Below, one piece after another: positions 1 to 64,000 of a DNA stretch of 64,000 nucleotides (position 1 is its first letter; every line of letters starts with the position of its first letter). The stretch is from contig JAAEQR010000072.1 of NCBI GenBank assembly GCA_024231215.1, forward strand, positions 193,210 to 257,209, read 5' to 3'. The notes beneath the pieces were generated by a model, which did not search any database, was not told the DNA's origin, and saw nothing but the letters and a program-made list of their open reading frames with translations. The DNA is from PVC group bacterium (GTDB lineage: Bacteria > Omnitrophota > Gorgyraeia > B26-G9). Position numbers and translations under genes: made by a program.

Positions 1-710
1 ATATTCTTTTTGAACGGATCCAGTTTTATTTCGATGTATTCAACATTAACTTGTTCTTGTGTCTTAAATTCTTCTTTATGTGTCTGATAGTAATTTGTTA
101 GATTTTCCTCGTTGTCTACAGATATTTGATCCAAATAACTAGTTGTTTGGATCAATACATAAGAGGCCGTTGCTTTTTCCTGATCGGTCACATAAGATTC
201 TTTAATTTCAGCATCATTTATTATGAGCGTATCTGTAATGTTTTCCATAAGTTTGTTTGTTAGTATTGAGCCTTGAATTCCTGCTTCAAACTCAGCTGTT
301 GTCTGGTTAAAGAGACGTGCAGTGAGCATTGTATAATTTTCAGAGTCAAGGTTGTTATAGCTAAATAGAGGTAAACTTTTAATATAAGTAAATAACTCTT
401 CTTTGCTGACTTTTATTTTTTTTTGCTTTGCTTCATGTAGAAGAATGAGTCTTGTCCAGGTTTGTTCTTCTAGATTGATGTATTTTTCAAGCTCATCACC
501 ATATTGCATCCAGGCATTATTTCTTACTGCTTGTTTTGCCTGTTGATATTTATCCCAAGGAACTTTTTCTCCAAAGAGTTCTCCTGCGTACCCTGAACGG
601 CGGTTTTTTACAGCGCTGCCTACGCCATAGAGAACAAAGGCTGGAACAATAAGTATCGCGATTCCCCACATTATTGTTTTAATGAATTTTCTTAAATGTT
701 TAAATATCAT
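1..710 (-). CDS. PpiD/SurA-like periplasmic chaperone (peptidyl-prolyl isomerase family). N-terminal part only; the gene continues past the window start.
   Basis: Minus-strand ATG at 710..708 with GGAGGG RBS upstream. Translation MIFKHLRKFIKTIMWGIAILIVPAFVLYGVGSA... gives an N-terminal TM anchor followed by a PpiD-like chaperone region. It is absent from the ORF track because it is open-ended. Confidence 0.5.
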   Translation of the reverse strand, partial: MIFKHLRKFIKTIMWGIAILIVPAFVLYGVGSAVKNRRSGYAGELFGEKVPWDKYQQAKQAVRNNAWMQYGDELEKYINLEEQTWTRLILLHEAKQKKIKVSKEELFTYIKSLPLFSYNNLDSENYTMLTARLFNQTTAEFEAGIQGSILTNKLMENITDTLIINDAEIKESYVTDQEKATASYVLIQTTSYLDQISVDNEENLTNYYQTHKEEFKTQEQVNVEYIEIKLDPFKKN

Positions 711-801
711 TTTTCCCTCCGTATTGAAATAAACTATTTAATAATAAATTATTATATGTCTTGAATTAGTATAACGAAAAATAACGGATTTTGCAAATAT
801 T

Positions 802-1821
802 TTGACAAATAATAAGTTGTGTGCTACAGTTCAAATTATGCTCGACTTGAAAGTAAAAAACAGGATAAACAGCGCATTAAATTTCCAGGAATACGACAGG
901 GTTCCTGTTTGTGATTTTCTTCATAATAAGAAGATATTTTACTATTTTTCACACCAACACCACCCTACAATCGAAGACAAGGTAAAGGCCTATCACGGTC
1001 TAGGCATAGATATCTGTTGGCGATTTGAACGCAGGCAGACTCATCGTTTTGACAAGTTCTGGCATGCTTTAAAAAAATATACGGTACGACAGCATCGATT
1101 TCATGTTTTAAACAATGAAGAATTACAGACAGAAGTTGTTGATTTTAAAGAGCAGCAGAAACTATTTGAGCCGCATACTTATTTGGCAATGAGTGTCGAA
1201 GGCTGTCTGAGTGTGGCATATCGCAGCTTAGGCTTAAAAAACTTTTGCGAAAGAATGTATGTAGAACCAATTGAAATAGAGAGACTGATTGAAATATTCG
1301 CCGAGAACCTATATATTCGAGCGAGTGAATTTGCCCGCCAGGAGTTAGGGAATATCTTTTTTATTACCGATGACATCGCCTATGAAAAAGGGCTGATTTT
1401 TTCTACTAGTTTCTTGCAGCGCAATTGGCTGCCGCGTATTAAAAATGCTATTGCGCCTTTAAAAGAGAAAAATATAAAAGTCATTTTACATTCGGATGGA
1501 AATATAAGCGATATACTTGAAGACTTAATTGATGCGGGAATTGATGGTATTCATCCGGTAGATAGTATTTCAGGCATGGATATCGGGATATTAAAGAAGA
1601 CATATGCTAAGGGGTTGCTTTTGTTCGGGAATGTGGTATTTACCGGACAAGATGAAAAGGGTATAATTGAGCAAACCCAAAAATGTATTAAAAGTGCGTC
1701 TTACTCCGGAGGTCATTTTATTGGCTCCCGGGCTGGTATATATGACAATATAGAGTTTGCTACTGTTTTCGCCTTTTTTAATGCCATAAATGACTTTGGG
1801 CATTACTCGTCTGAGAAATAA
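802..1821 (+). CDS. URO-D-like (uroporphyrinogen decarboxylase/MtaA-CmuA family) protein
   Basis: 339-aa ORF. The C-terminal segment KVILHSDGNISDILEDLIDAGIDGIHPVD...LFGNV resembles the URO-D/methyltransferase-like fold. The true start may be the internal ATG near 835. Confidence 0.45.
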   Translation: MTNNKLCATVQIMLDLKVKNRINSALNFQEYDRVPVCDFLHNKKIFYYFSHQHHPTIEDKVKAYHGLGIDICWRFERRQTHRFDKFWHALKKYTVRQHRFHVLNNEELQTEVVDFKEQQKLFEPHTYLAMSVEGCLSVAYRSLGLKNFCERMYVEPIEIERLIEIFAENLYIRASEFARQELGNIFFITDDIAYEKGLIFSTSFLQRNWLPRIKNAIAPLKEKNIKVILHSDGNISDILEDLIDAGIDGIHPVDSISGMDIGILKKTYAKGLLLFGNVVFTGQDEKGIIEQTQKCIKSASYSGGHFIGSRAGIYDNIEFATVFAFFNAINDFGHYSSEK

Positions 1822-1932
1822 AGAAAATCTTACCCCAGAATAATGATTATAACATGTTGCCAATAAACAAATTAAAAAGTTTGTAAAAATCATAAATAAG
1901 TGGTATACTTCTAGTAGGATAAGGGAGTTTTT

Positions 1933-2475
1933 ATGGATAATTTGCATGCACTTTATAAAACGTTTATAAAAGATGCTAAAAAATGCAAGTTATCCGTTTT
2001 TTTTATTGTTTTTCTCGTCGTAATGAGTCTTTGGCCGAGTTCTTCTGTAATAGCTGATCAGATTCCTTATATCGTCAATAAAGTAAGCCGGGAATATGAT
2101 ATATCCTCAGATTTTATTTATCGGGTTATTGAGGCAGAAAGCAGTTTTAATGCCCAGGCTGTGAGTAGATGTGATGCCAGGGGATTGATGCAGATAACCA
2201 GACCTACTTGGAATTGGATTTGTCGAGAATTTTTAGATGTAAACTGGGATTTTGATGTATATGCTTTTGACCCGGAAAAGAATATAATAGTTGGAACTAG
2301 GTTTTTGAAATGGATAGAGAAGTACTTGGAATCGAATAGAGAAAAGCTGAATGATTCTAAGGGGGATTTGATTCTTGCCTGTTATAATGCCGGCCCCGGA
2401 GCAGTAAGAACCCATGGTTTTAGGGTTCCACCCTTTCCTGAAACAATAAGCTATGTTAACAAAATCAACAAGTAA
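1933..2475 (+). CDS. Lytic transglycosylase (SLT domain) protein with N-terminal signal/TM
   Basis: SLT catalytic motif ...EAESSFNAQAVSRCDARGLMQIT... and ...ACYNAGPGAV. A hydrophobic N-terminus is present. Confidence 0.7.
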   Translation: MDNLHALYKTFIKDAKKCKLSVFFIVFLVVMSLWPSSSVIADQIPYIVNKVSREYDISSDFIYRVIEAESSFNAQAVSRCDARGLMQITRPTWNWICREFLDVNWDFDVYAFDPEKNIIVGTRFLKWIEKYLESNREKLNDSKGDLILACYNAGPGAVRTHGFRVPPFPETISYVNKINK

Positions 2476-2719
2476 CGATCAAAATACTCTTTTTTGCGTG
2501 CTCACGCCCTCGCCCGGCTGAAGTCCTTATATTGCCCGTAGGGCTGGCTCGGATGATTGCGCGCGTAAAAAAAGCATTTTGATCGTTTTTTTTGTACTTC
2601 TTCAGTCTATAACTCATTCCTTACTAAAATTATAAAAAATATGTCGTTTTTATGTTATATTTGTGATAAAATCAAAAAGTGAGAAAAACATTGTATTTTT
2701 ATGCCCATTTTGTATAATA

Positions 2720-3388
2720 ATGAATCGAATAGGAATATTATATATAGTTGCAACGCCCATTGGTAATTTGAAAGATATTACTTTTAGAGCTGTGGAGGTA
2801 TTGTCTTCGGTTGATCGTATTGCATGTGAAGATACCCGTCGTACGCGAGTTTTGCTCCACCATTATAATATAAAAAAACCGCTTATAAGTTACTTTGAAT
2901 ATAATAAGCTAAAGAGGATCGATTCTATCCTACGGTCTTTGAAAGAAGGTAAAGACATAGCGTTGGTGAGTGATGCGGGAACTCCAGGTATATCCGATCC
3001 CGGAAGTAGTCTTATTAAACGGGTAATTGCTGAAGGAGTACGTGTGGAAGCAATTCCGGGTGCATCAGCTTCTTTAACTGCGCTGGTATCGTCTGGAGTG
3101 CCGATGCATAAATTTATATTTGAAGGATTTTTGCCAGCAAAGTCCGGAGCGCGTAAGAAGGCATTGGCGAATTTGAGTACGGAAAAGCGAACAATAATTT
3201 TCTACGAATCTCCGCACCGGCTTTTGCGTACACTTGAAGATATGAAAGAGGTTCTGGGCGATCGTGATATTGTTGTTGCCCGGGAATTAACAAAAAAATT
3301 TGAAGAAATACGCCGCGAAAATGTAGAAGAATCTATCAGCTATTTTAAACAAGTGAAACCTAAAGGTGAATTTGTAATTATAATGTAA
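2720..3388 (+). CDS. rsmI: 16S rRNA (cytidine1402-2'-O)-methyltransferase RsmI
   Basis: GILYIVATPIGNLKDITFRAVEVL...ACEDTRRT...SDAGTPGISDPG motifs are typical of RsmI/tetrapyrrole-methylase-fold enzymes. The upstream in-frame ATG at 2663 would add 19 non-conserved residues. Confidence 0.75.
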   Translation: MNRIGILYIVATPIGNLKDITFRAVEVLSSVDRIACEDTRRTRVLLHHYNIKKPLISYFEYNKLKRIDSILRSLKEGKDIALVSDAGTPGISDPGSSLIKRVIAEGVRVEAIPGASASLTALVSSGVPMHKFIFEGFLPAKSGARKKALANLSTEKRTIIFYESPHRLLRTLEDMKEVLGDRDIVVARELTKKFEEIRRENVEESISYFKQVKPKGEFVIIM

Positions 3389-3431
3389 TTTAGTTAAAGC
3401 CCGATTTGGGTGAAAAAAAGGGGGCTCAATT

Positions 3432-3824
3432 ATGAGCGCGGATCATAAATTTGTTATTTTGTTGATGGAAGATGATGAAGTCTTACGTCGATACTTGGCG
3501 AAACTTCTTCGGGCAGATGAGTTTGACATTATTGAAACCGGAAGCGTTAAAGAGGCGATGGAGCATGTGAATACGCCGTTGGATCTGGTTGTAGCTGATT
3601 TGAAAATGCCGGATGATACTGCTATCGGATTCATGAAAAAAATTGCTCAAATGCAGATTGAAATTCCGGTGATTATTATAACGGCTTTTGGAGAATGGGA
3701 AACATATTTGGAGGCTTTAGACCTAGGGGTTTGTGATTATTTAAATAAGCCTATTGAATATACAGAATTAAAAGAAAAAATAGAGGGTGTAATCTCTAAA
3801 GATACTAAAAAGAAAGAAATATAA
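3432..3824 (+). CDS. Stand-alone response-regulator receiver (CheY-like) protein
   Basis: 130 aa. Acidic pocket DDE near the N-terminus, a phospho-acceptor-like D in VVADLKMPD, and conserved T/K further on. Confidence 0.65.
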   Translation: MSADHKFVILLMEDDEVLRRYLAKLLRADEFDIIETGSVKEAMEHVNTPLDLVVADLKMPDDTAIGFMKKIAQMQIEIPVIIITAFGEWETYLEALDLGVCDYLNKPIEYTELKEKIEGVISKDTKKKEI

Positions 3825-3834
3825 CATTTAATAT

Positions 3835-4440
3835 ATGAAGAAAATTGCTATATTTTGTTCTGGATTTGGATCCAATCTCCAGGCAGTTATAACCGCAGTC
3901 GAAAAGGGAAAAATAAAAGCAAAAATCTCGGTTGTTGTAAGCGATCAGATTGATTCATATGCTTTAGTCCGGGCTAAAAAAGCTGGTATCCCGATTCTTT
4001 ATGTAGATCCGCAGGCGTATAAAGACAGGCAGAGTTATGAGAGAGTAGTGGTTAACGCTTTAAGAGAAAAAAAAGTAGACTTTGTTGTTTTGGCTGGATT
4101 TATGCGGATTCTAACCCCATATTTTATTCGCCAATTTAAGGATAAAATAATTAATATACATCCTGCGTTATTGCCTTCTTTTAAAGGAATTCACGGGATA
4201 ACAGATGCATTGGAGTATGGGGTTAAGATTACCGGAGTGACTGTACATTTTATTGATGATAAACCTGATAACGGTCCGATAATTTTTCAAGGGGTTGTTA
4301 CAATAAGGCCCGAGGATAATGAGGAAACTTTGGCAAAGCGTATTCATAGACTTGAACACAGACTCTATCCGGAAGCAATACGATTGCTGGTAAAAGGAAA
4401 ATTGATTTTAAAAGGAAGGAAGGTTGAAATAAAAAAGTAA
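3835..4440 (+). CDS. purN: Phosphoribosylglycinamide formyltransferase
   Basis: MKKIAIFCSGFGSNLQAV...NIHPALLPSFKG...HFIDDKPDNGPII are canonical PurN motifs. Confidence 0.85.
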   Translation: MKKIAIFCSGFGSNLQAVITAVEKGKIKAKISVVVSDQIDSYALVRAKKAGIPILYVDPQAYKDRQSYERVVVNALREKKVDFVVLAGFMRILTPYFIRQFKDKIINIHPALLPSFKGIHGITDALEYGVKITGVTVHFIDDKPDNGPIIFQGVVTIRPEDNEETLAKRIHRLEHRLYPEAIRLLVKGKLILKGRKVEIKK

Positions 4441-4441
4441 T

Positions 4442-5866
4442 ATGAAAAAAACCACACAGATTCGTTTCGGAACATCAGGGTGGCGGGCCATAATGGCTGA
4501 TGAGTTTACTTTTGATAATGTCCGTTTGGTAAGTCAGGCTATTGCTGATTATGTTAAATCCGAAAGTTCTTCACATAAAGTCATTGTTGGATATGATACT
4601 CGTTTCTTATCTGGAAGTTTTGCCAAAGCTTGTGCTCAGGTGCTTGCGGCAAATAAAATAAAGGTATTACTTACTGAGAGGGATACCCCCACGCCGGTTC
4701 TTGCATATCATGTTATTGATAAAAAGCTTGCGGGAGCTATAAATTTTACGGCAAGTCATAATCCTCCGGAGTATAATGGAATCAAATTTTCTTCACGTTA
4801 TGGCGGTCCGGCTCCTGAATCGGTAACTTCAGCAATTGAAAAAAGACTGGTTCAATTACAAACAACAGGGTGTATAGCTAAAAAGGGAAATTCGGAAAAT
4901 CCCCTTATAAATATATTTGACCCGAGTAAAGATTATATTAGTCGCATTAAAAAAATTATCGATTTGAAGCTTATTAAAAAAGCGCATTTAAAAATAGGCA
5001 TTGATTGTAAATATGGGACAAGCAGAGATTATATAGATAGAATTTTAAATGGCAGTTGTTCAAAGATGGTAGTGTTCAATAATACAATTAATCCGTTATT
5101 TGGCGGGTTTCCTCCTGAACCGGACAAGCCATATATAAAGCCGTTGATTGCGTTGATTAAAAAAGAGTGTTTTGATTTAGGTCTTGGTTGTGACGGAGAC
5201 GGCGACCGCTTTGGTATTGTTGATCGGGGCGGTATATTTATAACTCCGAATGAGGTTGTTACGCTTTTATTCTATTATCTCTTAAAGACTAGGAGTAGTA
5301 AGGCTAAAAAGGTAGCGCGTACTTTAGCTACAACTCACATGATTGATGCTATTGCGCGTAAAGAAGATATAGAGTTGGTAGAGACTCCGGTTGGCTTTAA
5401 ATATATCGGAGAAGCGTTGAGTAAAGGAGACTGTCTTATTGGAGGAGAAGAGTCCGGCGGACTTTCAATTATGGGTCATGTTCCGGAAAAAGATGGTATT
5501 TTGGCCTGTCTTTTGATTGCCGAGATGGTAGCTTCGGAAAAGAAATCCCTGATGGAAATACTGCGGTTGCTTTACCGTAAGTATGGATATTTCTATTCGG
5601 ATAGAATAAATCTGCATCTTGCTCCGAATCGAAAGAAGGCATTGCTTAACCGTTTACAGAAATTAAGCAGACAGAAGTCTTTTTTCGGAATGACAATAAA
5701 GAGCAAAGACTTAACTGACGGGTATAAATTCATTTTTGAACATAATTGCTGGTTAATGGTTAGGCCGTCGGGGACTGAGCCGATACTACGTTGTTATATG
5801 GAGGCAAGTTCTAAAAAGAAAGTACAAAATCTGAAAAGTTTGTTGAGGAAATATCTTCAGATATAA
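4442..5866 (+). CDS. Phosphoglucomutase/phosphomannomutase family protein
   Basis: FGTSGWRA substrate loop, TASHNPPEYNGIKF active-site serine loop, GCDGDGDRF metal-binding loop and GEESGG motif. Confidence 0.85.
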   Translation: MKKTTQIRFGTSGWRAIMADEFTFDNVRLVSQAIADYVKSESSSHKVIVGYDTRFLSGSFAKACAQVLAANKIKVLLTERDTPTPVLAYHVIDKKLAGAINFTASHNPPEYNGIKFSSRYGGPAPESVTSAIEKRLVQLQTTGCIAKKGNSENPLINIFDPSKDYISRIKKIIDLKLIKKAHLKIGIDCKYGTSRDYIDRILNGSCSKMVVFNNTINPLFGGFPPEPDKPYIKPLIALIKKECFDLGLGCDGDGDRFGIVDRGGIFITPNEVVTLLFYYLLKTRSSKAKKVARTLATTHMIDAIARKEDIELVETPVGFKYIGEALSKGDCLIGGEESGGLSIMGHVPEKDGILACLLIAEMVASEKKSLMEILRLLYRKYGYFYSDRINLHLAPNRKKALLNRLQKLSRQKSFFGMTIKSKDLTDGYKFIFEHNCWLMVRPSGTEPILRCYMEASSKKKVQNLKSLLRKYLQI

Positions 5867-5936
5867 TTTATTGGTTGACTTTTAAAAATATTAGTTGTAT
5901 ATTTATGCTAGACTAAAAAGTAAGAGGAGTGTTTTT

Positions 5937-6815
5937 TTGAGAAAAATATTACTTTTTATTGTTATATGTGCTATATTTTCAACTTCACTGGTTTTTGCGG
6001 AAAAGCAAGATAAAGTAAAGTTGAAATATGAATTTAAAGTTGGGGATACTCTCAATTATAATCTAAAAGTTGACGGAAAAGTTGAAATTGAAATAAAACC
6101 GGCAACGGGTAGAAGTTTGCCTAAAAACACGGCAAAGATGCAAGGTTCTTTTTCATATATGCAGGAAGTTACAGAAGTTGATGATATAAGTGATACAGCC
6201 AAGATTCAGGTGTCCTATGGTAATGCAAATATGGATACAATTATTGGCGATCAGACAATTCCCAATGCAGAGGTGGCGGCTTTAAACGGTAAGGTTGCTT
6301 TATTAACTGTGGCAAAAGACGGTAAAGTGAAAAATTATGATATGCCGGACGGATTGCCGGCATCTTTTCAAGGTAGTGATTTTACTAGACTTTTTGTAGA
6401 ATTCCCGGAGCATGCATTGCGTAGGGGAGAAAGCTGGTTTAGACAATCTGAATCTTCAGAAGATGCACAGGAAAATATATCAGCCAAACATGTGACCAAT
6501 TCTAAATATACTTTCCTTACGGTTGAACAAAGAGGGGCGTATAGTTGTGCTAAGGTGCGGTTAGAGAGTGAGACTAGTTCTTATACGACTTCGAATAAGA
6601 ATGACCTTAGTTTGGAGGGTGTAATAAAAGGAAAGATTAGCGGGATCATTTACTATGATCTAGTCGGTGGATACGTTGTCTATTCTGAAGTGCATACAGC
6701 CTTGGATAATGAAATTGTAACTAAAGTAAATACGGAAACACCAGAAGCTGAGGCAACAGGTTCTATAACAACAATTCTTAATACGACATTACATACGATT
6801 ACAGAATTATTGTAA
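5937..6815 (+). CDS. Secreted hypothetical protein, paralog A of the protein at 35239..36144
   Basis: In-frame TTG at 5937, 9 nt after AAGAGGAG, gives a signal peptide LRKILLFIVICAIFSTSLVFA, then EKQDKVKLKYEFKVGDTLNY... The C-terminus ...ITELL. An ATG at 5895 is an alternative start. Confidence 0.6.
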   Translation: MRKILLFIVICAIFSTSLVFAEKQDKVKLKYEFKVGDTLNYNLKVDGKVEIEIKPATGRSLPKNTAKMQGSFSYMQEVTEVDDISDTAKIQVSYGNANMDTIIGDQTIPNAEVAALNGKVALLTVAKDGKVKNYDMPDGLPASFQGSDFTRLFVEFPEHALRRGESWFRQSESSEDAQENISAKHVTNSKYTFLTVEQRGAYSCAKVRLESETSSYTTSNKNDLSLEGVIKGKISGIIYYDLVGGYVVYSEVHTALDNEIVTKVNTETPEAEATGSITTILNTTLHTITELL

Positions 6816-6832
6816 CCATGTTAAAGAAATGA

Positions 6833-8146
<1,314 letters not shown>

Positions 8147-8155
8147 GAGAAAACC

Positions 8156-8434
8156 GTGAAAATGAATTTGAATTGGTGGAAGATAATTTTAGGGTTTGTG
8201 GTTATAGTTGCGATATTTTTTCCATCATATTCTAAGATTCAAAAGCTTAAATCTAAAGATGCTGATCTTTCTCAGGAGTTAGAACGCAAAAATAAGGAAA
8301 ATAAAGAATTATCGGAAGAAATTGAGATGTTAAAAACAGATCCTGTTTATATCGAAGAGGTTGCTAGAGATACACTCAAAGTTGCCCGGGAGAACGAAAT
8401 TGTTTTTAGAGTTGTTAATGATGAAGAAGAGTAG
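8156..8434 (+). CDS. ftsB: Cell-division protein FtsB/DivIC (septum formation initiator) family
   Basis: 92 aa. N-terminal TM, then a coiled coil (LKSKDADLSQELERKNKENKELSEEIEMLK) and the conserved DPVYIEEVAR motif. Confidence 0.7.
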   Translation: MKMNLNWWKIILGFVVIVAIFFPSYSKIQKLKSKDADLSQELERKNKENKELSEEIEMLKTDPVYIEEVARDTLKVARENEIVFRVVNDEEE

Positions 8435-8436
8435 AT

Positions 8437-8769
8437 ATGGAAGAAAATAGTTTTAAAATCGGCGATTCAGTAGAAGCAGAAGTTACCAAAATTCATGCTT
8501 TTGGTGCAGTAGTAAAACTACCGAACAATAAACGGGGACTAATTCATATTTCACAGATTTCCGATGATTATGTTAAAAATATCAATGAGTATTTAAAAAT
8601 CGGTGACAAAGTAACAGCAAAAATAAAAAAGATTACCAGCGATGGAAAAATTGATCTAACGCTGAAGAAAAAAAAGAAAGTTGATATTCCAGTTTCTCGG
8701 GAGAAGGAGTTTAAAACTTGTGCTTTCGAGGAGAAACTGGATGCATTTTTAAAAAAGACAAAAGAATGA
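8437..8769 (+). CDS. S1 RNA-binding domain protein
   Basis: FKIGDSVEAEVTKIHAFGAVVKL...GLIHISQISDDYVKNINEYLKIGDKVTAKI is a typical S1 fold signature. Confidence 0.7.
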   Translation: MEENSFKIGDSVEAEVTKIHAFGAVVKLPNNKRGLIHISQISDDYVKNINEYLKIGDKVTAKIKKITSDGKIDLTLKKKKKVDIPVSREKEFKTCAFEEKLDAFLKKTKE

Positions 8770-8846
<77 letters not shown>

Positions 8847-9043
8847 AATTAATTGTATCTCCTTAAGTAGATTTGAACTAAAAGGGGATTTTAAGGGGAA
8901 AGATTGTTTCCCCTTATCGGAGTACTAGAACATCATTGCGGAGGGAAAGGGAATATTAAGGGGAAACTGTAAGAGTGTCCCCTTAAAGAGCGCATCCGCC
9001 TGTGGCGGAAAGCGATGTGAAATTCTGTCCCCCGCTACCAATT
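8847..9043 (+). repeat. Imperfect direct repeat of the tRNA-fMet 3' end, enclosing two copies of a 9-10-bp-stem palindromic hairpin
   Basis: ctgtcccccgctacca at 8831..8846 recurs at 9025..9040. Hairpins taaggggaaa/tttcccctta (8892..8916) and ttaagggga/tccccttaa (8956..8986) lie between. A ccgcc-tgt-ggcgg hairpin sits at 8996..9008 and a GC hairpin cggccgca-gatt-tgcggccg at 9051..9070. Confidence 0.6.
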
Positions 9044-9114
9044 TTTGTAACGGCCGCAGATTTGCGGCCGCTACTCGAACCGCAAAAGGGGTTTTTTGAA
9101 ATCAGGAGTTTGTA

Positions 9115-10092
9115 TTGAAATTCGAAGAGATAATTGAAGTAAAACACTGGCAAAACATTCAAAACACCCTTTCCTCAATAGTCAATATTTCCCTCAGAAC
9201 GGTGAATGATTCAGGCGAGATAATTGTTCGTCCTTCAAATTCAGCGGCACTTTGTATGGATGTACTTACTGACTATCCCGAGGCAATAGAAGAATGTTGG
9301 CAGTGGTTTCCACAGCTTGCACAACAGATGAAAAGTTGCCAAGAGTCTAAATATTATCAAATACCTTGTCCTTTCGGGCTGGTGAATTTTGCTTTGCCGA
9401 TCAATATTGGTGCTGACCAGAGGATGAATCTTATTATTGGACCGGTTAATTTTGAAAATAGTATTGATGTATCAGTTGTTATAAACTCCTTGCAGAAATT
9501 GGGTATTAAAGATAAACGTACTCAGGAATGCTTTGACAAACTACCCAAAATTAGTTCTTCACAATTACAATATATTGTGAATTTTTTGCAGACGGTAATT
9601 CAGTTAATGAAACGGTTGAATATTTTTCGGCAGGATTCAGAGACCAAAGTTTTTACTTTGGAGAAAGAATCGATAAACTCTTTCTTGAAGATTTTTTTAG
9701 AATTGTCTATGAAACTTTGCGATGCTGAGTTTGGTTCTGTGATGGTTTTTGAAAAAAGCACACAGCAGTTGTCTATAAAAGAATCAAAGGGATTGAGTAA
9801 AGAAGTTGTAAATGAAACAAAAATTAAACCGGGAGAAGGCCTAGCTGGCTTAACAATTGAACGCCGGAAAGCACTTTTTCTTAATGACCAGCTAAAAGAT
9901 CGTGAGGCTCGGTTGCGCATGAACAAGCCGACGATTAAGTCAGCGTTTGTTATTCCGGTGTTTTACCATAAAGATATTCTAGGTGTAATCAGTGTTGCTA
10001 CAGCAAAACAGCCGAACAGATTTTCGGATCAGTTGATGGAATTACTGAATGAGCTGGTAGGGCTGGCCTTAGAGAGAGTTTCTATTAAGTAG
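9115..10092 (+). CDS. Sensor protein with a C-terminal GAF domain. The N-terminal sensory domain is uncharacterised and possibly PocR-like.
   Basis: TTG start 8 nt after AGGAG. The C-terminal ~150 aa (LSMKLCDAEFGSVMVFEKSTQQLSIKESKG...AFVIPVFYHKDILGVISVA) has the GAF pattern. No output domain was recognised. Confidence 0.5.
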   Translation: MKFEEIIEVKHWQNIQNTLSSIVNISLRTVNDSGEIIVRPSNSAALCMDVLTDYPEAIEECWQWFPQLAQQMKSCQESKYYQIPCPFGLVNFALPINIGADQRMNLIIGPVNFENSIDVSVVINSLQKLGIKDKRTQECFDKLPKISSSQLQYIVNFLQTVIQLMKRLNIFRQDSETKVFTLEKESINSFLKIFLELSMKLCDAEFGSVMVFEKSTQQLSIKESKGLSKEVVNETKIKPGEGLAGLTIERRKALFLNDQLKDREARLRMNKPTIKSAFVIPVFYHKDILGVISVATAKQPNRFSDQLMELLNELVGLALERVSIK

Positions 10093-10093
10093 T

Positions 10094-10170
10094 GGCGGTG
10101 TAGCTCAGCCTGGTAGAGCAAACGGCTCATACCCGTTATGTCAGTGGTTCAAATCCACTCGCCGCTACCA
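10094..10170 (+). tRNA. tRNA with CAU anticodon: elongator tRNA-Met or tRNA-Ile2 (lysidine). tilS is present in this window.
   Basis: ggcggtgtagctcagcctggtagagcaaacggctcatacccgttatgtcagtggttcaaatccactcgccgctacca. The cloverleaf folds with G1:U72, anticodon loop ctCATac and an encoded CCA. Confidence 0.8.
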
Positions 10171-10180
10171 TGTTTTACTT

Positions 10181-10212
10181 GATAACACCACCATTTTCAT
10201 GGTGGTGTTTAC
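10181..10212 (+). terminator. Rho-independent terminator after the tRNA
   Basis: Hairpin aacaccaccat-tttc-atggtggtgtt followed by tacttttat. Confidence 0.6.
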
Positions 10213-10281
10213 TTTTATGATTGTTTTCTTTTCTCTTTACTACTATCATATTATAGAGTTATAATATAAGCGGAAAACGAA

Positions 10282-11205
10282 ATGGAGAAAGTTATGAATT
10301 ATAATTTTAAAAGAATCTGTTTTACTTATTTTTGTCTATTATGTCTTTTACTTCAAGCTCAAAGTTTATGTGCTGCTTCTGTAAATCTTCCTTCAAGTGT
10401 AGGCGAGGATCGTCATGAAAAAAAATCAACAGAAGTTTTTACATTTAAAGAGACCTGGATGAATAATTGGCTGGAAGATGTAAGAGGGTCAATTGGTGCA
10501 GAGATAGATTATTTGTATGGACGGGATATGGATGTAGTTACAGTTATTGGTGCCAAAAATTCTAAAATAGAAGGTCAGTTCTATTCAGTCAAAATGGGTT
10601 TTTCATTGAATGAAAAGATAGATATTTACACTAATATCGGAGTAACAGAAGGAATAAAATATACCTTTTCGTATCCTTCGGGAAGAACACGAGCAATCAG
10701 TTTTGAAAATGCATTGACATATGGAGGTGGTGTTACCTTACGGCTTGTAAAATTCCCGAGTGGTTTGCAATGGTTTGTTGACGGTAATTTTCGAGCGATA
10801 GATTCTTTAGTGGCTGCTGATGTTTCGGATAATGGCTTAACTCGCATATTTTCTAATGCAGTTGAGGTGGAATCATTTTATGAGGAATGGCATGGAGCCG
10901 TAGGTATGAGTCGGGAATTTCAGATTGGAGTTTCTGAAAATTCACCGTATCTATTAATGTATGCCGGAGCAAAATATTCAAATGTTAGCATGCTGGCTAC
11001 TGGAAACGCAACTGCTCCAGGGGCGTATGGCACAGGACATCTTAAAGCGAAAGATAATGTTGGGTTTTTTACTGGTTTATCCTATATTTGTGGGATAGAG
11101 GAGGATACAAGATATACAGATGTTAAGATGTATAGTACGATTGATCTCCAGGCCCGGTTTTGCGATGAGACAGCATTTTCTTTAAATTTTAATTTTAAAT
11201 TTTAA
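10282..11205 (+). CDS. Putative outer-membrane beta-barrel protein (porin/MOMP-like) with signal peptide
   Basis: Signal peptide ending LCAAS. Alternating amphipathic beta-like segments, and a C-terminus ...FSLNFNFKF ending in Phe as in OMP sorting signals. Confidence 0.5.
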   Translation: MEKVMNYNFKRICFTYFCLLCLLLQAQSLCAASVNLPSSVGEDRHEKKSTEVFTFKETWMNNWLEDVRGSIGAEIDYLYGRDMDVVTVIGAKNSKIEGQFYSVKMGFSLNEKIDIYTNIGVTEGIKYTFSYPSGRTRAISFENALTYGGGVTLRLVKFPSGLQWFVDGNFRAIDSLVAADVSDNGLTRIFSNAVEVESFYEEWHGAVGMSREFQIGVSENSPYLLMYAGAKYSNVSMLATGNATAPGAYGTGHLKAKDNVGFFTGLSYICGIEEDTRYTDVKMYSTIDLQARFCDETAFSLNFNFKF

Positions 11206-11217
11206 CGGAGGTAAAAA

Positions 11218-11364
11218 ATGGCTCCCTATGGCAGAAGATATTATGATAAATACTGTCACATTTGTGTGACTCCCAAACAGAGTGTTCTTCTTTTTCACGG
11301 TACATGTCTTAAGTGTCTGGTCAAGAAATTTTTGTTTGGCAGATTGAAACCGATTAGACGGTAA
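11218..11364 (+). CDS. Small (48 aa) CxxC...CxxC zinc-ribbon-like protein. It is below the length cutoff of the ORF track.
   Basis: ATG 8 nt after GGAGG. Translation MAPYGRRYYDKYCHICVTPKQSVLLFHGTCLKCLVKKFLFGRLKPIRR. A strong terminator follows. Confidence 0.4.
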   Translation: MAPYGRRYYDKYCHICVTPKQSVLLFHGTCLKCLVKKFLFGRLKPIRR

Positions 11365-11398
11365 AGAAAAAATTTTAAATATTTTAGAATATAGTAGA

Positions 11399-11428
11399 AA
11401 ACCACCAGCTAGCTGGTGGTTTTCTACT
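11399..11428 (+). terminator. Rho-independent terminator
   Basis: aaaccaccagct-agctggtggtttt is a perfect 11-bp stem followed by a T-run. Confidence 0.75.
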
Positions 11429-11488
11429 ATATAACTTATTGTAAAATAATAAGTTGTGAAACTGTTTGTATTTTTTGCATATATTTAT

Positions 11489-11516
11489 TTGACATTTTAA
11501 TATAAATCATTACAAT
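11489..11516 (+). promoter_or_regulatory. Sigma70-like promoter (TTGACA, 16-nt spacer, TACAAT)
   Basis: ttgaca at 11489..11494 and tacaat at 11511..11516, upstream of the ORF starting near 11549. Confidence 0.5.
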
Positions 11517-11548
11517 TGATACTAAGGGGACGTAAAAGGGCAAATAAT

Positions 11549-11896
11549 ATGGAGAAAGAGATGATGAAGAATAGGGAAAAAATAGATAGGGAGAATGGCT
11601 TGATTTCGAATTATTTAAAAGAAATGGAAGAGCTTATTAATCGATATCCGGAAGATCCTAATGAGTGTGATTTTTCCGAAGATAAACTTAATGAACTCAT
11701 GTCAGATATCGATAAAAGCTGGAAAGCTTTTAATCGTAAGTGGCAGCATAAAATAAGTTTGCCAAAAAAAGATAAGGGCTTGGGAGTTATCAAAAAAGAT
11801 GATAAAGGGATGCATCATTTAGTTATAAAAAGTGATGTTATAAAAGAGCCGATTCTTGATCTAGTTGTTCCTGAAGAAGATGCAATAGAGTCATAA
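11549..11896 (+). CDS. Hypothetical acidic protein
   Basis: The ATG at 11549 follows AAAAGGG. The track start at 11516 is a TTG overlapping the promoter -10 box. No recognisable domain. Confidence 0.4.
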   Translation: MEKEMMKNREKIDRENGLISNYLKEMEELINRYPEDPNECDFSEDKLNELMSDIDKSWKAFNRKWQHKISLPKKDKGLGVIKKDDKGMHHLVIKSDVIKEPILDLVVPEEDAIES

Positions 11897-12164
11897 TCTT
11901 ACCTTTAATCCACACGCTATTTTTTAAATTGCTTGATTTTTCGCTGTTTTATAGTAGAATTATCTCAATGGTATAAACTTAAATTAGTCTAATACTCCTT
12001 ATGAAACCAGATTGTTTTGTGTTCATAGCATGTTCTTCAAAGTTAAACCTACTCAGTATTTCACGCATTTTCTAAGTGGTTGTTTGCACATTTTGAAAAG
12101 AAGCGTGTTTTTTATTGTAGCAAAATATGTATAGCTTGAAATTTAAGAAAGGGGATATGGTTCA

Positions 12165-14267
12165 ATGAGTGATTTTTCATTAGTGTTATTTACGTTTATA
12201 GGTTCAATCTCTGCATTGCTCTTTGCTGGTTATCTTACGATGTTTATTATGAAGCAAAGTGAAGGTAATGAGAAAATGCGTGAGATAGCGCAAGCAGTAA
12301 AAGACGGTTCTGCAGCTTATTTAAAGCGTCAGTATATAGTGGTTGGAGCATTCTTTGGTGTTGTGTTTTTAATTTTATCTTACTTGGTATCTCAGAAGTA
12401 TTTGGTTTTTTTCGTACCTTATGCTTTTTTAAGCGGTGGTTTATTTTCTGGGTTGTCAGGTTTTATCGGGATGTCGATAGCTACTCGGGCAAGTGCACGT
12501 ACTGCTGAGGCAGCAAGGACAAGTTTGAATGCTGGATTGCGGGTTGCTTTTTCTAGCGGTGCGGTTATGGGGCTTGTAGTTGTTGGCTTAGGATTGCTTG
12601 ACTTAAGTATTTGGTATACAGTTTTAAACTGGTATTATTCTTCTAACCCATTGCCACATGGATTAGATAAGATTGGGGCAATAACTTCTACGATGCTTAC
12701 TTTTGGTATGGGAGCAAGTTGCATGGCTTTGTTTGCTAGGGTAGGTGGTGGAATCTATACTAAAGGTGCTGATGTCGGTGCTGATTTAGTTGGAAAAGTT
12801 GAGGCTGGAATTCCTGAAGATGATCCGCGTAATCCAGCGGTTATTGCTGATAATGTTGGTGATAATGTTGGTGATGTTGCGGGTATGGGAGCTGATCTTT
12901 ATGAATCATATGTAGGTTCTATTGTTGCGACCATGGCTTTGGCTGCAGCAGCGGGGCTTGGATTTCGCGGAATTACAGTGCCTTTGATCATGGCAACAGT
13001 TGGTGTGCTTGCTTCGATTGTTGGTACTTTCTTTGTTAAATGCGGAGAGAAAGCAAGTCAGGAAGTTTTGCTTAAGGCCTTACGCAGGGGCGTTATTGTA
13101 AGCGCTGTAATAGTTGCTGTAGTTTGTTATTTCTTAGTGAAGATGACACTTGGTGCTGAAAATATAGGCATTTATTGGTCTATTATTGCGGGATTGCTAG
13201 CTGGTATTTTTATTGGATTTTGCACAGAGTACTACACATCAGCTCAGTATAAGCCAACAATTAGCATTGCTGAGAGTGCAAAGACAGGTCCGGCTACTGT
13301 AATAATTCATGGTTTGTCAGTAGGGATGCTTTCTACTGCAGGTCCGGTACTTGCAGTTGGTGCAGCAATCATTGCTAGTTTTTATTTTTCAGGAGGAGCG
13401 AAAGATTTTAATTTAGGTCTTTATGGTATTGGTATTTCTGCGGTGGGTATGTTAAGTACCTTAGGTATTACCTTAGCTACTGATGCTTATGGTCCGGTTG
13501 CTGATAATGCTGGTGGTAATGCAGAGATGGCTCAATTGCCGCCGGAAGTGCGGGAACGTACTGATGCTTTAGATTCTCTAGGGAATACAACAGCAGCAAC
13601 AGGAAAAGGTTTTGCGATTGGATCTGCGGCATTAACAGCTTTGGCTTTGATCGTTGCTTATAAAGAAGAGCTTCATATTTTTGGTGTGGAGCTGGATTTA
13701 AGTTTACTTAATCCACGTGTTTTGGTTGGCCTTTTCTTAGGCGGAATGATGCCGTTTTTATTTTCTTCTATGACTATGCGCGCAGTAGGAAAAGTTGCGG
13801 GTGATATTGTTGAAGAGGTTCGTAGACAGTTTAAAGAAATTAAGGGGTTGATGGAAGGAAAGGCTAAGGCTGATTATGCAGAGTGTGTAAAAATTGCTAC
13901 AGCTGGAGCACAAAAAGAGATGATTGTGCCGTCACTTTTAGCTATTATTACTCCAGTTGTTGTAGGTTTAGTGCTCGGGGTAGAGGCAGTTGTCGGATTA
14001 CTGACCGGAGCTACAGTGTGTGGTTTCGTTTTAGCGGTAATGATGGCTAATGCCGGCGGAGCATGGGACAATGCAAAGAAATATATAGAAGAAGGTAATG
14101 TCGGAGGAAAAGGTTCTTTTGCTCATAAAGCTGGAGTTGTGGGAGATACCGTGGGTGATCCGTTTAAAGATACCTCAGGACCATCAATAAATATATTGAT
14201 CAAATTGATGTCGATGGTTTCAATTGTGTTTGCTTCATTTGTTGTTGCGAATAGTTTTTTTAAATAA
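12165..14267 (+). CDS. hppA: Membrane-bound proton/sodium-translocating pyrophosphatase
   Basis: 700 aa with about 16 TM helices. Motifs GGG(I/L)[25 protein letters not shown] and [15 protein letters not shown] are diagnostic. Confidence 0.95.
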
Positions 14268-14288
14268 AAGAACATATTAAATTATAAA

Positions 14289-14336
14289 GGGAGGGCCTTC
14301 TCGCTATGGCGGGATAAATGTGCTCTCCCTTTTTTT
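14289..14336 (+). terminator. Rho-independent terminator after hppA
   Basis: aaagggagggcc...gctctcccttttttta. Confidence 0.65.
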
Positions 14337-14353
14337 ATGTTATAATAAAACTT

Positions 14354-15355
14354 ATGGAAAAGATCATTCAAAAAATCACCGGATATATTCAGAATAATAG
14401 ATTGCTGGAAGCAGGCGATAGAATTTTAGTTGCTGTTTCCGGTGGTTCGGATTCGGTTTTTCTGCTTTATATTCTTAAACAATTACAAGGGTTGTTTAAA
14501 ATTGATATAGCTGTAGCTCATGTAAATCATCTTTTGCGGGGCAAAGATTCCGATGGTGATGAAGTTTTTGTACGGAAGCTATCTGACGAATTAGGGTTTA
14601 AATTTTTTTCGCATACTGTGGATGTAAAAGATATTGCGAAGAAAAAGAAACTTTCTTTAGAAGATGCAGCACGCAAAATCCGCTACGAGTTTTTTTTAAA
14701 AATTACTAAGAAGCATAAATTTAATGCTTTAGCAGTGGCACATAATCAGGATGATCAGGCAGAAACGGTATTGATGCGGTTATTAAGGGGGGCGGGGATT
14801 ACCGGATTATCGGCTATGAAAGTAAAAAGGAAACTAGGTGATGTTGTTTTAATTCGTCCTTTACTTGAAATCCAGAAAAAGGATATTATTTCTTATTTAA
14901 AAAAGAAAAAAATAAAAAATCGATTAGATGTTTCAAATTTGAAAGCTGATTTTTTTAGAAATAAAGTGCGGTTAAGAACTTTACCGTATTTAGAAAAAAC
15001 AAGTCCTGGAATTAAAAGTAATTTATTGCGTTTGAGTCAGCAGGCACAGCATCTGGACGATTTTATGAAAAAACAGGTAGCTGAATATTACAAAAAAAAT
15101 GTTTACAAAACCCGTTCAGGTAAGCTGAAAGTTGAGCAAAAAACATTTGCAAGTCTTATGCCGGCATTACGAACAGCTTTGATTCGCAAGATAATTCAAG
15201 AAGTTAAGGGAAGTATTAAGCAGATTGATTATCGGCATATTATGATTATAGATCAATTTATTTTAGAGCAAAAATCTTCCAATAAAAGTCTCGATTTACC
15301 GCAAGGTTTACAGGTAAGAACCAAGTATAAAGAAATATTTTTTAATAAAAAATAG
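14354..15355 (+). CDS. tilS: tRNA(Ile)-lysidine synthetase
   Basis: PP-loop SGGSDS in ILVAVSGGSDSVFLLYIL, and the downstream HNQDDQAETVLMRLLRG motif. The ATG at 14354 lies just after the terminator. Confidence 0.85.
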   Translation: MEKIIQKITGYIQNNRLLEAGDRILVAVSGGSDSVFLLYILKQLQGLFKIDIAVAHVNHLLRGKDSDGDEVFVRKLSDELGFKFFSHTVDVKDIAKKKKLSLEDAARKIRYEFFLKITKKHKFNALAVAHNQDDQAETVLMRLLRGAGITGLSAMKVKRKLGDVVLIRPLLEIQKKDIISYLKKKKIKNRLDVSNLKADFFRNKVRLRTLPYLEKTSPGIKSNLLRLSQQAQHLDDFMKKQVAEYYKKNVYKTRSGKLKVEQKTFASLMPALRTALIRKIIQEVKGSIKQIDYRHIMIIDQFILEQKSSNKSLDLPQGLQVRTKYKEIFFNKK

Positions 15356-15393
15356 AAATTTTTAGTCTGGGGTCTTATGTCGTGAGGCTATAT

Positions 15394-16302
15394 TTAATCT
15401 GCTCGAACTCCATAGTGGTTAATGCTTGGCGGGGCATCGCGTTGTTCATCAGATGGCTTGACCTGCTTAAAATGTGGTTTTGTTTTTCGACAGTAACTAA
15501 TTAGGCAGAGAACAAAATGTTTATTTATCTTTCCACGTTTACTTTCTTCTAAAAGTAAATCTAAAGCTGCACGCACCGTAAACGGTTCATTCCTATAGGG
15601 ACGAAAACTTATAAGCGCGTCAAAAATATCACAGGGAATGATTGTTTGTGCGTATTGATTCAACTCCCGGATTCCCATGGGGTATCCTGTGCCGTCTAAA
15701 CGTTCATGATGTGCAAAAGTAGTCTGAGCTATAAATGCATTGGCATCTTTAAGGTATGCAGAGAGCAGGAGATATTCTATTATAGGATGTGTTTGAATTA
15801 TTTTAAATTCTGCCCGGGTCAGAGGAGTGTTTTTTTCTAATATTTCTAAGGGGATACGTGATTTTCCCATATCGTGTGCTAATGCAACGCTGGCTGTTTT
15901 TACAGGGTCATAGCCTTCATTTTGCAGGTCTAGGCTGATTTTTGTCGCAAGCGAAGCTACAACCAGAATGTGTTTATACGTATGAGGTTGCGTCTGTTTT
16001 ATTGCTTGTAATTCTTTAATTATTGAAGTGTTTAACTGGACGCTTTTCATGATAGAGAGTATCGTTTTCAGATTGTTCTTATCTGAAAATATAGTTTTAT
16101 AACTATCTGAGTTTATGGCAGTTTTAAAGTCGGGAATGATCGAAGTTTTGGAAAGACTGATTTTTTTATTGGAACACTTTGAATTGCGTATAACTTGTTC
16201 AATAAGGGCTTGGGTTATATATTCTTGAGATTTTACTAACAGATTGCCATATATGTCGCAGAGGTCGTTAACAGGATTTTTAAAGTTGATGGATTTCTTC
16301 AT
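15394..16302 (-). CDS. HD-GYP-type phosphohydrolase (putative c-di-GMP phosphodiesterase)
   Basis: HD motif AHDMGKSRIP and ...HHERLDGTGYPMGI (HD-GYP signature). Confidence 0.75.
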   Translation of the reverse strand: MKKSINFKNPVNDLCDIYGNLLVKSQEYITQALIEQVIRNSKCSNKKISLSKTSIIPDFKTAINSDSYKTIFSDKNNLKTILSIMKSVQLNTSIIKELQAIKQTQPHTYKHILVVASLATKISLDLQNEGYDPVKTASVALAHDMGKSRIPLEILEKNTPLTRAEFKIIQTHPIIEYLLLSAYLKDANAFIAQTTFAHHERLDGTGYPMGIRELNQYAQTIIPCDIFDALISFRPYRNEPFTVRAALDLLLEESKRGKINKHFVLCLISYCRKTKPHFKQVKPSDEQRDAPPSINHYGVRAD

Positions 16303-16518
16303 AGCCTTTTTAAAAGAGTTTATTTCTTAATTTAAAAAAAATGCCGCATTTTCAGGGCTTCTATTACAATCTTATCATAGCTGATTTAAGATTGCAACTG
16401 TTCAAAAAAAATAATATGTGTAACTACCTGAAAATATTAGACATACAATAGTGAGAGATGGAACAAATCAAAAAGCATATCCAAAAGCTTTGGTATGGTA
16501 GTTGCTACCCCCATTTTT

Positions 16519-16553
16519 CTTGACAACAGCATGGTTTTGGTTATATAATCAAC
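16519..16553 (+). promoter_or_regulatory. Sigma70-like promoter (TTGACA, 17-nt spacer, TATAAT) about 240 nt upstream of lysS
   Basis: ttgacaacagcatggttttggttatataat. The leader contains the hairpin tacccgatgggta followed by a T-run (about 16640..16670). Confidence 0.45.
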
Positions 16554-16765
16554 TGGTTGATAGGCAATCCCAAAATTTGCATTAATCCACAGCGAATAGC
16601 ACTAATCTTTTTGGCCTAAACAAGTTCCAAAAAGCCTCGACGTACCCGATGGGTATGCCTGTGTTTTTTGTAACTGTTTAATCTCAAAAATATTAGCACT
16701 CTTCAGCTGTTTTTAATGTAAAATCTGGGATTATAAAACACAAGTTATTACAGGGAGTTATTGCA

Positions 16766-18199
16766 ATGATAGATGATCTGATTCAGCAGAGATTAAATAA
16801 GCTGGAAGAGTTGAAAAAGCAGGGAATTAATGCCTATGGGCACCGGTATGCCAGAACTCACTATGCGCAGGAGATTAGAGATAATTTTAAGGAAAATGAG
16901 CATGTTTGCTGTGCGGGAAGAGTAACTGCTTTAAGAGCGCACGGCAAGAGTATGTTTGGGGATATTAAGGATAATAGTGGTAAAGTCCAGTTTTATATAA
17001 AGAAAGATATCATTGGAGAGGAAAATTTTGCTTTTTTAAAAAAACTGGATATCGGAGATATTATTGGTGTGGAGGGGGATCTTTTCCTGACGCATACCCA
17101 GGAACCGACGATATTGGTTAAACAGGCGGAATTGCTTTCAAAATCAATAAGGCCGTTGCCTGAGAAATGGCATGGGTTAAAAGATGTTGAGGTTCGTTAT
17201 CGGAAGCGTTATTTGGATTTGATTTCAAATGATAAGGTTCGGGATGTGTTCATTTTAAGAAGCAAGGTGATCAAAAACATTAGAAGTTTTTTAGATAACC
17301 GAGGTTATTTAGAGGTGGAAACCCCGATGATGCATCCGATTGCCGGAGGGGCAGCAGGCAAGCCTTTCCAGACACATCTTGATGCATTAGGTATGGATTT
17401 GTTCTTAAGAATTGCTCCTGAATTGTATCTTAAAAAATTACTTGTAGGTGATTTGGAACGAGTCTATGAAATAAATCGTTCTTTTCGCAATGAAGGTCTT
17501 TCCGTTAGACATAATCCAGAGTTTACAATGCTTGAGGTTTATACTGCATATGCTGATTATAAAGATGTAATGGAGCTGACTAAAGGGATTATTCAATCTG
17601 TTGCTGATGAAGTTTTGGGGACAAGAGAAGTTGCTTTTAAAGGACAGACAATAAATTTCGATAAATGGGAAGAAATATCTTTTGCAGACTTAATGAAAAA
17701 GAGGTTCGGGATTAATCCCGATGATTCGTCTGATGTTTGGCTTGAGAAACTCGAAAAAAATGACGTAAAAGTAGAATTGAAAAAGGGCAAGATCAGTCGT
17801 ACATTCATTTTAAATCTTATTAGCGATATGATTGAAGTGGATGAACCCCATCCGGTATTTATTACAGATATTTATACAGAGCTTTGTCCTTTAGCAAAAA
17901 AGAAGAAAGACAATCCGCTTCTAAGTGAGCGGTTTGAATTATTTATCGGGGGAATGGAGATAGCGAATGCCTATTCTGAGTTAAATGATCCGTTGGAACA
18001 AAAGCAGAGATTCTTAGAACAGATAGAGGATGCTTCGGATGCAGTGATGGACGAGAGCTTTGTCGAAGCTCTGGAATATGGAATGCCTCCGGCTGGCGGA
18101 TTGGGAATTGGAATCGATCGTTTGGTTATGCTTTTTGCTGATCAGCCGTCGATCAAAGACGTAATACTATTCCCGCAATTAAAACCAGAAATAGAATAA
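16766..18199 (+). CDS. lysS: Lysine--tRNA ligase (class II)
   Basis: N-terminal OB fold, then class II motifs FRNEG, and the motif 3 region GGLGIGIDRLVML. Confidence 0.95.
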   Translation: MIDDLIQQRLNKLEELKKQGINAYGHRYARTHYAQEIRDNFKENEHVCCAGRVTALRAHGKSMFGDIKDNSGKVQFYIKKDIIGEENFAFLKKLDIGDIIGVEGDLFLTHTQEPTILVKQAELLSKSIRPLPEKWHGLKDVEVRYRKRYLDLISNDKVRDVFILRSKVIKNIRSFLDNRGYLEVETPMMHPIAGGAAGKPFQTHLDALGMDLFLRIAPELYLKKLLVGDLERVYEINRSFRNEGLSVRHNPEFTMLEVYTAYADYKDVMELTKGIIQSVADEVLGTREVAFKGQTINFDKWEEISFADLMKKRFGINPDDSSDVWLEKLEKNDVKVELKKGKISRTFILNLISDMIEVDEPHPVFITDIYTELCPLAKKKKDNPLLSERFELFIGGMEIANAYSELNDPLEQKQRFLEQIEDASDAVMDESFVEALEYGMPPAGGLGIGIDRLVMLFADQPSIKDVILFPQLKPEIE

Positions 18200-18211
18200 A
18201 CCAAATTTATC

Positions 18212-19393
18212 ATGAAATATGAATTCTGGATCGGCATAAGGTATCTATTCGGCCGCAGTAAAGAAAAATTTATTTCTATAATCACCTTGATATCTGTTGT
18301 TGGTGTGGCTACTGGAGTTGCTGCGCTGATTATTGTTATTGGTGTGATGAGCGGTTTCGATAATGAATTACGGGATCGGATTATTGGGACCAGCAGCCAT
18401 CTTGTAATTAATAAAATCGGCGGGATTGATGATGCTGATCATGTTAAAGAGAGTGTTAGCAAAATAAAACATGTTACTGCGGTTGCACCGTTTGTTAATA
18501 CTCAGGCTCTTTTAATAGATGATGCTAGACAATTTCCGGTGGTCATTCGCGGTGTTGACCAGGAGTTAGAGTCACAGGTAACTGGAATAAAAAAATTTGT
18601 TACCATTGGGAAATTAGATTTAGCTCAAAATAATATCATCATCGGCCGGGAGCTGGCAAATCGTTTGCTGCTTAAAGTTGGGGATGAAGTAGTATTGATT
18701 GGATTGGGGAGTGTTGCAGAAGAAAGTTTTAAAATATCCGGAATTTTTACTAGCGGTATGTATGATTATGATTCCGGAGTTGTGTTTATTTCTTTGTTTA
18801 AAGCAAAAGAATTATCGGAAACACCTAATCTGGTAAGCGGCATTAGCGTTAAGCTTGATGATGTGTATAGAGCAAAAAAAGTAAAGAAGGCAATTCAGGA
18901 TGAACTTGGATTTCCATACTTTACTCGTACCTGGATGGATTTAAATCGCAATCTTTTTAATGCGCTTAAATTAGAAAAGACAGCCATGTTTGTTATTTTG
19001 ACTTTGATTGTTCTCGTGGCGTCTTTAAACATTGCCAGTACTTTGATAATGATGGTCATGGAAAAGACAAAAGATGTTGGGATCTTAAAAGCTATCGGTG
19101 CTTCCGGGAATAGTATTCGTACGATATTCACTGCAGTAGGGATAACCATAGGAATGATCGGGACGATATTAGGCACGGCTGGTGGTTTGGGCATGGCCTA
19201 TATTTTGAAAACGTATAAATTCATAAAATTACCTAAAGATGTTTATTATATAGATACATTACCGGTAAGGATTGAATATTTAGATATTTTTTGGATTATT
19301 GCCGCAGCTTTGTGTATTAGCTTGATTGCTACGTTTTATCCGGCATATCAGGCGGCTCGGCTTAATCCCGTGGAGGCACTTAGATACGAATGA
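18212..19393 (+). CDS. lolE: Lipoprotein-releasing system permease LolC/LolE (FtsX family)
   Basis: N-terminal MKYEFWIGIRYLFGRSKEKFISIITLISVVGVA and a MacB-like periplasmic domain with four TM helices. Overlaps lolD by 4 nt (ATGA). Confidence 0.85.
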   Translation: MKYEFWIGIRYLFGRSKEKFISIITLISVVGVATGVAALIIVIGVMSGFDNELRDRIIGTSSHLVINKIGGIDDADHVKESVSKIKHVTAVAPFVNTQALLIDDARQFPVVIRGVDQELESQVTGIKKFVTIGKLDLAQNNIIIGRELANRLLLKVGDEVVLIGLGSVAEESFKISGIFTSGMYDYDSGVVFISLFKAKELSETPNLVSGISVKLDDVYRAKKVKKAIQDELGFPYFTRTWMDLNRNLFNALKLEKTAMFVILTLIVLVASLNIASTLIMMVMEKTKDVGILKAIGASGNSIRTIFTAVGITIGMIGTILGTAGGLGMAYILKTYKFIKLPKDVYYIDTLPVRIEYLDIFWIIAAALCISLIATFYPAYQAARLNPVEALRYE

Positions 19394-20058
19394 TCTTGCA
19401 AGCTGTTAATCTCCACAAATACTATAACACCCGAAAAACAAAAGTTAATGTGCTTAAAGGGTTAAACATTGATATTGTTGAAGCGGAATTTGTTACAGTG
19501 TTGGGGGCTTCGGGGGCTGGTAAGTCTACATTGCTGCATCTTTTAGGCGGCTTGGATATGCCCTCGGAAGGACAAGTCTTGCTTGATGGCTCAGATTTTT
19601 ATAAAATAAAAGATAGAGAAAGAGCTTACTTAAGAAGTCGCAATATTGGATTTGTTTTTCAATTTTATCATTTGTTACCAGAATTCACAGCCTTGGAAAA
19701 TGTGATGATGCCTGGACTTGTTGGTGGTTCTATTACGGCTGCAGAAGCTAAGCAAAAGGCATCGCAATTACTGGAAGAGGTTGGTTTAGAACATAGAACA
19801 TCTCATCATCCGGCTGAACTTTCCGGAGGGGAACAGCAGCGTGTGGCAATTGCTCGTGCATTAATGAATGATCCTCGGATTCTTCTTTGTGATGAACCGA
19901 CGGGTAATCTTGATTCAAAAACCGGGTCGAAAATTTGCGAATTATTGATGCGGTTAAACAGGGAAAAAGAATACACAATAATAATTGCTACACATTCTGA
20001 AGATATCGCAAAATTGTCATCAAGAGTAGTTCATGTTAGAGATGGAAAAATAGAATAA
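19390..20058 (+). CDS. lolD: Lipoprotein-releasing ABC transporter ATP-binding protein
   Basis: Walker A GASGAGKST, signature LSGGEQQRVAIARAL, and Walker B LLCDEPTGNLD. Confidence 0.9.
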   Translation: MILQAVNLHKYYNTRKTKVNVLKGLNIDIVEAEFVTVLGASGAGKSTLLHLLGGLDMPSEGQVLLDGSDFYKIKDRERAYLRSRNIGFVFQFYHLLPEFTALENVMMPGLVGGSITAAEAKQKASQLLEEVGLEHRTSHHPAELSGGEQQRVAIARALMNDPRILLCDEPTGNLDSKTGSKICELLMRLNREKEYTIIIATHSEDIAKLSSRVVHVRDGKIE

Positions 20059-20091
20059 TAGTTTTTGTTTTGCTAGTGTAGGAGGATTTAT

Positions 20092-20970
20092 ATGTCATTA
20101 AAAATTTATATTGATGGTAAATTGGTAGATAAAAAAGACGCAAAGATTTCTGTGTTTGATCATGGTCTTTTATACGGAGACGGGGTTTTTGAAGGAATCC
20201 GCTCATATAATTGTTTGGTATTTAAACTGACTGAACACATTGACCGGCTTTATGAAAGCGCCCATACGCTTATGATTAATATTCCCCTGAATAAAGATCA
20301 AATGATCAAGGCGGTGATAAAAACGCTTAAGGCAAATAAGCTTAAAGATGCATATATTAGATTGCTGGTGACCAGAGGGGTAGGAGACTTAGGATTAGAT
20401 CCTCGTAAATGTAAAACCCCATCAATAATTATTATCACAGATACGATAGTATTGTATCCGGAAAAATTATATAAGCAGGGTCTGGAAATAATTACCGTGC
20501 CGACAATTCGTAATTTGCCGGAAGCATCTAATCCGCAGGTTAAGTCTTTAAATTATTTGAACAATATTTTGGCGAAAATTGAAGCGGTAAATGCCGGATA
20601 TCAAGAGGCGATAATGCTTAATTCTCTGGGGTATGTGGCTGAGTGCACAGGAGATAATATTTTTATTATAAAAAATAATAGGCTTTATACTCCGCCTGAG
20701 TCAATGGGCACATTGCGTGGGATTACGCGGGATGTGGTTATCGAATTGGCAAAGAAAGCAAAGCTTACTATTCAGGAACAAATACTAACCAGGCATGATA
20801 TATTTAATGCCCAAGAAGCTTTCTTGACCGGAACTGCAGCTGAGGTTATTCCTGTGGTATGTGTAGACGGTAGAAAGATAGGTTTAGCAAAACCGGGAAA
20901 AATAACCTGTAAACTTCTGGAAGGGTTTAAGAGGGTAACCCGTAGAGATGGTATCAAATATAAATGTTAA
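20092..20970 (+). CDS. ilvE: Branched-chain amino acid / D-amino-acid aminotransferase (PLP fold type IV)
   Basis: DHGLLYGDGVFEGIR, ...RLLVTRG, and the PLP-Lys region typical of class IV aminotransferases. Confidence 0.8.
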   Translation: MSLKIYIDGKLVDKKDAKISVFDHGLLYGDGVFEGIRSYNCLVFKLTEHIDRLYESAHTLMINIPLNKDQMIKAVIKTLKANKLKDAYIRLLVTRGVGDLGLDPRKCKTPSIIIITDTIVLYPEKLYKQGLEIITVPTIRNLPEASNPQVKSLNYLNNILAKIEAVNAGYQEAIMLNSLGYVAECTGDNIFIIKNNRLYTPPESMGTLRGITRDVVIELAKKAKLTIQEQILTRHDIFNAQEAFLTGTAAEVIPVVCVDGRKIGLAKPGKITCKLLEGFKRVTRRDGIKYKC

Positions 20971-20982
20971 CGGAGGCATTTT

Positions 20983-21486
20983 ATGGTGTGTCAAATTTGT
21001 GGAAATAAAACGGCAACAGTTCATTTAACGGAAATTATTAATGACCAGATGACAGAATTACACCTTTGTGAACACTGTGCTAAAGATAAAGGTATTGCCG
21101 GGTTGGGACAGCCGTTTGGGTTACAGGATTTATTGGCCGGACTGGTTGATTTTGGAGCTCCGGTGACCAGTAGCGGAGGCAAGAAGGTAGTAGTTAAATG
21201 TCCTAATTGTAAGATGACCTATGAAGACTTCCGAAAATCAGGAAGATTGGGATGCAGTCAGTGCTACGATGTTTTTAAAGAGACATTAGAGCCATTGCTG
21301 AAAAAAATACATGGTTCGATACAACACTTGGGAAAGGCCCCGGTACGCAGTGGAGAAATTATGAAAACAAAAAAAACTTTGCAGGATTTACAACTTAGAC
21401 TTCAAAAAGCAATTCAGGCCGAGGCTTTCGAAGACGCGGCAAAACTCCGGGATGAAATTAAAAAAATAGAGAAGAAAAATAAGTAA
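20983..21486 (+). CDS. mcsA: McsA-like protein (zinc-finger plus UVR domain activator of protein arginine kinase)
   Basis: N-terminal CxxC pairs (CQICGNK, CEHCA, CPNCK, CSQC), a C-terminal UVR motif FEDAAKLRDEIKKIEK, and a position immediately upstream of mcsB. Confidence 0.75.
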   Translation: MVCQICGNKTATVHLTEIINDQMTELHLCEHCAKDKGIAGLGQPFGLQDLLAGLVDFGAPVTSSGGKKVVVKCPNCKMTYEDFRKSGRLGCSQCYDVFKETLEPLLKKIHGSIQHLGKAPVRSGEIMKTKKTLQDLQLRLQKAIQAEAFEDAAKLRDEIKKIEKKNK

Positions 21487-21501
21487 CAGGAGAAAGATGC
21501 G

Positions 21502-22551
21502 ATGAAATTGAACGACTTGGTAAAACAGACGAGTGGTTGGTTAAAAGGTACGGGACCGAACTCTGATATTGTGATTTCAAGTCGTGTGCGGTTAGCGAGA
21601 AATTTGGAAAAGGTAACTTTTTCTAATTGGGCAAATAAGAAACAAAAAGAGCAGGCATTGGGAATTATTAGCCCGGTAGTTAAAGATGTGGATTCGATAA
21701 AAAATAACGGATTGCTGCTGAAAGTTGCAGACATGTCCAATATTGATAAACAGTTTTTGGTGGAACGTCATCTTGTTAGCCGTGAGCATATTACTAATAT
21801 CGAATCGCATGCTGTAGCGATAAGCAATGATGAAACACTTTCGGTAATGATAAACGAGGAAGATCATTTGCGTATTCAGATATTACAGCCGGGTTTGAAT
21901 CTTGATGAATGCTGGAGAAAAAGTGAGCAAATGGATGCTACTTTATCTAAAAAATTAAGTTTTGCGTTTTCTCCTAAATGGGGATATCTCACAGCTTGCC
22001 CGACAAATACGGGCACAGGAATGCGTGCTTCAATAATGCTTCATCTTCCGGCGTTGGTATTGACTAAACAGATTAATCGGGTTATCCAGGCGATTATAAA
22101 ACTTGGATTAACTGTCCGTGGACTCTTTGGAGAGGGCACAGAAGCTGCGGGAAATTTCTTCCAGATTTCTAACCAGGTGTCTTTAGGGCGAAGTGAAGAA
22201 GAAATAGTTGATAATATAAAGCGGATTATCAGGCAGGTATTGGAATATGAACAGAATGCGCGCAAAGCTTTAATTACCCAGAATAAAAGCGGATTGTCGG
22301 ATCAGGTTTGGCGTTCATACGGAATATTAAAAAACGCGCATATTATATCAAGTTCAGAGACTATAGAATTGTTGTCCAATGTGCGATTAGGGATAGACCT
22401 GGGATTGATTAAGGGATTAACAACAAAGGTAATAAATGAATTATTTATATTTACCCAGCCGGCTCATTTACAGAAGCTGGAAAATAAAGTTTTAAATTCG
22501 CAACAAAGGGATATTAAGAGAGCAGAATTGATTAGAGAGAAAATAAAATAG
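21502..22551 (+). CDS. mcsB: Protein arginine kinase McsB (ATP:guanido phosphotransferase family)
   Basis: The CPTNTGTGMRAS active-site loop of phosphagen-kinase-like proteins, in the mcsA-mcsB-clpC context. Confidence 0.85.
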   Translation: MKLNDLVKQTSGWLKGTGPNSDIVISSRVRLARNLEKVTFSNWANKKQKEQALGIISPVVKDVDSIKNNGLLLKVADMSNIDKQFLVERHLVSREHITNIESHAVAISNDETLSVMINEEDHLRIQILQPGLNLDECWRKSEQMDATLSKKLSFAFSPKWGYLTACPTNTGTGMRASIMLHLPALVLTKQINRVIQAIIKLGLTVRGLFGEGTEAAGNFFQISNQVSLGRSEEEIVDNIKRIIRQVLEYEQNARKALITQNKSGLSDQVWRSYGILKNAHIISSSETIELLSNVRLGIDLGLIKGLTTKVINELFIFTQPAHLQKLENKVLNSQQRDIKRAELIREKIK

Positions 22552-22565
22552 GAGGAAATAATATT

Positions 22566-25001
22566 ATGTTTGATCGTTTTACAGAGCGAGCACGGAAGGT
22601 AATTCTGTTGGCAAAAGAAGAAGCCAAACGTTTTAACCATGATTATATTGGGACCGAACATATGCTGCTTGGTCTGATCAAAGAAGGCGAAGGAGTTGCG
22701 GCTGCGGTATTGCAGAACTTAGGGCTTAATCTCGATATGATTCGTTTAGAGGTCGAAAAGCTGGTTCAGCCGGGACCAAGTACGGTTACCTCAGGGGATA
22801 TTCCCTTTACACCTAAGGCGAAAAAAGTAATTGAATTATCAATGGATGAAGCGCGTAACTTAGGCCACAACTATATTGGAACAGAACATTTACTTTTAGG
22901 GTTAATTCGTGAAAACGAAGGAGTAGCTTCACAGGTGCTTTTGAATTTAGGTCTTGATTTAAATAAAGTACGTAAAGAAATAATGGAGCTTTTGGGTACA
23001 ACCTCAGCGGCGTATGATAATAACCAGGCTGCAGCTGTTCCGGGGAAGGCTAAAACACCGGCTTTGGACGCTTTTGGCCGTGATCTTACGAAATTAGCAA
23101 TAGATGGAAAACTGGATCCGGTTATCGGCAGGTCTATGGAAATTGAGAGGGTTATTAGAATATTAAGCCGTAGAACAAAGAATAATCCCGTACTTTTGGG
23201 AGAAGCCGGAGTGGGTAAAACAGCTATTGTGGAAGGTCTTGCGCAAAAAATCATCAGTGGTGATGTGCCGGAAGTTCTTAGGGACAAAAGACTGGTGGTT
23301 CTGGATTTAGCGCTTATGGTTGCCGGGACAAAATATCGCGGACAATTTGAAGAACGGATTAAAGCGGTTATGGATGAAATTAAGCGTTCGGAAAACGTTA
23401 TGATCTTTATTGATGAATTACATACACTTGTCGGAGCTGGCGGTGCTGAAGGTGCAATCGACGCATCGAATATATTGAAGCCGGCTTTAGCTAGAGGGGA
23501 AATCCAGTGTATCGGAGCAACTACGATTGATGAATATAGAAAACACATTGAAAAAGACGCGGCATTAGAACGTCGTTTTCAGACGATTATGGTAGAACCG
23601 CCGACCATCGCCCAGACGGTTGAAATTTTAAAAGGGTTACGTGATAAATATGAAGCACATCACCGTGTGAAATATTCTGATATTGCTTTGGAAGCAGCGG
23701 CAAAATTATCGGAACGATATATAAGCGGTAGATTTCTGCCGGATAAGGCTGTAGATATTATTGATGAGGCTGGGTCTCGGGCACGTTTGATGGTTATGAC
23801 TGCACCGCCTGATCTAAAAGATTTAGAAAATAAGATAGAAGATTTACGTAAAGAAAAAGAAGCTTCGGTTAAAGCTCAGGATTTTGAAAAAGCGGCTTCG
23901 TATCGTGATCAGGAAAGAGAATCACGCGGCGAATTGGACAAAATACGTAAAAGCTGGAAAGAAAGCCGCATGGAAATGAGTGTGGAGGTAATGGAAGAGG
24001 ATATTGCCGAAATAGTTTCGCAGTGGACCGGAGTGCCGATTGCTCGTTTGGAAGAAAAGGAAACTGAAAAATTACTTAAAATGGAAGATGAACTACATAC
24101 TCGTGTGGTAGGGCAGAATGAAGCGATTACTGCGATTACCCATGCGGTAAGGCGTTCCAGGGCTGGATTAAAAAGCGCAAAACGTCCGATCGGTTCGTTT
24201 ATCTTTTTAGGGCCGACTGGTGTGGGTAAGACACTTTTAGGTAAAGCATTAGCTGAATTTTTATTTGGAGATGTTGATGCTGTAATCCAGATCGATATGT
24301 CTGAATATATGGAAAAATTCAATGTTTCCCGGTTAGTAGGTGCTCCTCCGGGATATGTTGGGTATGAAGAAGGCGGCCAGCTTACGGAAAAGGTGAGACG
24401 ACGTCCTTATTCGGTAATTCTTTTGGATGAAATTGAAAAAGCACATCCGGATGTATTTAATCTGTTGCTGCAGGTATTGGAAGAAGGTCGTCTTACGGAT
24501 AGTTTTGGGCGTAAAGTTGATTTCCGTAACACAGTACTGATCATGACTTCTAATATTGGAGCGGATCTTTTGCGTAAACAAGGATCACTTGGATTTAAAC
24601 CTCAGGAAGATGAGATGAATTATCAGTCCATGAAATCCAAATTGATGGATGAGGTCAAAAAAGTATTTAAACCTGAGTTTGTAAATCGTGTAGATGACCT
24701 AATTGTTTTCAGACCGTTAACTAAAAATGATTTGTATAAAATCATTGAGATAGAAATGAAAGAAGTTCAGGCTCAGCTTAGCGAGCAGGAAATAACTATA
24801 GAGCTGGATCAGGATGCTAAAGATATGCTTATTACTAAAGGGTTTGACCAGCTTTACGGGGCTCGTCCGTTAAAGAGGACAATACAAAGATATTTGGAAA
24901 ATTCTCTAGCAGAAGCTATTATTTCCGGTAAGGTAGATAAAACTAAACCAATTAAGATTCATGCGGATAAAGAAAAAGAAAATCTGGTGTTTAGCAGTTA
25001 A
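22566..25001 (+). CDS. clpC: ATP-dependent Clp protease ATP-binding subunit ClpC
   Basis: Two Clp_N repeats, two AAA+ modules (GEAGVGKT, GPTGVGKT), and a UVR-like linker. Confidence 0.95.
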   Translation: MFDRFTERARKVILLAKEEAKRFNHDYIGTEHMLLGLIKEGEGVAAAVLQNLGLNLDMIRLEVEKLVQPGPSTVTSGDIPFTPKAKKVIELSMDEARNLGHNYIGTEHLLLGLIRENEGVASQVLLNLGLDLNKVRKEIMELLGTTSAAYDNNQAAAVPGKAKTPALDAFGRDLTKLAIDGKLDPVIGRSMEIERVIRILSRRTKNNPVLLGEAGVGKTAIVEGLAQKIISGDVPEVLRDKRLVVLDLALMVAGTKYRGQFEERIKAVMDEIKRSENVMIFIDELHTLVGAGGAEGAIDASNILKPALARGEIQCIGATTIDEYRKHIEKDAALERRFQTIMVEPPTIAQTVEILKGLRDKYEAHHRVKYSDIALEAAAKLSERYISGRFLPDKAVDIIDEAGSRARLMVMTAPPDLKDLENKIEDLRKEKEASVKAQDFEKAASYRDQERESRGELDKIRKSWKESRMEMSVEVMEEDIAEIVSQWTGVPIARLEEKETEKLLKMEDELHTRVVGQNEAITAITHAVRRSRAGLKSAKRPIGSFIFLGPTGVGKTLLGKALAEFLFGDVDAVIQIDMSEYMEKFNVSRLVGAPPGYVGYEEGGQLTEKVRRRPYSVILLDEIEKAHPDVFNLLLQVLEEGRLTDSFGRKVDFRNTVLIMTSNIGADLLRKQGSLGFKPQEDEMNYQSMKSKLMDEVKKVFKPEFVNRVDDLIVFRPLTKNDLYKIIEIEMKEVQAQLSEQEITIELDQDAKDMLITKGFDQLYGARPLKRTIQRYLENSLAEAIISGKVDKTKPIKIHADKEKENLVFSS

Positions 25002-25037
25002 TAATGATGAATTAGTAATAGCATATAGGGGGAGATA

Positions 25038-25817
25038 ATGCATCGTCGGCTATTATCGCCATATACAAAATTTGATAAATTTGTTGTCTATGTAGGTGGA
25101 CTGACCATGTTGTTTTTACGTACGATTACATGGGCGGTAAGGCCTCCGTTTAAGAAAAAAGAACTACTTTACCAGATGAAGAAGACCGGGGTAGACAGCA
25201 TTTCCATTGTATTTTTAACTGCGTTTTTTACCGGGATTGTACTTGCTTTTCAGTCAGCCTATACTATGCGACAGATGTCGGCGGAAATCTATATAGCAAG
25301 TTTAGTTGCGCTTTCTATGACCAGGGAATTAGGACCGGTACTTACGGCTTTAGTTGTTGCGGCACGTGTAGGAGCTTCGATAACCGCAGAAGTTGGTACA
25401 ATGAAGGTTACTGAGCAAATAGATGCATTGGAAACAATGGGGACTAATCCCATAAAATATCTGGTAGTTCCGCGTTTTTTAGCTTTGGCTATGATGTTGC
25501 CGTTGTTGACTATATATGCGGATTTTGTTGGGATGGCTGGTGGTTTACTTGTTGGGGTTTCAAAACTTCATTTGGCGCCAACCCTATATATGAAAAAAAC
25601 ATTTGATGCCTTGGTATACAAAGATCTTTATACCGGTCTTTTGAAATCTGTAGTGTTTGCAGGTATTATATCTATTGTAGCTTGTTATGAAGGAATGCGA
25701 ACTCGCGGCGGAGCCGAAGGGGTTGGAAAGTCAACAACACTTTCGGTAGTTATTTCCTGTGTTCTTGTAATTAGCTTTGACTGTTTTTTTACCGCGCTTT
25801 TTTACTTTATGTTCTGA
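25038..25817 (+). CDS. mlaE: Mla-type ABC transporter permease (MlaE family)
   Basis: 259 aa, multi-TM, with the MlaE-like conserved block ...ELGPVLTALVVAARVGASITAEVGTMKVTEQIDALETMG. Confidence 0.85.
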   Translation: MHRRLLSPYTKFDKFVVYVGGLTMLFLRTITWAVRPPFKKKELLYQMKKTGVDSISIVFLTAFFTGIVLAFQSAYTMRQMSAEIYIASLVALSMTRELGPVLTALVVAARVGASITAEVGTMKVTEQIDALETMGTNPIKYLVVPRFLALAMMLPLLTIYADFVGMAGGLLVGVSKLHLAPTLYMKKTFDALVYKDLYTGLLKSVVFAGIISIVACYEGMRTRGGAEGVGKSTTLSVVISCVLVISFDCFFTALFYFMF

Positions 25818-25824
25818 GGGAATT

Positions 25825-26589
25825 ATGATTAAAATACATAACCTACATAAATCTTTTGACGGCCAGCAGGTTTTAAAGGGCTTGGATTTGAATATCCAAA
25901 AAGGGGAAACGATTGTAATTATCGGTCGTTCCGGTTGCGGTAAGAGCGTATTACTTAAACACATGATTGGTTTAATGGATCCGGATAAAGGAAAGGTTTT
26001 TGTAGATAATCAAAATGTAGCAGATTTAAGGGGCAAGGCTTTGGATATGTTACGCATGAAATTCGGAATGTTGTTTCAGGGGGCTGCGCTGTTTGATTCA
26101 CTAGATGTTTATGGCAACGTAGGTTTTTCACTGATTGAGCATACTGATATGAAGAAAAAACAAATTTGCGACCGAGTACGACAAGCATTAGAGAGTGTTG
26201 ATTTAACGGATGTAGAGAATAAACGTCCGGCAGAACTAAGCGGGGGAATGAAGAAAAGAGTTGGCTTGGCTCGGGCTATTTGCAATAATCCACAGATAAT
26301 ACTTTATGATGAGCCGACAACAGGCTTGGATCCGATAATGGCGGATATGATTAACGATTTGATTGTTCGTTTGCATAAGCAACTGAAGGTTACTTCTGTG
26401 GTGGTTACACATGATATGACTTCAGCGTATAAAGTTGGAACAAAGATTGCGATGCTTTATGATGGGCGGATTATTGCTCAAGGTCCTCCGGAAGAAATAA
26501 AGAATACAAAAGATCCTATTGTACGGCAATTTATAACCGGGGCGGCAAGCGGTCCGATAACAAATAATCGGAATTATAATTACAAATAA
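25825..26589 (+). CDS. mlaF: Mla-type ABC transporter ATP-binding protein (MlaF family)
   Basis: Walker A GRSGCGKS, signature LSGGMKKRVGLARA, Walker B ILYDEPTTGLD. The ATG at 25825 is chosen over the overlapping extension from 25777. Confidence 0.85.
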   Translation: MIKIHNLHKSFDGQQVLKGLDLNIQKGETIVIIGRSGCGKSVLLKHMIGLMDPDKGKVFVDNQNVADLRGKALDMLRMKFGMLFQGAALFDSLDVYGNVGFSLIEHTDMKKKQICDRVRQALESVDLTDVENKRPAELSGGMKKRVGLARAICNNPQIILYDEPTTGLDPIMADMINDLIVRLHKQLKVTSVVVTHDMTSAYKVGTKIAMLYDGRIIAQGPPEEIKNTKDPIVRQFITGAASGPITNNRNYNYK

Positions 26590-26622
26590 TGTTTATACTT
26601 TTACACAGGGGGAATAACGGAT

Positions 26623-27441
26623 ATGAGTACTGAATTTAAAGTAGGAATATTTGTTTTGCTGGCGATAATTGTATTATCGTTTATTGTTTTTAAAATCGGC
26701 GGACCGGATATCTTTAATACAAATAGATATCAATTAGATGTGGTCTTTGATTTTGTAAACGGGATTGGAATGGATGCTCCGGTTCATGTTGCCGGGGTTA
26801 AAGTAGGTAAAGTCGAAACTGTAGAGATATTCTATAGCCCCCAGACTCAAAAGACTCAGGTAAAGCTGCAGTTTTTAGTTAATAATAATGTTAAGATTCC
26901 GATAGACTCAGTTGCTTATATTAACAGCCTCGGGATTCTAGGTGAGAAATATGTAGAGATTGTACCCGGGGAAAACAGGACTGATTTCTTAGCCGATGGA
27001 GATACAATTATCGGTAATAATCCGGTACAGCTGGAAAAATTAACCGAATCCTTGGTCGATATCGTGGGAGATCAGACAGTAAGAGATTCTCTAAAGCAGA
27101 GTTTTTCGAATGTTCGTCAGGCGACCGATAATTTACTTGCGGTTAGTATAACGCTTAATGAAGTAGCAGATGAGGTTAAGAACGGGCAGGGAACGATAGG
27201 AAGATTTATAAATGATGATTCTATTTATATGGAAACAGAGAAGATGGTAATCAATTTAAATGAAAAGCTAGAGAAGACAATCACTGATCTTAATTTGCAG
27301 CTTAATGCATTAATTCAGGATTTAAAGAGTCATCCCTGGAAATTGCTACATAAGCCCAAGACGCCTAAGAAAAAGAAGTCTTCAAAAGAGAAGAAAAAAA
27401 TTAAAACTACAAACAATAGCGGAGTTCTTTATCAAAACTAA
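26623..27441 (+). CDS. mlaD: MCE-domain substrate-binding protein (MlaD family)
   Basis: N-terminal TM anchor and the MCE domain GMDAPVHVAGVKVGKVETVEI..., in the mlaE-mlaF-mlaD order. Confidence 0.8.
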   Translation: MSTEFKVGIFVLLAIIVLSFIVFKIGGPDIFNTNRYQLDVVFDFVNGIGMDAPVHVAGVKVGKVETVEIFYSPQTQKTQVKLQFLVNNNVKIPIDSVAYINSLGILGEKYVEIVPGENRTDFLADGDTIIGNNPVQLEKLTESLVDIVGDQTVRDSLKQSFSNVRQATDNLLAVSITLNEVADEVKNGQGTIGRFINDDSIYMETEKMVINLNEKLEKTITDLNLQLNALIQDLKSHPWKLLHKPKTPKKKKSSKEKKKIKTTNNSGVLYQN

Positions 27442-28814
27442 TGAAAACGAAAGCAGTATTTGTTTGTCAAGAATGCGGGCATACCTCAGCTAAATGGTTA
27501 GGAAAATGTCCTGAATGTAATAACTGGAATTCTTTGGTGGAAGAATTTAATACTACTGTTAAGTCCCGTGATCGGGGATTTCGGTTAGAGGCTCTTTCCA
27601 AACCGAAACGTCTTTTGGATATTACGGTAAAGAATGAAGTCAGGACAACCACAGATATCCAAGAATTGGACCATGTTTTAGGCGGCGGGATAGTTGAAGG
27701 TTCCGTGGTTTTGGTTGGAGGAGCTCCGGGTATCGGGAAATCTACATTGCTTTTGCAGGTTTGCAGTGCTTTAAGCCAAAAAGGCAAAAAAGTTCTATAT
27801 ATTAGTGCTGAAGAATCAGGCCAGCAGACTAAACTACGTGCAGAACGTTTAGGAGCTGTTGGCAGTGAATTATATATTGTTTCCGAAACAAATCTTGATG
27901 TTATTTTAGGGCATATTAAGAAAGTTTCTCCGGATATAGTTGTTATTGATTCGATTCAGGTTCTTTATTTAGATGATATTTCAAGTGCAGCAGGAAGTGT
28001 GAGTCAGGTAAGGGAATGTGCTGGGAAACTTACGATTCTAGCTAAGCATTCCGGTATTTCTGTTTTTCTGGTTGGGCATGTTACAAAAGAAGGGTCTCTT
28101 GCCGGTCCCCGTGTATTAGAACATTTGGTGGATTGTGTGCTTTATTTTGAAGGAGAAAGCCAAACCAGTTTCAGAATATTGCGTGCTATAAAAAATCGAT
28201 TTGGATCGACAAATGAAATTGGTATCTTTGAAATGACTGCGAGTGGGTTACTTGATGTCGAGAATCCTTCTCAGATGTTTTTGACCGAAAGGCCCGAGCA
28301 GACATCAGGCTCAGCCGTAACTGCAACCATGGAAGGCACGAGGCCTTTACTTGTAGAGATACAGGCTTTGGTCAGCCAGACAAGTTTTGGACTGCCGCGT
28401 AGACGTACAACAGGTATTGATTTTAACAGGGCTACTCTTTTAACGGCAGTACTGGAAAAGCGAGCTCATTTAGCTTTGCAGAACCAGGATATTTTTATTA
28501 ATGTTGCCGGCGGGGTGAAGATCGTTGAACCGGCAGCGGATTTAGCGGTGATTTGCGCAATTGCTTCCGGGTTCCGGGAAAAAGATATATCTTCTGGTGA
28601 TGTGGTTTTTGGAGAGGTCGGGCTTGGCGGTGAAATAAGAGCTGTGGCTCAGGCACATCTACGGATTAACGAAGCTAAAAAATTAGGATTTAAACGGGTT
28701 ATTTTACCAAAGAATAATTTAAATAACTTAGAAGAAAAATTTAAAAAAAGTGGAATTACTTTGATTGGTGTTTCTACGGTAAAAGAAGCACTCGATATTA
28801 TATTTGATAATTAA
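27441..28814 (+). CDS. radA: DNA repair protein RadA/Sms
   Basis: N-terminal zinc ribbon CQECGHTSAKWLGKCPECNNW, RecA-like Walker A GAPGIGKST, KNRFG motif, and a C-terminal Lon-like domain. Confidence 0.95.
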   Translation: MKTKAVFVCQECGHTSAKWLGKCPECNNWNSLVEEFNTTVKSRDRGFRLEALSKPKRLLDITVKNEVRTTTDIQELDHVLGGGIVEGSVVLVGGAPGIGKSTLLLQVCSALSQKGKKVLYISAEESGQQTKLRAERLGAVGSELYIVSETNLDVILGHIKKVSPDIVVIDSIQVLYLDDISSAAGSVSQVRECAGKLTILAKHSGISVFLVGHVTKEGSLAGPRVLEHLVDCVLYFEGESQTSFRILRAIKNRFGSTNEIGIFEMTASGLLDVENPSQMFLTERPEQTSGSAVTATMEGTRPLLVEIQALVSQTSFGLPRRRTTGIDFNRATLLTAVLEKRAHLALQNQDIFINVAGGVKIVEPAADLAVICAIASGFREKDISSGDVVFGEVGLGGEIRAVAQAHLRINEAKKLGFKRVILPKNNLNNLEEKFKKSGITLIGVSTVKEALDIIFDN

Positions 28815-28914
28815 AACGGACCCGCCAATTATGGCGAGGTTCAATTCACACTGTGATTTGTGTTGGTTCATTGCATCCCATAAATCACGTGTTCATTGAA
28901 GGAGGTATAGAAAC

Positions 28915-29955
28915 ATGACTATATTGTTTGTGCGTACATTTTTTGTTTTAATCAGTGTACTTGTAGGATATCAAATCGGATCATTATTAGGTGGCGGGGA
29001 AACCAATGGTGCGACTATTGGTTTATTCGCCGGATTAGGTATTAGTTTGGGGATTATTTTGATTGAGCGCGGTATGCGTCGTATTTCCGTAAGAGGACTC
29101 TCAAGTGCTGTGTTTGGTTTGATTTTCGGATTGTTAGCGGCGAAATTGCTTACAGACTCTTTTATCTTACTGCCGGTAGATGAATCAACCGCACGTACTA
29201 TGCGTGTGATTTTTACTTTAATTCTTTGTTACTTAGGAATGATCGTAGCGATCAGAGGACGTGATGAGTTTAATCTCATTATTCCATATGTAAAACTTAC
29301 ACGCCATGACCAGGTGCAGGAAAATATAGTTTTAGATACGAGTGTGATCATTGATGGTAGAATAAGCGATCTTTGTCAGACAAAATTTGTGGAAGGCCGT
29401 TTAATTATTTCCCGTTTTGTGTTAAAAGAATTACAGCAGATCGCGGATTCTGCAGATCCATTGAAAAGAAATAGAGGGCGTCGCGGACTTGATATTTTAA
29501 ATAAATTACAGAAGAACAGCAAGATTGTAGTTAAAATACATGATGAAGATTTTCCGGAGATTACCGAAGTAGACGCTAAGCTGGTAAAACTGGCTAAAGT
29601 GTTAGATGGCAAGGTTTTCACCAATGATTATAATCTAAATAAAGTGGCGGAATTAGAAGGTGTAGCTGTACTGAACATAAATGAATTGGCAAACGCGTTA
29701 AAGCCGATTGTTCTCCCCGGAGAAATTATGGAAGTAAAGATAGTTAAAGATGGGAAGGAACATAATCAGGGGGTGGCTTATCTTGATGATGGGACAATGG
29801 TTGTGGTTGAGGAAGGCCGTAAACTTATCGGTCAGACGATTCAGGCAACAGTTACCAGTGTGCTGCAGACTTCCGCAGGAAGAATGATCTTTGCGAAGAA
29901 CGATAATAACGATGTAAATAATAAGCAGGACAAGAACCGTTACCCAAAAAAATAA
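28915..29955 (+). CDS. yacL: PIN/TRAM domain membrane protein (YacL family)
   Basis: N-terminal TM helices, a PIN domain (VLDTSVIIDGR...FTNDYNLNKVA) and a C-terminal TRAM-like beta domain. Sits between radA and ispD as in Bacillus. Confidence 0.75.
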   Translation: MTILFVRTFFVLISVLVGYQIGSLLGGGETNGATIGLFAGLGISLGIILIERGMRRISVRGLSSAVFGLIFGLLAAKLLTDSFILLPVDESTARTMRVIFTLILCYLGMIVAIRGRDEFNLIIPYVKLTRHDQVQENIVLDTSVIIDGRISDLCQTKFVEGRLIISRFVLKELQQIADSADPLKRNRGRRGLDILNKLQKNSKIVVKIHDEDFPEITEVDAKLVKLAKVLDGKVFTNDYNLNKVAELEGVAVLNINELANALKPIVLPGEIMEVKIVKDGKEHNQGVAYLDDGTMVVVEEGRKLIGQTIQATVTSVLQTSAGRMIFAKNDNNDVNNKQDKNRYPKK

Positions 29956-30635
29956 TGAAAATAACTGCTATTGTACCTGCTGCCGGTTCCGGGCAGCGAT
30001 TAGGTTGTAAAACACCAAAGCCTTATTTGAGATTGGCAGATAAACCGCTTTTGGCGCATACCTTGTCTGCATTGCAAAGATCTAAATTAATAAACGAGAT
30101 TATAATTGCTGCAGAACCTCAGCATATTCAGCGGGCTAAAAATGTGGTTCGAGGGTTTGATATCCTTAAGGTCAAGGCGGTTATTGCCGGAGGATGTACC
30201 CGTAGTGAATCTGTGCGTAATGGATTAAATGTATTAGATAAAGATACTGATTTTGTGCTTATCCATGACGCGGCACGTCCGTTTATCAGCGTAGATATTA
30301 TTGATAAGTGTATAAAGGCAGCAATTAAAAATAAAGCGGCAGTGTGTGCGGTAAGGTGTTCTTCAACCATAAAGTCTGCGGACAAATTGCTTAATGTAAC
30401 TGCTACTTTAGACCGCAATAAATTGTGGACAGTTCAGACTCCCCAGGTTTTTTCTTATGCGTTATTAGCAAAGGCCTATAAGAAGGTTGCTTTGAAAAAG
30501 TCCGGGTTTTTTGATGATGCGTCATTGATTGAGCAGATGGGGCATAAAGTTAAGATTGTAGAAGGATCAGATTTAAATATAAAGATTACAACGAAAGAAG
30601 ATTTAAAAATAGCGAAATTGCTAGAGCAATTATAA
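29955..30635 (+). CDS. ispD: 2-C-methyl-D-erythritol 4-phosphate cytidylyltransferase
   Basis: AIVPAAGSGQRLG N-terminal nucleotide-binding loop and IHDAARPF motif. Confidence 0.9.
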   Translation: MKITAIVPAAGSGQRLGCKTPKPYLRLADKPLLAHTLSALQRSKLINEIIIAAEPQHIQRAKNVVRGFDILKVKAVIAGGCTRSESVRNGLNVLDKDTDFVLIHDAARPFISVDIIDKCIKAAIKNKAAVCAVRCSSTIKSADKLLNVTATLDRNKLWTVQTPQVFSYALLAKAYKKVALKKSGFFDDASLIEQMGHKVKIVEGSDLNIKITTKEDLKIAKLLEQL

Positions 30636-30770
30636 ATGGCTGATAGCTCATAGCTGATGGCTAATAGGGTAAAACAAAAGAAGAAAGAATAGAAATAAAT
30701 AGGGATATTGACATTTTTTAACTATTGACTATAGGCTATAAACTATAGACTAAATTGGAGAGATTTTAAT

Positions 30771-31238
30771 ATGAGAATTGGTTTAGGTCATGATCTTCAT
30801 CAGCTGGTAGAAGGCCGGAAGCTTTTTTTAGGGGGCATAGAGATAGCTTCTGATAAAGGCTTGTTAGGGCATTCAGATGCAGATGTTTTACTGCATGCAG
30901 TATGCGATGCAATGCTTGGCGCGGCCGGGCTGGGTGATATCGGAGAGCATTTTCCGGACACAGATCCGAAATTCAAGGATATATCTAGTGTGGTTTTGTT
31001 ACGACAAGTTTATCAGCTGGTTGGAGGCAAGGGGCATCAGATTGAAAATATTGATTGTACGATTTTTTCCGAAGCAATAAAAATTGCACCATATAAGGTT
31101 CAGATAAGAGAAAATATAAGCGACATACTTTGTATTCCTACAGAACGAATTAACATTAAAGCTAAAACGAACGAAAAACTTGGCCCAATAGGTGAGGGCA
31201 AAGCAATTGCCGCGTCTTGTGCGGTATTATTAACCTAA
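30771..31238 (+). CDS. ispF: 2-C-methyl-D-erythritol 2,4-cyclodiphosphate synthase
   Basis: [12 protein letters not shown]...[15 protein letters not shown] metal-binding motif. 155 aa. Confidence 0.9.
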
Positions 31239-31248
31239 GGAGAGAGAA

Positions 31249-31926
31249 ATGTGTGTGGATATCCTATTGTTTATCCTGATATTTTTTGTGGTAAGTATTG
31301 CATTGATAAGTTTGACGTTTAAAGATGAAATAAAGTCGACTCGGAATCGTGATCCCGCAGCCACAAATATTTTAGAGATATTACTGACTTATGCTGGACT
31401 ACATGCAATTATTTTGCATAGGATTGCACATTTTTTGAATCGGTTAAGATTGCCTTTTTTCCCGCGCTGGTTATCCCAGTTCAACCGTTGGTTTACAGGC
31501 ATAGAAATTCATCCTGCGGCACAGATTGGCAAAGGGCTATTTATTGACCATGGCATGGGTGTGGTTATCGGGGAAACCACAGTTGTTGGAGATAATGTTA
31601 CTTTATACCAGGGTGTTACTCTGGGTGGGACGGGCAAGGAACAAGGAAAACGTCATCCTAATATCGGAAATAATGTAGTGATTGGTGCCGGAGCGAAGAT
31701 ACTGGGTAATATTACGATTGGTGATAATTCTTATGTCGGAGCTAATGCTGTGGTAATTAAAGATGTTCCTGAGAACTCTACGGTTGTTGGTGTTCCCGGC
31801 CGAATTACCAAGCAGGCCGGGGAAAAGATTGAAACAGAGCTGGATCACATCCATGTACTTGATCCTTTGATGCAGACAATAGAGCAGTTGCAGAAGAGAC
31901 TTGATAGTTTAGAGAAACGAAAATAA
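31249..31926 (+). CDS. cysE: Serine O-acetyltransferase
   Basis: SAT N-terminal helices, then hexapeptide repeats ([44 protein letters not shown]). Confidence 0.85.
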
Positions 31927-32067
31927 TAAATTCTTGATACAGCAAACTTTTTGTATTACATACGATTTTTTCATCGAAATCAGCAGGCTACGCCCCCTTG
32001 CCTTCGGCAGGGGACTATTTCTCTTCAAAAATTGCATGTAATCCAAAATAACTTGGATAATAAAATT

Positions 32068-33480
32068 ATGTCTATTAAAATTTACAATTCATTAACTTCC
32101 AAAAAGGAAGAATTCAAACCGCTTAAAGAAGGCGTTGTTAAGATGTATGTATGCGGGCCTACGGTATATGATGTAAGTCATATTGGGCATTTACGGGCAG
32201 CATATGTTTTTGATGTTATTCGCCGTTATTTAGAATGTAGAGAATTTAAAGTGACCTTTGTCCGGAATATTACGGATATTGACGATAAGATAATTAAAAA
32301 AGCTCAGCAGGAATTAGATGAGGATAATGAGGGGCTTAACGATAAAGTTAAAGAGGTCGCGGAAAAGTATACACGTTTGTATGAAGAAGATATGCAGAGC
32401 TTTGGCATAAAAGACCCGGATATCCAGCCTAAAGCAACAGAACATATCCAGGATATGATTTCCATGATCCGGACTTTAATTGATAAAGACATGGCTTATG
32501 CTTCAGACGGAGATGTGTATTTTTCAGTGCGTAATTTTCCTGGATACGGAAAACTTTCCCATCAGAGCGTGGATCAAATGGCTGAAGGAGTAAGAAAAGC
32601 TCAGGAGACAAACAAAAGAGACCCACTTGATTTTGCTTTATGGAAAAAGGCTAAGCCGGGCGAACCTTATTGGGAGAGTCCTTGGGGTAACGGCAGGCCG
32701 GGCTGGCATATTGAATGTTCGGTAATGAGTACTAATTATTTGGATTCTACTTTTGATATTCACGGCGGAGGCCGGGATTTGATCTTTCCACATCATGAAA
32801 ATGAAATTGCACAAGCAGAAGCAGCTACGGGAAAGCCTTTTGCTAATTGCTGGATACATAACGGCTTGCTTACAGTAGAAAAAGAAAAAATGGCGAAATC
32901 TTTAGGTAATTTTGTTACGATAAAAGAAATATTAGAGAAATATCACCCGGATGTGTTGAAAATATTTTTTCTCCAGGCGCATTATGCAAGTACAATGGAT
33001 TTTTCCTGGCAGAAAATGGAAGAAGCAAAAAAAGCCTATGAGAGAATTTTAATTTTTCTGGATAAAGCAGAAAAAATTTCAGGAGATAAAGATGGAACAG
33101 AAGTAATTGGTTCTTTTAAAGAGCAGTTTATGGAAGCTATGGATGATGATTTTAATACAGCCAAGGCACTTGCGGTATTATTTGATAGGATAAATAAATG
33201 TAATAAATTGTTTGAAAGTGATGAAGAAGATAAAGATTCTATGATACGTAGTGCTTTTGAAAATATTAAAGAAATAGCAAATGTATTCGGGTTGACCTTC
33301 TTAAAGAAAGAAAATAAGATTTCAGACTCGGAAATCGAAGAAAAAATAGAACTTCGTTTGAAATATAAAAAAGAGAAGAATTTTAAAGCTGCGGATGAGG
33401 TCCGGGACCAATTATTGGCATTGGGAATTGTGCTTGAAGATGCAAAGGACGGTAATACGGTCTGGCGGGCAGATTTATAG
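32068..33480 (+). CDS. cysS: Cysteine--tRNA ligase
   Basis: HIGH motif (HIGHLRA), zinc ligands (CGPTVYD...), KMSKS variant KMAKS, and a C-terminal DALR/anticodon domain. The ATG at 32068 is preferred over the 39-codon extension in the track. Confidence 0.9.
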   Translation: MSIKIYNSLTSKKEEFKPLKEGVVKMYVCGPTVYDVSHIGHLRAAYVFDVIRRYLECREFKVTFVRNITDIDDKIIKKAQQELDEDNEGLNDKVKEVAEKYTRLYEEDMQSFGIKDPDIQPKATEHIQDMISMIRTLIDKDMAYASDGDVYFSVRNFPGYGKLSHQSVDQMAEGVRKAQETNKRDPLDFALWKKAKPGEPYWESPWGNGRPGWHIECSVMSTNYLDSTFDIHGGGRDLIFPHHENEIAQAEAATGKPFANCWIHNGLLTVEKEKMAKSLGNFVTIKEILEKYHPDVLKIFFLQAHYASTMDFSWQKMEEAKKAYERILIFLDKAEKISGDKDGTEVIGSFKEQFMEAMDDDFNTAKALAVLFDRINKCNKLFESDEEDKDSMIRSAFENIKEIANVFGLTFLKKENKISDSEIEEKIELRLKYKKEKNFKAADEVRDQLLALGIVLEDAKDGNTVWRADL

Positions 33481-33694
33481 GGTGCAATATTGTGAATTTA
33501 CATATAAGATTTTAAACCAAAATATATGATTTTGCTAATATTTAGTACCTCTTGACACCTAAAAGATAACGTGTTATACTTTTTTGTAAGATTTTAAAAA
33601 TATATTAAAATATTATTACTTTTTAAATATTTAGTATTATTAAAAGTATTTTTGTAAGATTTTGAAATATTTATGTGGACTTGAAAAGTGAGGT

Positions 33695-34912
33695 GTGATT
33701 ATGAAAGGGGCATTATTTAAAGACCAGATTCTATCGGACCGGGAGCGAAAAAATCTTGATATACTGGAAGTTGTACGCAGGTATGGACCGGTTACCAGGA
33801 CGGAGATTTCACGCATAACAAAGTATAACATTGTGACAGTTTCTAATTATGTTAATAATTACATTAAAAAAGATTTAGTAGTAGAAAAGGGGCTTGATAT
33901 ATCAAGCGGTGGCAGAAAACCTACTTTAGTCGAGCTAAATTCCCGTAACTGCTTTGTTATTGGTATTGATATTGGGCCGGAGCATGTGATTGCCATCCTT
34001 ACTGATCTTTCTTTGAATATGATCACCAAGGTTAAAAAGGCTCGTCCCAAAGAGTCAATGGAAGATGTAGTAAGTAAATCCATAGAGCTGATCTATGAGG
34101 TGATTGAAAAATCACAGATTGAAGCTAAGAAAATAAAGGGATTGGGTATTGGAATTTCCGGGATTATTGATGCTAAGGCCGGGACAGTGAGAGATACTGA
34201 TCCTCAGCGTGGCAGAACCGCGGCCAGTTATATTTCAATTAAAAATCTGATTGAAAGAGAATTTGGCATTCCTACTTTTGTGGGTAATGATGCTACGGTA
34301 GCGGCATTTGGGGAAAAGCGGATAGGATTAGATGCTGAGATTGAAAATGTGCTTTATATGTTTTCCGATGTAGGGTGCGGTATTATTATTAAAGGAGAAA
34401 TATACGCCGGTGCCGGTGGTAGTGCAGGAGAAGTTCAATTGAATATGAATAACCAGGGGGATGACCTGATAAAGGACTTGGGATTGTTCAGGTCGGGCAG
34501 TATAAGCTTAGGGATTGTTGAATCGGCCAGAACCGCAGCTAAAGACAGCAATGGGACAAAGATCAAAGCTATAGTAAACGGGGATACAGCTTCAATTACG
34601 GCTGAAACCGTAATTGAAGCAGCGCGTCAGGGTGATAAAGTTGCTATAGAAATTTTAGAAAAAGCCGGACTTAATCTTGGAGTAAGGATTGCATATTTAA
34701 TTAATCTATTTAATCCGGAGATAGTTATTCTTGGCGGTGGTATGGAGCAAGGAGGAGATTTGATTCTTGAACCGATCAAGCGAATGGTGCGTAGGCTAGC
34801 ATTTGAAGAGCCAGCAAGTATGGTTCGAATCATTCCTTCCCGCTTAGGTGAAAATGCGGTATCGTTGGGTGCAGCAAGTTTGGTTATTCGGGAAATATTT
34901 ATACACGCGTAA
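33695..34912 (+). CDS. ROK-family transcriptional regulator (N-terminal wHTH plus ROK sugar-kinase-like domain)
   Basis: N-terminal HTH ILEVVRRYGPVTRTEISRITKYNIVTVSNYV and a ROK-domain glycine-rich sugar-kinase fold (GIGISGIID...GNDATVAAFGE...). The ROK zinc-motif Cys/His are not obvious, so it may be a regulator rather than a kinase. Confidence 0.7.
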   Translation: MIMKGALFKDQILSDRERKNLDILEVVRRYGPVTRTEISRITKYNIVTVSNYVNNYIKKDLVVEKGLDISSGGRKPTLVELNSRNCFVIGIDIGPEHVIAILTDLSLNMITKVKKARPKESMEDVVSKSIELIYEVIEKSQIEAKKIKGLGIGISGIIDAKAGTVRDTDPQRGRTAASYISIKNLIEREFGIPTFVGNDATVAAFGEKRIGLDAEIENVLYMFSDVGCGIIIKGEIYAGAGGSAGEVQLNMNNQGDDLIKDLGLFRSGSISLGIVESARTAAKDSNGTKIKAIVNGDTASITAETVIEAARQGDKVAIEILEKAGLNLGVRIAYLINLFNPEIVILGGGMEQGGDLILEPIKRMVRRLAFEEPASMVRIIPSRLGENAVSLGAASLVIREIFIHA

Positions 34913-34927
34913 AAAAAAGGAGAAAAA

Positions 34928-35212
34928 ATGGATCAGGAACTTAAATTTTTGAAAACAGCAGCTGTAATTTTTAAGGTTTTAGCTTGGGTTTCAGCGATTT
35001 TCTTTCTGGTTGTGACTATGATTGTGCTTTTTGGGGCAGCAGGGCCGGACACGCCTAGAGCCGCAAGCATAGTTTTCTTATTGGGCGGTGGTTTTTATTT
35101 TCTGGTTCTTTTTGGTCTTTCAGAGGCATTGAAACTTCTTTTTAGTTTATCTGCGAAAGTTGATAAGATTCTCGGGCTTCTGTCGGGAAAGCCTGTTGAT
35201 AGAAATATATAA
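34928..35212 (+). CDS. Small two-TM membrane protein (hypothetical)
   Basis: 94 aa with two long hydrophobic segments. No domain recognised. Confidence 0.4.
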   Translation: MDQELKFLKTAAVIFKVLAWVSAIFFLVVTMIVLFGAAGPDTPRAASIVFLLGGGFYFLVLFGLSEALKLLFSLSAKVDKILGLLSGKPVDRNI

Positions 35213-35238
35213 AGGGCTAATATCGGAGGGTATTTCTT

Positions 35239-36144
35239 TTGAAAAAAGCATTGTTAGTTGCAATATGTATGATATTTTTATGTCCATTGGTCTTTGCTGA
35301 AAAACAAGAGCAGGATAAAGTGAAATTAAAATATAATTTTAAGGTTGGAGATAACTTAACTTATCATTTGAAGATGAAAGATGAGTTATTGCTTGAAGAT
35401 GAGAGGCTAGGGGGAGAGCCTTTTAAATCAACTATAAAGTCTACGGGATTTATTAATTATGAGCAAGAAGTGCAAGGGGTTGATTTGTCGGCAGACGAAA
35501 TTAAGATAAAAGTTAGTTATGGAAGAGGTAATAAGTATATGTTTCATGGGGATAAGTTAAGCTCTAATCCAGTCTCGACTGCGCTGGATGATAAAAGTAT
35601 TCTTTTGACAATGCATTTGTCTGGCAAGTTAAAAGATAAGAATGTGATAAAAGGGCAAGGATTTTCTTTGCATGATCGTGATATTATGCAATTACTCTTT
35701 GTCGAGTTCCCCGAGAATGAATTGCAGTCAGGAGATAGTTGGGTTAAAGAGAATAATTTGCCTTTAAATATTCCTTCTAGGGATGGAGTAAAGATCTTAG
35801 CAGAGAAAAGCATCAAATCAAAATATACGCTTCTTAGTATAGAGAAGAGAGGTGTTTATGATTGTGCAAAGGTTAATCTGGAAGCAAATATTAATGGTTT
35901 TCGTGATACTGCAGGGCATGGTATTATTGTTAAGGAAAAAACCCTGGTAATTATTGACGGCTTAATATATTATGATCTGGCAACAGGGTATGTGGTATAT
36001 GCTGATCTCTCTAAGTCTATACATACCAAAGAAGTTATAAAGATTGATTCTAAGCATGAAAAAGCAACTGAGGCGAGTAAAAAATCATCTCCTGGAACAA
36101 TTATTATGGACAGAGAAGTCCATACTTCTGTAGAATTATTGTAA
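35239..36144 (+). CDS. Secreted hypothetical protein, paralog B of 5937..6815
   Basis: Signal peptide, then EKQEQDKVKLKYNFKVGDNLTYHLKMKDE... (compare paralog A EKQDKVKLKYEFKVGDTLNYNLKVDGK). Both end ...ELL. Confidence 0.6.
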   Translation: MKKALLVAICMIFLCPLVFAEKQEQDKVKLKYNFKVGDNLTYHLKMKDELLLEDERLGGEPFKSTIKSTGFINYEQEVQGVDLSADEIKIKVSYGRGNKYMFHGDKLSSNPVSTALDDKSILLTMHLSGKLKDKNVIKGQGFSLHDRDIMQLLFVEFPENELQSGDSWVKENNLPLNIPSRDGVKILAEKSIKSKYTLLSIEKRGVYDCAKVNLEANINGFRDTAGHGIIVKEKTLVIIDGLIYYDLATGYVVYADLSKSIHTKEVIKIDSKHEKATEASKKSSPGTIIMDREVHTSVELL

Positions 36145-36161
36145 TATGCAATCAGCTCACC

Positions 36162-36190
36162 TTGACAACTAACCCCTTGTATGGTATAAT
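36162..36190 (+). promoter_or_regulatory. Sigma70-like promoter (TTGACA, 17-nt spacer, TATAAT) driving the riboswitch leader
   Basis: ttgacaactaaccccttgtatggtataat is a textbook consensus. It lies about 85 nt upstream of the aptamer. Confidence 0.65.
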
Positions 36191-36269
36191 TTTAACAGGA
36201 TAGCTGTAAGAATTTAAGACATTATAAAATGATTTTAAAAAGACATTCGTAAGTGTCTACAGCTGTTGA

Positions 36270-36372
36270 GGATGTTAAAATCCGAAAAGGCAAACCTCAG
36301 GAAATTGAGGGGCGCAAAGCTACGGGTCTAAAGCTAGATTGCTACGATCGCCGGGCGCACCGACAACGATAT
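36270..36372 (+). ncRNA. c-di-GMP-I (GEMM) riboswitch aptamer (putative)
   Basis: aaaaGGCAAACCtcagGAAAttgaggGGCGCAAAGCTACGGGTCtaaagc... parallels the Vibrio Vc2 aptamer (...agGGCAAACCattcGAAAgagtggGACGCAAAGCCuCCGGCCuaaacc...): a GGCAAACC strand, a GNRA-capped P1b, and a GCGCAAAGC-YR-CGGG core. Confidence 0.6.
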
Positions 36373-36385
36373 AGCATAAGTTATG

Positions 36386-36443
36386 ATAGCCGAGCTGCCG
36401 AAATTTTAGTAATTTAATTGCGGTTGTTCGGCTATTTTTATTT
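36386..36443 (+). terminator. Putative expression-platform terminator of the riboswitch leader
   Basis: atagccga ... tcggctat stem (36386..36435) followed by tttttattt, directly before the RBS and ATG of the 36455 ORF. Confidence 0.5.
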
Positions 36444-36454
36444 AGAAGGGAAAG

Positions 36455-36907
36455 ATGATGAAAAGAAACTTCTGGCTCAAATTGATTGCAGTATTAATCA
36501 TCCAGGCGTTATTTTTGACGCAGGTTGATTTTTCTTTGGCTGCAGTTTATCAGAGTAAAGAAGTTTTGCAGGAAGGCGTCTTGAAACTAGTGAGAATAAA
36601 AGATGCCGATACCAGCTTGATTAGCGGTATTAGCTGTGTATACTTTGCAGTATTTTCTATCTTAAGGGGATCTGGAACATCCATAACAGAATTGGTTTAC
36701 GGGGGAGAAGTACGCACAGATACTAAACATATTTATAAAGCGTTTATTCATCAGGAAGACAAGATAATTGCAGATAATACAGGTTTTAGTATTATAGAGA
36801 TTATAAATAATGGCAAACAACTAGAACAGGCAAGTACTCAAAATTCAAGAGCACCTCCGGCTGAAGAAAAAATAGCGTTGATGTTTACACAAACCCGAAC
36901 TACATAA
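36455..36907 (+). CDS. Small secreted protein whose N-terminal leader is homologous to that of the giant protein
   Basis: MMKRNFWLKLIAVLIIQALFLTQVDFSLAAVYQSKEV compared with the giant protein MQGLTGKLWFKIIAFIVLQTFMFVQADISWAANYRQQ. 150 aa, no other domain recognised. Confidence 0.6.
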   Translation: MMKRNFWLKLIAVLIIQALFLTQVDFSLAAVYQSKEVLQEGVLKLVRIKDADTSLISGISCVYFAVFSILRGSGTSITELVYGGEVRTDTKHIYKAFIHQEDKIIADNTGFSIIEIINNGKQLEQASTQNSRAPPAEEKIALMFTQTRTT

Positions 36908-36928
36908 TTTAATAGTTCGGGTTTTTTG
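36891..36928 (+). terminator. Rho-independent terminator enclosing the stop codon of the 36455 ORF
   Basis: aaacccgaacta...tagttcgggtttttt. Confidence 0.7.
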
Positions 36929-36953
36929 TGTCTAAAATATATACAGAAGGGAG

Positions 36954-37343
36954 ATGAGAAAGATGATTGAAAAACGCAGATTTCCCAGAGTAAATCATGA
37001 GTGCCCTGTTCAGTTGAAAACAATGCGTGGAACCGGCTCTAACTTGATGAAAAATTCATTTTCTAAGAATGTAAGCCAGAGCGGAATGGAACTAGTTTCT
37101 TTTGATTTTTATCCGGTTAATGACAGGGTTCAGGTACAAGTTTTTTCAAGCAGTTATGCTAGCATGATGCAGGCAGTAGGCAGAATAGTATGGGTGCAGC
37201 AGTTACCTAACCAAGAAAAATATCGCATAGGTATTGAATTAGTGGAAGTAAGCCGTAGTGCTTACCGAAAACTTACATCTTTGGTTCAGAATACGTTGTT
37301 AAGTCATGGGATTGGATTACAGGGGGATATGAATGTTGCATAA
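36954..37343 (+). CDS. PilZ-domain (c-di-GMP-binding) protein
   Basis: RRFPR (RxxxR) followed about 30 aa later by NVSQSG ((D/N)xSxxG). These are the two c-di-GMP-contacting motifs of PilZ. 129 aa, single domain. Confidence 0.7.
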   Translation: MRKMIEKRRFPRVNHECPVQLKTMRGTGSNLMKNSFSKNVSQSGMELVSFDFYPVNDRVQVQVFSSSYASMMQAVGRIVWVQQLPNQEKYRIGIELVEVSRSAYRKLTSLVQNTLLSHGIGLQGDMNVA

Positions 37344-38664
37344 GCAGAGCGTATTAACATATCTTAGACATAGTCAACAGTCTTTTTCAATATTTTGGGA
37401 CTGTTCTGCTTTGAATCTGAAGTGTTGGAGCCGGATTATAATATTTGCTTTGGTATTTATTTTATTACTTTCGACACTTGTTCGAGGTCAGTTTTCGGAT
37501 AAAGAATACGGTAGTTCTAATGGTAAACGCAAGCCGATATTAAGAGAAGATCAGATTCCGGTAAAAGACGGGGTTTCATATTCAGCATTTGAAGAGACGT
37601 CTGTTTCCAAGAGCCGGGAGTCAGAAGGAGTCAGAACTACAATTAGCGGCTTATTGGATGCGGGATATGACTTAGAGGAAGTTGTTGTGCTTTTAGAAAA
37701 ACAAGGACATAGCGCGGCATCAATTAGTATCGTTTGTCTGGATCCTCAGTTTAAACTAGATGCCAAGCAGATACATAGTGCTTTGCATAAAGCTGGGTTT
37801 TCAAAGCAGGAAGCAGATGGCGCTGTTCCTGTATCATTGCGCCAGGCAAAACAGTTATTTTATCAGCCGGCGAAGAATAATTCTAAATCAGTTATTGCAG
37901 AAAAATCATTAGAGTCTCAGGCAGTTGAATCGCTTCAAGTGAGTGCTCCGGCAGTCAAACCTTTAATAAATAGTGAAACAGAATTAAAAAGTACAATCAA
38001 TACTCTTAAACGCTCAAGGGTTTCTACTCCTCAGATTGTAGAAGTTTTAAAAGAACTTGGCGTATCTTCAGATAGTATAGTTAAAGCTTTTGATGAGATC
38101 CAAAGCGGGAGTTCAACCGATGGGTTTAATGGTCTGGGGGAATGGAAATCATTTCAAAACGCAAGATACGATAATGTAAAAAGTGAAGCAGCGATAATTG
38201 CTTCGGATATAGAACTTGTCAGTTCGCTTCGCGCTTCAGGTTATACGACTAAAGATATTGTACAAAGTATAATGTCTAGACCTAAAAATAAAAACATTTC
38301 AGATAGTTCTAATTTAATAAGAAAAATGGTTAAAATTTTATGTAAATCCGAGATTAATTTAGAAGATACCGTGAATACTTTAAAAGATAATGGGGTTTCC
38401 TCAGAAACGATTATTATTGCGTTTATGGGAAAGCCTGTTTCATTGATAGATAAAATAAAATCAGGAATGTTATTTAGCAATAATACTACTAAAACAGCTA
38501 ATAAAATTATTAAAGGAGTAGTTAACGGAGTAACTTTAAAAACTGTAATTAAAGACCTGCAGCATTCAGGTCATAAAAATAAAGATATTGTTAGTGCCCT
38601 GGATTTTTTGCAGGTTTCCGGAGTGCAGACATCTGAAATATTTAATCAGACAGCGAGGAGGTAA
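37333..38664 (+). CDS. Membrane-anchored repeat protein with at least 8 copies of a ~18-aa 'G(F/Y)S..(D/E)I..A' motif
   Basis: Single N-terminal TM (RIIIFALVFILLLSTLV). Repeats include ISGLLDAGYDLEEVVVLL, IHSALHKAGFSKQEADGAVP, IVEVLKELGVSSDSIVKAF, LVSSLRASGYTTKDIVQSI, TVNTLKDNGVSSETIIIAF and VIKDLQHSGHKNKDIVSAL. Confidence 0.6.
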   Translation: MLHKQSVLTYLRHSQQSFSIFWDCSALNLKCWSRIIIFALVFILLLSTLVRGQFSDKEYGSSNGKRKPILREDQIPVKDGVSYSAFEETSVSKSRESEGVRTTISGLLDAGYDLEEVVVLLEKQGHSAASISIVCLDPQFKLDAKQIHSALHKAGFSKQEADGAVPVSLRQAKQLFYQPAKNNSKSVIAEKSLESQAVESLQVSAPAVKPLINSETELKSTINTLKRSRVSTPQIVEVLKELGVSSDSIVKAFDEIQSGSSTDGFNGLGEWKSFQNARYDNVKSEAAIIASDIELVSSLRASGYTTKDIVQSIMSRPKNKNISDSSNLIRKMVKILCKSEINLEDTVNTLKDNGVSSETIIIAFMGKPVSLIDKIKSGMLFSNNTTKTANKIIKGVVNGVTLKTVIKDLQHSGHKNKDIVSALDFLQVSGVQTSEIFNQTARR

Positions 38665-38669
38665 TAGCG

Positions 38670-39944
38670 ATGAAAAACTTAATAACCAGGATTTTGTGTA
38701 TAACGGTTATATTTTTATTTACGCTTGCGCCGTATTGCTTTGCAGGGTGGGGAAACGTAAGAAAAACAATAGATATGGAGACTAATAAAGATAAAGTTGA
38801 TTCTGCTCAAATAGATAATAAAGAGACTCCATATTCTCATATAAGTACACTAGAGCAAGGTAAAGCAGAGGTTAAGACTTCGAATGAAGAGACAAAAGCT
38901 ACGGTTACAGGGTTAAAAGATGCGGGTTTTTCTGTAGATGCGATTGTGAATAATTTAAAGAACGGGGGCAAAAATGCTTCTGAGATAAGTGTGGCTTGTT
39001 TAGGTTGCAATATCAGTGGCGCGGCAGTACATGCAGCGTTGATTAAATCTGGATTTTCCAAAGAAAGCGCTGATTCAGTAGTGCCGGCAGGATTAATAAA
39101 TCAAGAGTCTGAGGCTTCAATAGCACAGAGCCAAACAGGAAATACTTTAAGCGAAGTGACTGCTCCATTAATTAGTGATTTAGTTTTTGTTCCAATGGAT
39201 AATAATGTTGGAGAAGTATCAGCTAGTGTAGGAGAAGTGGCTTCTGTTGGGTTGAACGATACCAAGCAGGAAGCTTTACAGTTTGCAAAAGATGAACTTG
39301 GAGAAATGCCTCAGAAACCGGAACTTAAAGGGAGAGGTTTCTTTAGCAAAATTATTCGAATATTAGTTTTTCGTATTAAAGTTATCAATAAGATGAAAAA
39401 AGCAGAGAAGACTTCTAAAAAAATGGTAGAAAATGGATATTCTTCTGCGGAAATAGGACATGCTTTTGCTGGAATCGGATACAGTCAGAGACAGACGGCA
39501 ATATTATTAAAAACATCTGGTTTTTCGACAGAAGAAGCATATACAGGTTTGCTGGAAAGCACGGACATTTGGCAGGGGGCAGAGGAGAAAACTATTGCGA
39601 AGTCTATGATTGAAGCAGGATATAATGAAACAGAAGTTGATGCCGCTTTAATCGGTAGTCTGAAAAAACAGGGATATACAGCACAGGAAGTGGTTAATAC
39701 TATTTTTTCAGACATGCCTGAACAGCCAAAAGCAAAAGCGTTAAGTGGTTGGAGAGGTATTATGGTTAGAATCTTAAGAACTGTTTATAATCGTAATATG
39801 GAGGTAAAAGTACAAAAGGCGGAAAAAGCAGCTCAGAATATGATTCGCAGTGGATATAGTAGTGAAGAAGTAAAGGGAGCTTTTAGAAATGCAGGATTTA
39901 ATGATACAAACGCAGTTAAAATATTAAATGCCATTGGCGCGTAA
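38670..39944 (+). CDS. Secreted repeat protein, paralog of 37333..38664 (same G(F/Y)S repeat family)
   Basis: Signal peptide MKNLITRILCITVIFLFTLAPYCFA. Repeats TVTGLKDAGFSVDAIVNNL, VHAALIKSGFSKESADSVVP, MVENGYSSAEIGHAFAGIGYSQRQTAILLKTSGFSTEEAY, MIEAGYNETEVDAALIGSLKKQGYTAQEVVNTIF and MIRSGYSSEEVKGAFRNAGFNDTNAVKILNAIGA. Confidence 0.6.
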   Translation: MKNLITRILCITVIFLFTLAPYCFAGWGNVRKTIDMETNKDKVDSAQIDNKETPYSHISTLEQGKAEVKTSNEETKATVTGLKDAGFSVDAIVNNLKNGGKNASEISVACLGCNISGAAVHAALIKSGFSKESADSVVPAGLINQESEASIAQSQTGNTLSEVTAPLISDLVFVPMDNNVGEVSASVGEVASVGLNDTKQEALQFAKDELGEMPQKPELKGRGFFSKIIRILVFRIKVINKMKKAEKTSKKMVENGYSSAEIGHAFAGIGYSQRQTAILLKTSGFSTEEAYTGLLESTDIWQGAEEKTIAKSMIEAGYNETEVDAALIGSLKKQGYTAQEVVNTIFSDMPEQPKAKALSGWRGIMVRILRTVYNRNMEVKVQKAEKAAQNMIRSGYSSEEVKGAFRNAGFNDTNAVKILNAIGA

Positions 39945-40004
39945 TTATTGATAAAATATATAAAAAAATGATAAACTAATAAATGAATAAACAAAGGAGA
40001 AAAA

Positions 40005-43000
40005 ATGCAAGGACTAACTGGTAAGCTGTGGTTTAAAATCATAGCCTTCATCGTTTTACAAACTTTTATGTTTGTGCAGGCAGATATATCCTGGGCGGCA
40101 AATTATCGTCAGCAAAAAGGCCAGGGCGAGAGGGTTGTTGATGAACGCGATAAAGTATCTAAAGACGCGTTAAATACCCAGGTAGTTCTAAATCAGCCTG
40201 CAGTACCGTTTATTAGTTTTGATCCGGGGATTGCTCCGCCTCGTTCGGAAAAACTATCTTTAATCGAGACAACCATAGAAGGTTTGTCGATGGCCGGTAC
40301 GAATTTAAAAACTATATTTGGTACTTTAAAGAATTCCGGTTGTTCGGTATCAGAAACTGGTTTTGCGGCGATGCGGCAGGGATATCCAAAACACGAAATC
40401 TATAAAGCTTTGATCAGCGCCGGGTATGATAAAGAAGAAGTAAAGACAATGCTTGGTAGTATATTACAGCGTGAAGAAGAAAAGAAATCAGAAGATGAAT
40501 CAGCTAACCAGAAGACAGGACCGCCGCTAGACAAAGAGAAAAAGGATGCTGATAAAGAAGCTTCCTTTTTAGACGCAGAACAACCAATCCCCGAATCTTC
40601 CGAAGTGACCGCCCTTTCTGTGGGCAAAGATCCCGTTAAAATAATCGAAAAAGCAACAGCTGATAATGCGGTAATGAACCAGACAGTTGCGTTTGTACGT
40701 TTAATGATCAATGAAGGTAAACGTGGTAAAGAGCTTATAAAGACTTTAAAGAAAGCCGGACTTACTAATGAAAGAATTGTCATGGCTTTGGCTCAGTTAG
40801 GTTTTAGCTTGGATGATATTGTCGCTATATTTAAAGAAGCGGATATCAGCGCTACAGAAATTATTCAGGCCATACACAATGGCTTTTTGGCGTTTAGCGA
40901 TAAAGATATTTATAATGCCCTGCTTAAAAACGGATTTAGTGATAAAGATATTATTGCCGCATTTAAAACAGCCGGAGTATCTTCAGAAGATGTTTTAAAG
41001 ATAGCTACACAATTAAGCCGGAATATGGTGAGTGTGGCCAAGGCAATGGTGGAGGTAGGTTTTAGTTATGCTGATATTGCCAAAGCATATCTTTTAAAGG
41101 CAATGAAATGGACTTTTGATAAGAGTGTGCATGTTGTGAACTGTGCGGTCAAGGCATTTGACGCATTTCTTACTAATATCGGCCGTAAATTTACAAGCAA
41201 AGAAGAACTTGCCTATGAACTCATTGTAGATGATATCCTGCGTACCGGAGAAGTAGAGATTACCGGTAAAGATGTAATGACTTCTATGCTGGCAATAAAG
41301 AATGTTGCCCAGAAATATGGAATAGATATGCAGGGGTATAATTTGACCCTGGAAAGCCTGATGGAATTAAATGACGCAGCGATTGTGCATTTAGACGGTG
41401 ATCACTGGGTAAGTTTGCAAAATATAGATGGTGATCAGGTTTCAATTATTGATAACGGAGAAGAGAAGACAATTTCTCTTACTGAACTAAAAATTCGTTG
41501 GGATGGCAATACATTAGCGATCAATCAGGAGAGAACACAATACCAAGAGCTTTTAGATTTACAGATGCGTCAGATACGTGGTGGTAGAGGTTGGAATCCT
41601 TTTAAAGCGATAAAGAAAATATTTAAAGCAGTTAAAAATTTTATTGTAAAGACTGTTAAAGCTATAGTTAATATAACTAAAGCTGTATTTTATACAATTA
41701 CGGGAAATACACAAAAAGCAGATTATTATTATAACAGGGGTTTTCAACAGTTAAGCCAAGCGCTTAACTCGCTTATCAATGCAGTAGTTCCTGGTAAGTT
41801 CCTACAGAAAATTTTTAAATCTATTGCCAATGGATTGGTTATGTTTGCCCGAGGAATGGTTAATCAGATAAGAGGCTTGTGTATGATGGCTCGGGGTGAT
41901 TTTAAACAGGGATTTAAAACATATCTTATGGGAGTTGTGCAGACTGCGGTTGCTCCGCTAGTTAGTCTCTATGGGATGTTAGGAGAAAAAGTAGGTAGGG
42001 TCGTAGCCAAGGTTATTCAGTGGGTAGTACGTATTGTTGCAGCTGTATTAAGTTTTGTTTGTACTAAAATTTTTGGCTGGACAGGAATAGGAATGGCTAT
42101 AGGAATGGCTATTGCTTTTGTAGCTACCGTAATTACCTGTATGGTGGATTATGATTTTGTTCAGATGGTTCAACGTGGTGATGCGAATGAAATTGCGAGT
42201 GTTATGGGCAAAATATTTAAGGCGGCAGCTATATCCGCAGTAATTGCTGCTGTTGCTTTTTGTATAGGAGGAGCTATCCAGGGATTAGGAGGCACCGCAT
42301 CAACAACAGGCTCAACAATAGCAACAACAGTAGGTAGTATTGTGAGTACTGTAGCCAAGGCAGCAATTACTGTAGCTAAGACTGCAATGACTGTAGCCAA
42401 GTTTGTATTAGCTCCTGTAATAACGGTAGTCAATGTTTTAGCTAGAGCTGCAATGACTGTAGTTACTGCTATAACTAAAATTGTAATGACTGTAGTTAAG
42501 GTTATAGTTGATGGTATGAATCATGTAGTGAGAATGGTGACAAACTTTTTAAAACCTATGATTGAGAATCTTAAGAATTCTATAGTGAATATGGTGAAAG
42601 CTATAAAACCAGATGCAGTTATTCAGGAGATAGGAAGCGAGGTAATTGAAGAAGCTATAACAAAGGTAGTAAAGGAACAAATTGCAATGTATGTTGCTAC
42701 TAAAGGATTGGACTCTGCTGGGATTGATGATCCTTATGTGAGGGCTGGTATTGTAGGTGCTATTGGTGCATGGGCTGGGGGAGACGGCTTTAAAATTGAT
42801 GCAAAAGATGTGGTTGAAGGAGTTTTTATCGGGACAACTCAGGAGACAATAAGGCAGCAGGGATATAAACGTAATTGGGATCCTTTACTTATAGAAAGTC
42901 TCGCTACTGTAGGAGGGACAGTAGTTGGTGCGTCTATAGGTGCTATTCAAACTTCTAGGACAGTTTATACTGGTACCTGGGCGAGTAGAACAATGGATAA

Positions 43001-46000
43001 TTTAAAAGCTTCTTTTGGCCAGATGGTTGGTAATATAGCGACAAACGCTGTACAACGTATTTGCCTGGAAAATGGTATGGATCCTATTGCCACCAGCGCA
43101 ATATCTTCACTTGCAGGTGGTCTTGTCACTGGGCTGGGAAATTATGCTGTTGGAAACAGTCCAGGTGGTTTTCGTAGAAATATGGGGTTTGCATTGGTCC
43201 AAGGAATTAATGATGGGTTTACGTCAGCTGGTTCTATGTTGTATAAAAAGATTTTAGTCGAAGACTTAGCCTTTACTGATAGTCAGGCGTCTTCGATGGT
43301 AAATGGTACTTTTGGTCAATTGAAATATCAAATGGAGCTGCACAATGAATTCGGTTATGGAAAATGGGAAGGGACCGATGACCTGACTTTTAGTCAAAAG
43401 CTTCAACTCGCGGGAACAAAACTTGGTGAGGGTGGAGTGTTTAGTGATTCTTTAAAGGTATTAAATAGAAATGATGGTCTTAAAAATGATCTTATTTCTG
43501 CTATGGGTTTGAACTCAGGTTCGTATTCCGGAACTGCGTATGATAAAGCGAGCTATATAGATGGTTTTAATAGCAAAATAGACTCCATGGATTACATGAT
43601 GAATGGCTTGGATTCCAATATAGAGCTTAAAGCAGATGGTAAATATTATAATTCTGATGGTAGTATTAATACTTATATGTCCCGCAATAAAGCGAAAAAC
43701 GAATATTGGAATCATTGGAAAGAAGCAAAACCAGAAATATTTGGACAATCAGCAGGTGATAGCAATGGAGGGCAATCAACAAATTTAAGTTTTGGCGATG
43801 CTTATTTTGAGACTATTTCTACTCGGCAGCTAAGTTGGCAGAATACCAATGCGAGAAGTTCCCTTAGTTTTATTACTGCTCCTATACGTAATAGCTTAAA
43901 CGTTTCCATATATAATGCTACACGCACTGCATATGAACCTCGCGCTATTATGCAGGGCGCTGAAATTATAAAGATCGCGGACAATTCAGCACAACAGAAA
44001 TATTTAGCAAATTCTATTAGCCCACAGTTTAATTCAATAATAGATGTCAATAATGTAACTTCTGTAGCTTTTAATAGCTGGAATCATTTTCAAACTAATA
44101 CTGCTGCCTATTTTACGACAATTTCCAGCAGTGTTAATAATAAGGGAAGGGAAGTATATGTTTTTAATACAGGCAGAAGAGTTGGTTCTAATTTGGTTTG
44201 CGCGGAAACTCCAAATAAGCAGGCTATGGAAAGTTTTTTCAAAACGGAAGAAATCAATAATTTAACGATCAGTCCTTTTACTAGTAAAACACTGGGTAAT
44301 TTTGAGGCTCAAAACAAGGAAGAATTCATTATTACCGGAGCTATTCAGCAGTTGACGAAAACCGGGATAATTGTAGATTATCAGCTGGTAAGTATGACCG
44401 AGGGTGCAGATATTCTTCTTGCAACAACAATTAATAATGTTGACTTGTTTACTACTGTTGCCAGCGGGGTGCAATTCAGTTCTCAGTCATTAGTATTGAA
44501 GGATAAGAATAACAGTACTTATAAGACTGCGATTGATAAAGTATCCGTAGATTTAGGCATTAATGAAAGTGTTGATAAAATTGCTAATCAGGTAAAGTTA
44601 ACTTCTGCAGTTGAATTATGTATTAATGCTAATGGAAACTTGAGTATAACGGGAGAATCTCTGGACGAACTTAATACAGAGTTAGGAGCCTTGGAAAATC
44701 TGGCAAAGAAATCTAAGGCTATTGATTTGCCGGGCGGTTGTGTTCTTGCAAATACGTCTCTTGAGTATATTGAAACTTCAGAAGGATTAGAGCTTATCGC
44801 AAAAGAGACATTACAGAAAGATCGTAATATTGAATATGAGGGACTAGGTTATACAATTGATACAAGTAAAGGTACGGTTCAGTATGTTTATAATAATAAG
44901 GGAAAAATTACGAGTTTATTGAATTTCGATAAGGGGTATAAAGGAGTAACGCTTAAAGGTTCAGATGGCAAATCAATAATGATTTTTAACGGAAATAATG
45001 TGACTTTAAGTAATGATAAAAAGTCATTTTTTAACTCAATGTTAGTGAAATTGAATTATCGCAAAGGAAATGAATTGAGTATTCGTAGTGCGGAAGTATT
45101 AGCTATAGATGATTATAATCTCGGGAAAGTAAATAGCTTTGAAGTTATGCGACAAGGAAAATCTTTAGCATCATCATCAATAACTGATTCTGCTAAAGAT
45201 TTGTCTACCGAGGGGAAATTAAATTATATTCGTTTAGGTTCTGATTCGGATAGTAATACGATTATTAAAGCAGGAAGTGTTTTTACTATTATTGAAAATG
45301 AGGTCAAATTCAAGAACAATGATGTTTTAATTAATGAAGGAACCAATTCGATTAGTATTACTGGACAAGACAGGTCTTTAATGACTTTGAATGGAAAAGA
45401 ATCAGCAATAATATTGAAGGGTAGTGCGCGTAAATTTGATCTGACTAAAGAAAGTGTCCAAGAGCAGATGAGACAGAAACAAGGCATTCCTACGGATGAT
45501 ACATTAGTAGAGAAGGATACCTTTGTCTTGGGAGACGGCAGCACTGTTGTAATCTATGCAGACCAGGATTCTAATTCTAAGGTATTACAGGTGTTTTCTG
45601 GAAACTTGGGGACAAATGATAAAGGACATAGAACTATCGATGTTTCATTTGTTAATGAAAATGGAATACTGGAAACAATGTCTATGAACAACGATATGCT
45701 AAGGCAGAAGGTCAATTCCAATAGATTTATTAATGGAGTACAAGGGGTATATCAAATTACTTCTGGAGATCAATTAGCATTGGTATTTGAGTTTGGGACA
45801 GGTTCTAATATGCAGCGGAAAGTTTTAGATTTTAGTCTCGGGGAAGATACCAATGGCAGTAGTGTATATACATTGAATGACTGTAGTTTAAATACAGATA
45901 CAAACACTATTAATATGGGCGGGGTGTCTTTTGATAAAACAGAGACATCTTTGCAAACAGCTGTCTTTTATCGTTCGGAAGATACTTCAGCTGTTCAGGG

Positions 46001-49000
46001 GAAAACTGAGGAGATGAATAATGATAGGCTTGATACATTAAATACAGGTATTACTATTGGAGGACATGAAGCTCATTATCAGATAACGACTGATAATAGA
46101 AATAAAGTTGTTTTATCTTATGATGATAAGGTAGTGATGTTTTCTAAAACTACACAGGGGACTGTGGTACAGGCGCCGAAGAATGCAGATGGACTAAGGG
46201 AAATCGGTGACATGGTTAATACTGCGGAAACAGGAGAAAAGACAATAGATGTTATAACTTTTGATGATTCTCAGGTAACTGCGACTATAAATACGATTAC
46301 TCTAGAAGCAGAAGTTTCTCAGCCTAAGAGCATAAATGATATAGACTATTCCGGCAAGAAAATTATGGTTGATGGAGTGAATGGGAGATTTAATAAGGAT
46401 TTGCCAATTAATCAGAATAAAGATGAACTTGTTCCGCGGTCATTTGAACTTGCTGACGGAACAATGCGGGAATGTGTGGTTTTGGCTGAGGCTGATGTTA
46501 ATGCCGGAGAATTTTTGGGAAAATTAGGTGGAGCTAAAATAATCGGGCTTTATGCTACAAAAGATAACCAGGTTTTTATGCATGTACAGGGCAGACAGAA
46601 TATTGTTATGCCGGAAGATAGCTCTGGGCCATCTGATCAGAGTCCTGCGTATACTATTAGTAAGTTTGATATTAAGAGGAAGACAAGTAATGGTTTTAGA
46701 GTTGAAGGTCTTGTTGAGTACCAGCTTTCAGCAGTGGACAATAAAGGTGATTTTGAATTTAATCCCATGGCTTTTAATCCTGGCGCACAATTTTCTGTTT
46801 CCGAAAAGTTTAATAAGAGAGAAGTTATAATCAAAAATAAAGTGCTATTGCGTGGAGATGAGTGTGTTGTTACAAGTCAAGGTGTGGAGGTCGAGAACAG
46901 GATTGATGTTGATTTTATCACGCAGTCACTAGCAGTAAATGATAAAGCATCTACGATTTTTAATCAAATGGTTAGAGTTGATGTGTCTTTACATAAGAGT
47001 GAAGAAGCAGATGCTAATCCAGCGTTAATGATTGATAATGTATTAAGTGTAGATGGTAAAAAAATAGATTTGGACGAGCTATCAGGGATAATTGTTTCTG
47101 AAGGGGAACTTAAGGCAGAGTTTCAGGGAGTGAAACTGGAGAACGGAATAATATCTTTGTCAGCTAAAGGGACAGGTATTATTAATACAATTGGTCAAAA
47201 CCCAGGAGATGAAGAAGATATAGGGTACAATCTGCCAGGTATCACAGTTGCTAATTCAAACTATAAATTAACTCAGAATCTGGGGGAAGGATTTGCAGTT
47301 TGGGAAGGCTTGATGGATTTTGCTGTAATGCCGACAGGTAATGTAAAAGCTTTGTATGAGCAGCAGGGAGTAAAAGGCATTATTGCGGATACATTTGAAG
47401 GCGAGGTTACTATTGCCGGACATAAAGTTAAGAAGTCAGAACAGTTTGAAGTAAATTATGCGGGTGTTACAGTTATTCCTATTGTGCAGCCGAAAACTGT
47501 ACGAAATTTAATGTCTGGAATAGGAGAAAATATATCAGCTGATATTATAAATAGTCTTCGTCAAAATTCAGGCGGTCTTTTTGGAGAGGATCAGTCAATA
47601 ACTGGAGTTATGCATAAAATAAACGAAGACCTTACCGTAGTTAAACTTGATGATAGCAACTCTGTTTTTGATGGGGTAGATTCCTTATTGCAAAATGTAA
47701 ATGTATCAGAAAATGCATTTGATATTGTACAGGTTAATAATGTTCAGCCGTTGGTTCTTATAAGAGGCGACAATGTATCTGTTACTTATTGTGAGATTGA
47801 TAGTAAAGGATTGCCGGTTATAATTGGTAGTTCTGGTATTGATAGCCAACAGGGTATTATTTCGGTAGGCATCGAAAAAGCAGAGCGTAGTTTTAGTGCT
47901 TTTGCCAATGATAACCAGTCCTATGTATATAATAAAACTTCTACAAATGATTTTAGTTTAGAATTAATGCCGCAGCAAGGGAATAAGAATAGTTACTATG
48001 GTACATTGACTAGTAAAAAAGGAGTTGTTACAGGAACTGGTGTTTTTAATAAGAAAAATGCAAGTGATAACCCTATGGTGGCATCGGCGGCTATTTCGAA
48101 ATTTACCGCGGATAATTTAGCTGTAACACAAATAACCCCGCTTGTGCAGGAAGGGAAAGCTCAAGGTTTTAGAATAGATAGTATTTCCGAAACAGCTGTT
48201 GCTTCCTTATCTTTTGTTCCTACAGATAGAGGGGATGCTCTTTTTGCACGGCATTCAAATAAGGAAACAGGAAATCAATATGAGAAGATTTTCTATCTTA
48301 GTGGTTCTAAAATATATCCTAATAGTAAGGCTGGAAATTGCGCGTATTCTTATATCAAGACATTTGATGAGAACAATGATTTAAATATTAGGATAGAAAC
48401 CACAGATGCTTATCGTGGAAGTAAGGAATTTCAGAATAAAGTTTTACTAGTAGACGGAACCTATAATAAAGAGTCAAAGGATTGGAAATACAGTTTAAAT
48501 AGAGAAGGAATTAAAGAAGAAAATTTATTCATAAATAAACATGAGTTTAAGGCATTAACTGATACAATACTTGGTGAGTTTGGAGCTGTCTTAGGTAAAG
48601 ATCTTGGTTTAGATAAGATTAAGGTTGCAGATATTAAGCTAGAGGGGAGTGGAAGTTCTAAAACAGAAAAATATTTTGGGCTTACTGCTGAAGTCTCAGA
48701 AACCGGGTTTAGATTGTATGATCCAAGGGGTGGATATAGTCTCTCTTTGAATGAGAAGAATATCGAAGTGGGGGTGCGGGGAGAATCAATCACATTGTTG
48801 ACCAGAAGCTCAGACAGAGATGAGAGTCATATTAATGAAATCGCTGTTTTAAGAGAATCGTCTTATCATGTAAGTACGGTTAAAGATAAATCAGCCGGAC
48901 TTATCGTTGATGATAAACTTGTCTTGCAAAGAAATGAAAGTGGCTGGCAGTTAGGAGCAGAACATACAGGGAAGTACGAAAAAATATCTAAAGAAGGATC

Positions 49001-52000
49001 AAATATAAGTTTTGACGCGGCTGATCAAATATTTAAAGTTTTACAAAGCGATACTGATATTAATAATTTAGAAGTTGATTTGTCTAATCTTACGACTTCG
49101 CGTATTGCAATGGGGGTTTTTGGCAATTATCAGAAAGTAGTGAGTAGTTGGAATGCAATTTATGGTTCTGAATTCCAGAAACAAATATATGGGGAAGTAA
49201 TAGATAATATAGATTTTGTTTCTAAGTTTGTGGGTGAATATAGTTCCTGGGGCAATGCTAGAAAGGAATTCTTTAAAACTACAGAAGAAGGGAAACAAAT
49301 AGCGGAAGAATTTAAAGAGTTATTTACCAAAGCAATTTCCCAGGTAAACATCAGCGATTGTCCAGAGATCAAAAAGCTTATTGGTTCCCCGGATAAAGAT
49401 TCTAAGGATAAAGAATTTAAAGCAGACTTAGGTTTATTTGGGAAATATCTTAAAGAAGCAATTTCTTCCTATAATACTGCTCAGAGTAATGAGTCTAATC
49501 CTTTGGTTTTTTCTCAGAATATGGCTTTAGCGGAAAAGAATAATAAAATTGCAGGATATGCTTCATTGGGAGCAAATACCGGATTTAGAGATCTTGTATA
49601 TTCATCGCAACATAAAGTGGTTAGTAAGCAGTTGAAGCTTTCTATTGCGCAGTTTAAAGAAATAAACATTATTCCGGAAAAAGAAAATTTATCGGAAGAA
49701 GCTAAAGCTAATTATGCAAAATTTGAGGCGTTTCTAGCTAGTTTTGAATCGGAAGAAGCTAAAGCTGATTATGCAAAACTTGAGGCGTTTCTAACTAGTT
49801 TTGAAAATGCAGGGACATATGATGCTACACGTAAACCTGATGATTCTAACCCTATAGTCAATGATCCTCAAGTAGAGCAGTTAGCGATAAAATTAAATAG
49901 TGATATGGAAGCTCTCGTTGTTACTTTAGAAAATAAACCTGTGAACGGTGAAGAAAAAGATGTAAGTCTTACTGATGTAGCTAAAATATCAGCCAGGATT
50001 CAGGGTACGACAGAAGCCAAACACAGCATTGCAGTGATAAATCAGAGGGAGGCAATAATTTACTTAGCGGAAATGTCTGAAGTTGCCAGTAAGATTGACA
50101 AAGCTTTTGATCAGGAAGTGGAATACTGGCAAAATCAAGTAGATACTGCTGAGGAGTATGATTATTATGATGAAGGTTATTCCGCTAAACAGAAACTCGC
50201 TGAGACAATCCGCAACCAGCATGATTTAAAAATCGAAGTTCTTGTGAAAGCTTATGAAAAACTGCAAAATCCGGATGTTCGTTTAGCCTCTGGTGAACAT
50301 GATATCTCACTTATGACTATAGATTTTTCCAGATCGAAAACTTTTGGTGACAGTCGGGAAGTTTATCTTGCGATCAATAGAGAAGTTTATCGAGAAGCAG
50401 GATTTTTACACTCTGCTAAAGGTCAAACAAAAGAGTTTATTAATGCATTGAATATAGATAAATCTGCTGTATCTTTAACCAATACCCAGATAAAAGCGAT
50501 TACAACAGAATCAGCAAAGACTAAGCCTTATATTTCTTTGTGTGAGTTAGCGACAAAACTAGATACATTTGAAGTTGGGATTGTGGGAGTTATTGGTGAA
50601 TCGCAGGGGTTTTTACAGCAGAACAAAGCAATTTTGGCTAAATATTATGATTATGCTACATCAAAGTTTTTTCCCTGGCAGGAAGAAGGGCAAAAAGAGG
50701 AGTTTAAACAACTCTATGAGGATCAGATTAAAGAACATGGGGCAATAGTTGATTTAAATCCGTTCACAGCTTTGTTGAATGAAATTAAGGTTAATAAGAA
50801 AGTAACAGAGAAAGTAGACGAAAGATATGATGATTTACAAGCATATGAGCATAATATCACAATGCAGAATAACCTGGAAAGTGTTTTTTCTGATTTTAAT
50901 AAAAAATTTGAAGGGCTGAAGACTGATTTTCTTAATGCAAGAGATTCTTTTGTCAGTGAGCCGGCATTTGATATTAATGGTATCAGTGATATTTCTAAAA
51001 AATTAGAAAAGACATCACTTGGTTTTCAGATCGATTCTTTTCAGGTAAAAATTGATAAAGTTCTTTTTTCTATGGGTATGATCACAAGTAAGCTTAATGA
51101 CCAAATAGAAAAGTCATTAAGTAAAAAAACAGTAAGCAAGATGCTCTTTACTACGCCGTCACGCAAAATGTCATTGCAAAGAGAGCATAATCAAAGAATG
51201 GGCAGCTTAAGACGTAATATTCTGAAACTTGATATTCGAACTGAAGTAAGTCAACAGTTCCAGGATCTTGAAGTTAAACTCAAAGATTTGTCTGTACAAT
51301 TAAATAATGCTATAGACAGTGATGATATTAAAGAGGTAACAAGACAATTATCTATAGCTGATGCTAAGGTTCTTTCTGCGTCAATAACCATGGTTTCTGA
51401 ACATATTACCCAGCCGATTGCCGGAAAGTTTCCGCTTCGTATGGATAGTTATAAATTCATGGATACTATGATAGAAGATGATAAGGGTTTGAAGAGGAAG
51501 GGGCTGGGGCAGACGTTAACCGAGGGGTTTCAAAATATTTCGATTAATTTAGTTAATTTACAAAAGGTACTTGATGTTTCCATTGAAATGATGGAACAAA
51601 ATAATACTTCATTTGATTCAGCTAGTTTTGGGAAAGCTTTGTTAAATGTTTCTACCCCATTAATAGATAAGAATATAAGGTTTGCCAATGCTCTTTATGA
51701 AAGCCTTGGCGTAATAGATCAGGTATTTGCTACACAAAAAAATGCGGAAAATTGGTGGACTCAGGTAACAAGTGTTGGACAAAGTAAGGGAATATTTGAA
51801 AGGAATGTTGGTGGTACAGTAAAAAAAGCCTTAGTTGATATTATACAAAAGGCTAGTAATCTAAAATCTTTCATGGATACAGCTATTGACGAGGCAGTAG
51901 AGATTTATGAGAATGAACTTATTGCCACGGTTGATTATAAGCCTTTAATTAAATCACTTCCTCAGTTTGGCCAGCGAGCAGTTTCTAAGATAGAAACGGC

Positions 52001-55000
52001 ATTTAAAGGTTATACCAGGGGAATGGTGTTGAATTTGGTTATTGTTACGGCAGTTGAAGTTATTGGAGCCGTGGCGTTTACATTGCTTACTGGTGGATTT
52101 GGAGCCGGAGTATCAGGGGGAATCTTAGCTGGAAAATGGGGGATCCGGATAAATCGGGCTGCAAAAATGGCTTTGCTTTTCGGAGGTATGATGGCAGCTA
52201 CTCGTGTTTCAGTTCACAATGTGAGGAAATTTTTAAAAGAAGGTTCTGCGGCATTTTCTGATTATTCTATGCTTGAAGATTTCCTTGCTCCGGCAGCGCA
52301 GGGATATCAGAGTGGGAAATGGGTAGGCTATTTCATGGGCGGTGTTGGAGGTATGACGGTAAAAAGTTTAAAGGGAATGCTCTATCTTGGTAAGAAAGAA
52401 TTAGCTAATAAAACTGCTTTGAAGATTTTTGGTCGGACAATAATAAAAGAAGGCATACTTAAACATAGTCAGCAAGTTTTTATTGGATATTTTACAGCGG
52501 GAACAATTGCTCATGCTACCTATGATGTAATTAAACAAGGGTGGAGAGACGGTAAGACCTGGGGAGCAATTAATTGGAAGGATGTGGCTATTGATGCGGT
52601 AACTTTTGGCGGTGAATCTGCATTTTTAGGGACATTAGGCAGAACTATGAGTACTGGATCTGGGATAATGCATAGTAAGATGATGAATAAACCTGCAATA
52701 GAGAAAATTACTAGATCAGATATTATTGGAAAGACTTATACTGAAGGCAAAGTTTTGAAAAATTTCTTTTATACAACTTTCCCAGGGGCCAAGACTTTTG
52801 GAGCTAATTTGTTAGCAGGTGATTCCATAAAGTCCCGGGCGGCACGATATTTATTAGCTGAGCGCATGTTTAGTACTGCTAATGTATTACTTGATTTTAA
52901 TATCTTTGGGAAAATGGTTGTTTCTCCGTCAATGGATATTTGGCGTGGAAGCGGTGGAGAAAAGGTTGAAGATAAGTTTGCTTATAAGATGTTGGCTGGA
53001 TTTGGAGAAGGCGAAGCCGGAGATAGCTGGATGCAGGGCATGCAATTTGGCGGCAGTTTAGCATTTTTTAGTAAGGGAAGTGAATTCATTGAAGCTGGCT
53101 GGTCTAATATGACTAAGAAGGTTTCAATGGGTAAAACACTTAGTCGTCTTAAAATGAGGTCTTACGATAAGTTGCCGGGAACATTTAGACAGCTTACTTC
53201 TGGAACTATAAAAGAAGCGTTTATTGAAGGTCCGATTGCGCATATGCTTGTAAATAGCGGTATAGTTCATCCATATCTCGCGGAAATGTTGGTGGAATTT
53301 ATTCCCGGGGATGGTGGAGCTGATGCAGCTCTTTTTGCGAAGCATGCTGGGGTTTCTACGATGGAAGCAGTTGATATGCATGCTGTTTTGGAAATGGGTA
53401 AAAATACAAGAATAAATCAGATAGTAACGAATAAAGATAGATTACAGGAACTTGCGACAGAATCGAATATTGACGCAGAAAAATTAGGTAAGATGAGTGC
53501 TTTTGATTGGATGACTTCAATGAATACATCTACAGAAAATTCTTCTACTACGTATACAATGTCTGGAGCTTTTGAAACTATTTCCAAAGGGAGCATTACT
53601 ACAGTATCTGACGTGGTGAATTTACACGGAGATAATTCGCATGGATTTATGAAGGATTGCGGGTTTAAAATGGTTTCAATGGCTCATGGTGGCATAGTTG
53701 TAAAAGATATGATTAAGAGTGGTAGTACAAAAGACGGTAATCTGATAGAAGATACAATTATGAGTTTTACTACTGATGATGTTGCGTATATAACTGGAAA
53801 AAGTATTATGGAACTTGGATTGGATAAAGATACTTATTCCGGTAAAACATTAACTCAAGCTGTTGAGCAATTGAACAGTACTGGAGAAGGCAGAATTAGC
53901 CAAAATGAGTTTCTTGAGCTGATAGGGATGAATAATGTTACATTAAGCAGCATTGCAAAATTGCCGGGTTTTCAGGGAATGAAGAAGTCTGAAGTAGCCA
54001 AGGAACTTGGCTTTGAAAAATATAATCCGCATATTCTTTTTTCTAACGATTCATTCCTAGATTTTATGGTAAAAACGGAAATTCTTCCGGTTTATAAATC
54101 AATGGAGAATATGAGTGATTCATATAGGCATATGGCATTGCAGGAACTGGGATTGCTTACTGTCGAGGGAACAACAATTTTCGAACAGCTTGATCAGATG
54201 AAACAGATTCAACAGAAATTGGAAGCAGCGGGTACAACTATTGATAACGCTAGTTTAGAACAAGTTGCTCGCGCGGCAGATAAAAATAATGATCTTGTTA
54301 AGATGTTTGAGGGCAATACAGAATACCAGTATAACAGAGTTAATGCGGCTAGGATTGAAATTGCTAAAGATGCGCAGGGGGAAATAATTACGGATAATGC
54401 TACTAAGCAAGCTAAGATAAGGATGCAAGTTGGTAAAGAATCCCAGGTGCTTAGTTTGACTGATTTTAATAAACAGATTATGGAATTCAGCCGTATTCCG
54501 TATGCAACAATAGACATCGGTGATGGCAAGTCACGGCGTAAGATAGATATTTCTAAGATGAATCCGGAAGTTTTGATTAAGAATCAAAATGGGAACCACC
54601 AGCTGGTAATAACCCTGATGGATACTTCGGTATCAGATCTTGCGAATTTAGGAGTGCAAGGCAGTTCTGAAATCAGAGTTGATAGTAATAATAACGCGGA
54701 AGTCTTTCTAACTACAACTAATGGACGTTATTATAAAACCGGAAAAGTTCTTTTGCAGGATCATCTGGTGCAAGCAGGTATAGTTGATAATGCGCAGGCT
54801 GCGGATCAATTACTGCAAGATCTATTTAATGAAGGAAATGGATTTGTTGATAGAAACGGGGTTATCAATATTAACAAACTTGAAGCAGTAGAAAAAGCTT
54901 ATAATGCAACCATAGAAAAGACAGATAGTGTTGAGATTAAAGAGCAACAACAGCAGTTAGTTAACTTTTTACAGCAGAGTATGGGAAAAACAACCACATT

Positions 55001-58000
55001 TATTTTAGGTAATGATGGGAACTATACTGTAGGACAAAAAGCTGAAATACTAAGTGTGTTATTACAGACTGCGGATCAGGGAATAATGCAGGTAAGGTTT
55101 GATCTGGAGGCATCTGGGCTTGAAAACTTAACAGCCAATGATATTAAAGAGGCTCAAAACGTAGAAGCAAAGATAAATAATGAGATCCAAGGCATGTTTG
55201 GTTACCGCAGAGTAGTGCTTGAGAAAGGAACTCTTAACAAGATTGTGGGTACTGATAGGGCCTTACTAGAAAATCTAGTCAAGTCCGGATATGTTTCTGT
55301 AAGAGAAATAAAAAATGTAAAAACTTATGCGATTACACGTAAATTTGTTGATTTAAAGAATTCAGATGGTATGGAAATATCAGGAGTATCTGCAGAGCAG
55401 AAGAATCTAGTATTTAATACATTACGTAATGAATTTGATAGTCATAGTCAGGATAAATCTTCATATACTCCGCTTATTCAGGAAGGGGTAAATCAGGTAG
55501 ATGCTGTATTAAATCTGATTATTAATCCGAATACATTATTCAGGATCCCGACTGGAACCGGAAAAACATATTATATCTTTACAGCAGCAGCTTCGATTAA
55601 TAAAGCATTAGGTCGAAAGACTGTATACGTGGTGCATGATTTGAATCAGTTTTCTATACAGGCAGATGATGAATCCCGTGCAAATTGGTTTGAATATAAC
55701 GGAATGAAATGGGCAACGATATCCAACGGCCAGAATAATCTTGTCGGTGATCATCACTTTGAACTCAATGCTTTGGAAGCAAATAAAAATGGAGAAGCAC
55801 AGCGATTGCAGGAAAACAGTGATGTGATAATCATGTCTGCGGATGTACTTTCCTTCTTTGAAAATGCTTTGGGTAAAGAAAAAGGTTCTGAAACTACGCA
55901 TATGCAGAAAACATGGGATACGATTTTTGGGAATAATACCATGTTGTTATTTGATGAAGCAGATACGATTTTCTTTAAACAGAGAGCCCAGTCAGGAGAA
56001 GGCGCTAAATCGCTTACTATAGAGAATAAGTTAATTCAAAGAGGTGTGCATTATGAATTTATAGGTAATACATTAGGTTTATGGGGGAAAATCAACAAAA
56101 GTGATTTTAGTGAAACTGAATTGAATCAGATGCATGATGAAGGATATATTAATAAGGATACGGGAAATATTCAGTATGGTTTTGTGCATTTGGTGAGAAC
56201 TAGTGATAAATCAGCAGATAGCAGAAAAACTTTATCTGGGGCTTTGGAAACAAAATTAAGTGATATTGTTAACAAACAAGATTCTCAGGGGCAAACCTTG
56301 TTGACTAAACCTGGAGAACAAATGGACCATCTAAGGTCAATGCTAACGGCTACCTATACTGTGTATAATTGGGAGGGGACAAAAATTGTTCCCCAGAAAA
56401 AAGCCTCTTATATAGAGTACAAACAGGACAAACAGAAGGCTGAAAAAGAAGGAAATCAGGTTGTTGTTACTGGATTTATGTTTAATCAAGAGCTTGTCGA
56501 TCAGTATAAAGGCTGGGTGGAAAAACAATTACCCGGAGATGTAAAGATTGATGATATAGAAAATCCAACTAATATTTCCGAAGAGAATAAGCATAAAGTG
56601 CGTGAATACCGTCGTTCTTTAAAGGCTGTGGCTAAGGTAATATTGCAAGTAGATGGTATTGATGTTGGATATGATCCTGATTCTGGATTAATTCGTCCAG
56701 CTCCGGGTGGTGTTGTTACTCCGGAACTTCAGCTTCAGGATCCTTATTTTGCGGGGCATACACAGTTATTATTTGCCGAAATGAGAGATGTCGAGCAGTC
56801 AGCTATAACTAAGCGTTATGAAAAGGAACTTAAAGCTCAACAGCAAAAAGATGTTAAAGCAGATGCGGAAGACCTGAAATATGCGGATAATTTATATAAA
56901 GTGACAGTATCTGACTGGTCTCGTGTAACTACTATAGATAAGAGTATACGCCGGGCGATGGCTTCCGGCGCTAATATTTGCGGGTTTACCGGTACTTATG
57001 ATGCGGTAACAGACATGGCTTTTCAGCTTTATGGCTTACGTCATAAGTATATGGGGAATAAGTTCCAGTATATCACTTCTATCAGCTGTGATGATCTGGT
57101 GAAAAACGGCGTAGAGGAATCCGCTGCTGATGCTGTATTTAACGACCTTTTTCAGCAGGGATATATTAATAAAGACGGTGTTGTTAGAATAGAGAAATTC
57201 TATGAACTAAATAATGCTTCTGAGTTACAGTTATCTACTCAGGATACGTTTTTACAGAACGCTGTGTTTAATACTTTGAACAATGCTCAGGAAGGCAGAA
57301 TAAATCATGTTTATGAAGCTGATAACTCAGCAAATGCTTTAGAGCATGTATTTAATGATATTGCGGCTAAGGTAATTAAGAACGGTTATATTATGAATGG
57401 TATGCAAACGTTCAATGAAGGTGAAATCAGTAAGAATGTTGTTAATAATTTTGAATCGCTGTTTGCAAATAATCTGAAGAATTTTGTAATTAATAAAGAG
57501 ACTGGAGCAGCGGAGCTAACTGTTGTGGTTAAAGATCAGAAAACAGAATGGGATGTGTATAGAATCCACTATGACCATCAGATAGGAAAAATAGATGTCG
57601 AACATGTGAAGACTCAGGATAAACAAGGTCTCGAAACAACAAAACATAAAACTGGTAAGATTCAGAAATATATGGAAAATCATCAGAATGTATTTTTCTA
57701 TCTTAACCCTTCGGCGAGTAGAGCTACTGATATTGAATCGGTGCATAGTTGGTTAAGCGAGCAGCAAGCAAAATCTATGGAAGCAGATGATTTAAAATCA
57801 GCGGTCAGGAGTAATCTAAAAAACTATGCTCTCTGTGATCGGGAATCCACCAGATGGATGTTTGAACAGTTGGCTGGCCGTGACCGCGGGGCACGAAATA
57901 ATAGCGGCCAACGCGATAACTTTGTTACGATAAACGGACAGAAAATATATCATGACCTTGATGTTTATGTGGTTGACCCGGCGGCACAGTCAGGTGTTAA

Positions 58001-61000
58001 TGATTTTGCCGAAAGCCATGAAGCAGCAATCAGCAAATTTAGATCAATGCTGGGCAATGCCGATATTATTGCGAAACAGAAGTCATTGTACAAGAACATG
58101 TCTGACTTGATGTATTCTAAGGTAGCGGAATATGTGGAAGATTTAAAGGATACGATTTATCGGGAGGTTAAGGAAAAACAGAATAAGGCTGCTAGCAAGA
58201 GACAGGAAAAAAAGATTGGCTGGCTGGCAAATACAGAACAGCAAGTAGCGATATTAGAATCTTATTTAGGTGAATACCAAAATACTATTGGCGTCGACGA
58301 TAAATTTGGCGTTCCTGAAACAGCAGCTACTCCTCAGGAGGCTTTACAGAATGTTGTAGATAGCTTTAGAATGTTTTTAAAGGAGAAAGTTGTTGTTGAT
58401 GAGAAATTTGGTTTCTTATCGAAAAATATACAGGCTTCTTTGATCAGTGAGTCGAAAGCGACTAATTCGATTCAGTTGAAACGAGAGATTAAAAATCACA
58501 CCGGTGGGATCTCTTTTGGTATGACTTTATCAGATACAGTAGATCTTATTTCCGAAAATATTACTGAGCATGATCTTCCGATAAGAATTACTGAAGCTGG
58601 ATCTGATCAAAATATGGTTTTTGTCGGAAAACAATGGAGTGATTTAGAGACTGGTGAGTTGTCTAATATGACTTCTAAACAAAGAGGTATGGTAAAGAAA
58701 AAACTGATAAATTCCGGGCATATGAGTGTTGATGGAATAGTGAGCAGTAGCGGAGTGGGAACTGCTACGCATTCAGCTAATATTTTTAAACGTTTAGGCC
58801 AAGGTATGGTGCTTAAGATTATCAGTAATCTATTCAAAGGCGCAACTGGCGGAGGGGATGATGAAAAGGCTTTTGCATTGGTTGATATCCTAACCAGTAA
58901 TAATATATTATCTTTAGGCCGTAATAATTTTGAAGGAGTATTTAATCAGCTACAGTCTGCGGCAGAATTAATAGAGAAAGGGGTTGTTTTAAAAGATGTA
59001 ATTTCTGAGCAGGATATTATACGTAGTTTAACTTCAACTAAGCCGCACGCATTTTTTGAATTATTAGCTCAAAATATGACAAGCACAGCAATAGGAAAAG
59101 ACTGTTCGGGTATAGCTAATAAATATATCAAAGGAGATCGCAATTTTTCTAATATTGAAGTATCGGCGCAAAGATTATTAGATAGAATTTCTTTGTATAA
59201 AGATGGGCAGATAGATGCAATTACATTTATGCCAATGCATATAGGGAAACGATTTCTCTTTGAACAGACAAAAGATGATAAGTCAATTGACCTTGAAAAA
59301 TCATTGTCTAACTTTGTTGTTTCTACAATAGGTTCTGTAGCACTTATTGTTGCTTTGACGGCAGGTAATTTACTGCGCTCTACTTTTGGGGAAATAACGG
59401 GTGGGTTGCTAGGCATGGCTGTTTTTCCATTGTATATAATTGTTTCTGCCGGAATAACTGCTGCTTCTATCCCTGTTCAGAAAATTTTCAGGGATCAAGC
59501 TGGTAAGTCTGCCCTAACAAAGTTAAAAAATGCAGAAAAAGGAATGGCAGCGACTTTTGATAGTTATGTTGCTGCTGTAAGAAAACTTGGATGTAGCTCT
59601 GAAATCAAAAATAGCATGTTAAGTCTGGTAAAACCGGGGCTTAAACTGGATACAATAAGCAGGGCAGAAAGAATCAGAGACAATCTTCTTAATGTTAAAG
59701 GGCTTTCCCCGAAAGCTAAAGGGATTATTGATAAACTTACATTTAAAGAATTGGTGGATTTTAATAGTATATCGCAAGATAAACAAAAGGTGATTGTCAA
59801 TGCTTTGGCTGAAAATAAGGATAAGGTAGAAGAATTAAATAAGGCTATAACAGATGTCTCTTCACAAAAATTTTCACAGGATCGTTTGGGACTTGTGGAT
59901 GTAGTTATGGATAATTTATCTGATATTAAGATTAAGGTTGATGATAAAACACAGCGGGTAGCTTCCACAAAAGAGAAACTGGATCTGGTCAATTGGCTAG
60001 GCGGAACCAATTATAGTGACGTTGATTACTTTGGTTATGTATTACAAAAAGGCGAGATTGATACAAAACAAGCAGAAACAAAGGTGCGAGAGGCAGTAGA
60101 TCAGCTCATGGAAGTGGTGAGTAAGGAAACTTCTACTGAAAAGGAAGAAATAGATAAAGTCCAAGCAAGATTCTATTTGGCGGACGCTTATTCCAATAAA
60201 GATTTGATTGAAGTAATGAGTGTTGTTAATCAGGAAGAAAGTTTTGCTAAAGCCGGAGAACAGTTAAAGTCAGCAGTTACAGAATCCAGGCAGATTATAG
60301 ATGAGAAAACATCAAAAAGGCTAACTGCTAAAGCATATTTAAAATTAATTAGTCTATATGCTAAAGAAGATGCGTTAAAAGGGAATAAGCAAGAAGAAAG
60401 TGTTCAGATCAGACAAATCAAGGATATCTGTGCAGAGATGGAGCAGTTAGCAGATAAAGGTGGACTTAATCGTGATTCTGTTATTGATGCACATATGGTT
60501 TTAGCTCAGGTATATGCTGACCGGGGCTGGACAAGTGAGGCAGAAGCAGAGTATAACAAAATAATTAATAGTGATGCAAACGTAGAGACAAAGATAAAAG
60601 CACTTGGCCGACAGGTGATCATTCTTGCTAGACAGAATAAGTTTGATGTAAATGGCGAAAATCATGTAGAAAAAACAGTTAATAAACTTGAAGAACTAGT
60701 AGCTAGCTCAAAAACAGACACAAAGGGTGATCAGTTTATGCAGATGTTTTCTGCGGCAAAGAAGGCGGCAGTTGATATTATAAAAGCTTTTGCTAAAGGA
60801 GAAAATGATTTTTCTAAATTCCAGGATGAGTATGGATTTATTAAAGTTTCTCTGGCTGAGATCATTGGTGCGGAAACAGTATTTAATGAGATCAAATCAA
60901 GTGTTGATAAATACAAAAATGGAAACGATGCAAATAGTGTTCCGGATGTGATCAAAGCAGTATTAGCAGATAAATTTATAGAAAAAATTAACCCGGAACA

Positions 61001-63452
61001 AAAGCAAAGCATGATGCAATTAGCTTACTGGCTGTGCGGATTTAATGCCGATGATATTCAGAAACATGAGTCAGGGGTGCAAAAGCAACAGGAGATTATT
61101 AGTAAAGTAAATGAAAACGATAGTCTTGGTAATGTTAAACAGATAGCTGAAGAAAACGGCCTTACCGTAGATCAGGTTGTGTTTATTAGTAATTCGGAGC
61201 TAAGTACGAAGCTGGATGCAGGGGCACTGGATAAGAGTATTAAGGCGGCAACGGATATTGTTGGGACTAATGAAGTAGCCGGGGGTACAATTAGTGGATT
61301 AGCGCTAGAGTTTAAGAAAAAGCAGAAAATCAGTACCCAAGAATTATTTATAGAAATGGTCAAGAAATCAGTACCTCAAGATTTAACCGAAAAGATAGAA
61401 GAAATACAGAAAGAATTATCTCCTGATGCAAGTTTAACTCAGGTAATTGAATTAAGCCAGAAATTAGAGGGTACAGCGATTGCGGACAACGCAGATTTAT
61501 TTGTGGCTAATCTGGCAGTAGAAGGAATAGATAGGAAGCAGTTAGACAAGATAAGCGATACTTATAATGCATTAGCAGATATTGCTTATGGATATTTTGA
61601 TTCAGAGACAACCGAAGGCTCGGCGCTTTATTTAGAGACAGGCAAGAAAGAGCTATCTGAGCAGATTGGTAATTTGAGTTTAGAAAATCTGAATGCTTTT
61701 CAGAGTATTCCTGAAGCCAGCCGAAAAACAATATTAAAGCATTTGGCAGAAGGTAAAGAAGTTGATTTGTTTACCAAAGCAGTGGATAGTTTTAAAACAG
61801 AAGCTGAAAATGGTAAATTCACTTCTTTAGGAATCGTGATGGATAAGCTTTCCGGGATAACTGTTATTGCGGAAGACGGAGAACAAACAAAATTATTGCT
61901 TAAAGATAAACTATCTATTATCAACTGGATGTGTGGAACGAATATCACTGAAAAGATATATCACAGTTTAGTAAAAATACAATCAGCCAAAGCAGAACAT
62001 CAATATAATGTAGCTAAGGAAAAAGCAGCAAGCATGAATGATATTAAAGGCGAAATTAAGAGTGATGTGCCATTGCCGGCTGATGAAGTTAAACCCGAAG
62101 ACTCAGCCATTCCGACACAAGATAAGCAAAAAGTGGATTATCTGGTATCTGATGTAGATATTGAAGGAATGAGCAACCAACAGGCGATTGATCTGATTAT
62201 CGGCAGGGAAAGTAAATTGGGATTTTCAAGAACCAGATATTTTATTCAGGATATTGGTAAGAAAAATCAGGTGATAGAGGTAGATCAGAAAATAATGAAT
62301 AATATCGGGAATAGGGCTAGAAATGCGCTTGCAGAAGGAAATGCTTTGGAGATAACTGATGGTAATGATGTTAAAATTGGAGATGTTTTCTTGCTGGGAA
62401 ACAGGACTTTTGTGGTTATTGCGGTAGATAATAAGAATAATAACGTTTATATTGCTTTTAGTGAAAAGGGCAGGGTATTAGGTAGAACACTATTAAGCAG
62501 AGTCGGATCTTTAGGTAAGCCGCTGCAGGTAAGATTCAAAGATGTATCTGTTTTACCCAAAGGCGGAGCAATAGGTAAAATTAAGTATATTGATAATAAG
62601 GGAGAGATCCAGATGGCTGATTTGGCCGGAGAAATAAGGACTGATGCAGCAGGAGAAAAACACCTGATATTAACGATTGAACAGACCGGTATGGAAGTTG
62701 TGATTCCAGTGATTGGAGAAGTCGGTGCAGAACTTTTATCAAAAGTAAAGAATTCGATTAGTATAAGCCTGAGTAAAGGGGCGATGTTGTTTGACGATGA
62801 TCAGGCATTGGTAAAAGAGATAGAGTCAGCGATAGCTACTGATAAACCTTCATATATAATTGATAAAAACATATACAATATTCATGGTTTTGGTAATAAA
62901 AATCTCTGGGCAGTTTCCAAATTATTAATCAATCATGAGAATAAAGAGATACCACCTATTGCGCTTTTACATGAAGTTATGGAAGGTAAAGATGCTCCTC
63001 AGGGCTTAAACAGCCATACATATTTACGAGGTTGCGGTAAAGATCTTCGTAATGTTGCGGATGTATTAACGGATAGTGATACTGACGCTCAGACGATTAT
63101 TACTAAGCTTAACAGCGCAGGTAAACGACAAGTAAGTGGAGAAGAACAAAAACTTATTCAATATAATGTCGAAAACGGGTATACTGGGAAGAAAGCTCTT
63201 TATGGCCTGCAGGATCGTATATTCGGAGAAGAGGCTAATAATGCGTTTACTGAAGCGCTTACGAATCTTAAATCTGAAATCAGTGAAAAGGTACTGGCTG
63301 AAGCTGGGATTATTCCGCTTAAACCTTCTCAGGATATTTTGGAAGATCAAAGAACCGAAGCAATTGATATTAAAGGACGGTTTGTTCCACAAACAGTAGA
63401 TTCAATCGGAAAGACTAAAGGATTAATTAACGCTTTTAGTTTCTCTAATTAA
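40005..63452 (+). CDS. Giant multidomain protein of 7,815 aa. It has a signal-like leader, G(F/Y)S repeats, a C39/papain-like segment, three TM-helix clusters, a long beta-rich S/T/N/G region, coiled-coil regions, an SF2-type ATPase core, and duplicated C-terminal modules.
   Basis: A single stop-free frame of 23,448 nt in an AT-rich genome, with AAAGGAGA RBS 7 nt upstream. The motifs are detailed in the findings. All minus-strand ORFs inside it are short and overlapping. Confidence 0.8.
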   Translation: MQGLTGKLWFKIIAFIVLQTFMFVQADISWAANYRQQKGQGERVVDERDKVSKDALNTQVVLNQPAVPFISFDPGIAPPRSEKLSLIETTIEGLSMAGTNLKTIFGTLKNSGCSVSETGFAAMRQGYPKHEIYKALISAGYDKEEVKTMLGSILQREEEKKSEDESANQKTGPPLDKEKKDADKEASFLDAEQPIPESSEVTALSVGKDPVKIIEKATADNAVMNQTVAFVRLMINEGKRGKELIKTLKKAGLTNERIVMALAQLGFSLDDIVAIFKEADISATEIIQAIHNGFLAFSDKDIYNALLKNGFSDKDIIAAFKTAGVSSEDVLKIATQLSRNMVSVAKAMVEVGFSYADIAKAYLLKAMKWTFDKSVHVVNCAVKAFDAFLTNIGRKFTSKEELAYELIVDDILRTGEVEITGKDVMTSMLAIKNVAQKYGIDMQGYNLTLESLMELNDAAIVHLDGDHWVSLQNIDGDQVSIIDNGEEKTISLTELKIRWDGNTLAINQERTQYQELLDLQMRQIRGGRGWNPFKAIKKIFKAVKNFIVKTVKAIVNITKAVFYTITGNTQKADYYYNRGFQQLSQALNSLINAVVPGKFLQKIFKSIANGLVMFARGMVNQIRGLCMMARGDFKQGFKTYLMGVVQTAVAPLVSLYGMLGEKVGRVVAKVIQWVVRIVAAVLSFVCTKIFGWTGIGMAIGMAIAFVATVITCMVDYDFVQMVQRGDANEIASVMGKIFKAAAISAVIAAVAFCIGGAIQGLGGTASTTGSTIATTVGSIVSTVAKAAITVAKTAMTVAKFVLAPVITVVNVLARAAMTVVTAITKIVMTVVKVIVDGMNHVVRMVTNFLKPMIENLKNSIVNMVKAIKPDAVIQEIGSEVIEEAITKVVKEQIAMYVATKGLDSAGIDDPYVRAGIVGAIGAWAGGDGFKIDAKDVVEGVFIGTTQETIRQQGYKRNWDPLLIESLATVGGTVVGASIGAIQTSRTVYTGTWASRTMDNLKASFGQMVGNIATNAVQRICLENGMDPIATSAISSLAGGLVTGLGNYAVGNSPGGFRRNMGFALVQGINDGFTSAGSMLYKKILVEDLAFTDSQASSMVNGTFGQLKYQMELHNEFGYGKWEGTDDLTFSQKLQLAGTKLGEGGVFSDSLKVLNRNDGLKNDLISAMGLNSGSYSGTAYDKASYIDGFNSKIDSMDYMMNGLDSNIELKADGKYYNSDGSINTYMSRNKAKNEYWNHWKEAKPEIFGQSAGDSNGGQSTNLSFGDAYFETISTRQLSWQNTNARSSLSFITAPIRNSLNVSIYNATRTAYEPRAIMQGAEIIKIADNSAQQKYLANSISPQFNSIIDVNNVTSVAFNSWNHFQTNTAAYFTTISSSVNNKGREVYVFNTGRRVGSNLVCAETPNKQAMESFFKTEEINNLTISPFTSKTLGNFEAQNKEEFIITGAIQQLTKTGIIVDYQLVSMTEGADILLATTINNVDLFTTVASGVQFSSQSLVLKDKNNSTYKTAIDKVSVDLGINESVDKIANQVKLTSAVELCINANGNLSITGESLDELNTELGALENLAKKSKAIDLPGGCVLANTSLEYIETSEGLELIAKETLQKDRNIEYEGLGYTIDTSKGTVQYVYNNKGKITSLLNFDKGYKGVTLKGSDGKSIMIFNGNNVTLSNDKKSFFNSMLVKLNYRKGNELSIRSAEVLAIDDYNLGKVNSFEVMRQGKSLASSSITDSAKDLSTEGKLNYIRLGSDSDSNTIIKAGSVFTIIENEVKFKNNDVLINEGTNSISITGQDRSLMTLNGKESAIILKGSARKFDLTKESVQEQMRQKQGIPTDDTLVEKDTFVLGDGSTVVIYADQDSNSKVLQVFSGNLGTNDKGHRTIDVSFVNENGILETMSMNNDMLRQKVNSNRFINGVQGVYQITSGDQLALVFEFGTGSNMQRKVLDFSLGEDTNGSSVYTLNDCSLNTDTNTINMGGVSFDKTETSLQTAVFYRSEDTSAVQGKTEEMNNDRLDTLNTGITIGGHEAHYQITTDNRNKVVLSYDDKVVMFSKTTQGTVVQAPKNADGLREIGDMVNTAETGEKTIDVITFDDSQVTATINTITLEAEVSQPKSINDIDYSGKKIMVDGVNGRFNKDLPINQNKDELVPRSFELADGTMRECVVLAEADVNAGEFLGKLGGAKIIGLYATKDNQVFMHVQGRQNIVMPEDSSGPSDQSPAYTISKFDIKRKTSNGFRVEGLVEYQLSAVDNKGDFEFNPMAFNPGAQFSVSEKFNKREVIIKNKVLLRGDECVVTSQGVEVENRIDVDFITQSLAVNDKASTIFNQMVRVDVSLHKSEEADANPALMIDNVLSVDGKKIDLDELSGIIVSEGELKAEFQGVKLENGIISLSAKGTGIINTIGQNPGDEEDIGYNLPGITVANSNYKLTQNLGEGFAVWEGLMDFAVMPTGNVKALYEQQGVKGIIADTFEGEVTIAGHKVKKSEQFEVNYAGVTVIPIVQPKTVRNLMSGIGENISADIINSLRQNSGGLFGEDQSITGVMHKINEDLTVVKLDDSNSVFDGVDSLLQNVNVSENAFDIVQVNNVQPLVLIRGDNVSVTYCEIDSKGLPVIIGSSGIDSQQGIISVGIEKAERSFSAFANDNQSYVYNKTSTNDFSLELMPQQGNKNSYYGTLTSKKGVVTGTGVFNKKNASDNPMVASAAISKFTADNLAVTQITPLVQEGKAQGFRIDSISETAVASLSFVPTDRGDALFARHSNKETGNQYEKIFYLSGSKIYPNSKAGNCAYSYIKTFDENNDLNIRIETTDAYRGSKEFQNKVLLVDGTYNKESKDWKYSLNREGIKEENLFINKHEFKALTDTILGEFGAVLGKDLGLDKIKVADIKLEGSGSSKTEKYFGLTAEVSETGFRLYDPRGGYSLSLNEKNIEVGVRGESITLLTRSSDRDESHINEIAVLRESSYHVSTVKDKSAGLIVDDKLVLQRNESGWQLGAEHTGKYEKISKEGSNISFDAADQIFKVLQSDTDINNLEVDLSNLTTSRIAMGVFGNYQKVVSSWNAIYGSEFQKQIYGEVIDNIDFVSKFVGEYSSWGNARKEFFKTTEEGKQIAEEFKELFTKAISQVNISDCPEIKKLIGSPDKDSKDKEFKADLGLFGKYLKEAISSYNTAQSNESNPLVFSQNMALAEKNNKIAGYASLGANTGFRDLVYSSQHKVVSKQLKLSIAQFKEINIIPEKENLSEEAKANYAKFEAFLASFESEEAKADYAKLEAFLTSFENAGTYDATRKPDDSNPIVNDPQVEQLAIKLNSDMEALVVTLENKPVNGEEKDVSLTDVAKISARIQGTTEAKHSIAVINQREAIIYLAEMSEVASKIDKAFDQEVEYWQNQVDTAEEYDYYDEGYSAKQKLAETIRNQHDLKIEVLVKAYEKLQNPDVRLASGEHDISLMTIDFSRSKTFGDSREVYLAINREVYREAGFLHSAKGQTKEFINALNIDKSAVSLTNTQIKAITTESAKTKPYISLCELATKLDTFEVGIVGVIGESQGFLQQNKAILAKYYDYATSKFFPWQEEGQKEEFKQLYEDQIKEHGAIVDLNPFTALLNEIKVNKKVTEKVDERYDDLQAYEHNITMQNNLESVFSDFNKKFEGLKTDFLNARDSFVSEPAFDINGISDISKKLEKTSLGFQIDSFQVKIDKVLFSMGMITSKLNDQIEKSLSKKTVSKMLFTTPSRKMSLQREHNQRMGSLRRNILKLDIRTEVSQQFQDLEVKLKDLSVQLNNAIDSDDIKEVTRQLSIADAKVLSASITMVSEHITQPIAGKFPLRMDSYKFMDTMIEDDKGLKRKGLGQTLTEGFQNISINLVNLQKVLDVSIEMMEQNNTSFDSASFGKALLNVSTPLIDKNIRFANALYESLGVIDQVFATQKNAENWWTQVTSVGQSKGIFERNVGGTVKKALVDIIQKASNLKSFMDTAIDEAVEIYENELIATVDYKPLIKSLPQFGQRAVSKIETAFKGYTRGMVLNLVIVTAVEVIGAVAFTLLTGGFGAGVSGGILAGKWGIRINRAAKMALLFGGMMAATRVSVHNVRKFLKEGSAAFSDYSMLEDFLAPAAQGYQSGKWVGYFMGGVGGMTVKSLKGMLYLGKKELANKTALKIFGRTIIKEGILKHSQQVFIGYFTAGTIAHATYDVIKQGWRDGKTWGAINWKDVAIDAVTFGGESAFLGTLGRTMSTGSGIMHSKMMNKPAIEKITRSDIIGKTYTEGKVLKNFFYTTFPGAKTFGANLLAGDSIKSRAARYLLAERMFSTANVLLDFNIFGKMVVSPSMDIWRGSGGEKVEDKFAYKMLAGFGEGEAGDSWMQGMQFGGSLAFFSKGSEFIEAGWSNMTKKVSMGKTLSRLKMRSYDKLPGTFRQLTSGTIKEAFIEGPIAHMLVNSGIVHPYLAEMLVEFIPGDGGADAALFAKHAGVSTMEAVDMHAVLEMGKNTRINQIVTNKDRLQELATESNIDAEKLGKMSAFDWMTSMNTSTENSSTTYTMSGAFETISKGSITTVSDVVNLHGDNSHGFMKDCGFKMVSMAHGGIVVKDMIKSGSTKDGNLIEDTIMSFTTDDVAYITGKSIMELGLDKDTYSGKTLTQAVEQLNSTGEGRISQNEFLELIGMNNVTLSSIAKLPGFQGMKKSEVAKELGFEKYNPHILFSNDSFLDFMVKTEILPVYKSMENMSDSYRHMALQELGLLTVEGTTIFEQLDQMKQIQQKLEAAGTTIDNASLEQVARAADKNNDLVKMFEGNTEYQYNRVNAARIEIAKDAQGEIITDNATKQAKIRMQVGKESQVLSLTDFNKQIMEFSRIPYATIDIGDGKSRRKIDISKMNPEVLIKNQNGNHQLVITLMDTSVSDLANLGVQGSSEIRVDSNNNAEVFLTTTNGRYYKTGKVLLQDHLVQAGIVDNAQAADQLLQDLFNEGNGFVDRNGVININKLEAVEKAYNATIEKTDSVEIKEQQQQLVNFLQQSMGKTTTFILGNDGNYTVGQKAEILSVLLQTADQGIMQVRFDLEASGLENLTANDIKEAQNVEAKINNEIQGMFGYRRVVLEKGTLNKIVGTDRALLENLVKSGYVSVREIKNVKTYAITRKFVDLKNSDGMEISGVSAEQKNLVFNTLRNEFDSHSQDKSSYTPLIQEGVNQVDAVLNLIINPNTLFRIPTGTGKTYYIFTAAASINKALGRKTVYVVHDLNQFSIQADDESRANWFEYNGMKWATISNGQNNLVGDHHFELNALEANKNGEAQRLQENSDVIIMSADVLSFFENALGKEKGSETTHMQKTWDTIFGNNTMLLFDEADTIFFKQRAQSGEGAKSLTIENKLIQRGVHYEFIGNTLGLWGKINKSDFSETELNQMHDEGYINKDTGNIQYGFVHLVRTSDKSADSRKTLSGALETKLSDIVNKQDSQGQTLLTKPGEQMDHLRSMLTATYTVYNWEGTKIVPQKKASYIEYKQDKQKAEKEGNQVVVTGFMFNQELVDQYKGWVEKQLPGDVKIDDIENPTNISEENKHKVREYRRSLKAVAKVILQVDGIDVGYDPDSGLIRPAPGGVVTPELQLQDPYFAGHTQLLFAEMRDVEQSAITKRYEKELKAQQQKDVKADAEDLKYADNLYKVTVSDWSRVTTIDKSIRRAMASGANICGFTGTYDAVTDMAFQLYGLRHKYMGNKFQYITSISCDDLVKNGVEESAADAVFNDLFQQGYINKDGVVRIEKFYELNNASELQLSTQDTFLQNAVFNTLNNAQEGRINHVYEADNSANALEHVFNDIAAKVIKNGYIMNGMQTFNEGEISKNVVNNFESLFANNLKNFVINKETGAAELTVVVKDQKTEWDVYRIHYDHQIGKIDVEHVKTQDKQGLETTKHKTGKIQKYMENHQNVFFYLNPSASRATDIESVHSWLSEQQAKSMEADDLKSAVRSNLKNYALCDRESTRWMFEQLAGRDRGARNNSGQRDNFVTINGQKIYHDLDVYVVDPAAQSGVNDFAESHEAAISKFRSMLGNADIIAKQKSLYKNMSDLMYSKVAEYVEDLKDTIYREVKEKQNKAASKRQEKKIGWLANTEQQVAILESYLGEYQNTIGVDDKFGVPETAATPQEALQNVVDSFRMFLKEKVVVDEKFGFLSKNIQASLISESKATNSIQLKREIKNHTGGISFGMTLSDTVDLISENITEHDLPIRITEAGSDQNMVFVGKQWSDLETGELSNMTSKQRGMVKKKLINSGHMSVDGIVSSSGVGTATHSANIFKRLGQGMVLKIISNLFKGATGGGDDEKAFALVDILTSNNILSLGRNNFEGVFNQLQSAAELIEKGVVLKDVISEQDIIRSLTSTKPHAFFELLAQNMTSTAIGKDCSGIANKYIKGDRNFSNIEVSAQRLLDRISLYKDGQIDAITFMPMHIGKRFLFEQTKDDKSIDLEKSLSNFVVSTIGSVALIVALTAGNLLRSTFGEITGGLLGMAVFPLYIIVSAGITAASIPVQKIFRDQAGKSALTKLKNAEKGMAATFDSYVAAVRKLGCSSEIKNSMLSLVKPGLKLDTISRAERIRDNLLNVKGLSPKAKGIIDKLTFKELVDFNSISQDKQKVIVNALAENKDKVEELNKAITDVSSQKFSQDRLGLVDVVMDNLSDIKIKVDDKTQRVASTKEKLDLVNWLGGTNYSDVDYFGYVLQKGEIDTKQAETKVREAVDQLMEVVSKETSTEKEEIDKVQARFYLADAYSNKDLIEVMSVVNQEESFAKAGEQLKSAVTESRQIIDEKTSKRLTAKAYLKLISLYAKEDALKGNKQEESVQIRQIKDICAEMEQLADKGGLNRDSVIDAHMVLAQVYADRGWTSEAEAEYNKIINSDANVETKIKALGRQVIILARQNKFDVNGENHVEKTVNKLEELVASSKTDTKGDQFMQMFSAAKKAAVDIIKAFAKGENDFSKFQDEYGFIKVSLAEIIGAETVFNEIKSSVDKYKNGNDANSVPDVIKAVLADKFIEKINPEQKQSMMQLAYWLCGFNADDIQKHESGVQKQQEIISKVNENDSLGNVKQIAEENGLTVDQVVFISNSELSTKLDAGALDKSIKAATDIVGTNEVAGGTISGLALEFKKKQKISTQELFIEMVKKSVPQDLTEKIEEIQKELSPDASLTQVIELSQKLEGTAIADNADLFVANLAVEGIDRKQLDKISDTYNALADIAYGYFDSETTEGSALYLETGKKELSEQIGNLSLENLNAFQSIPEASRKTILKHLAEGKEVDLFTKAVDSFKTEAENGKFTSLGIVMDKLSGITVIAEDGEQTKLLLKDKLSIINWMCGTNITEKIYHSLVKIQSAKAEHQYNVAKEKAASMNDIKGEIKSDVPLPADEVKPEDSAIPTQDKQKVDYLVSDVDIEGMSNQQAIDLIIGRESKLGFSRTRYFIQDIGKKNQVIEVDQKIMNNIGNRARNALAEGNALEITDGNDVKIGDVFLLGNRTFVVIAVDNKNNNVYIAFSEKGRVLGRTLLSRVGSLGKPLQVRFKDVSVLPKGGAIGKIKYIDNKGEIQMADLAGEIRTDAAGEKHLILTIEQTGMEVVIPVIGEVGAELLSKVKNSISISLSKGAMLFDDDQALVKEIESAIATDKPSYIIDKNIYNIHGFGNKNLWAVSKLLINHENKEIPPIALLHEVMEGKDAPQGLNSHTYLRGCGKDLRNVADVLTDSDTDAQTIITKLNSAGKRQVSGEEQKLIQYNVENGYTGKKALYGLQDRIFGEEANNAFTEALTNLKSEISEKVLAEAGIIPLKPSQDILEDQRTEAIDIKGRFVPQTVDSIGKTKGLINAFSFSN

Positions 63453-63516
63453 TCATTTTATTTATTATTCATATTATTATAAACCGGGGCATGCCCCAAA
63501 AGGGAGGATTGGTTTT

Positions 63517-64000
63517 ATGAGGTTAAAATCATTGTTTAGGCTATTATGGATTTTAGTAATGATCTTTATGTTCAGTGGTCAGCTTTTAGCTACGGAAGCT
63601 TCAGAGCTATTAGATTTCAAAATACCTTCTTCCTGGGGAGTGATTAGAGATTCTTTTGATGCCGGTACGGACAAGATTGTGATAAATATACAAGATGCGC
63701 ATGCTAACCTGGAGGCTCAGGAGAATATTGCCAAGATTCTTGACCGCCTGGTGTCTCAATATAATTTAGAACTTGTAGCGTTAGAAGGTGCTTCCGGGAA
63801 AATTGATGCAACAGTGCTTTCTGCTTTTCCGGATAATGCATTGAAAAAGGATGTTTCCGCTTATTTCCTGCAGGAAGGGAAGATCAGCGGAGCAGAATAT
63901 TTGGCAGTAAATAGTGATTATGATTTTAAATTATATGGAGTAGAAGATTTTGATTTATATTTAGATAATCTCGAGGCTTTTCATAATGCCCAGGATTTCA
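63517..64000 (+). CDS. Secreted hypothetical protein (N-terminal part; continues beyond the window)
   Basis: ATG at 63517, 7 nt after AGGGAGGA. Signal peptide MRLKSLFRLLWILVMIFMFSGQLLATEA. Open-ended, so not in the ORF track. Confidence 0.5.
   Translation, partial: MRLKSLFRLLWILVMIFMFSGQLLATEASELLDFKIPSSWGVIRDSFDAGTDKIVINIQDAHANLEAQENIAKILDRLVSQYNLELVALEGASGKIDATVLSAFPDNALKKDVSAYFLQEGKISGAEYLAVNSDYDFKLYGVEDFDLYLDNLEAFHNAQDF

Follow-up and report, generated by a model that had tools for sequence, protein, structure and literature searches.

A probable membrane-anchoring region with a lineage-specific TVAK repeat in a giant C39 peptidase-containing protein of Omnitrophota

Introduction

The giant proteins described from Omnitrophota include forms with an N-terminal C39 peptidase domain close to a signal peptide and with numerous transmembrane (TM) helices (West-Roberts et al. 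2023, 10.1101/2023.11.21.568195). In a second catalogue, 94% of 916 long proteins possess TM helices or a signal peptide, and one architecture cluster is defined by PF03412 (Nielsen & Lui 2026, 10.64898/2026.06.07.730766). How such proteins are placed in the membrane, and whether and where they are cut, is a recognized open problem; C39-mediated cleavage is suspected by West-Roberts et al., who give no cleavage points as known (10.1101/2023.11.21.568195).

The 7,815-aa protein described here is a giant Omnitrophota membrane protein of the kind already described. It has in common with those long proteins an Omnitrophota origin, a signal peptide followed by a C39 domain, predicted TM regions spread along its length, possibly a divergent DEAD-type ATPase beside TM anchors and, for most of its extent, no recognizable domain. 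It differs from them in falling under the length cut-offs of the catalogues (at least 10,000 or more than 30,000 aa) and in an ATPase that Pfam assigns to ResIII/DEAD rather than SecA_DEAD. Because the length cut-off is merely operational, we file the protein as a smaller relative of the same architecture. Term searches of the two preprints brought up neither glycine nor amphipathic or heptad features, and the GG motif, glycine-zipper hairpin and TVAK insert treated below appear to be undescribed in both. We propose, with a probability of about 0.6, that the first of its three hydrophobic blocks (block 1) serves a long Omnitrophota surface or membrane protein as its first module for anchoring in the cytoplasmic membrane, and that the TVAK repeat lies outside the conserved machinery of this module.

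The giant ORF, its relatives and its N-terminal module

The window, that is, the whole 64,000-nucleotide stretch of DNA analyzed, contains a single giant ORF, unbroken in both the ORF list and the translation, which is entered in the database as MCP4649168.1 ("hypothetical protein GY853_03685 [PVC group bacterium]"). The stretch flagged in the first-pass annotation, 41620-42650, encodes aa 539-882 of this protein (Table 1). Antisense coding was also considered for the region and rejected; only ORFs of 53-87 aa with TTG starts are present there.

Table 1. Features of the giant ORF, with nucleotide positions in the window
Feature	Residues (aa)	Nucleotides	Strand	Evidence
Single giant ORF	7,815 aa	40005..63452	+	ORF list and translation; exact database match MCP4649168.1
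Sec-type signal peptide	1-31	40005..40097	+	Wimley-White -10.8 kcal/mol; alignment
Repeated small three-helix units	~95-360	40287..41084	+	Pfam UBA_DHX29 27.3 bits; PDB 5i8l profile match
Peptidase C39 domain	~370-510	41112..41534	+	Pfam PF03412 8.5e-10; Foldseek
Invariant DLQMRQIRGG-R motif	518-528	41556..41588	+	Alignments
Cationic amphipathic helix AH1	531-566	41595..41702	+	muH 0.54-0.65 at 100 degrees
Uncharged conserved helix H0	637-660	41913..41984	+	Wimley-White -4.0 kcal/mol
Conserved hydrophobic hairpin TMa + TMb	666-689 + 692-714	42000..42146	+	Hydrophobicity; invariant columns
Loop starting with invariant D715-Y716-D717		42147..42212	+	Invariant columns
Conserved hydrophobic helix TMc	737-762	42213..42290	+	KD 2.34; Hessa 2.1; Wimley-White -1.2
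Variable Gly/Ser/Thr-rich linker	763-781	42291..42347	+	Alignment
Core TVAK heptad repeat (3 units of 21 nt)	782-802	42348..42410	+	TRF; pattern count; lag-7
Remainder of lineage-specific insert	803-875	42411..42629	+	K/R spacing; muH; absence in relatives
Conserved small-residue-rich helical region past the insert	876-1210	42630..43634	+	Alignment; HMMER matches
Hydrophobic block 2, one TM helix	4005-4029	52017..52091	+	Three scales
P-loop ATPase/helicase core	5175-5319	55527..55961	+	Pfam ResIII 1.4e-5, DEAD 2.7e-3
Hydrophobic block 3, tight two-helix hairpin	6434-6456 + 6464-6491	59304..59477	+	Three scales

Relatives were found exclusively in Omnitrophota MAGs by both protein search and genome scan. 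An exhaustive HMMER search of 1.84 billion representatives matched eight proteins over aa 528-1210, and an alignment-based genome scan recovered nine related loci, every one in an Omnitrophota MAG; a genome scan with a single-sequence query found no related loci, and word-indexed protein searches yielded just four, one and one relatives. In one relative, L008, the N-terminal module and block 1 form a separate protein of 1,554 aa. The gene neighborhood is that of an ordinary bacterial chromosome, including MlaEFD. The ABC genes within the 64-kb window are of the MacB/FtsX and Mla types, and neither a PCAT-type transporter nor an immunity-like gene was seen adjoining the giant gene. Searches of Pfam, NCBIfam and PDB sequences with aa 528-1210, 3951-4500 and 6368-6667 returned no family, and the protein showed no sign of dockerin, TSP3 or CAZyme domains.

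The signal peptide, which the alignment shows to be kept in relatives, carries K7/K11, a hydrophobic core (IIAFIVLQTFMFV) and then ADISWA/A, where the AXA rule would place the cut at the slash. The three-helix units that follow match the three repeats of PDB 5i8l in a profile search (E 4.3e-5) and are UBA-like and possibly CW_7-like. The PF03412 match of the C39 domain covers aa 426-509, at 39 bits against a gathering score of 22. With a low-confidence model of the domain, the top nine Foldseek matches were PCAT1, LahT150, ComA and C39-like domains (E ~1e-3), and NCBIfam gave weak similarity to FapD and FilB. C380, H467 and D483 are unchanged across nine aligned sequences and are candidate catalytic residues, their roles being assigned by motif position (N-C-A, D-H-W and I-D-N-G) rather than by residue-level alignment to a solved enzyme.

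Three hydrophobic blocks that very probably divide the protein between two sides of a membrane

Hydrophobic blocks were called by agreement of the Kyte-Doolittle (KD), Hessa biological and Wimley-White octanol scales. Three such blocks were recovered, at aa ~637-762 plus 797-838, aa 4005-4029 and aa 6434-6491. The long hydrophobic helices noted at 41620-42650 on the first pass are real features of a single ORF: the peptides quoted for them lie where they had been placed and are hydrophobic on the scales used. The similar clusters reported near 52020 and 59300 are hydrophobic blocks too, but the similarity goes no further, their sequences being unrelated and their pass numbers different. Indeed, we rejected the idea that the three blocks are copies of one module; the best BLASTP match between any of them has an E value of 0.079, and their likeness is one of composition only. 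We predict one pass in block 2, a tight hairpin in block 3 and, by inference, an even number of passes in block 1. The block 2 helix has a conserved internal Glu and is kept as a single TM in the relative P0011. The ATPase core displays a Walker A motif (PTGTGKT) and FDEAD; the helicase region gave no SecA_DEAD in Pfam and no PDB sequence match.

Since the signal peptide exports the N-terminal module, and the ATP-dependent DEAD/ResIII domain must be inside, an odd number of passes is required between them. Together with the presence of three separate and strongly hydrophobic blocks, this upholds the earlier suggestion that membrane blocks split the protein into compartments, and the blocks very probably divide the giant protein between the two sides of a membrane. 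The membrane into which hydrophobic alpha-helices insert is the cytoplasmic one, outer-membrane spans being beta-barrels. The blocks are alpha-helical, and therefore point to an alternation between cytoplasm and periplasm and not to the trans-envelope topology, across inner and outer membranes, that had been proposed at first. The amino acid composition of the large segments, tried as a guide to membrane side, does not discriminate.

Taking these findings together, we postulate that the signal peptide exports the N-terminal repeats and the C39 module, and that the core helices of block 1 then cross the membrane an even number of times, two or four, so that the ~3,100-aa middle part would sit outside the cytoplasmic membrane. 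The single TM helix of block 2 would return the chain to the inside, leaving the ATPase and the C-terminal third in the cytoplasm, where the block 3 hairpin would re-tether both.

The conserved core of block 1

The region upstream of the hydrophobic helices is strongly cationic: AH1 has eight Lys and no acidic residue, and aa 528-665 carry a net charge of +18; placing aa 528-665 outside therefore opposes the positive-inside rule. H0, which is possibly the first membrane pass, has equivalents of -3.5 to -5.7 kcal/mol (Wimley-White) in every relative but L007 and L008 (seven of nine). It is followed by the hairpin, for which insertion energies are -0.38 kcal/mol on the Hessa scale (aa 692-714) and -4.9 on the Wimley-White scale. 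In TMb (within GWTGIGMAIGMAIAFVATVITCMV, aa 691-714) one face, G696/G700/A704/T708, is invariant and forms a small-xxx-small pattern of the type G-xxx-G-xxx-A-xxx-T; A698, F705 and V706 are likewise invariant alignment columns. TMb also holds a perfect 12-nt duplication (42087-42112, IGMA-IGMA) detected by Tandem Repeats Finder (TRF), and the 26 residues of aa 689-714 include none that is charged or strongly polar. TMa carries K669 and R676. TMc, the region of AAAISAVIAAVAFCIGGAIQGLGG (aa 740-763), has no more than a marginal Hessa value (+2.1 kcal/mol) and is aligned in the relatives. Past the insert, the conserved region of aa 876-1210 is marked by the motifs NPYxRA, GAWAG and WDPL..E.

AlphaFold2 rendered aa 528-1000 entirely as helices, but the model is unreliable, with a mean pLDDT of 48 that falls to 25-30 across the TVAK part; a Foldseek search of the PDB with this model found generic helical proteins only (best E 0.055, TM-score ~0.15). 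The charged residues of TMa, the marginal TMc and the unreliable model are observations that run against an anchor.

One could imagine that block 1 has no membrane role, its hydrophobic helices forming the interior of an all-helical bundle, soluble or periplasmic, and its Ala/Val/Thr/Lys repeat a solvent-exposed low-complexity helix. Small-residue GxxxG helices are found in soluble proteins too (PMC12470825). Further, aa 900-1210 are likewise rich in small residues without strong hydrophobicity, and TM predictions in such proteins are at times unreliable (West-Roberts et al., 10.1101/2023.11.21.568195). However, such a bundle would have to accommodate the uncharged stretch of aa 689-714 with an insertion energy that is negative on two scales, and would leave unaccounted for the pass that is needed to get from the exported N-terminus to the ATPase. 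Moreover, the segments equivalent to the hydrophobic ones of the 7,815-aa protein are hydrophobic in seven of nine relatives, despite sequence change. We consider the soluble bundle very unlikely and favor a membrane anchor for the conserved core.

The TVAK repeat belongs to a lineage-specific insert

Repeat units of the TVAK type had been reported at nt ~42350..42500, and TRF, pattern counts and lag-7 identity all confirm them. The 7-aa units TVAKAAI/TVAKTAM/TVAKFVL open the segment TVAKAAITVAK...VKVIV (aa 782-835). TRF places 2.6 copies of a 21-nt unit at 42347-42401, with 85% matches and a score of 82, and a repeat search recovers a six-copy family with spacings of 21, 21, 45, 21 and 12 nt. 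The unit ACTGTAGCYAAG occurs in 42348-42500 as three exact copies and one with a single mismatch, against 0.40 expected over the whole window, and in the corresponding control none of 100 shuffles attained five matches. At the protein level, lag-7 identity peaks at aa 762-803 with 0.46, the maximum of the protein (runner-up 0.23); for aa 777-840 it lies above composition shuffles, 26 of 2000 of which attain it. The remainder of the insert consists of hydrophobic helices with a single Lys/Arg stripe, spaced mostly by 7 or 11 residues, and interrupted at P804, G837, P851 and P869. The suggested check of the hydrophobic moment agrees with an amphipathic character, muH being 0.33-0.65 over the TVAK segment as a whole and 0.5-0.65 for aa 803-875.

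The insert (TVAK plus the Lys-striped helices, about aa 782-875) is missing in all nine relatives in the alignment, and for this reason TVAK cannot be core to the topology and no conserved function depends on the insert. Tandem repeats are found in frame at the same linker position in L001 and L008. Judged from these alignments, TVAK is a lineage-specific repeat that expanded recently within a variable linker, rather than a conserved functional element; the simplest account would be an in-frame 21-nt tandem expansion by replication slippage, within an insert of ~90 aa after the third helix. The very apolar, Lys/Arg-striped helices of the insert most likely run along the interface of the membrane or form a helical arm packed beside the anchor.

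The first-pass annotation had set the heptads within its first TM cluster, between the long helices; they are not credible as a TM pass themselves. They carry three Lys in 19 residues and have a Wimley-White octanol value of +7.5 kcal/mol, and on the Hessa scale every 21-residue window that begins within aa 782-800 stays at 4 kcal/mol or above, so that neither gives the favorable insertion energy of a TM helix of 19-21 residues. Neither do they read as a canonical coiled coil, with apolar a/d positions and the rest mostly polar: Ala, Val, Ile, Met or Thr fill five or six of every seven positions, and only one is charged. The insert could nevertheless span the membrane itself, either by an extra TM hairpin (aa ~797-818 plus 817-838) or with the three heptads, whose 21 residues equal the length of one bilayer span, as a pore-lining helix of an oligomer with Lys/Thr facing the lumen. 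The heptad periodicity and the confinement of polar residues to one helical face would suit such a pore. As for the hairpin, aa 800-818 and 817-835 (Wimley-White -3.0 and -0.8 kcal/mol; KD means 1.95-1.99) are hydrophobic enough to form one, an observation that stands against the simple anchor model. Yet each candidate has one to three Lys/Arg in mid-helix, the Hessa minimum is +3.66 kcal/mol (aa 815-835), and the same low AlphaFold2 confidence and absence from all relatives apply here. We regard a membrane-spanning insert as improbable; in any case it would contribute either zero or two passes, because the topology of the conserved downstream region must hold.

A resemblance of the insert to the amphipathic helix after the GG motif (LKNSIVNMVKAI versus VKNFIVKTVKAI, 35 nt at 77%) raised the question of a duplicate; the score is attained by 89 of 2000 shuffles at the protein level and by 31 of 1000 at the codon level, and as this support is just marginal we do not claim such an origin. 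The TVAK repeat itself is of little importance. What it illustrates is that in-frame tandem repeats arise repeatedly in the linker past the anchor and are tolerated there, and that caution is needed in inferring function or topology from low-complexity hydrophobic repeats.

A candidate processing site next to the C39 domain

The most interesting by-product of the analysis is a candidate cleavage site in the LQMRxIRGG-R motif directly C-terminal of the C39 domain. D518-R528 are invariant in the relatives, whereas conservation collapses right after R528, where indels begin in the alignments. No other non-hydrophobic GG site of the protein has, as GG526-527 does, apolar residues at -4, -7 and -12 (here I, M and L, respectively), which makes GG526-527 a candidate for C39 double-glycine cleavage. 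In an AlphaFold2 model of aa 355-575 the GG segment has a pLDDT of ~30, and its docking into the C39 active site is hence not supported.

If the motif were a processing site built into the protein, cleavage by the protein's own exported C39 domain would occur after G527, in cis or between copies. The N-terminal repeat module, which is wall-binding-like, would be freed, and the cationic amphipathic helix and glycine-zipper hairpin would be unmasked at a new N-terminus as a device that inserts into or permeabilizes a prey or host membrane, with the Lys-striped TVAK helices adding surface affinity for anionic lipids. Several observations are consistent with this: the GG527 pattern is that of double-glycine leaders and falls exactly at the conservation boundary, the candidate catalytic residues are invariant, and the charge of +18 in aa 528-665 with muH up to 0.65 is unlike an ordinary periplasmic flank. 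A precedent is provided by FapD, a periplasmic, catalytically active C39 peptidase (PMC5557850) to which the domain has the weak similarity noted above. A glycine zipper is required for a T6SS effector to be translocated into target cells (PMC10240207). Furthermore, the N-terminal module and block 1 stand alone in L008, and C39-mediated cleavage is suspected by West-Roberts et al. Against it are the low confidence of the GG segment, the lack of a PCAT-type transporter or immunity-like gene among the neighbors seen, and two further hydrophobic blocks that tether the protein, which make an anchor in the cell's own membrane the simpler explanation. We accordingly view both self-processing and membrane attack as unlikely, and retain the anchor as the preferred reading of block 1.

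Comparison with known systems

In amphipathic helices that bind lipid at the membrane interface, and in designed channel peptides built of heptads, such as (LSSLLSL)3, a heptad or 11-residue spacing sets the few polar residues on one face. The TVAK insert resembles these helices in that its polar residues are confined to one face of an apolar helix. It differs from these helices and peptides in that its polar face is a single Lys/Thr stripe, the rest being Ala/Val/Ile/Thr.

With the C39 double-glycine systems (PCAT1, ComA, LahT150 and the periplasmic FapD) the protein has in common the C39 fold, the Cys/His/Asp residues and a GG with apolar residues at -4/-7/-12. In precursors of class II bacteriocins, as here, the GG is followed by a cationic, hydrophobic, GxxxG-containing sequence. 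The leader of about 15-30 aa, small peptide and adjacent PCAT of such precursors were not found here, and the likeness is one of analogy only. What sets the protein apart from the PCAT1, ComA, LahT150 and FapD systems is that peptidase and GG share one polypeptide, the peptidase on the N-terminal side, and that the peptidase is not part of an ABC transporter. For the wider problem of giant Omnitrophota proteins, this 7.8-kaa relative offers a tractable case, with a cleanly bounded conserved anchor and the candidate site GG526-527 within a construct of ~900 aa. Were the site to be used, it would be the first concrete cleavage point, missing per the literature, for these proteins, and would represent bacteriocin-style double-glycine maturation scaled up to a candidate "leader" that is an exported module of 500 aa and a "cargo" of 7,288 aa.

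A conserved, probable membrane-anchor module in a giant Omnitrophota protein

The region between window positions 41620 and 42650, flagged in the first-pass annotation for its hydrophobic helices, is contained in an uninterrupted ORF (40005-63452, + strand; ORF listing and translation) encoding a giant protein of 7,815 aa, which exactly matches the database entry MCP4649168.1 ("hypothetical protein GY853_03685 [PVC group bacterium]") on a 708-kb contig. The region corresponds to aa 539-882, the peptides singled out in that annotation are all found in the translation, and the antisense ORFs overlapping it are exclusively short (53-87 aa, with TTG starts). Its hydrophobic part, block 1, is conserved and probably forms the first of the modules that anchor the protein in the membrane; long membrane proteins of this kind are already known from Omnitrophota.

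Features of the giant protein and of the gene cluster upstream of its gene
Feature	aa	Window	Strand	Remarks
Peptidase_C39 (PF03412)	426-509		+	Pfam 8.5e-10
D518-L-Q-M-R-Q-I-R-G-G-R528	518-528	41556-41588	+	Directly after C39; invariant in five sequences of first alignment
Lys-rich amphipathic helix	531-566		+	8 Lys, zero acidic residues; muH 0.54-0.65
H0, uncharged helix	637-660		+	Conserved hydrophobic core
TMa, hairpin helix 1	666-689		+	Conserved hydrophobic core
TMb, hairpin helix 2	692-714		+	Conserved hydrophobic core
DYD motif	715-717		+	Invariant
TMc, third helix	737-762		+	Conserved hydrophobic core
ResIII/DEAD ATPase	~5175-5319		+	Pfam; Walker A PTGTGKT and FDEAD motif
Cluster ORF, 150 aa		within 36455-39944		Signal peptide similar to that of the giant protein
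PilZ-domain ORF		36954-37343		Pfam 1.6e-9
Two ~430-aa ORFs		37333-38664, 38670-39944		Same ~35-aa three-helix repeats as giant protein aa ~95-360

Relatives are very few: an indexed protein search recovered four partial ones, a species-representative genome set yielded nine related loci, every one in an Omnitrophota MAG, and a HMMER search with aa 528-1210, run exhaustively over 1.84 billion representatives, found eight proteins, the query included. At one locus, L008 (9794-14458), the ORF closes with a stop codon of its own and encodes a full protein of 1,554 aa, which comprises the signal peptide, repeats, C39 domain, GG motif and anchor plus ~900 aa and ends after the block-1 module; hence, the N-terminal part is a separable unit. 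The same MAG also carries a longer paralogue (L004), which runs off its contig end.

In TMb, alignments reveal invariant G696, A698, G700, A704, F705, V706 and T708, and a small-xxx-small face (positions i, i+4, i+8 and i+12) of the type by which helices in membranes usually pack tightly against one another. Within the stretch encoding this helix, 12 nt are perfectly duplicated in tandem (ATAGGAATGGCT x2.2; window 42087-42112); they encode IGMA-IGMA and make the helix one turn longer in the giant protein and its closest relative with the G-xxx-G register kept; most relatives are three residues shorter here. An AlphaFold2 model of aa 528-1000 (11 sequences) is all-helical, with a mean pLDDT of 48 falling to 25-30 over the insert that contains the TVAK repeat, and a Foldseek search with it against the PDB gave no meaningful match.

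The C39 domain and a candidate double-glycine processing site

In the N-terminal 360 aa, a signal peptide is followed by a series of small three-helix units. A family profile of these repeats (aa ~95-360; window 40287-41084) matches the three repeats of PDB 5i8l ("Lysozyme," NGQEAYDSLANAGYDPQAVQDKVNEIL; E 4.3e-5), which are the CW_7 cell-wall-binding repeats of the phage lysozyme Cpl-7; the Pfam calls are to UBA-like folds only. If the repeats are indeed CW_7-like, the exported N-terminal module would bind peptidoglycan.

The C39 (double-glycine peptidase) domain that follows has the alignment invariants N379-C380-A381, H467-W-V and D483-N-G. Foldseek matches for an AlphaFold2 model of aa 355-575 (pLDDT 63-78 in the beta core, ~30 in the GG segment) were at the top all double-glycine C39 peptidases, namely, PCAT1 (4ry2), LahT150 with leader peptide (6mpz) and ComA. 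This model supports a predicted C39 fold and has no bearing on docking of the GG site.

Over all relatives, the GG motif reads LQMR[QED]IRGGR, with Q520 replaced by K in L008, and directly after R528 conservation collapses and indels start. Counted from the GG, positions -4, -7 and -12 are apolar, the pattern of double-glycine leaders, and outside the hydrophobic helices this combination is unique in the giant protein. The sequence of the motif suggests a double-glycine processing site built into the protein itself. The motif separates the C39 domain from the anchor and, as a concrete, testable candidate cleavage site, is the most interesting by-product of this analysis. FapD provides a precedent for an active periplasmic C39 peptidase (PMC5557850).

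The TVAK repeat is a lineage-specific expansion

The DNA repeat noticed in the first-pass annotation is real, with a 21-nt period at 42347-42401 (Tandem Repeats Finder score 82). The unit ACTGTAGCYAAG occurs in three exact copies and one with a single mismatch inside 150 nt, compared with an expectation of 0.4 in the window as a whole; the translation, TVAKAAI/TVAKTAM/TVAKFVL, gives the strongest lag-7 signal of the entire protein (0.46 identity). The sole other sizeable tandem repeat of the gene is a 57-nt duplication (49691-49805; aa ~3229-3267), whose two copies, 94% identical, encode SEEAKANYAKFEAFLASFE and SEEAKADYAKLEAFLTSFE.

In all relatives, TMc is followed by a variable, Gly/Ser/Thr/Ala-rich linker of 30-50 aa, past which a conserved helix resumes (...KQ.L..Y...AG..NPYxRA..GA.GAWAG, then WDPL..E). 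At this linker, the giant protein alone has ~90 extra aa (about aa 782-875), consisting of the three TVAK heptads and then very apolar helices. The Lys/Arg residues of the insert (785, 792, 799, 814, 825, 832, 843, 850, 857 and 865), spaced mostly by 7 or 11, form a single basic stripe broken at P804, G837, P851 and P869. Since the linkers of L001 (periods of 12, 21 and 24 nt, GGT-rich) and L008 hold tandem repeats of other units at the same position, the linker repeatedly gains in-frame tandem expansions. On this comparison, the TVAK repeat is specific to its lineage and looks like a slippage-type expansion within a variable linker.

Three Lys and a Wimley-White value of +7.5 kcal/mol exclude the heptads themselves as an ordinary TM pass. 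The segments 800-818 and 817-835 are borderline (Wimley-White, -3.0 and -0.8; Hessa minimum for 815-835, +3.66). Because both flanks are conserved in relatives lacking the insert, it would contribute zero or two passes; any other number would invert everything downstream. Rather than crossing the membrane, the repeat most likely folds into an amphipathic helix that lies at the interface or is packed.

Topology

Kyte-Doolittle, Hessa and Wimley-White scans concur on the strongly hydrophobic segments: the N-terminal signal sequence, aa ~637-762 with a weaker tail at 797-838 (block 1), aa 4005-4029 (block 2) and aa 6434-6491 (block 3). Blocks 2 and 3 are located where similar TM clusters had been said to recur, but they share no relationship with block 1 or with one another (best BLASTP E = 0.079). 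Both here and in the partial relative P0011, which also conserves the ATPase start, block 2 has just a single segment with the length and apolarity needed to cross a bilayer; in block 3, two helices form a hairpin around a turn of ~7 residues. Block 2 and the next ~400 aa (aa 4005-4500; window 52017-53500) share with P0011 a Glu inside the TM helix, G.RINRAA.MAL..GG.M...RV..HN, LAERMFSTANVLL and TIKEAFIEGPIA; this region gave no family or structure match.

The signal peptide, conserved and shared by three paralog-like upstream ORFs (less clearly in ORF 37333-38664), would put the module of repeats and C39 domain on the outer side of the cytoplasmic membrane, and the ATPase would have to be cytoplasmic. 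Given these sides, a single span in block 2 and a hairpin in block 3, block 1 should cross the membrane an even number of times (2 or 4), leaving aa ~763-4004 outside and aa 4030-6433 and 6492-7815 inside. A counterpoint is that the strongly cationic aa 528-665 (net charge +18) would then be outside. The first-pass observation is confirmed, and its interpretation is partly supported. The alpha-helical segments would weave through the cytoplasmic membrane, which does not by itself make the trans-envelope arrangement proposed.

Genomic setting

The rest of the window is ordinary bacterial chromosome with co-oriented genes, including McsA/McsB/ClpC, MlaE/F/D, RadA, IspD/IspF, CysE/CysS, enolase and H+-pyrophosphatase. 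All but two ORFs of at least 150 aa are on the + strand, one of the two overlapping the clpC-like gene. Across all 2-kb windows of this low-GC (~37%) chromosome, the GC skew stays above zero (0.09-0.33), which fits a leading-strand segment. Immediately ahead of the giant gene is a small gene cluster (36455-39944), in which a signal-peptide-like hydrophobic N terminus is clear in ORF 38670-39944 and less so in ORF 37333-38664. Another ORF with a signal peptide begins 66 nt past the giant gene's stop (63518-64000) and extends beyond the window end.

Comparison with published Omnitrophota giant proteins

West-Roberts et al. (10.1101/2023.11.21.568195) described Omnitrophota giant proteins in which N-terminal C39 domains lie close to signal peptides, TM regions are numerous (though in their words ambiguously predicted) and divergent SecA_DEAD domains sit beside TM anchors; they suspected autoproteolysis but gave the cleavage points as unknown. 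Nielsen and Lui (10.64898/2026.06.07.730766) reported TM helices or a signal peptide in 94% of 916 long proteins, a PF03412 group being one of the two largest architecture clusters. As term searches of both preprints for glycine, amphipathic and heptad features came up empty, the double-glycine motif, glycine-zipper hairpin and heptad repeat appear to be undescribed in both. The protein studied here shares the architecture of the proteins in both preprints at a smaller size (7.8 kaa), and its ATPase is called as ResIII/DEAD, not SecA_DEAD.
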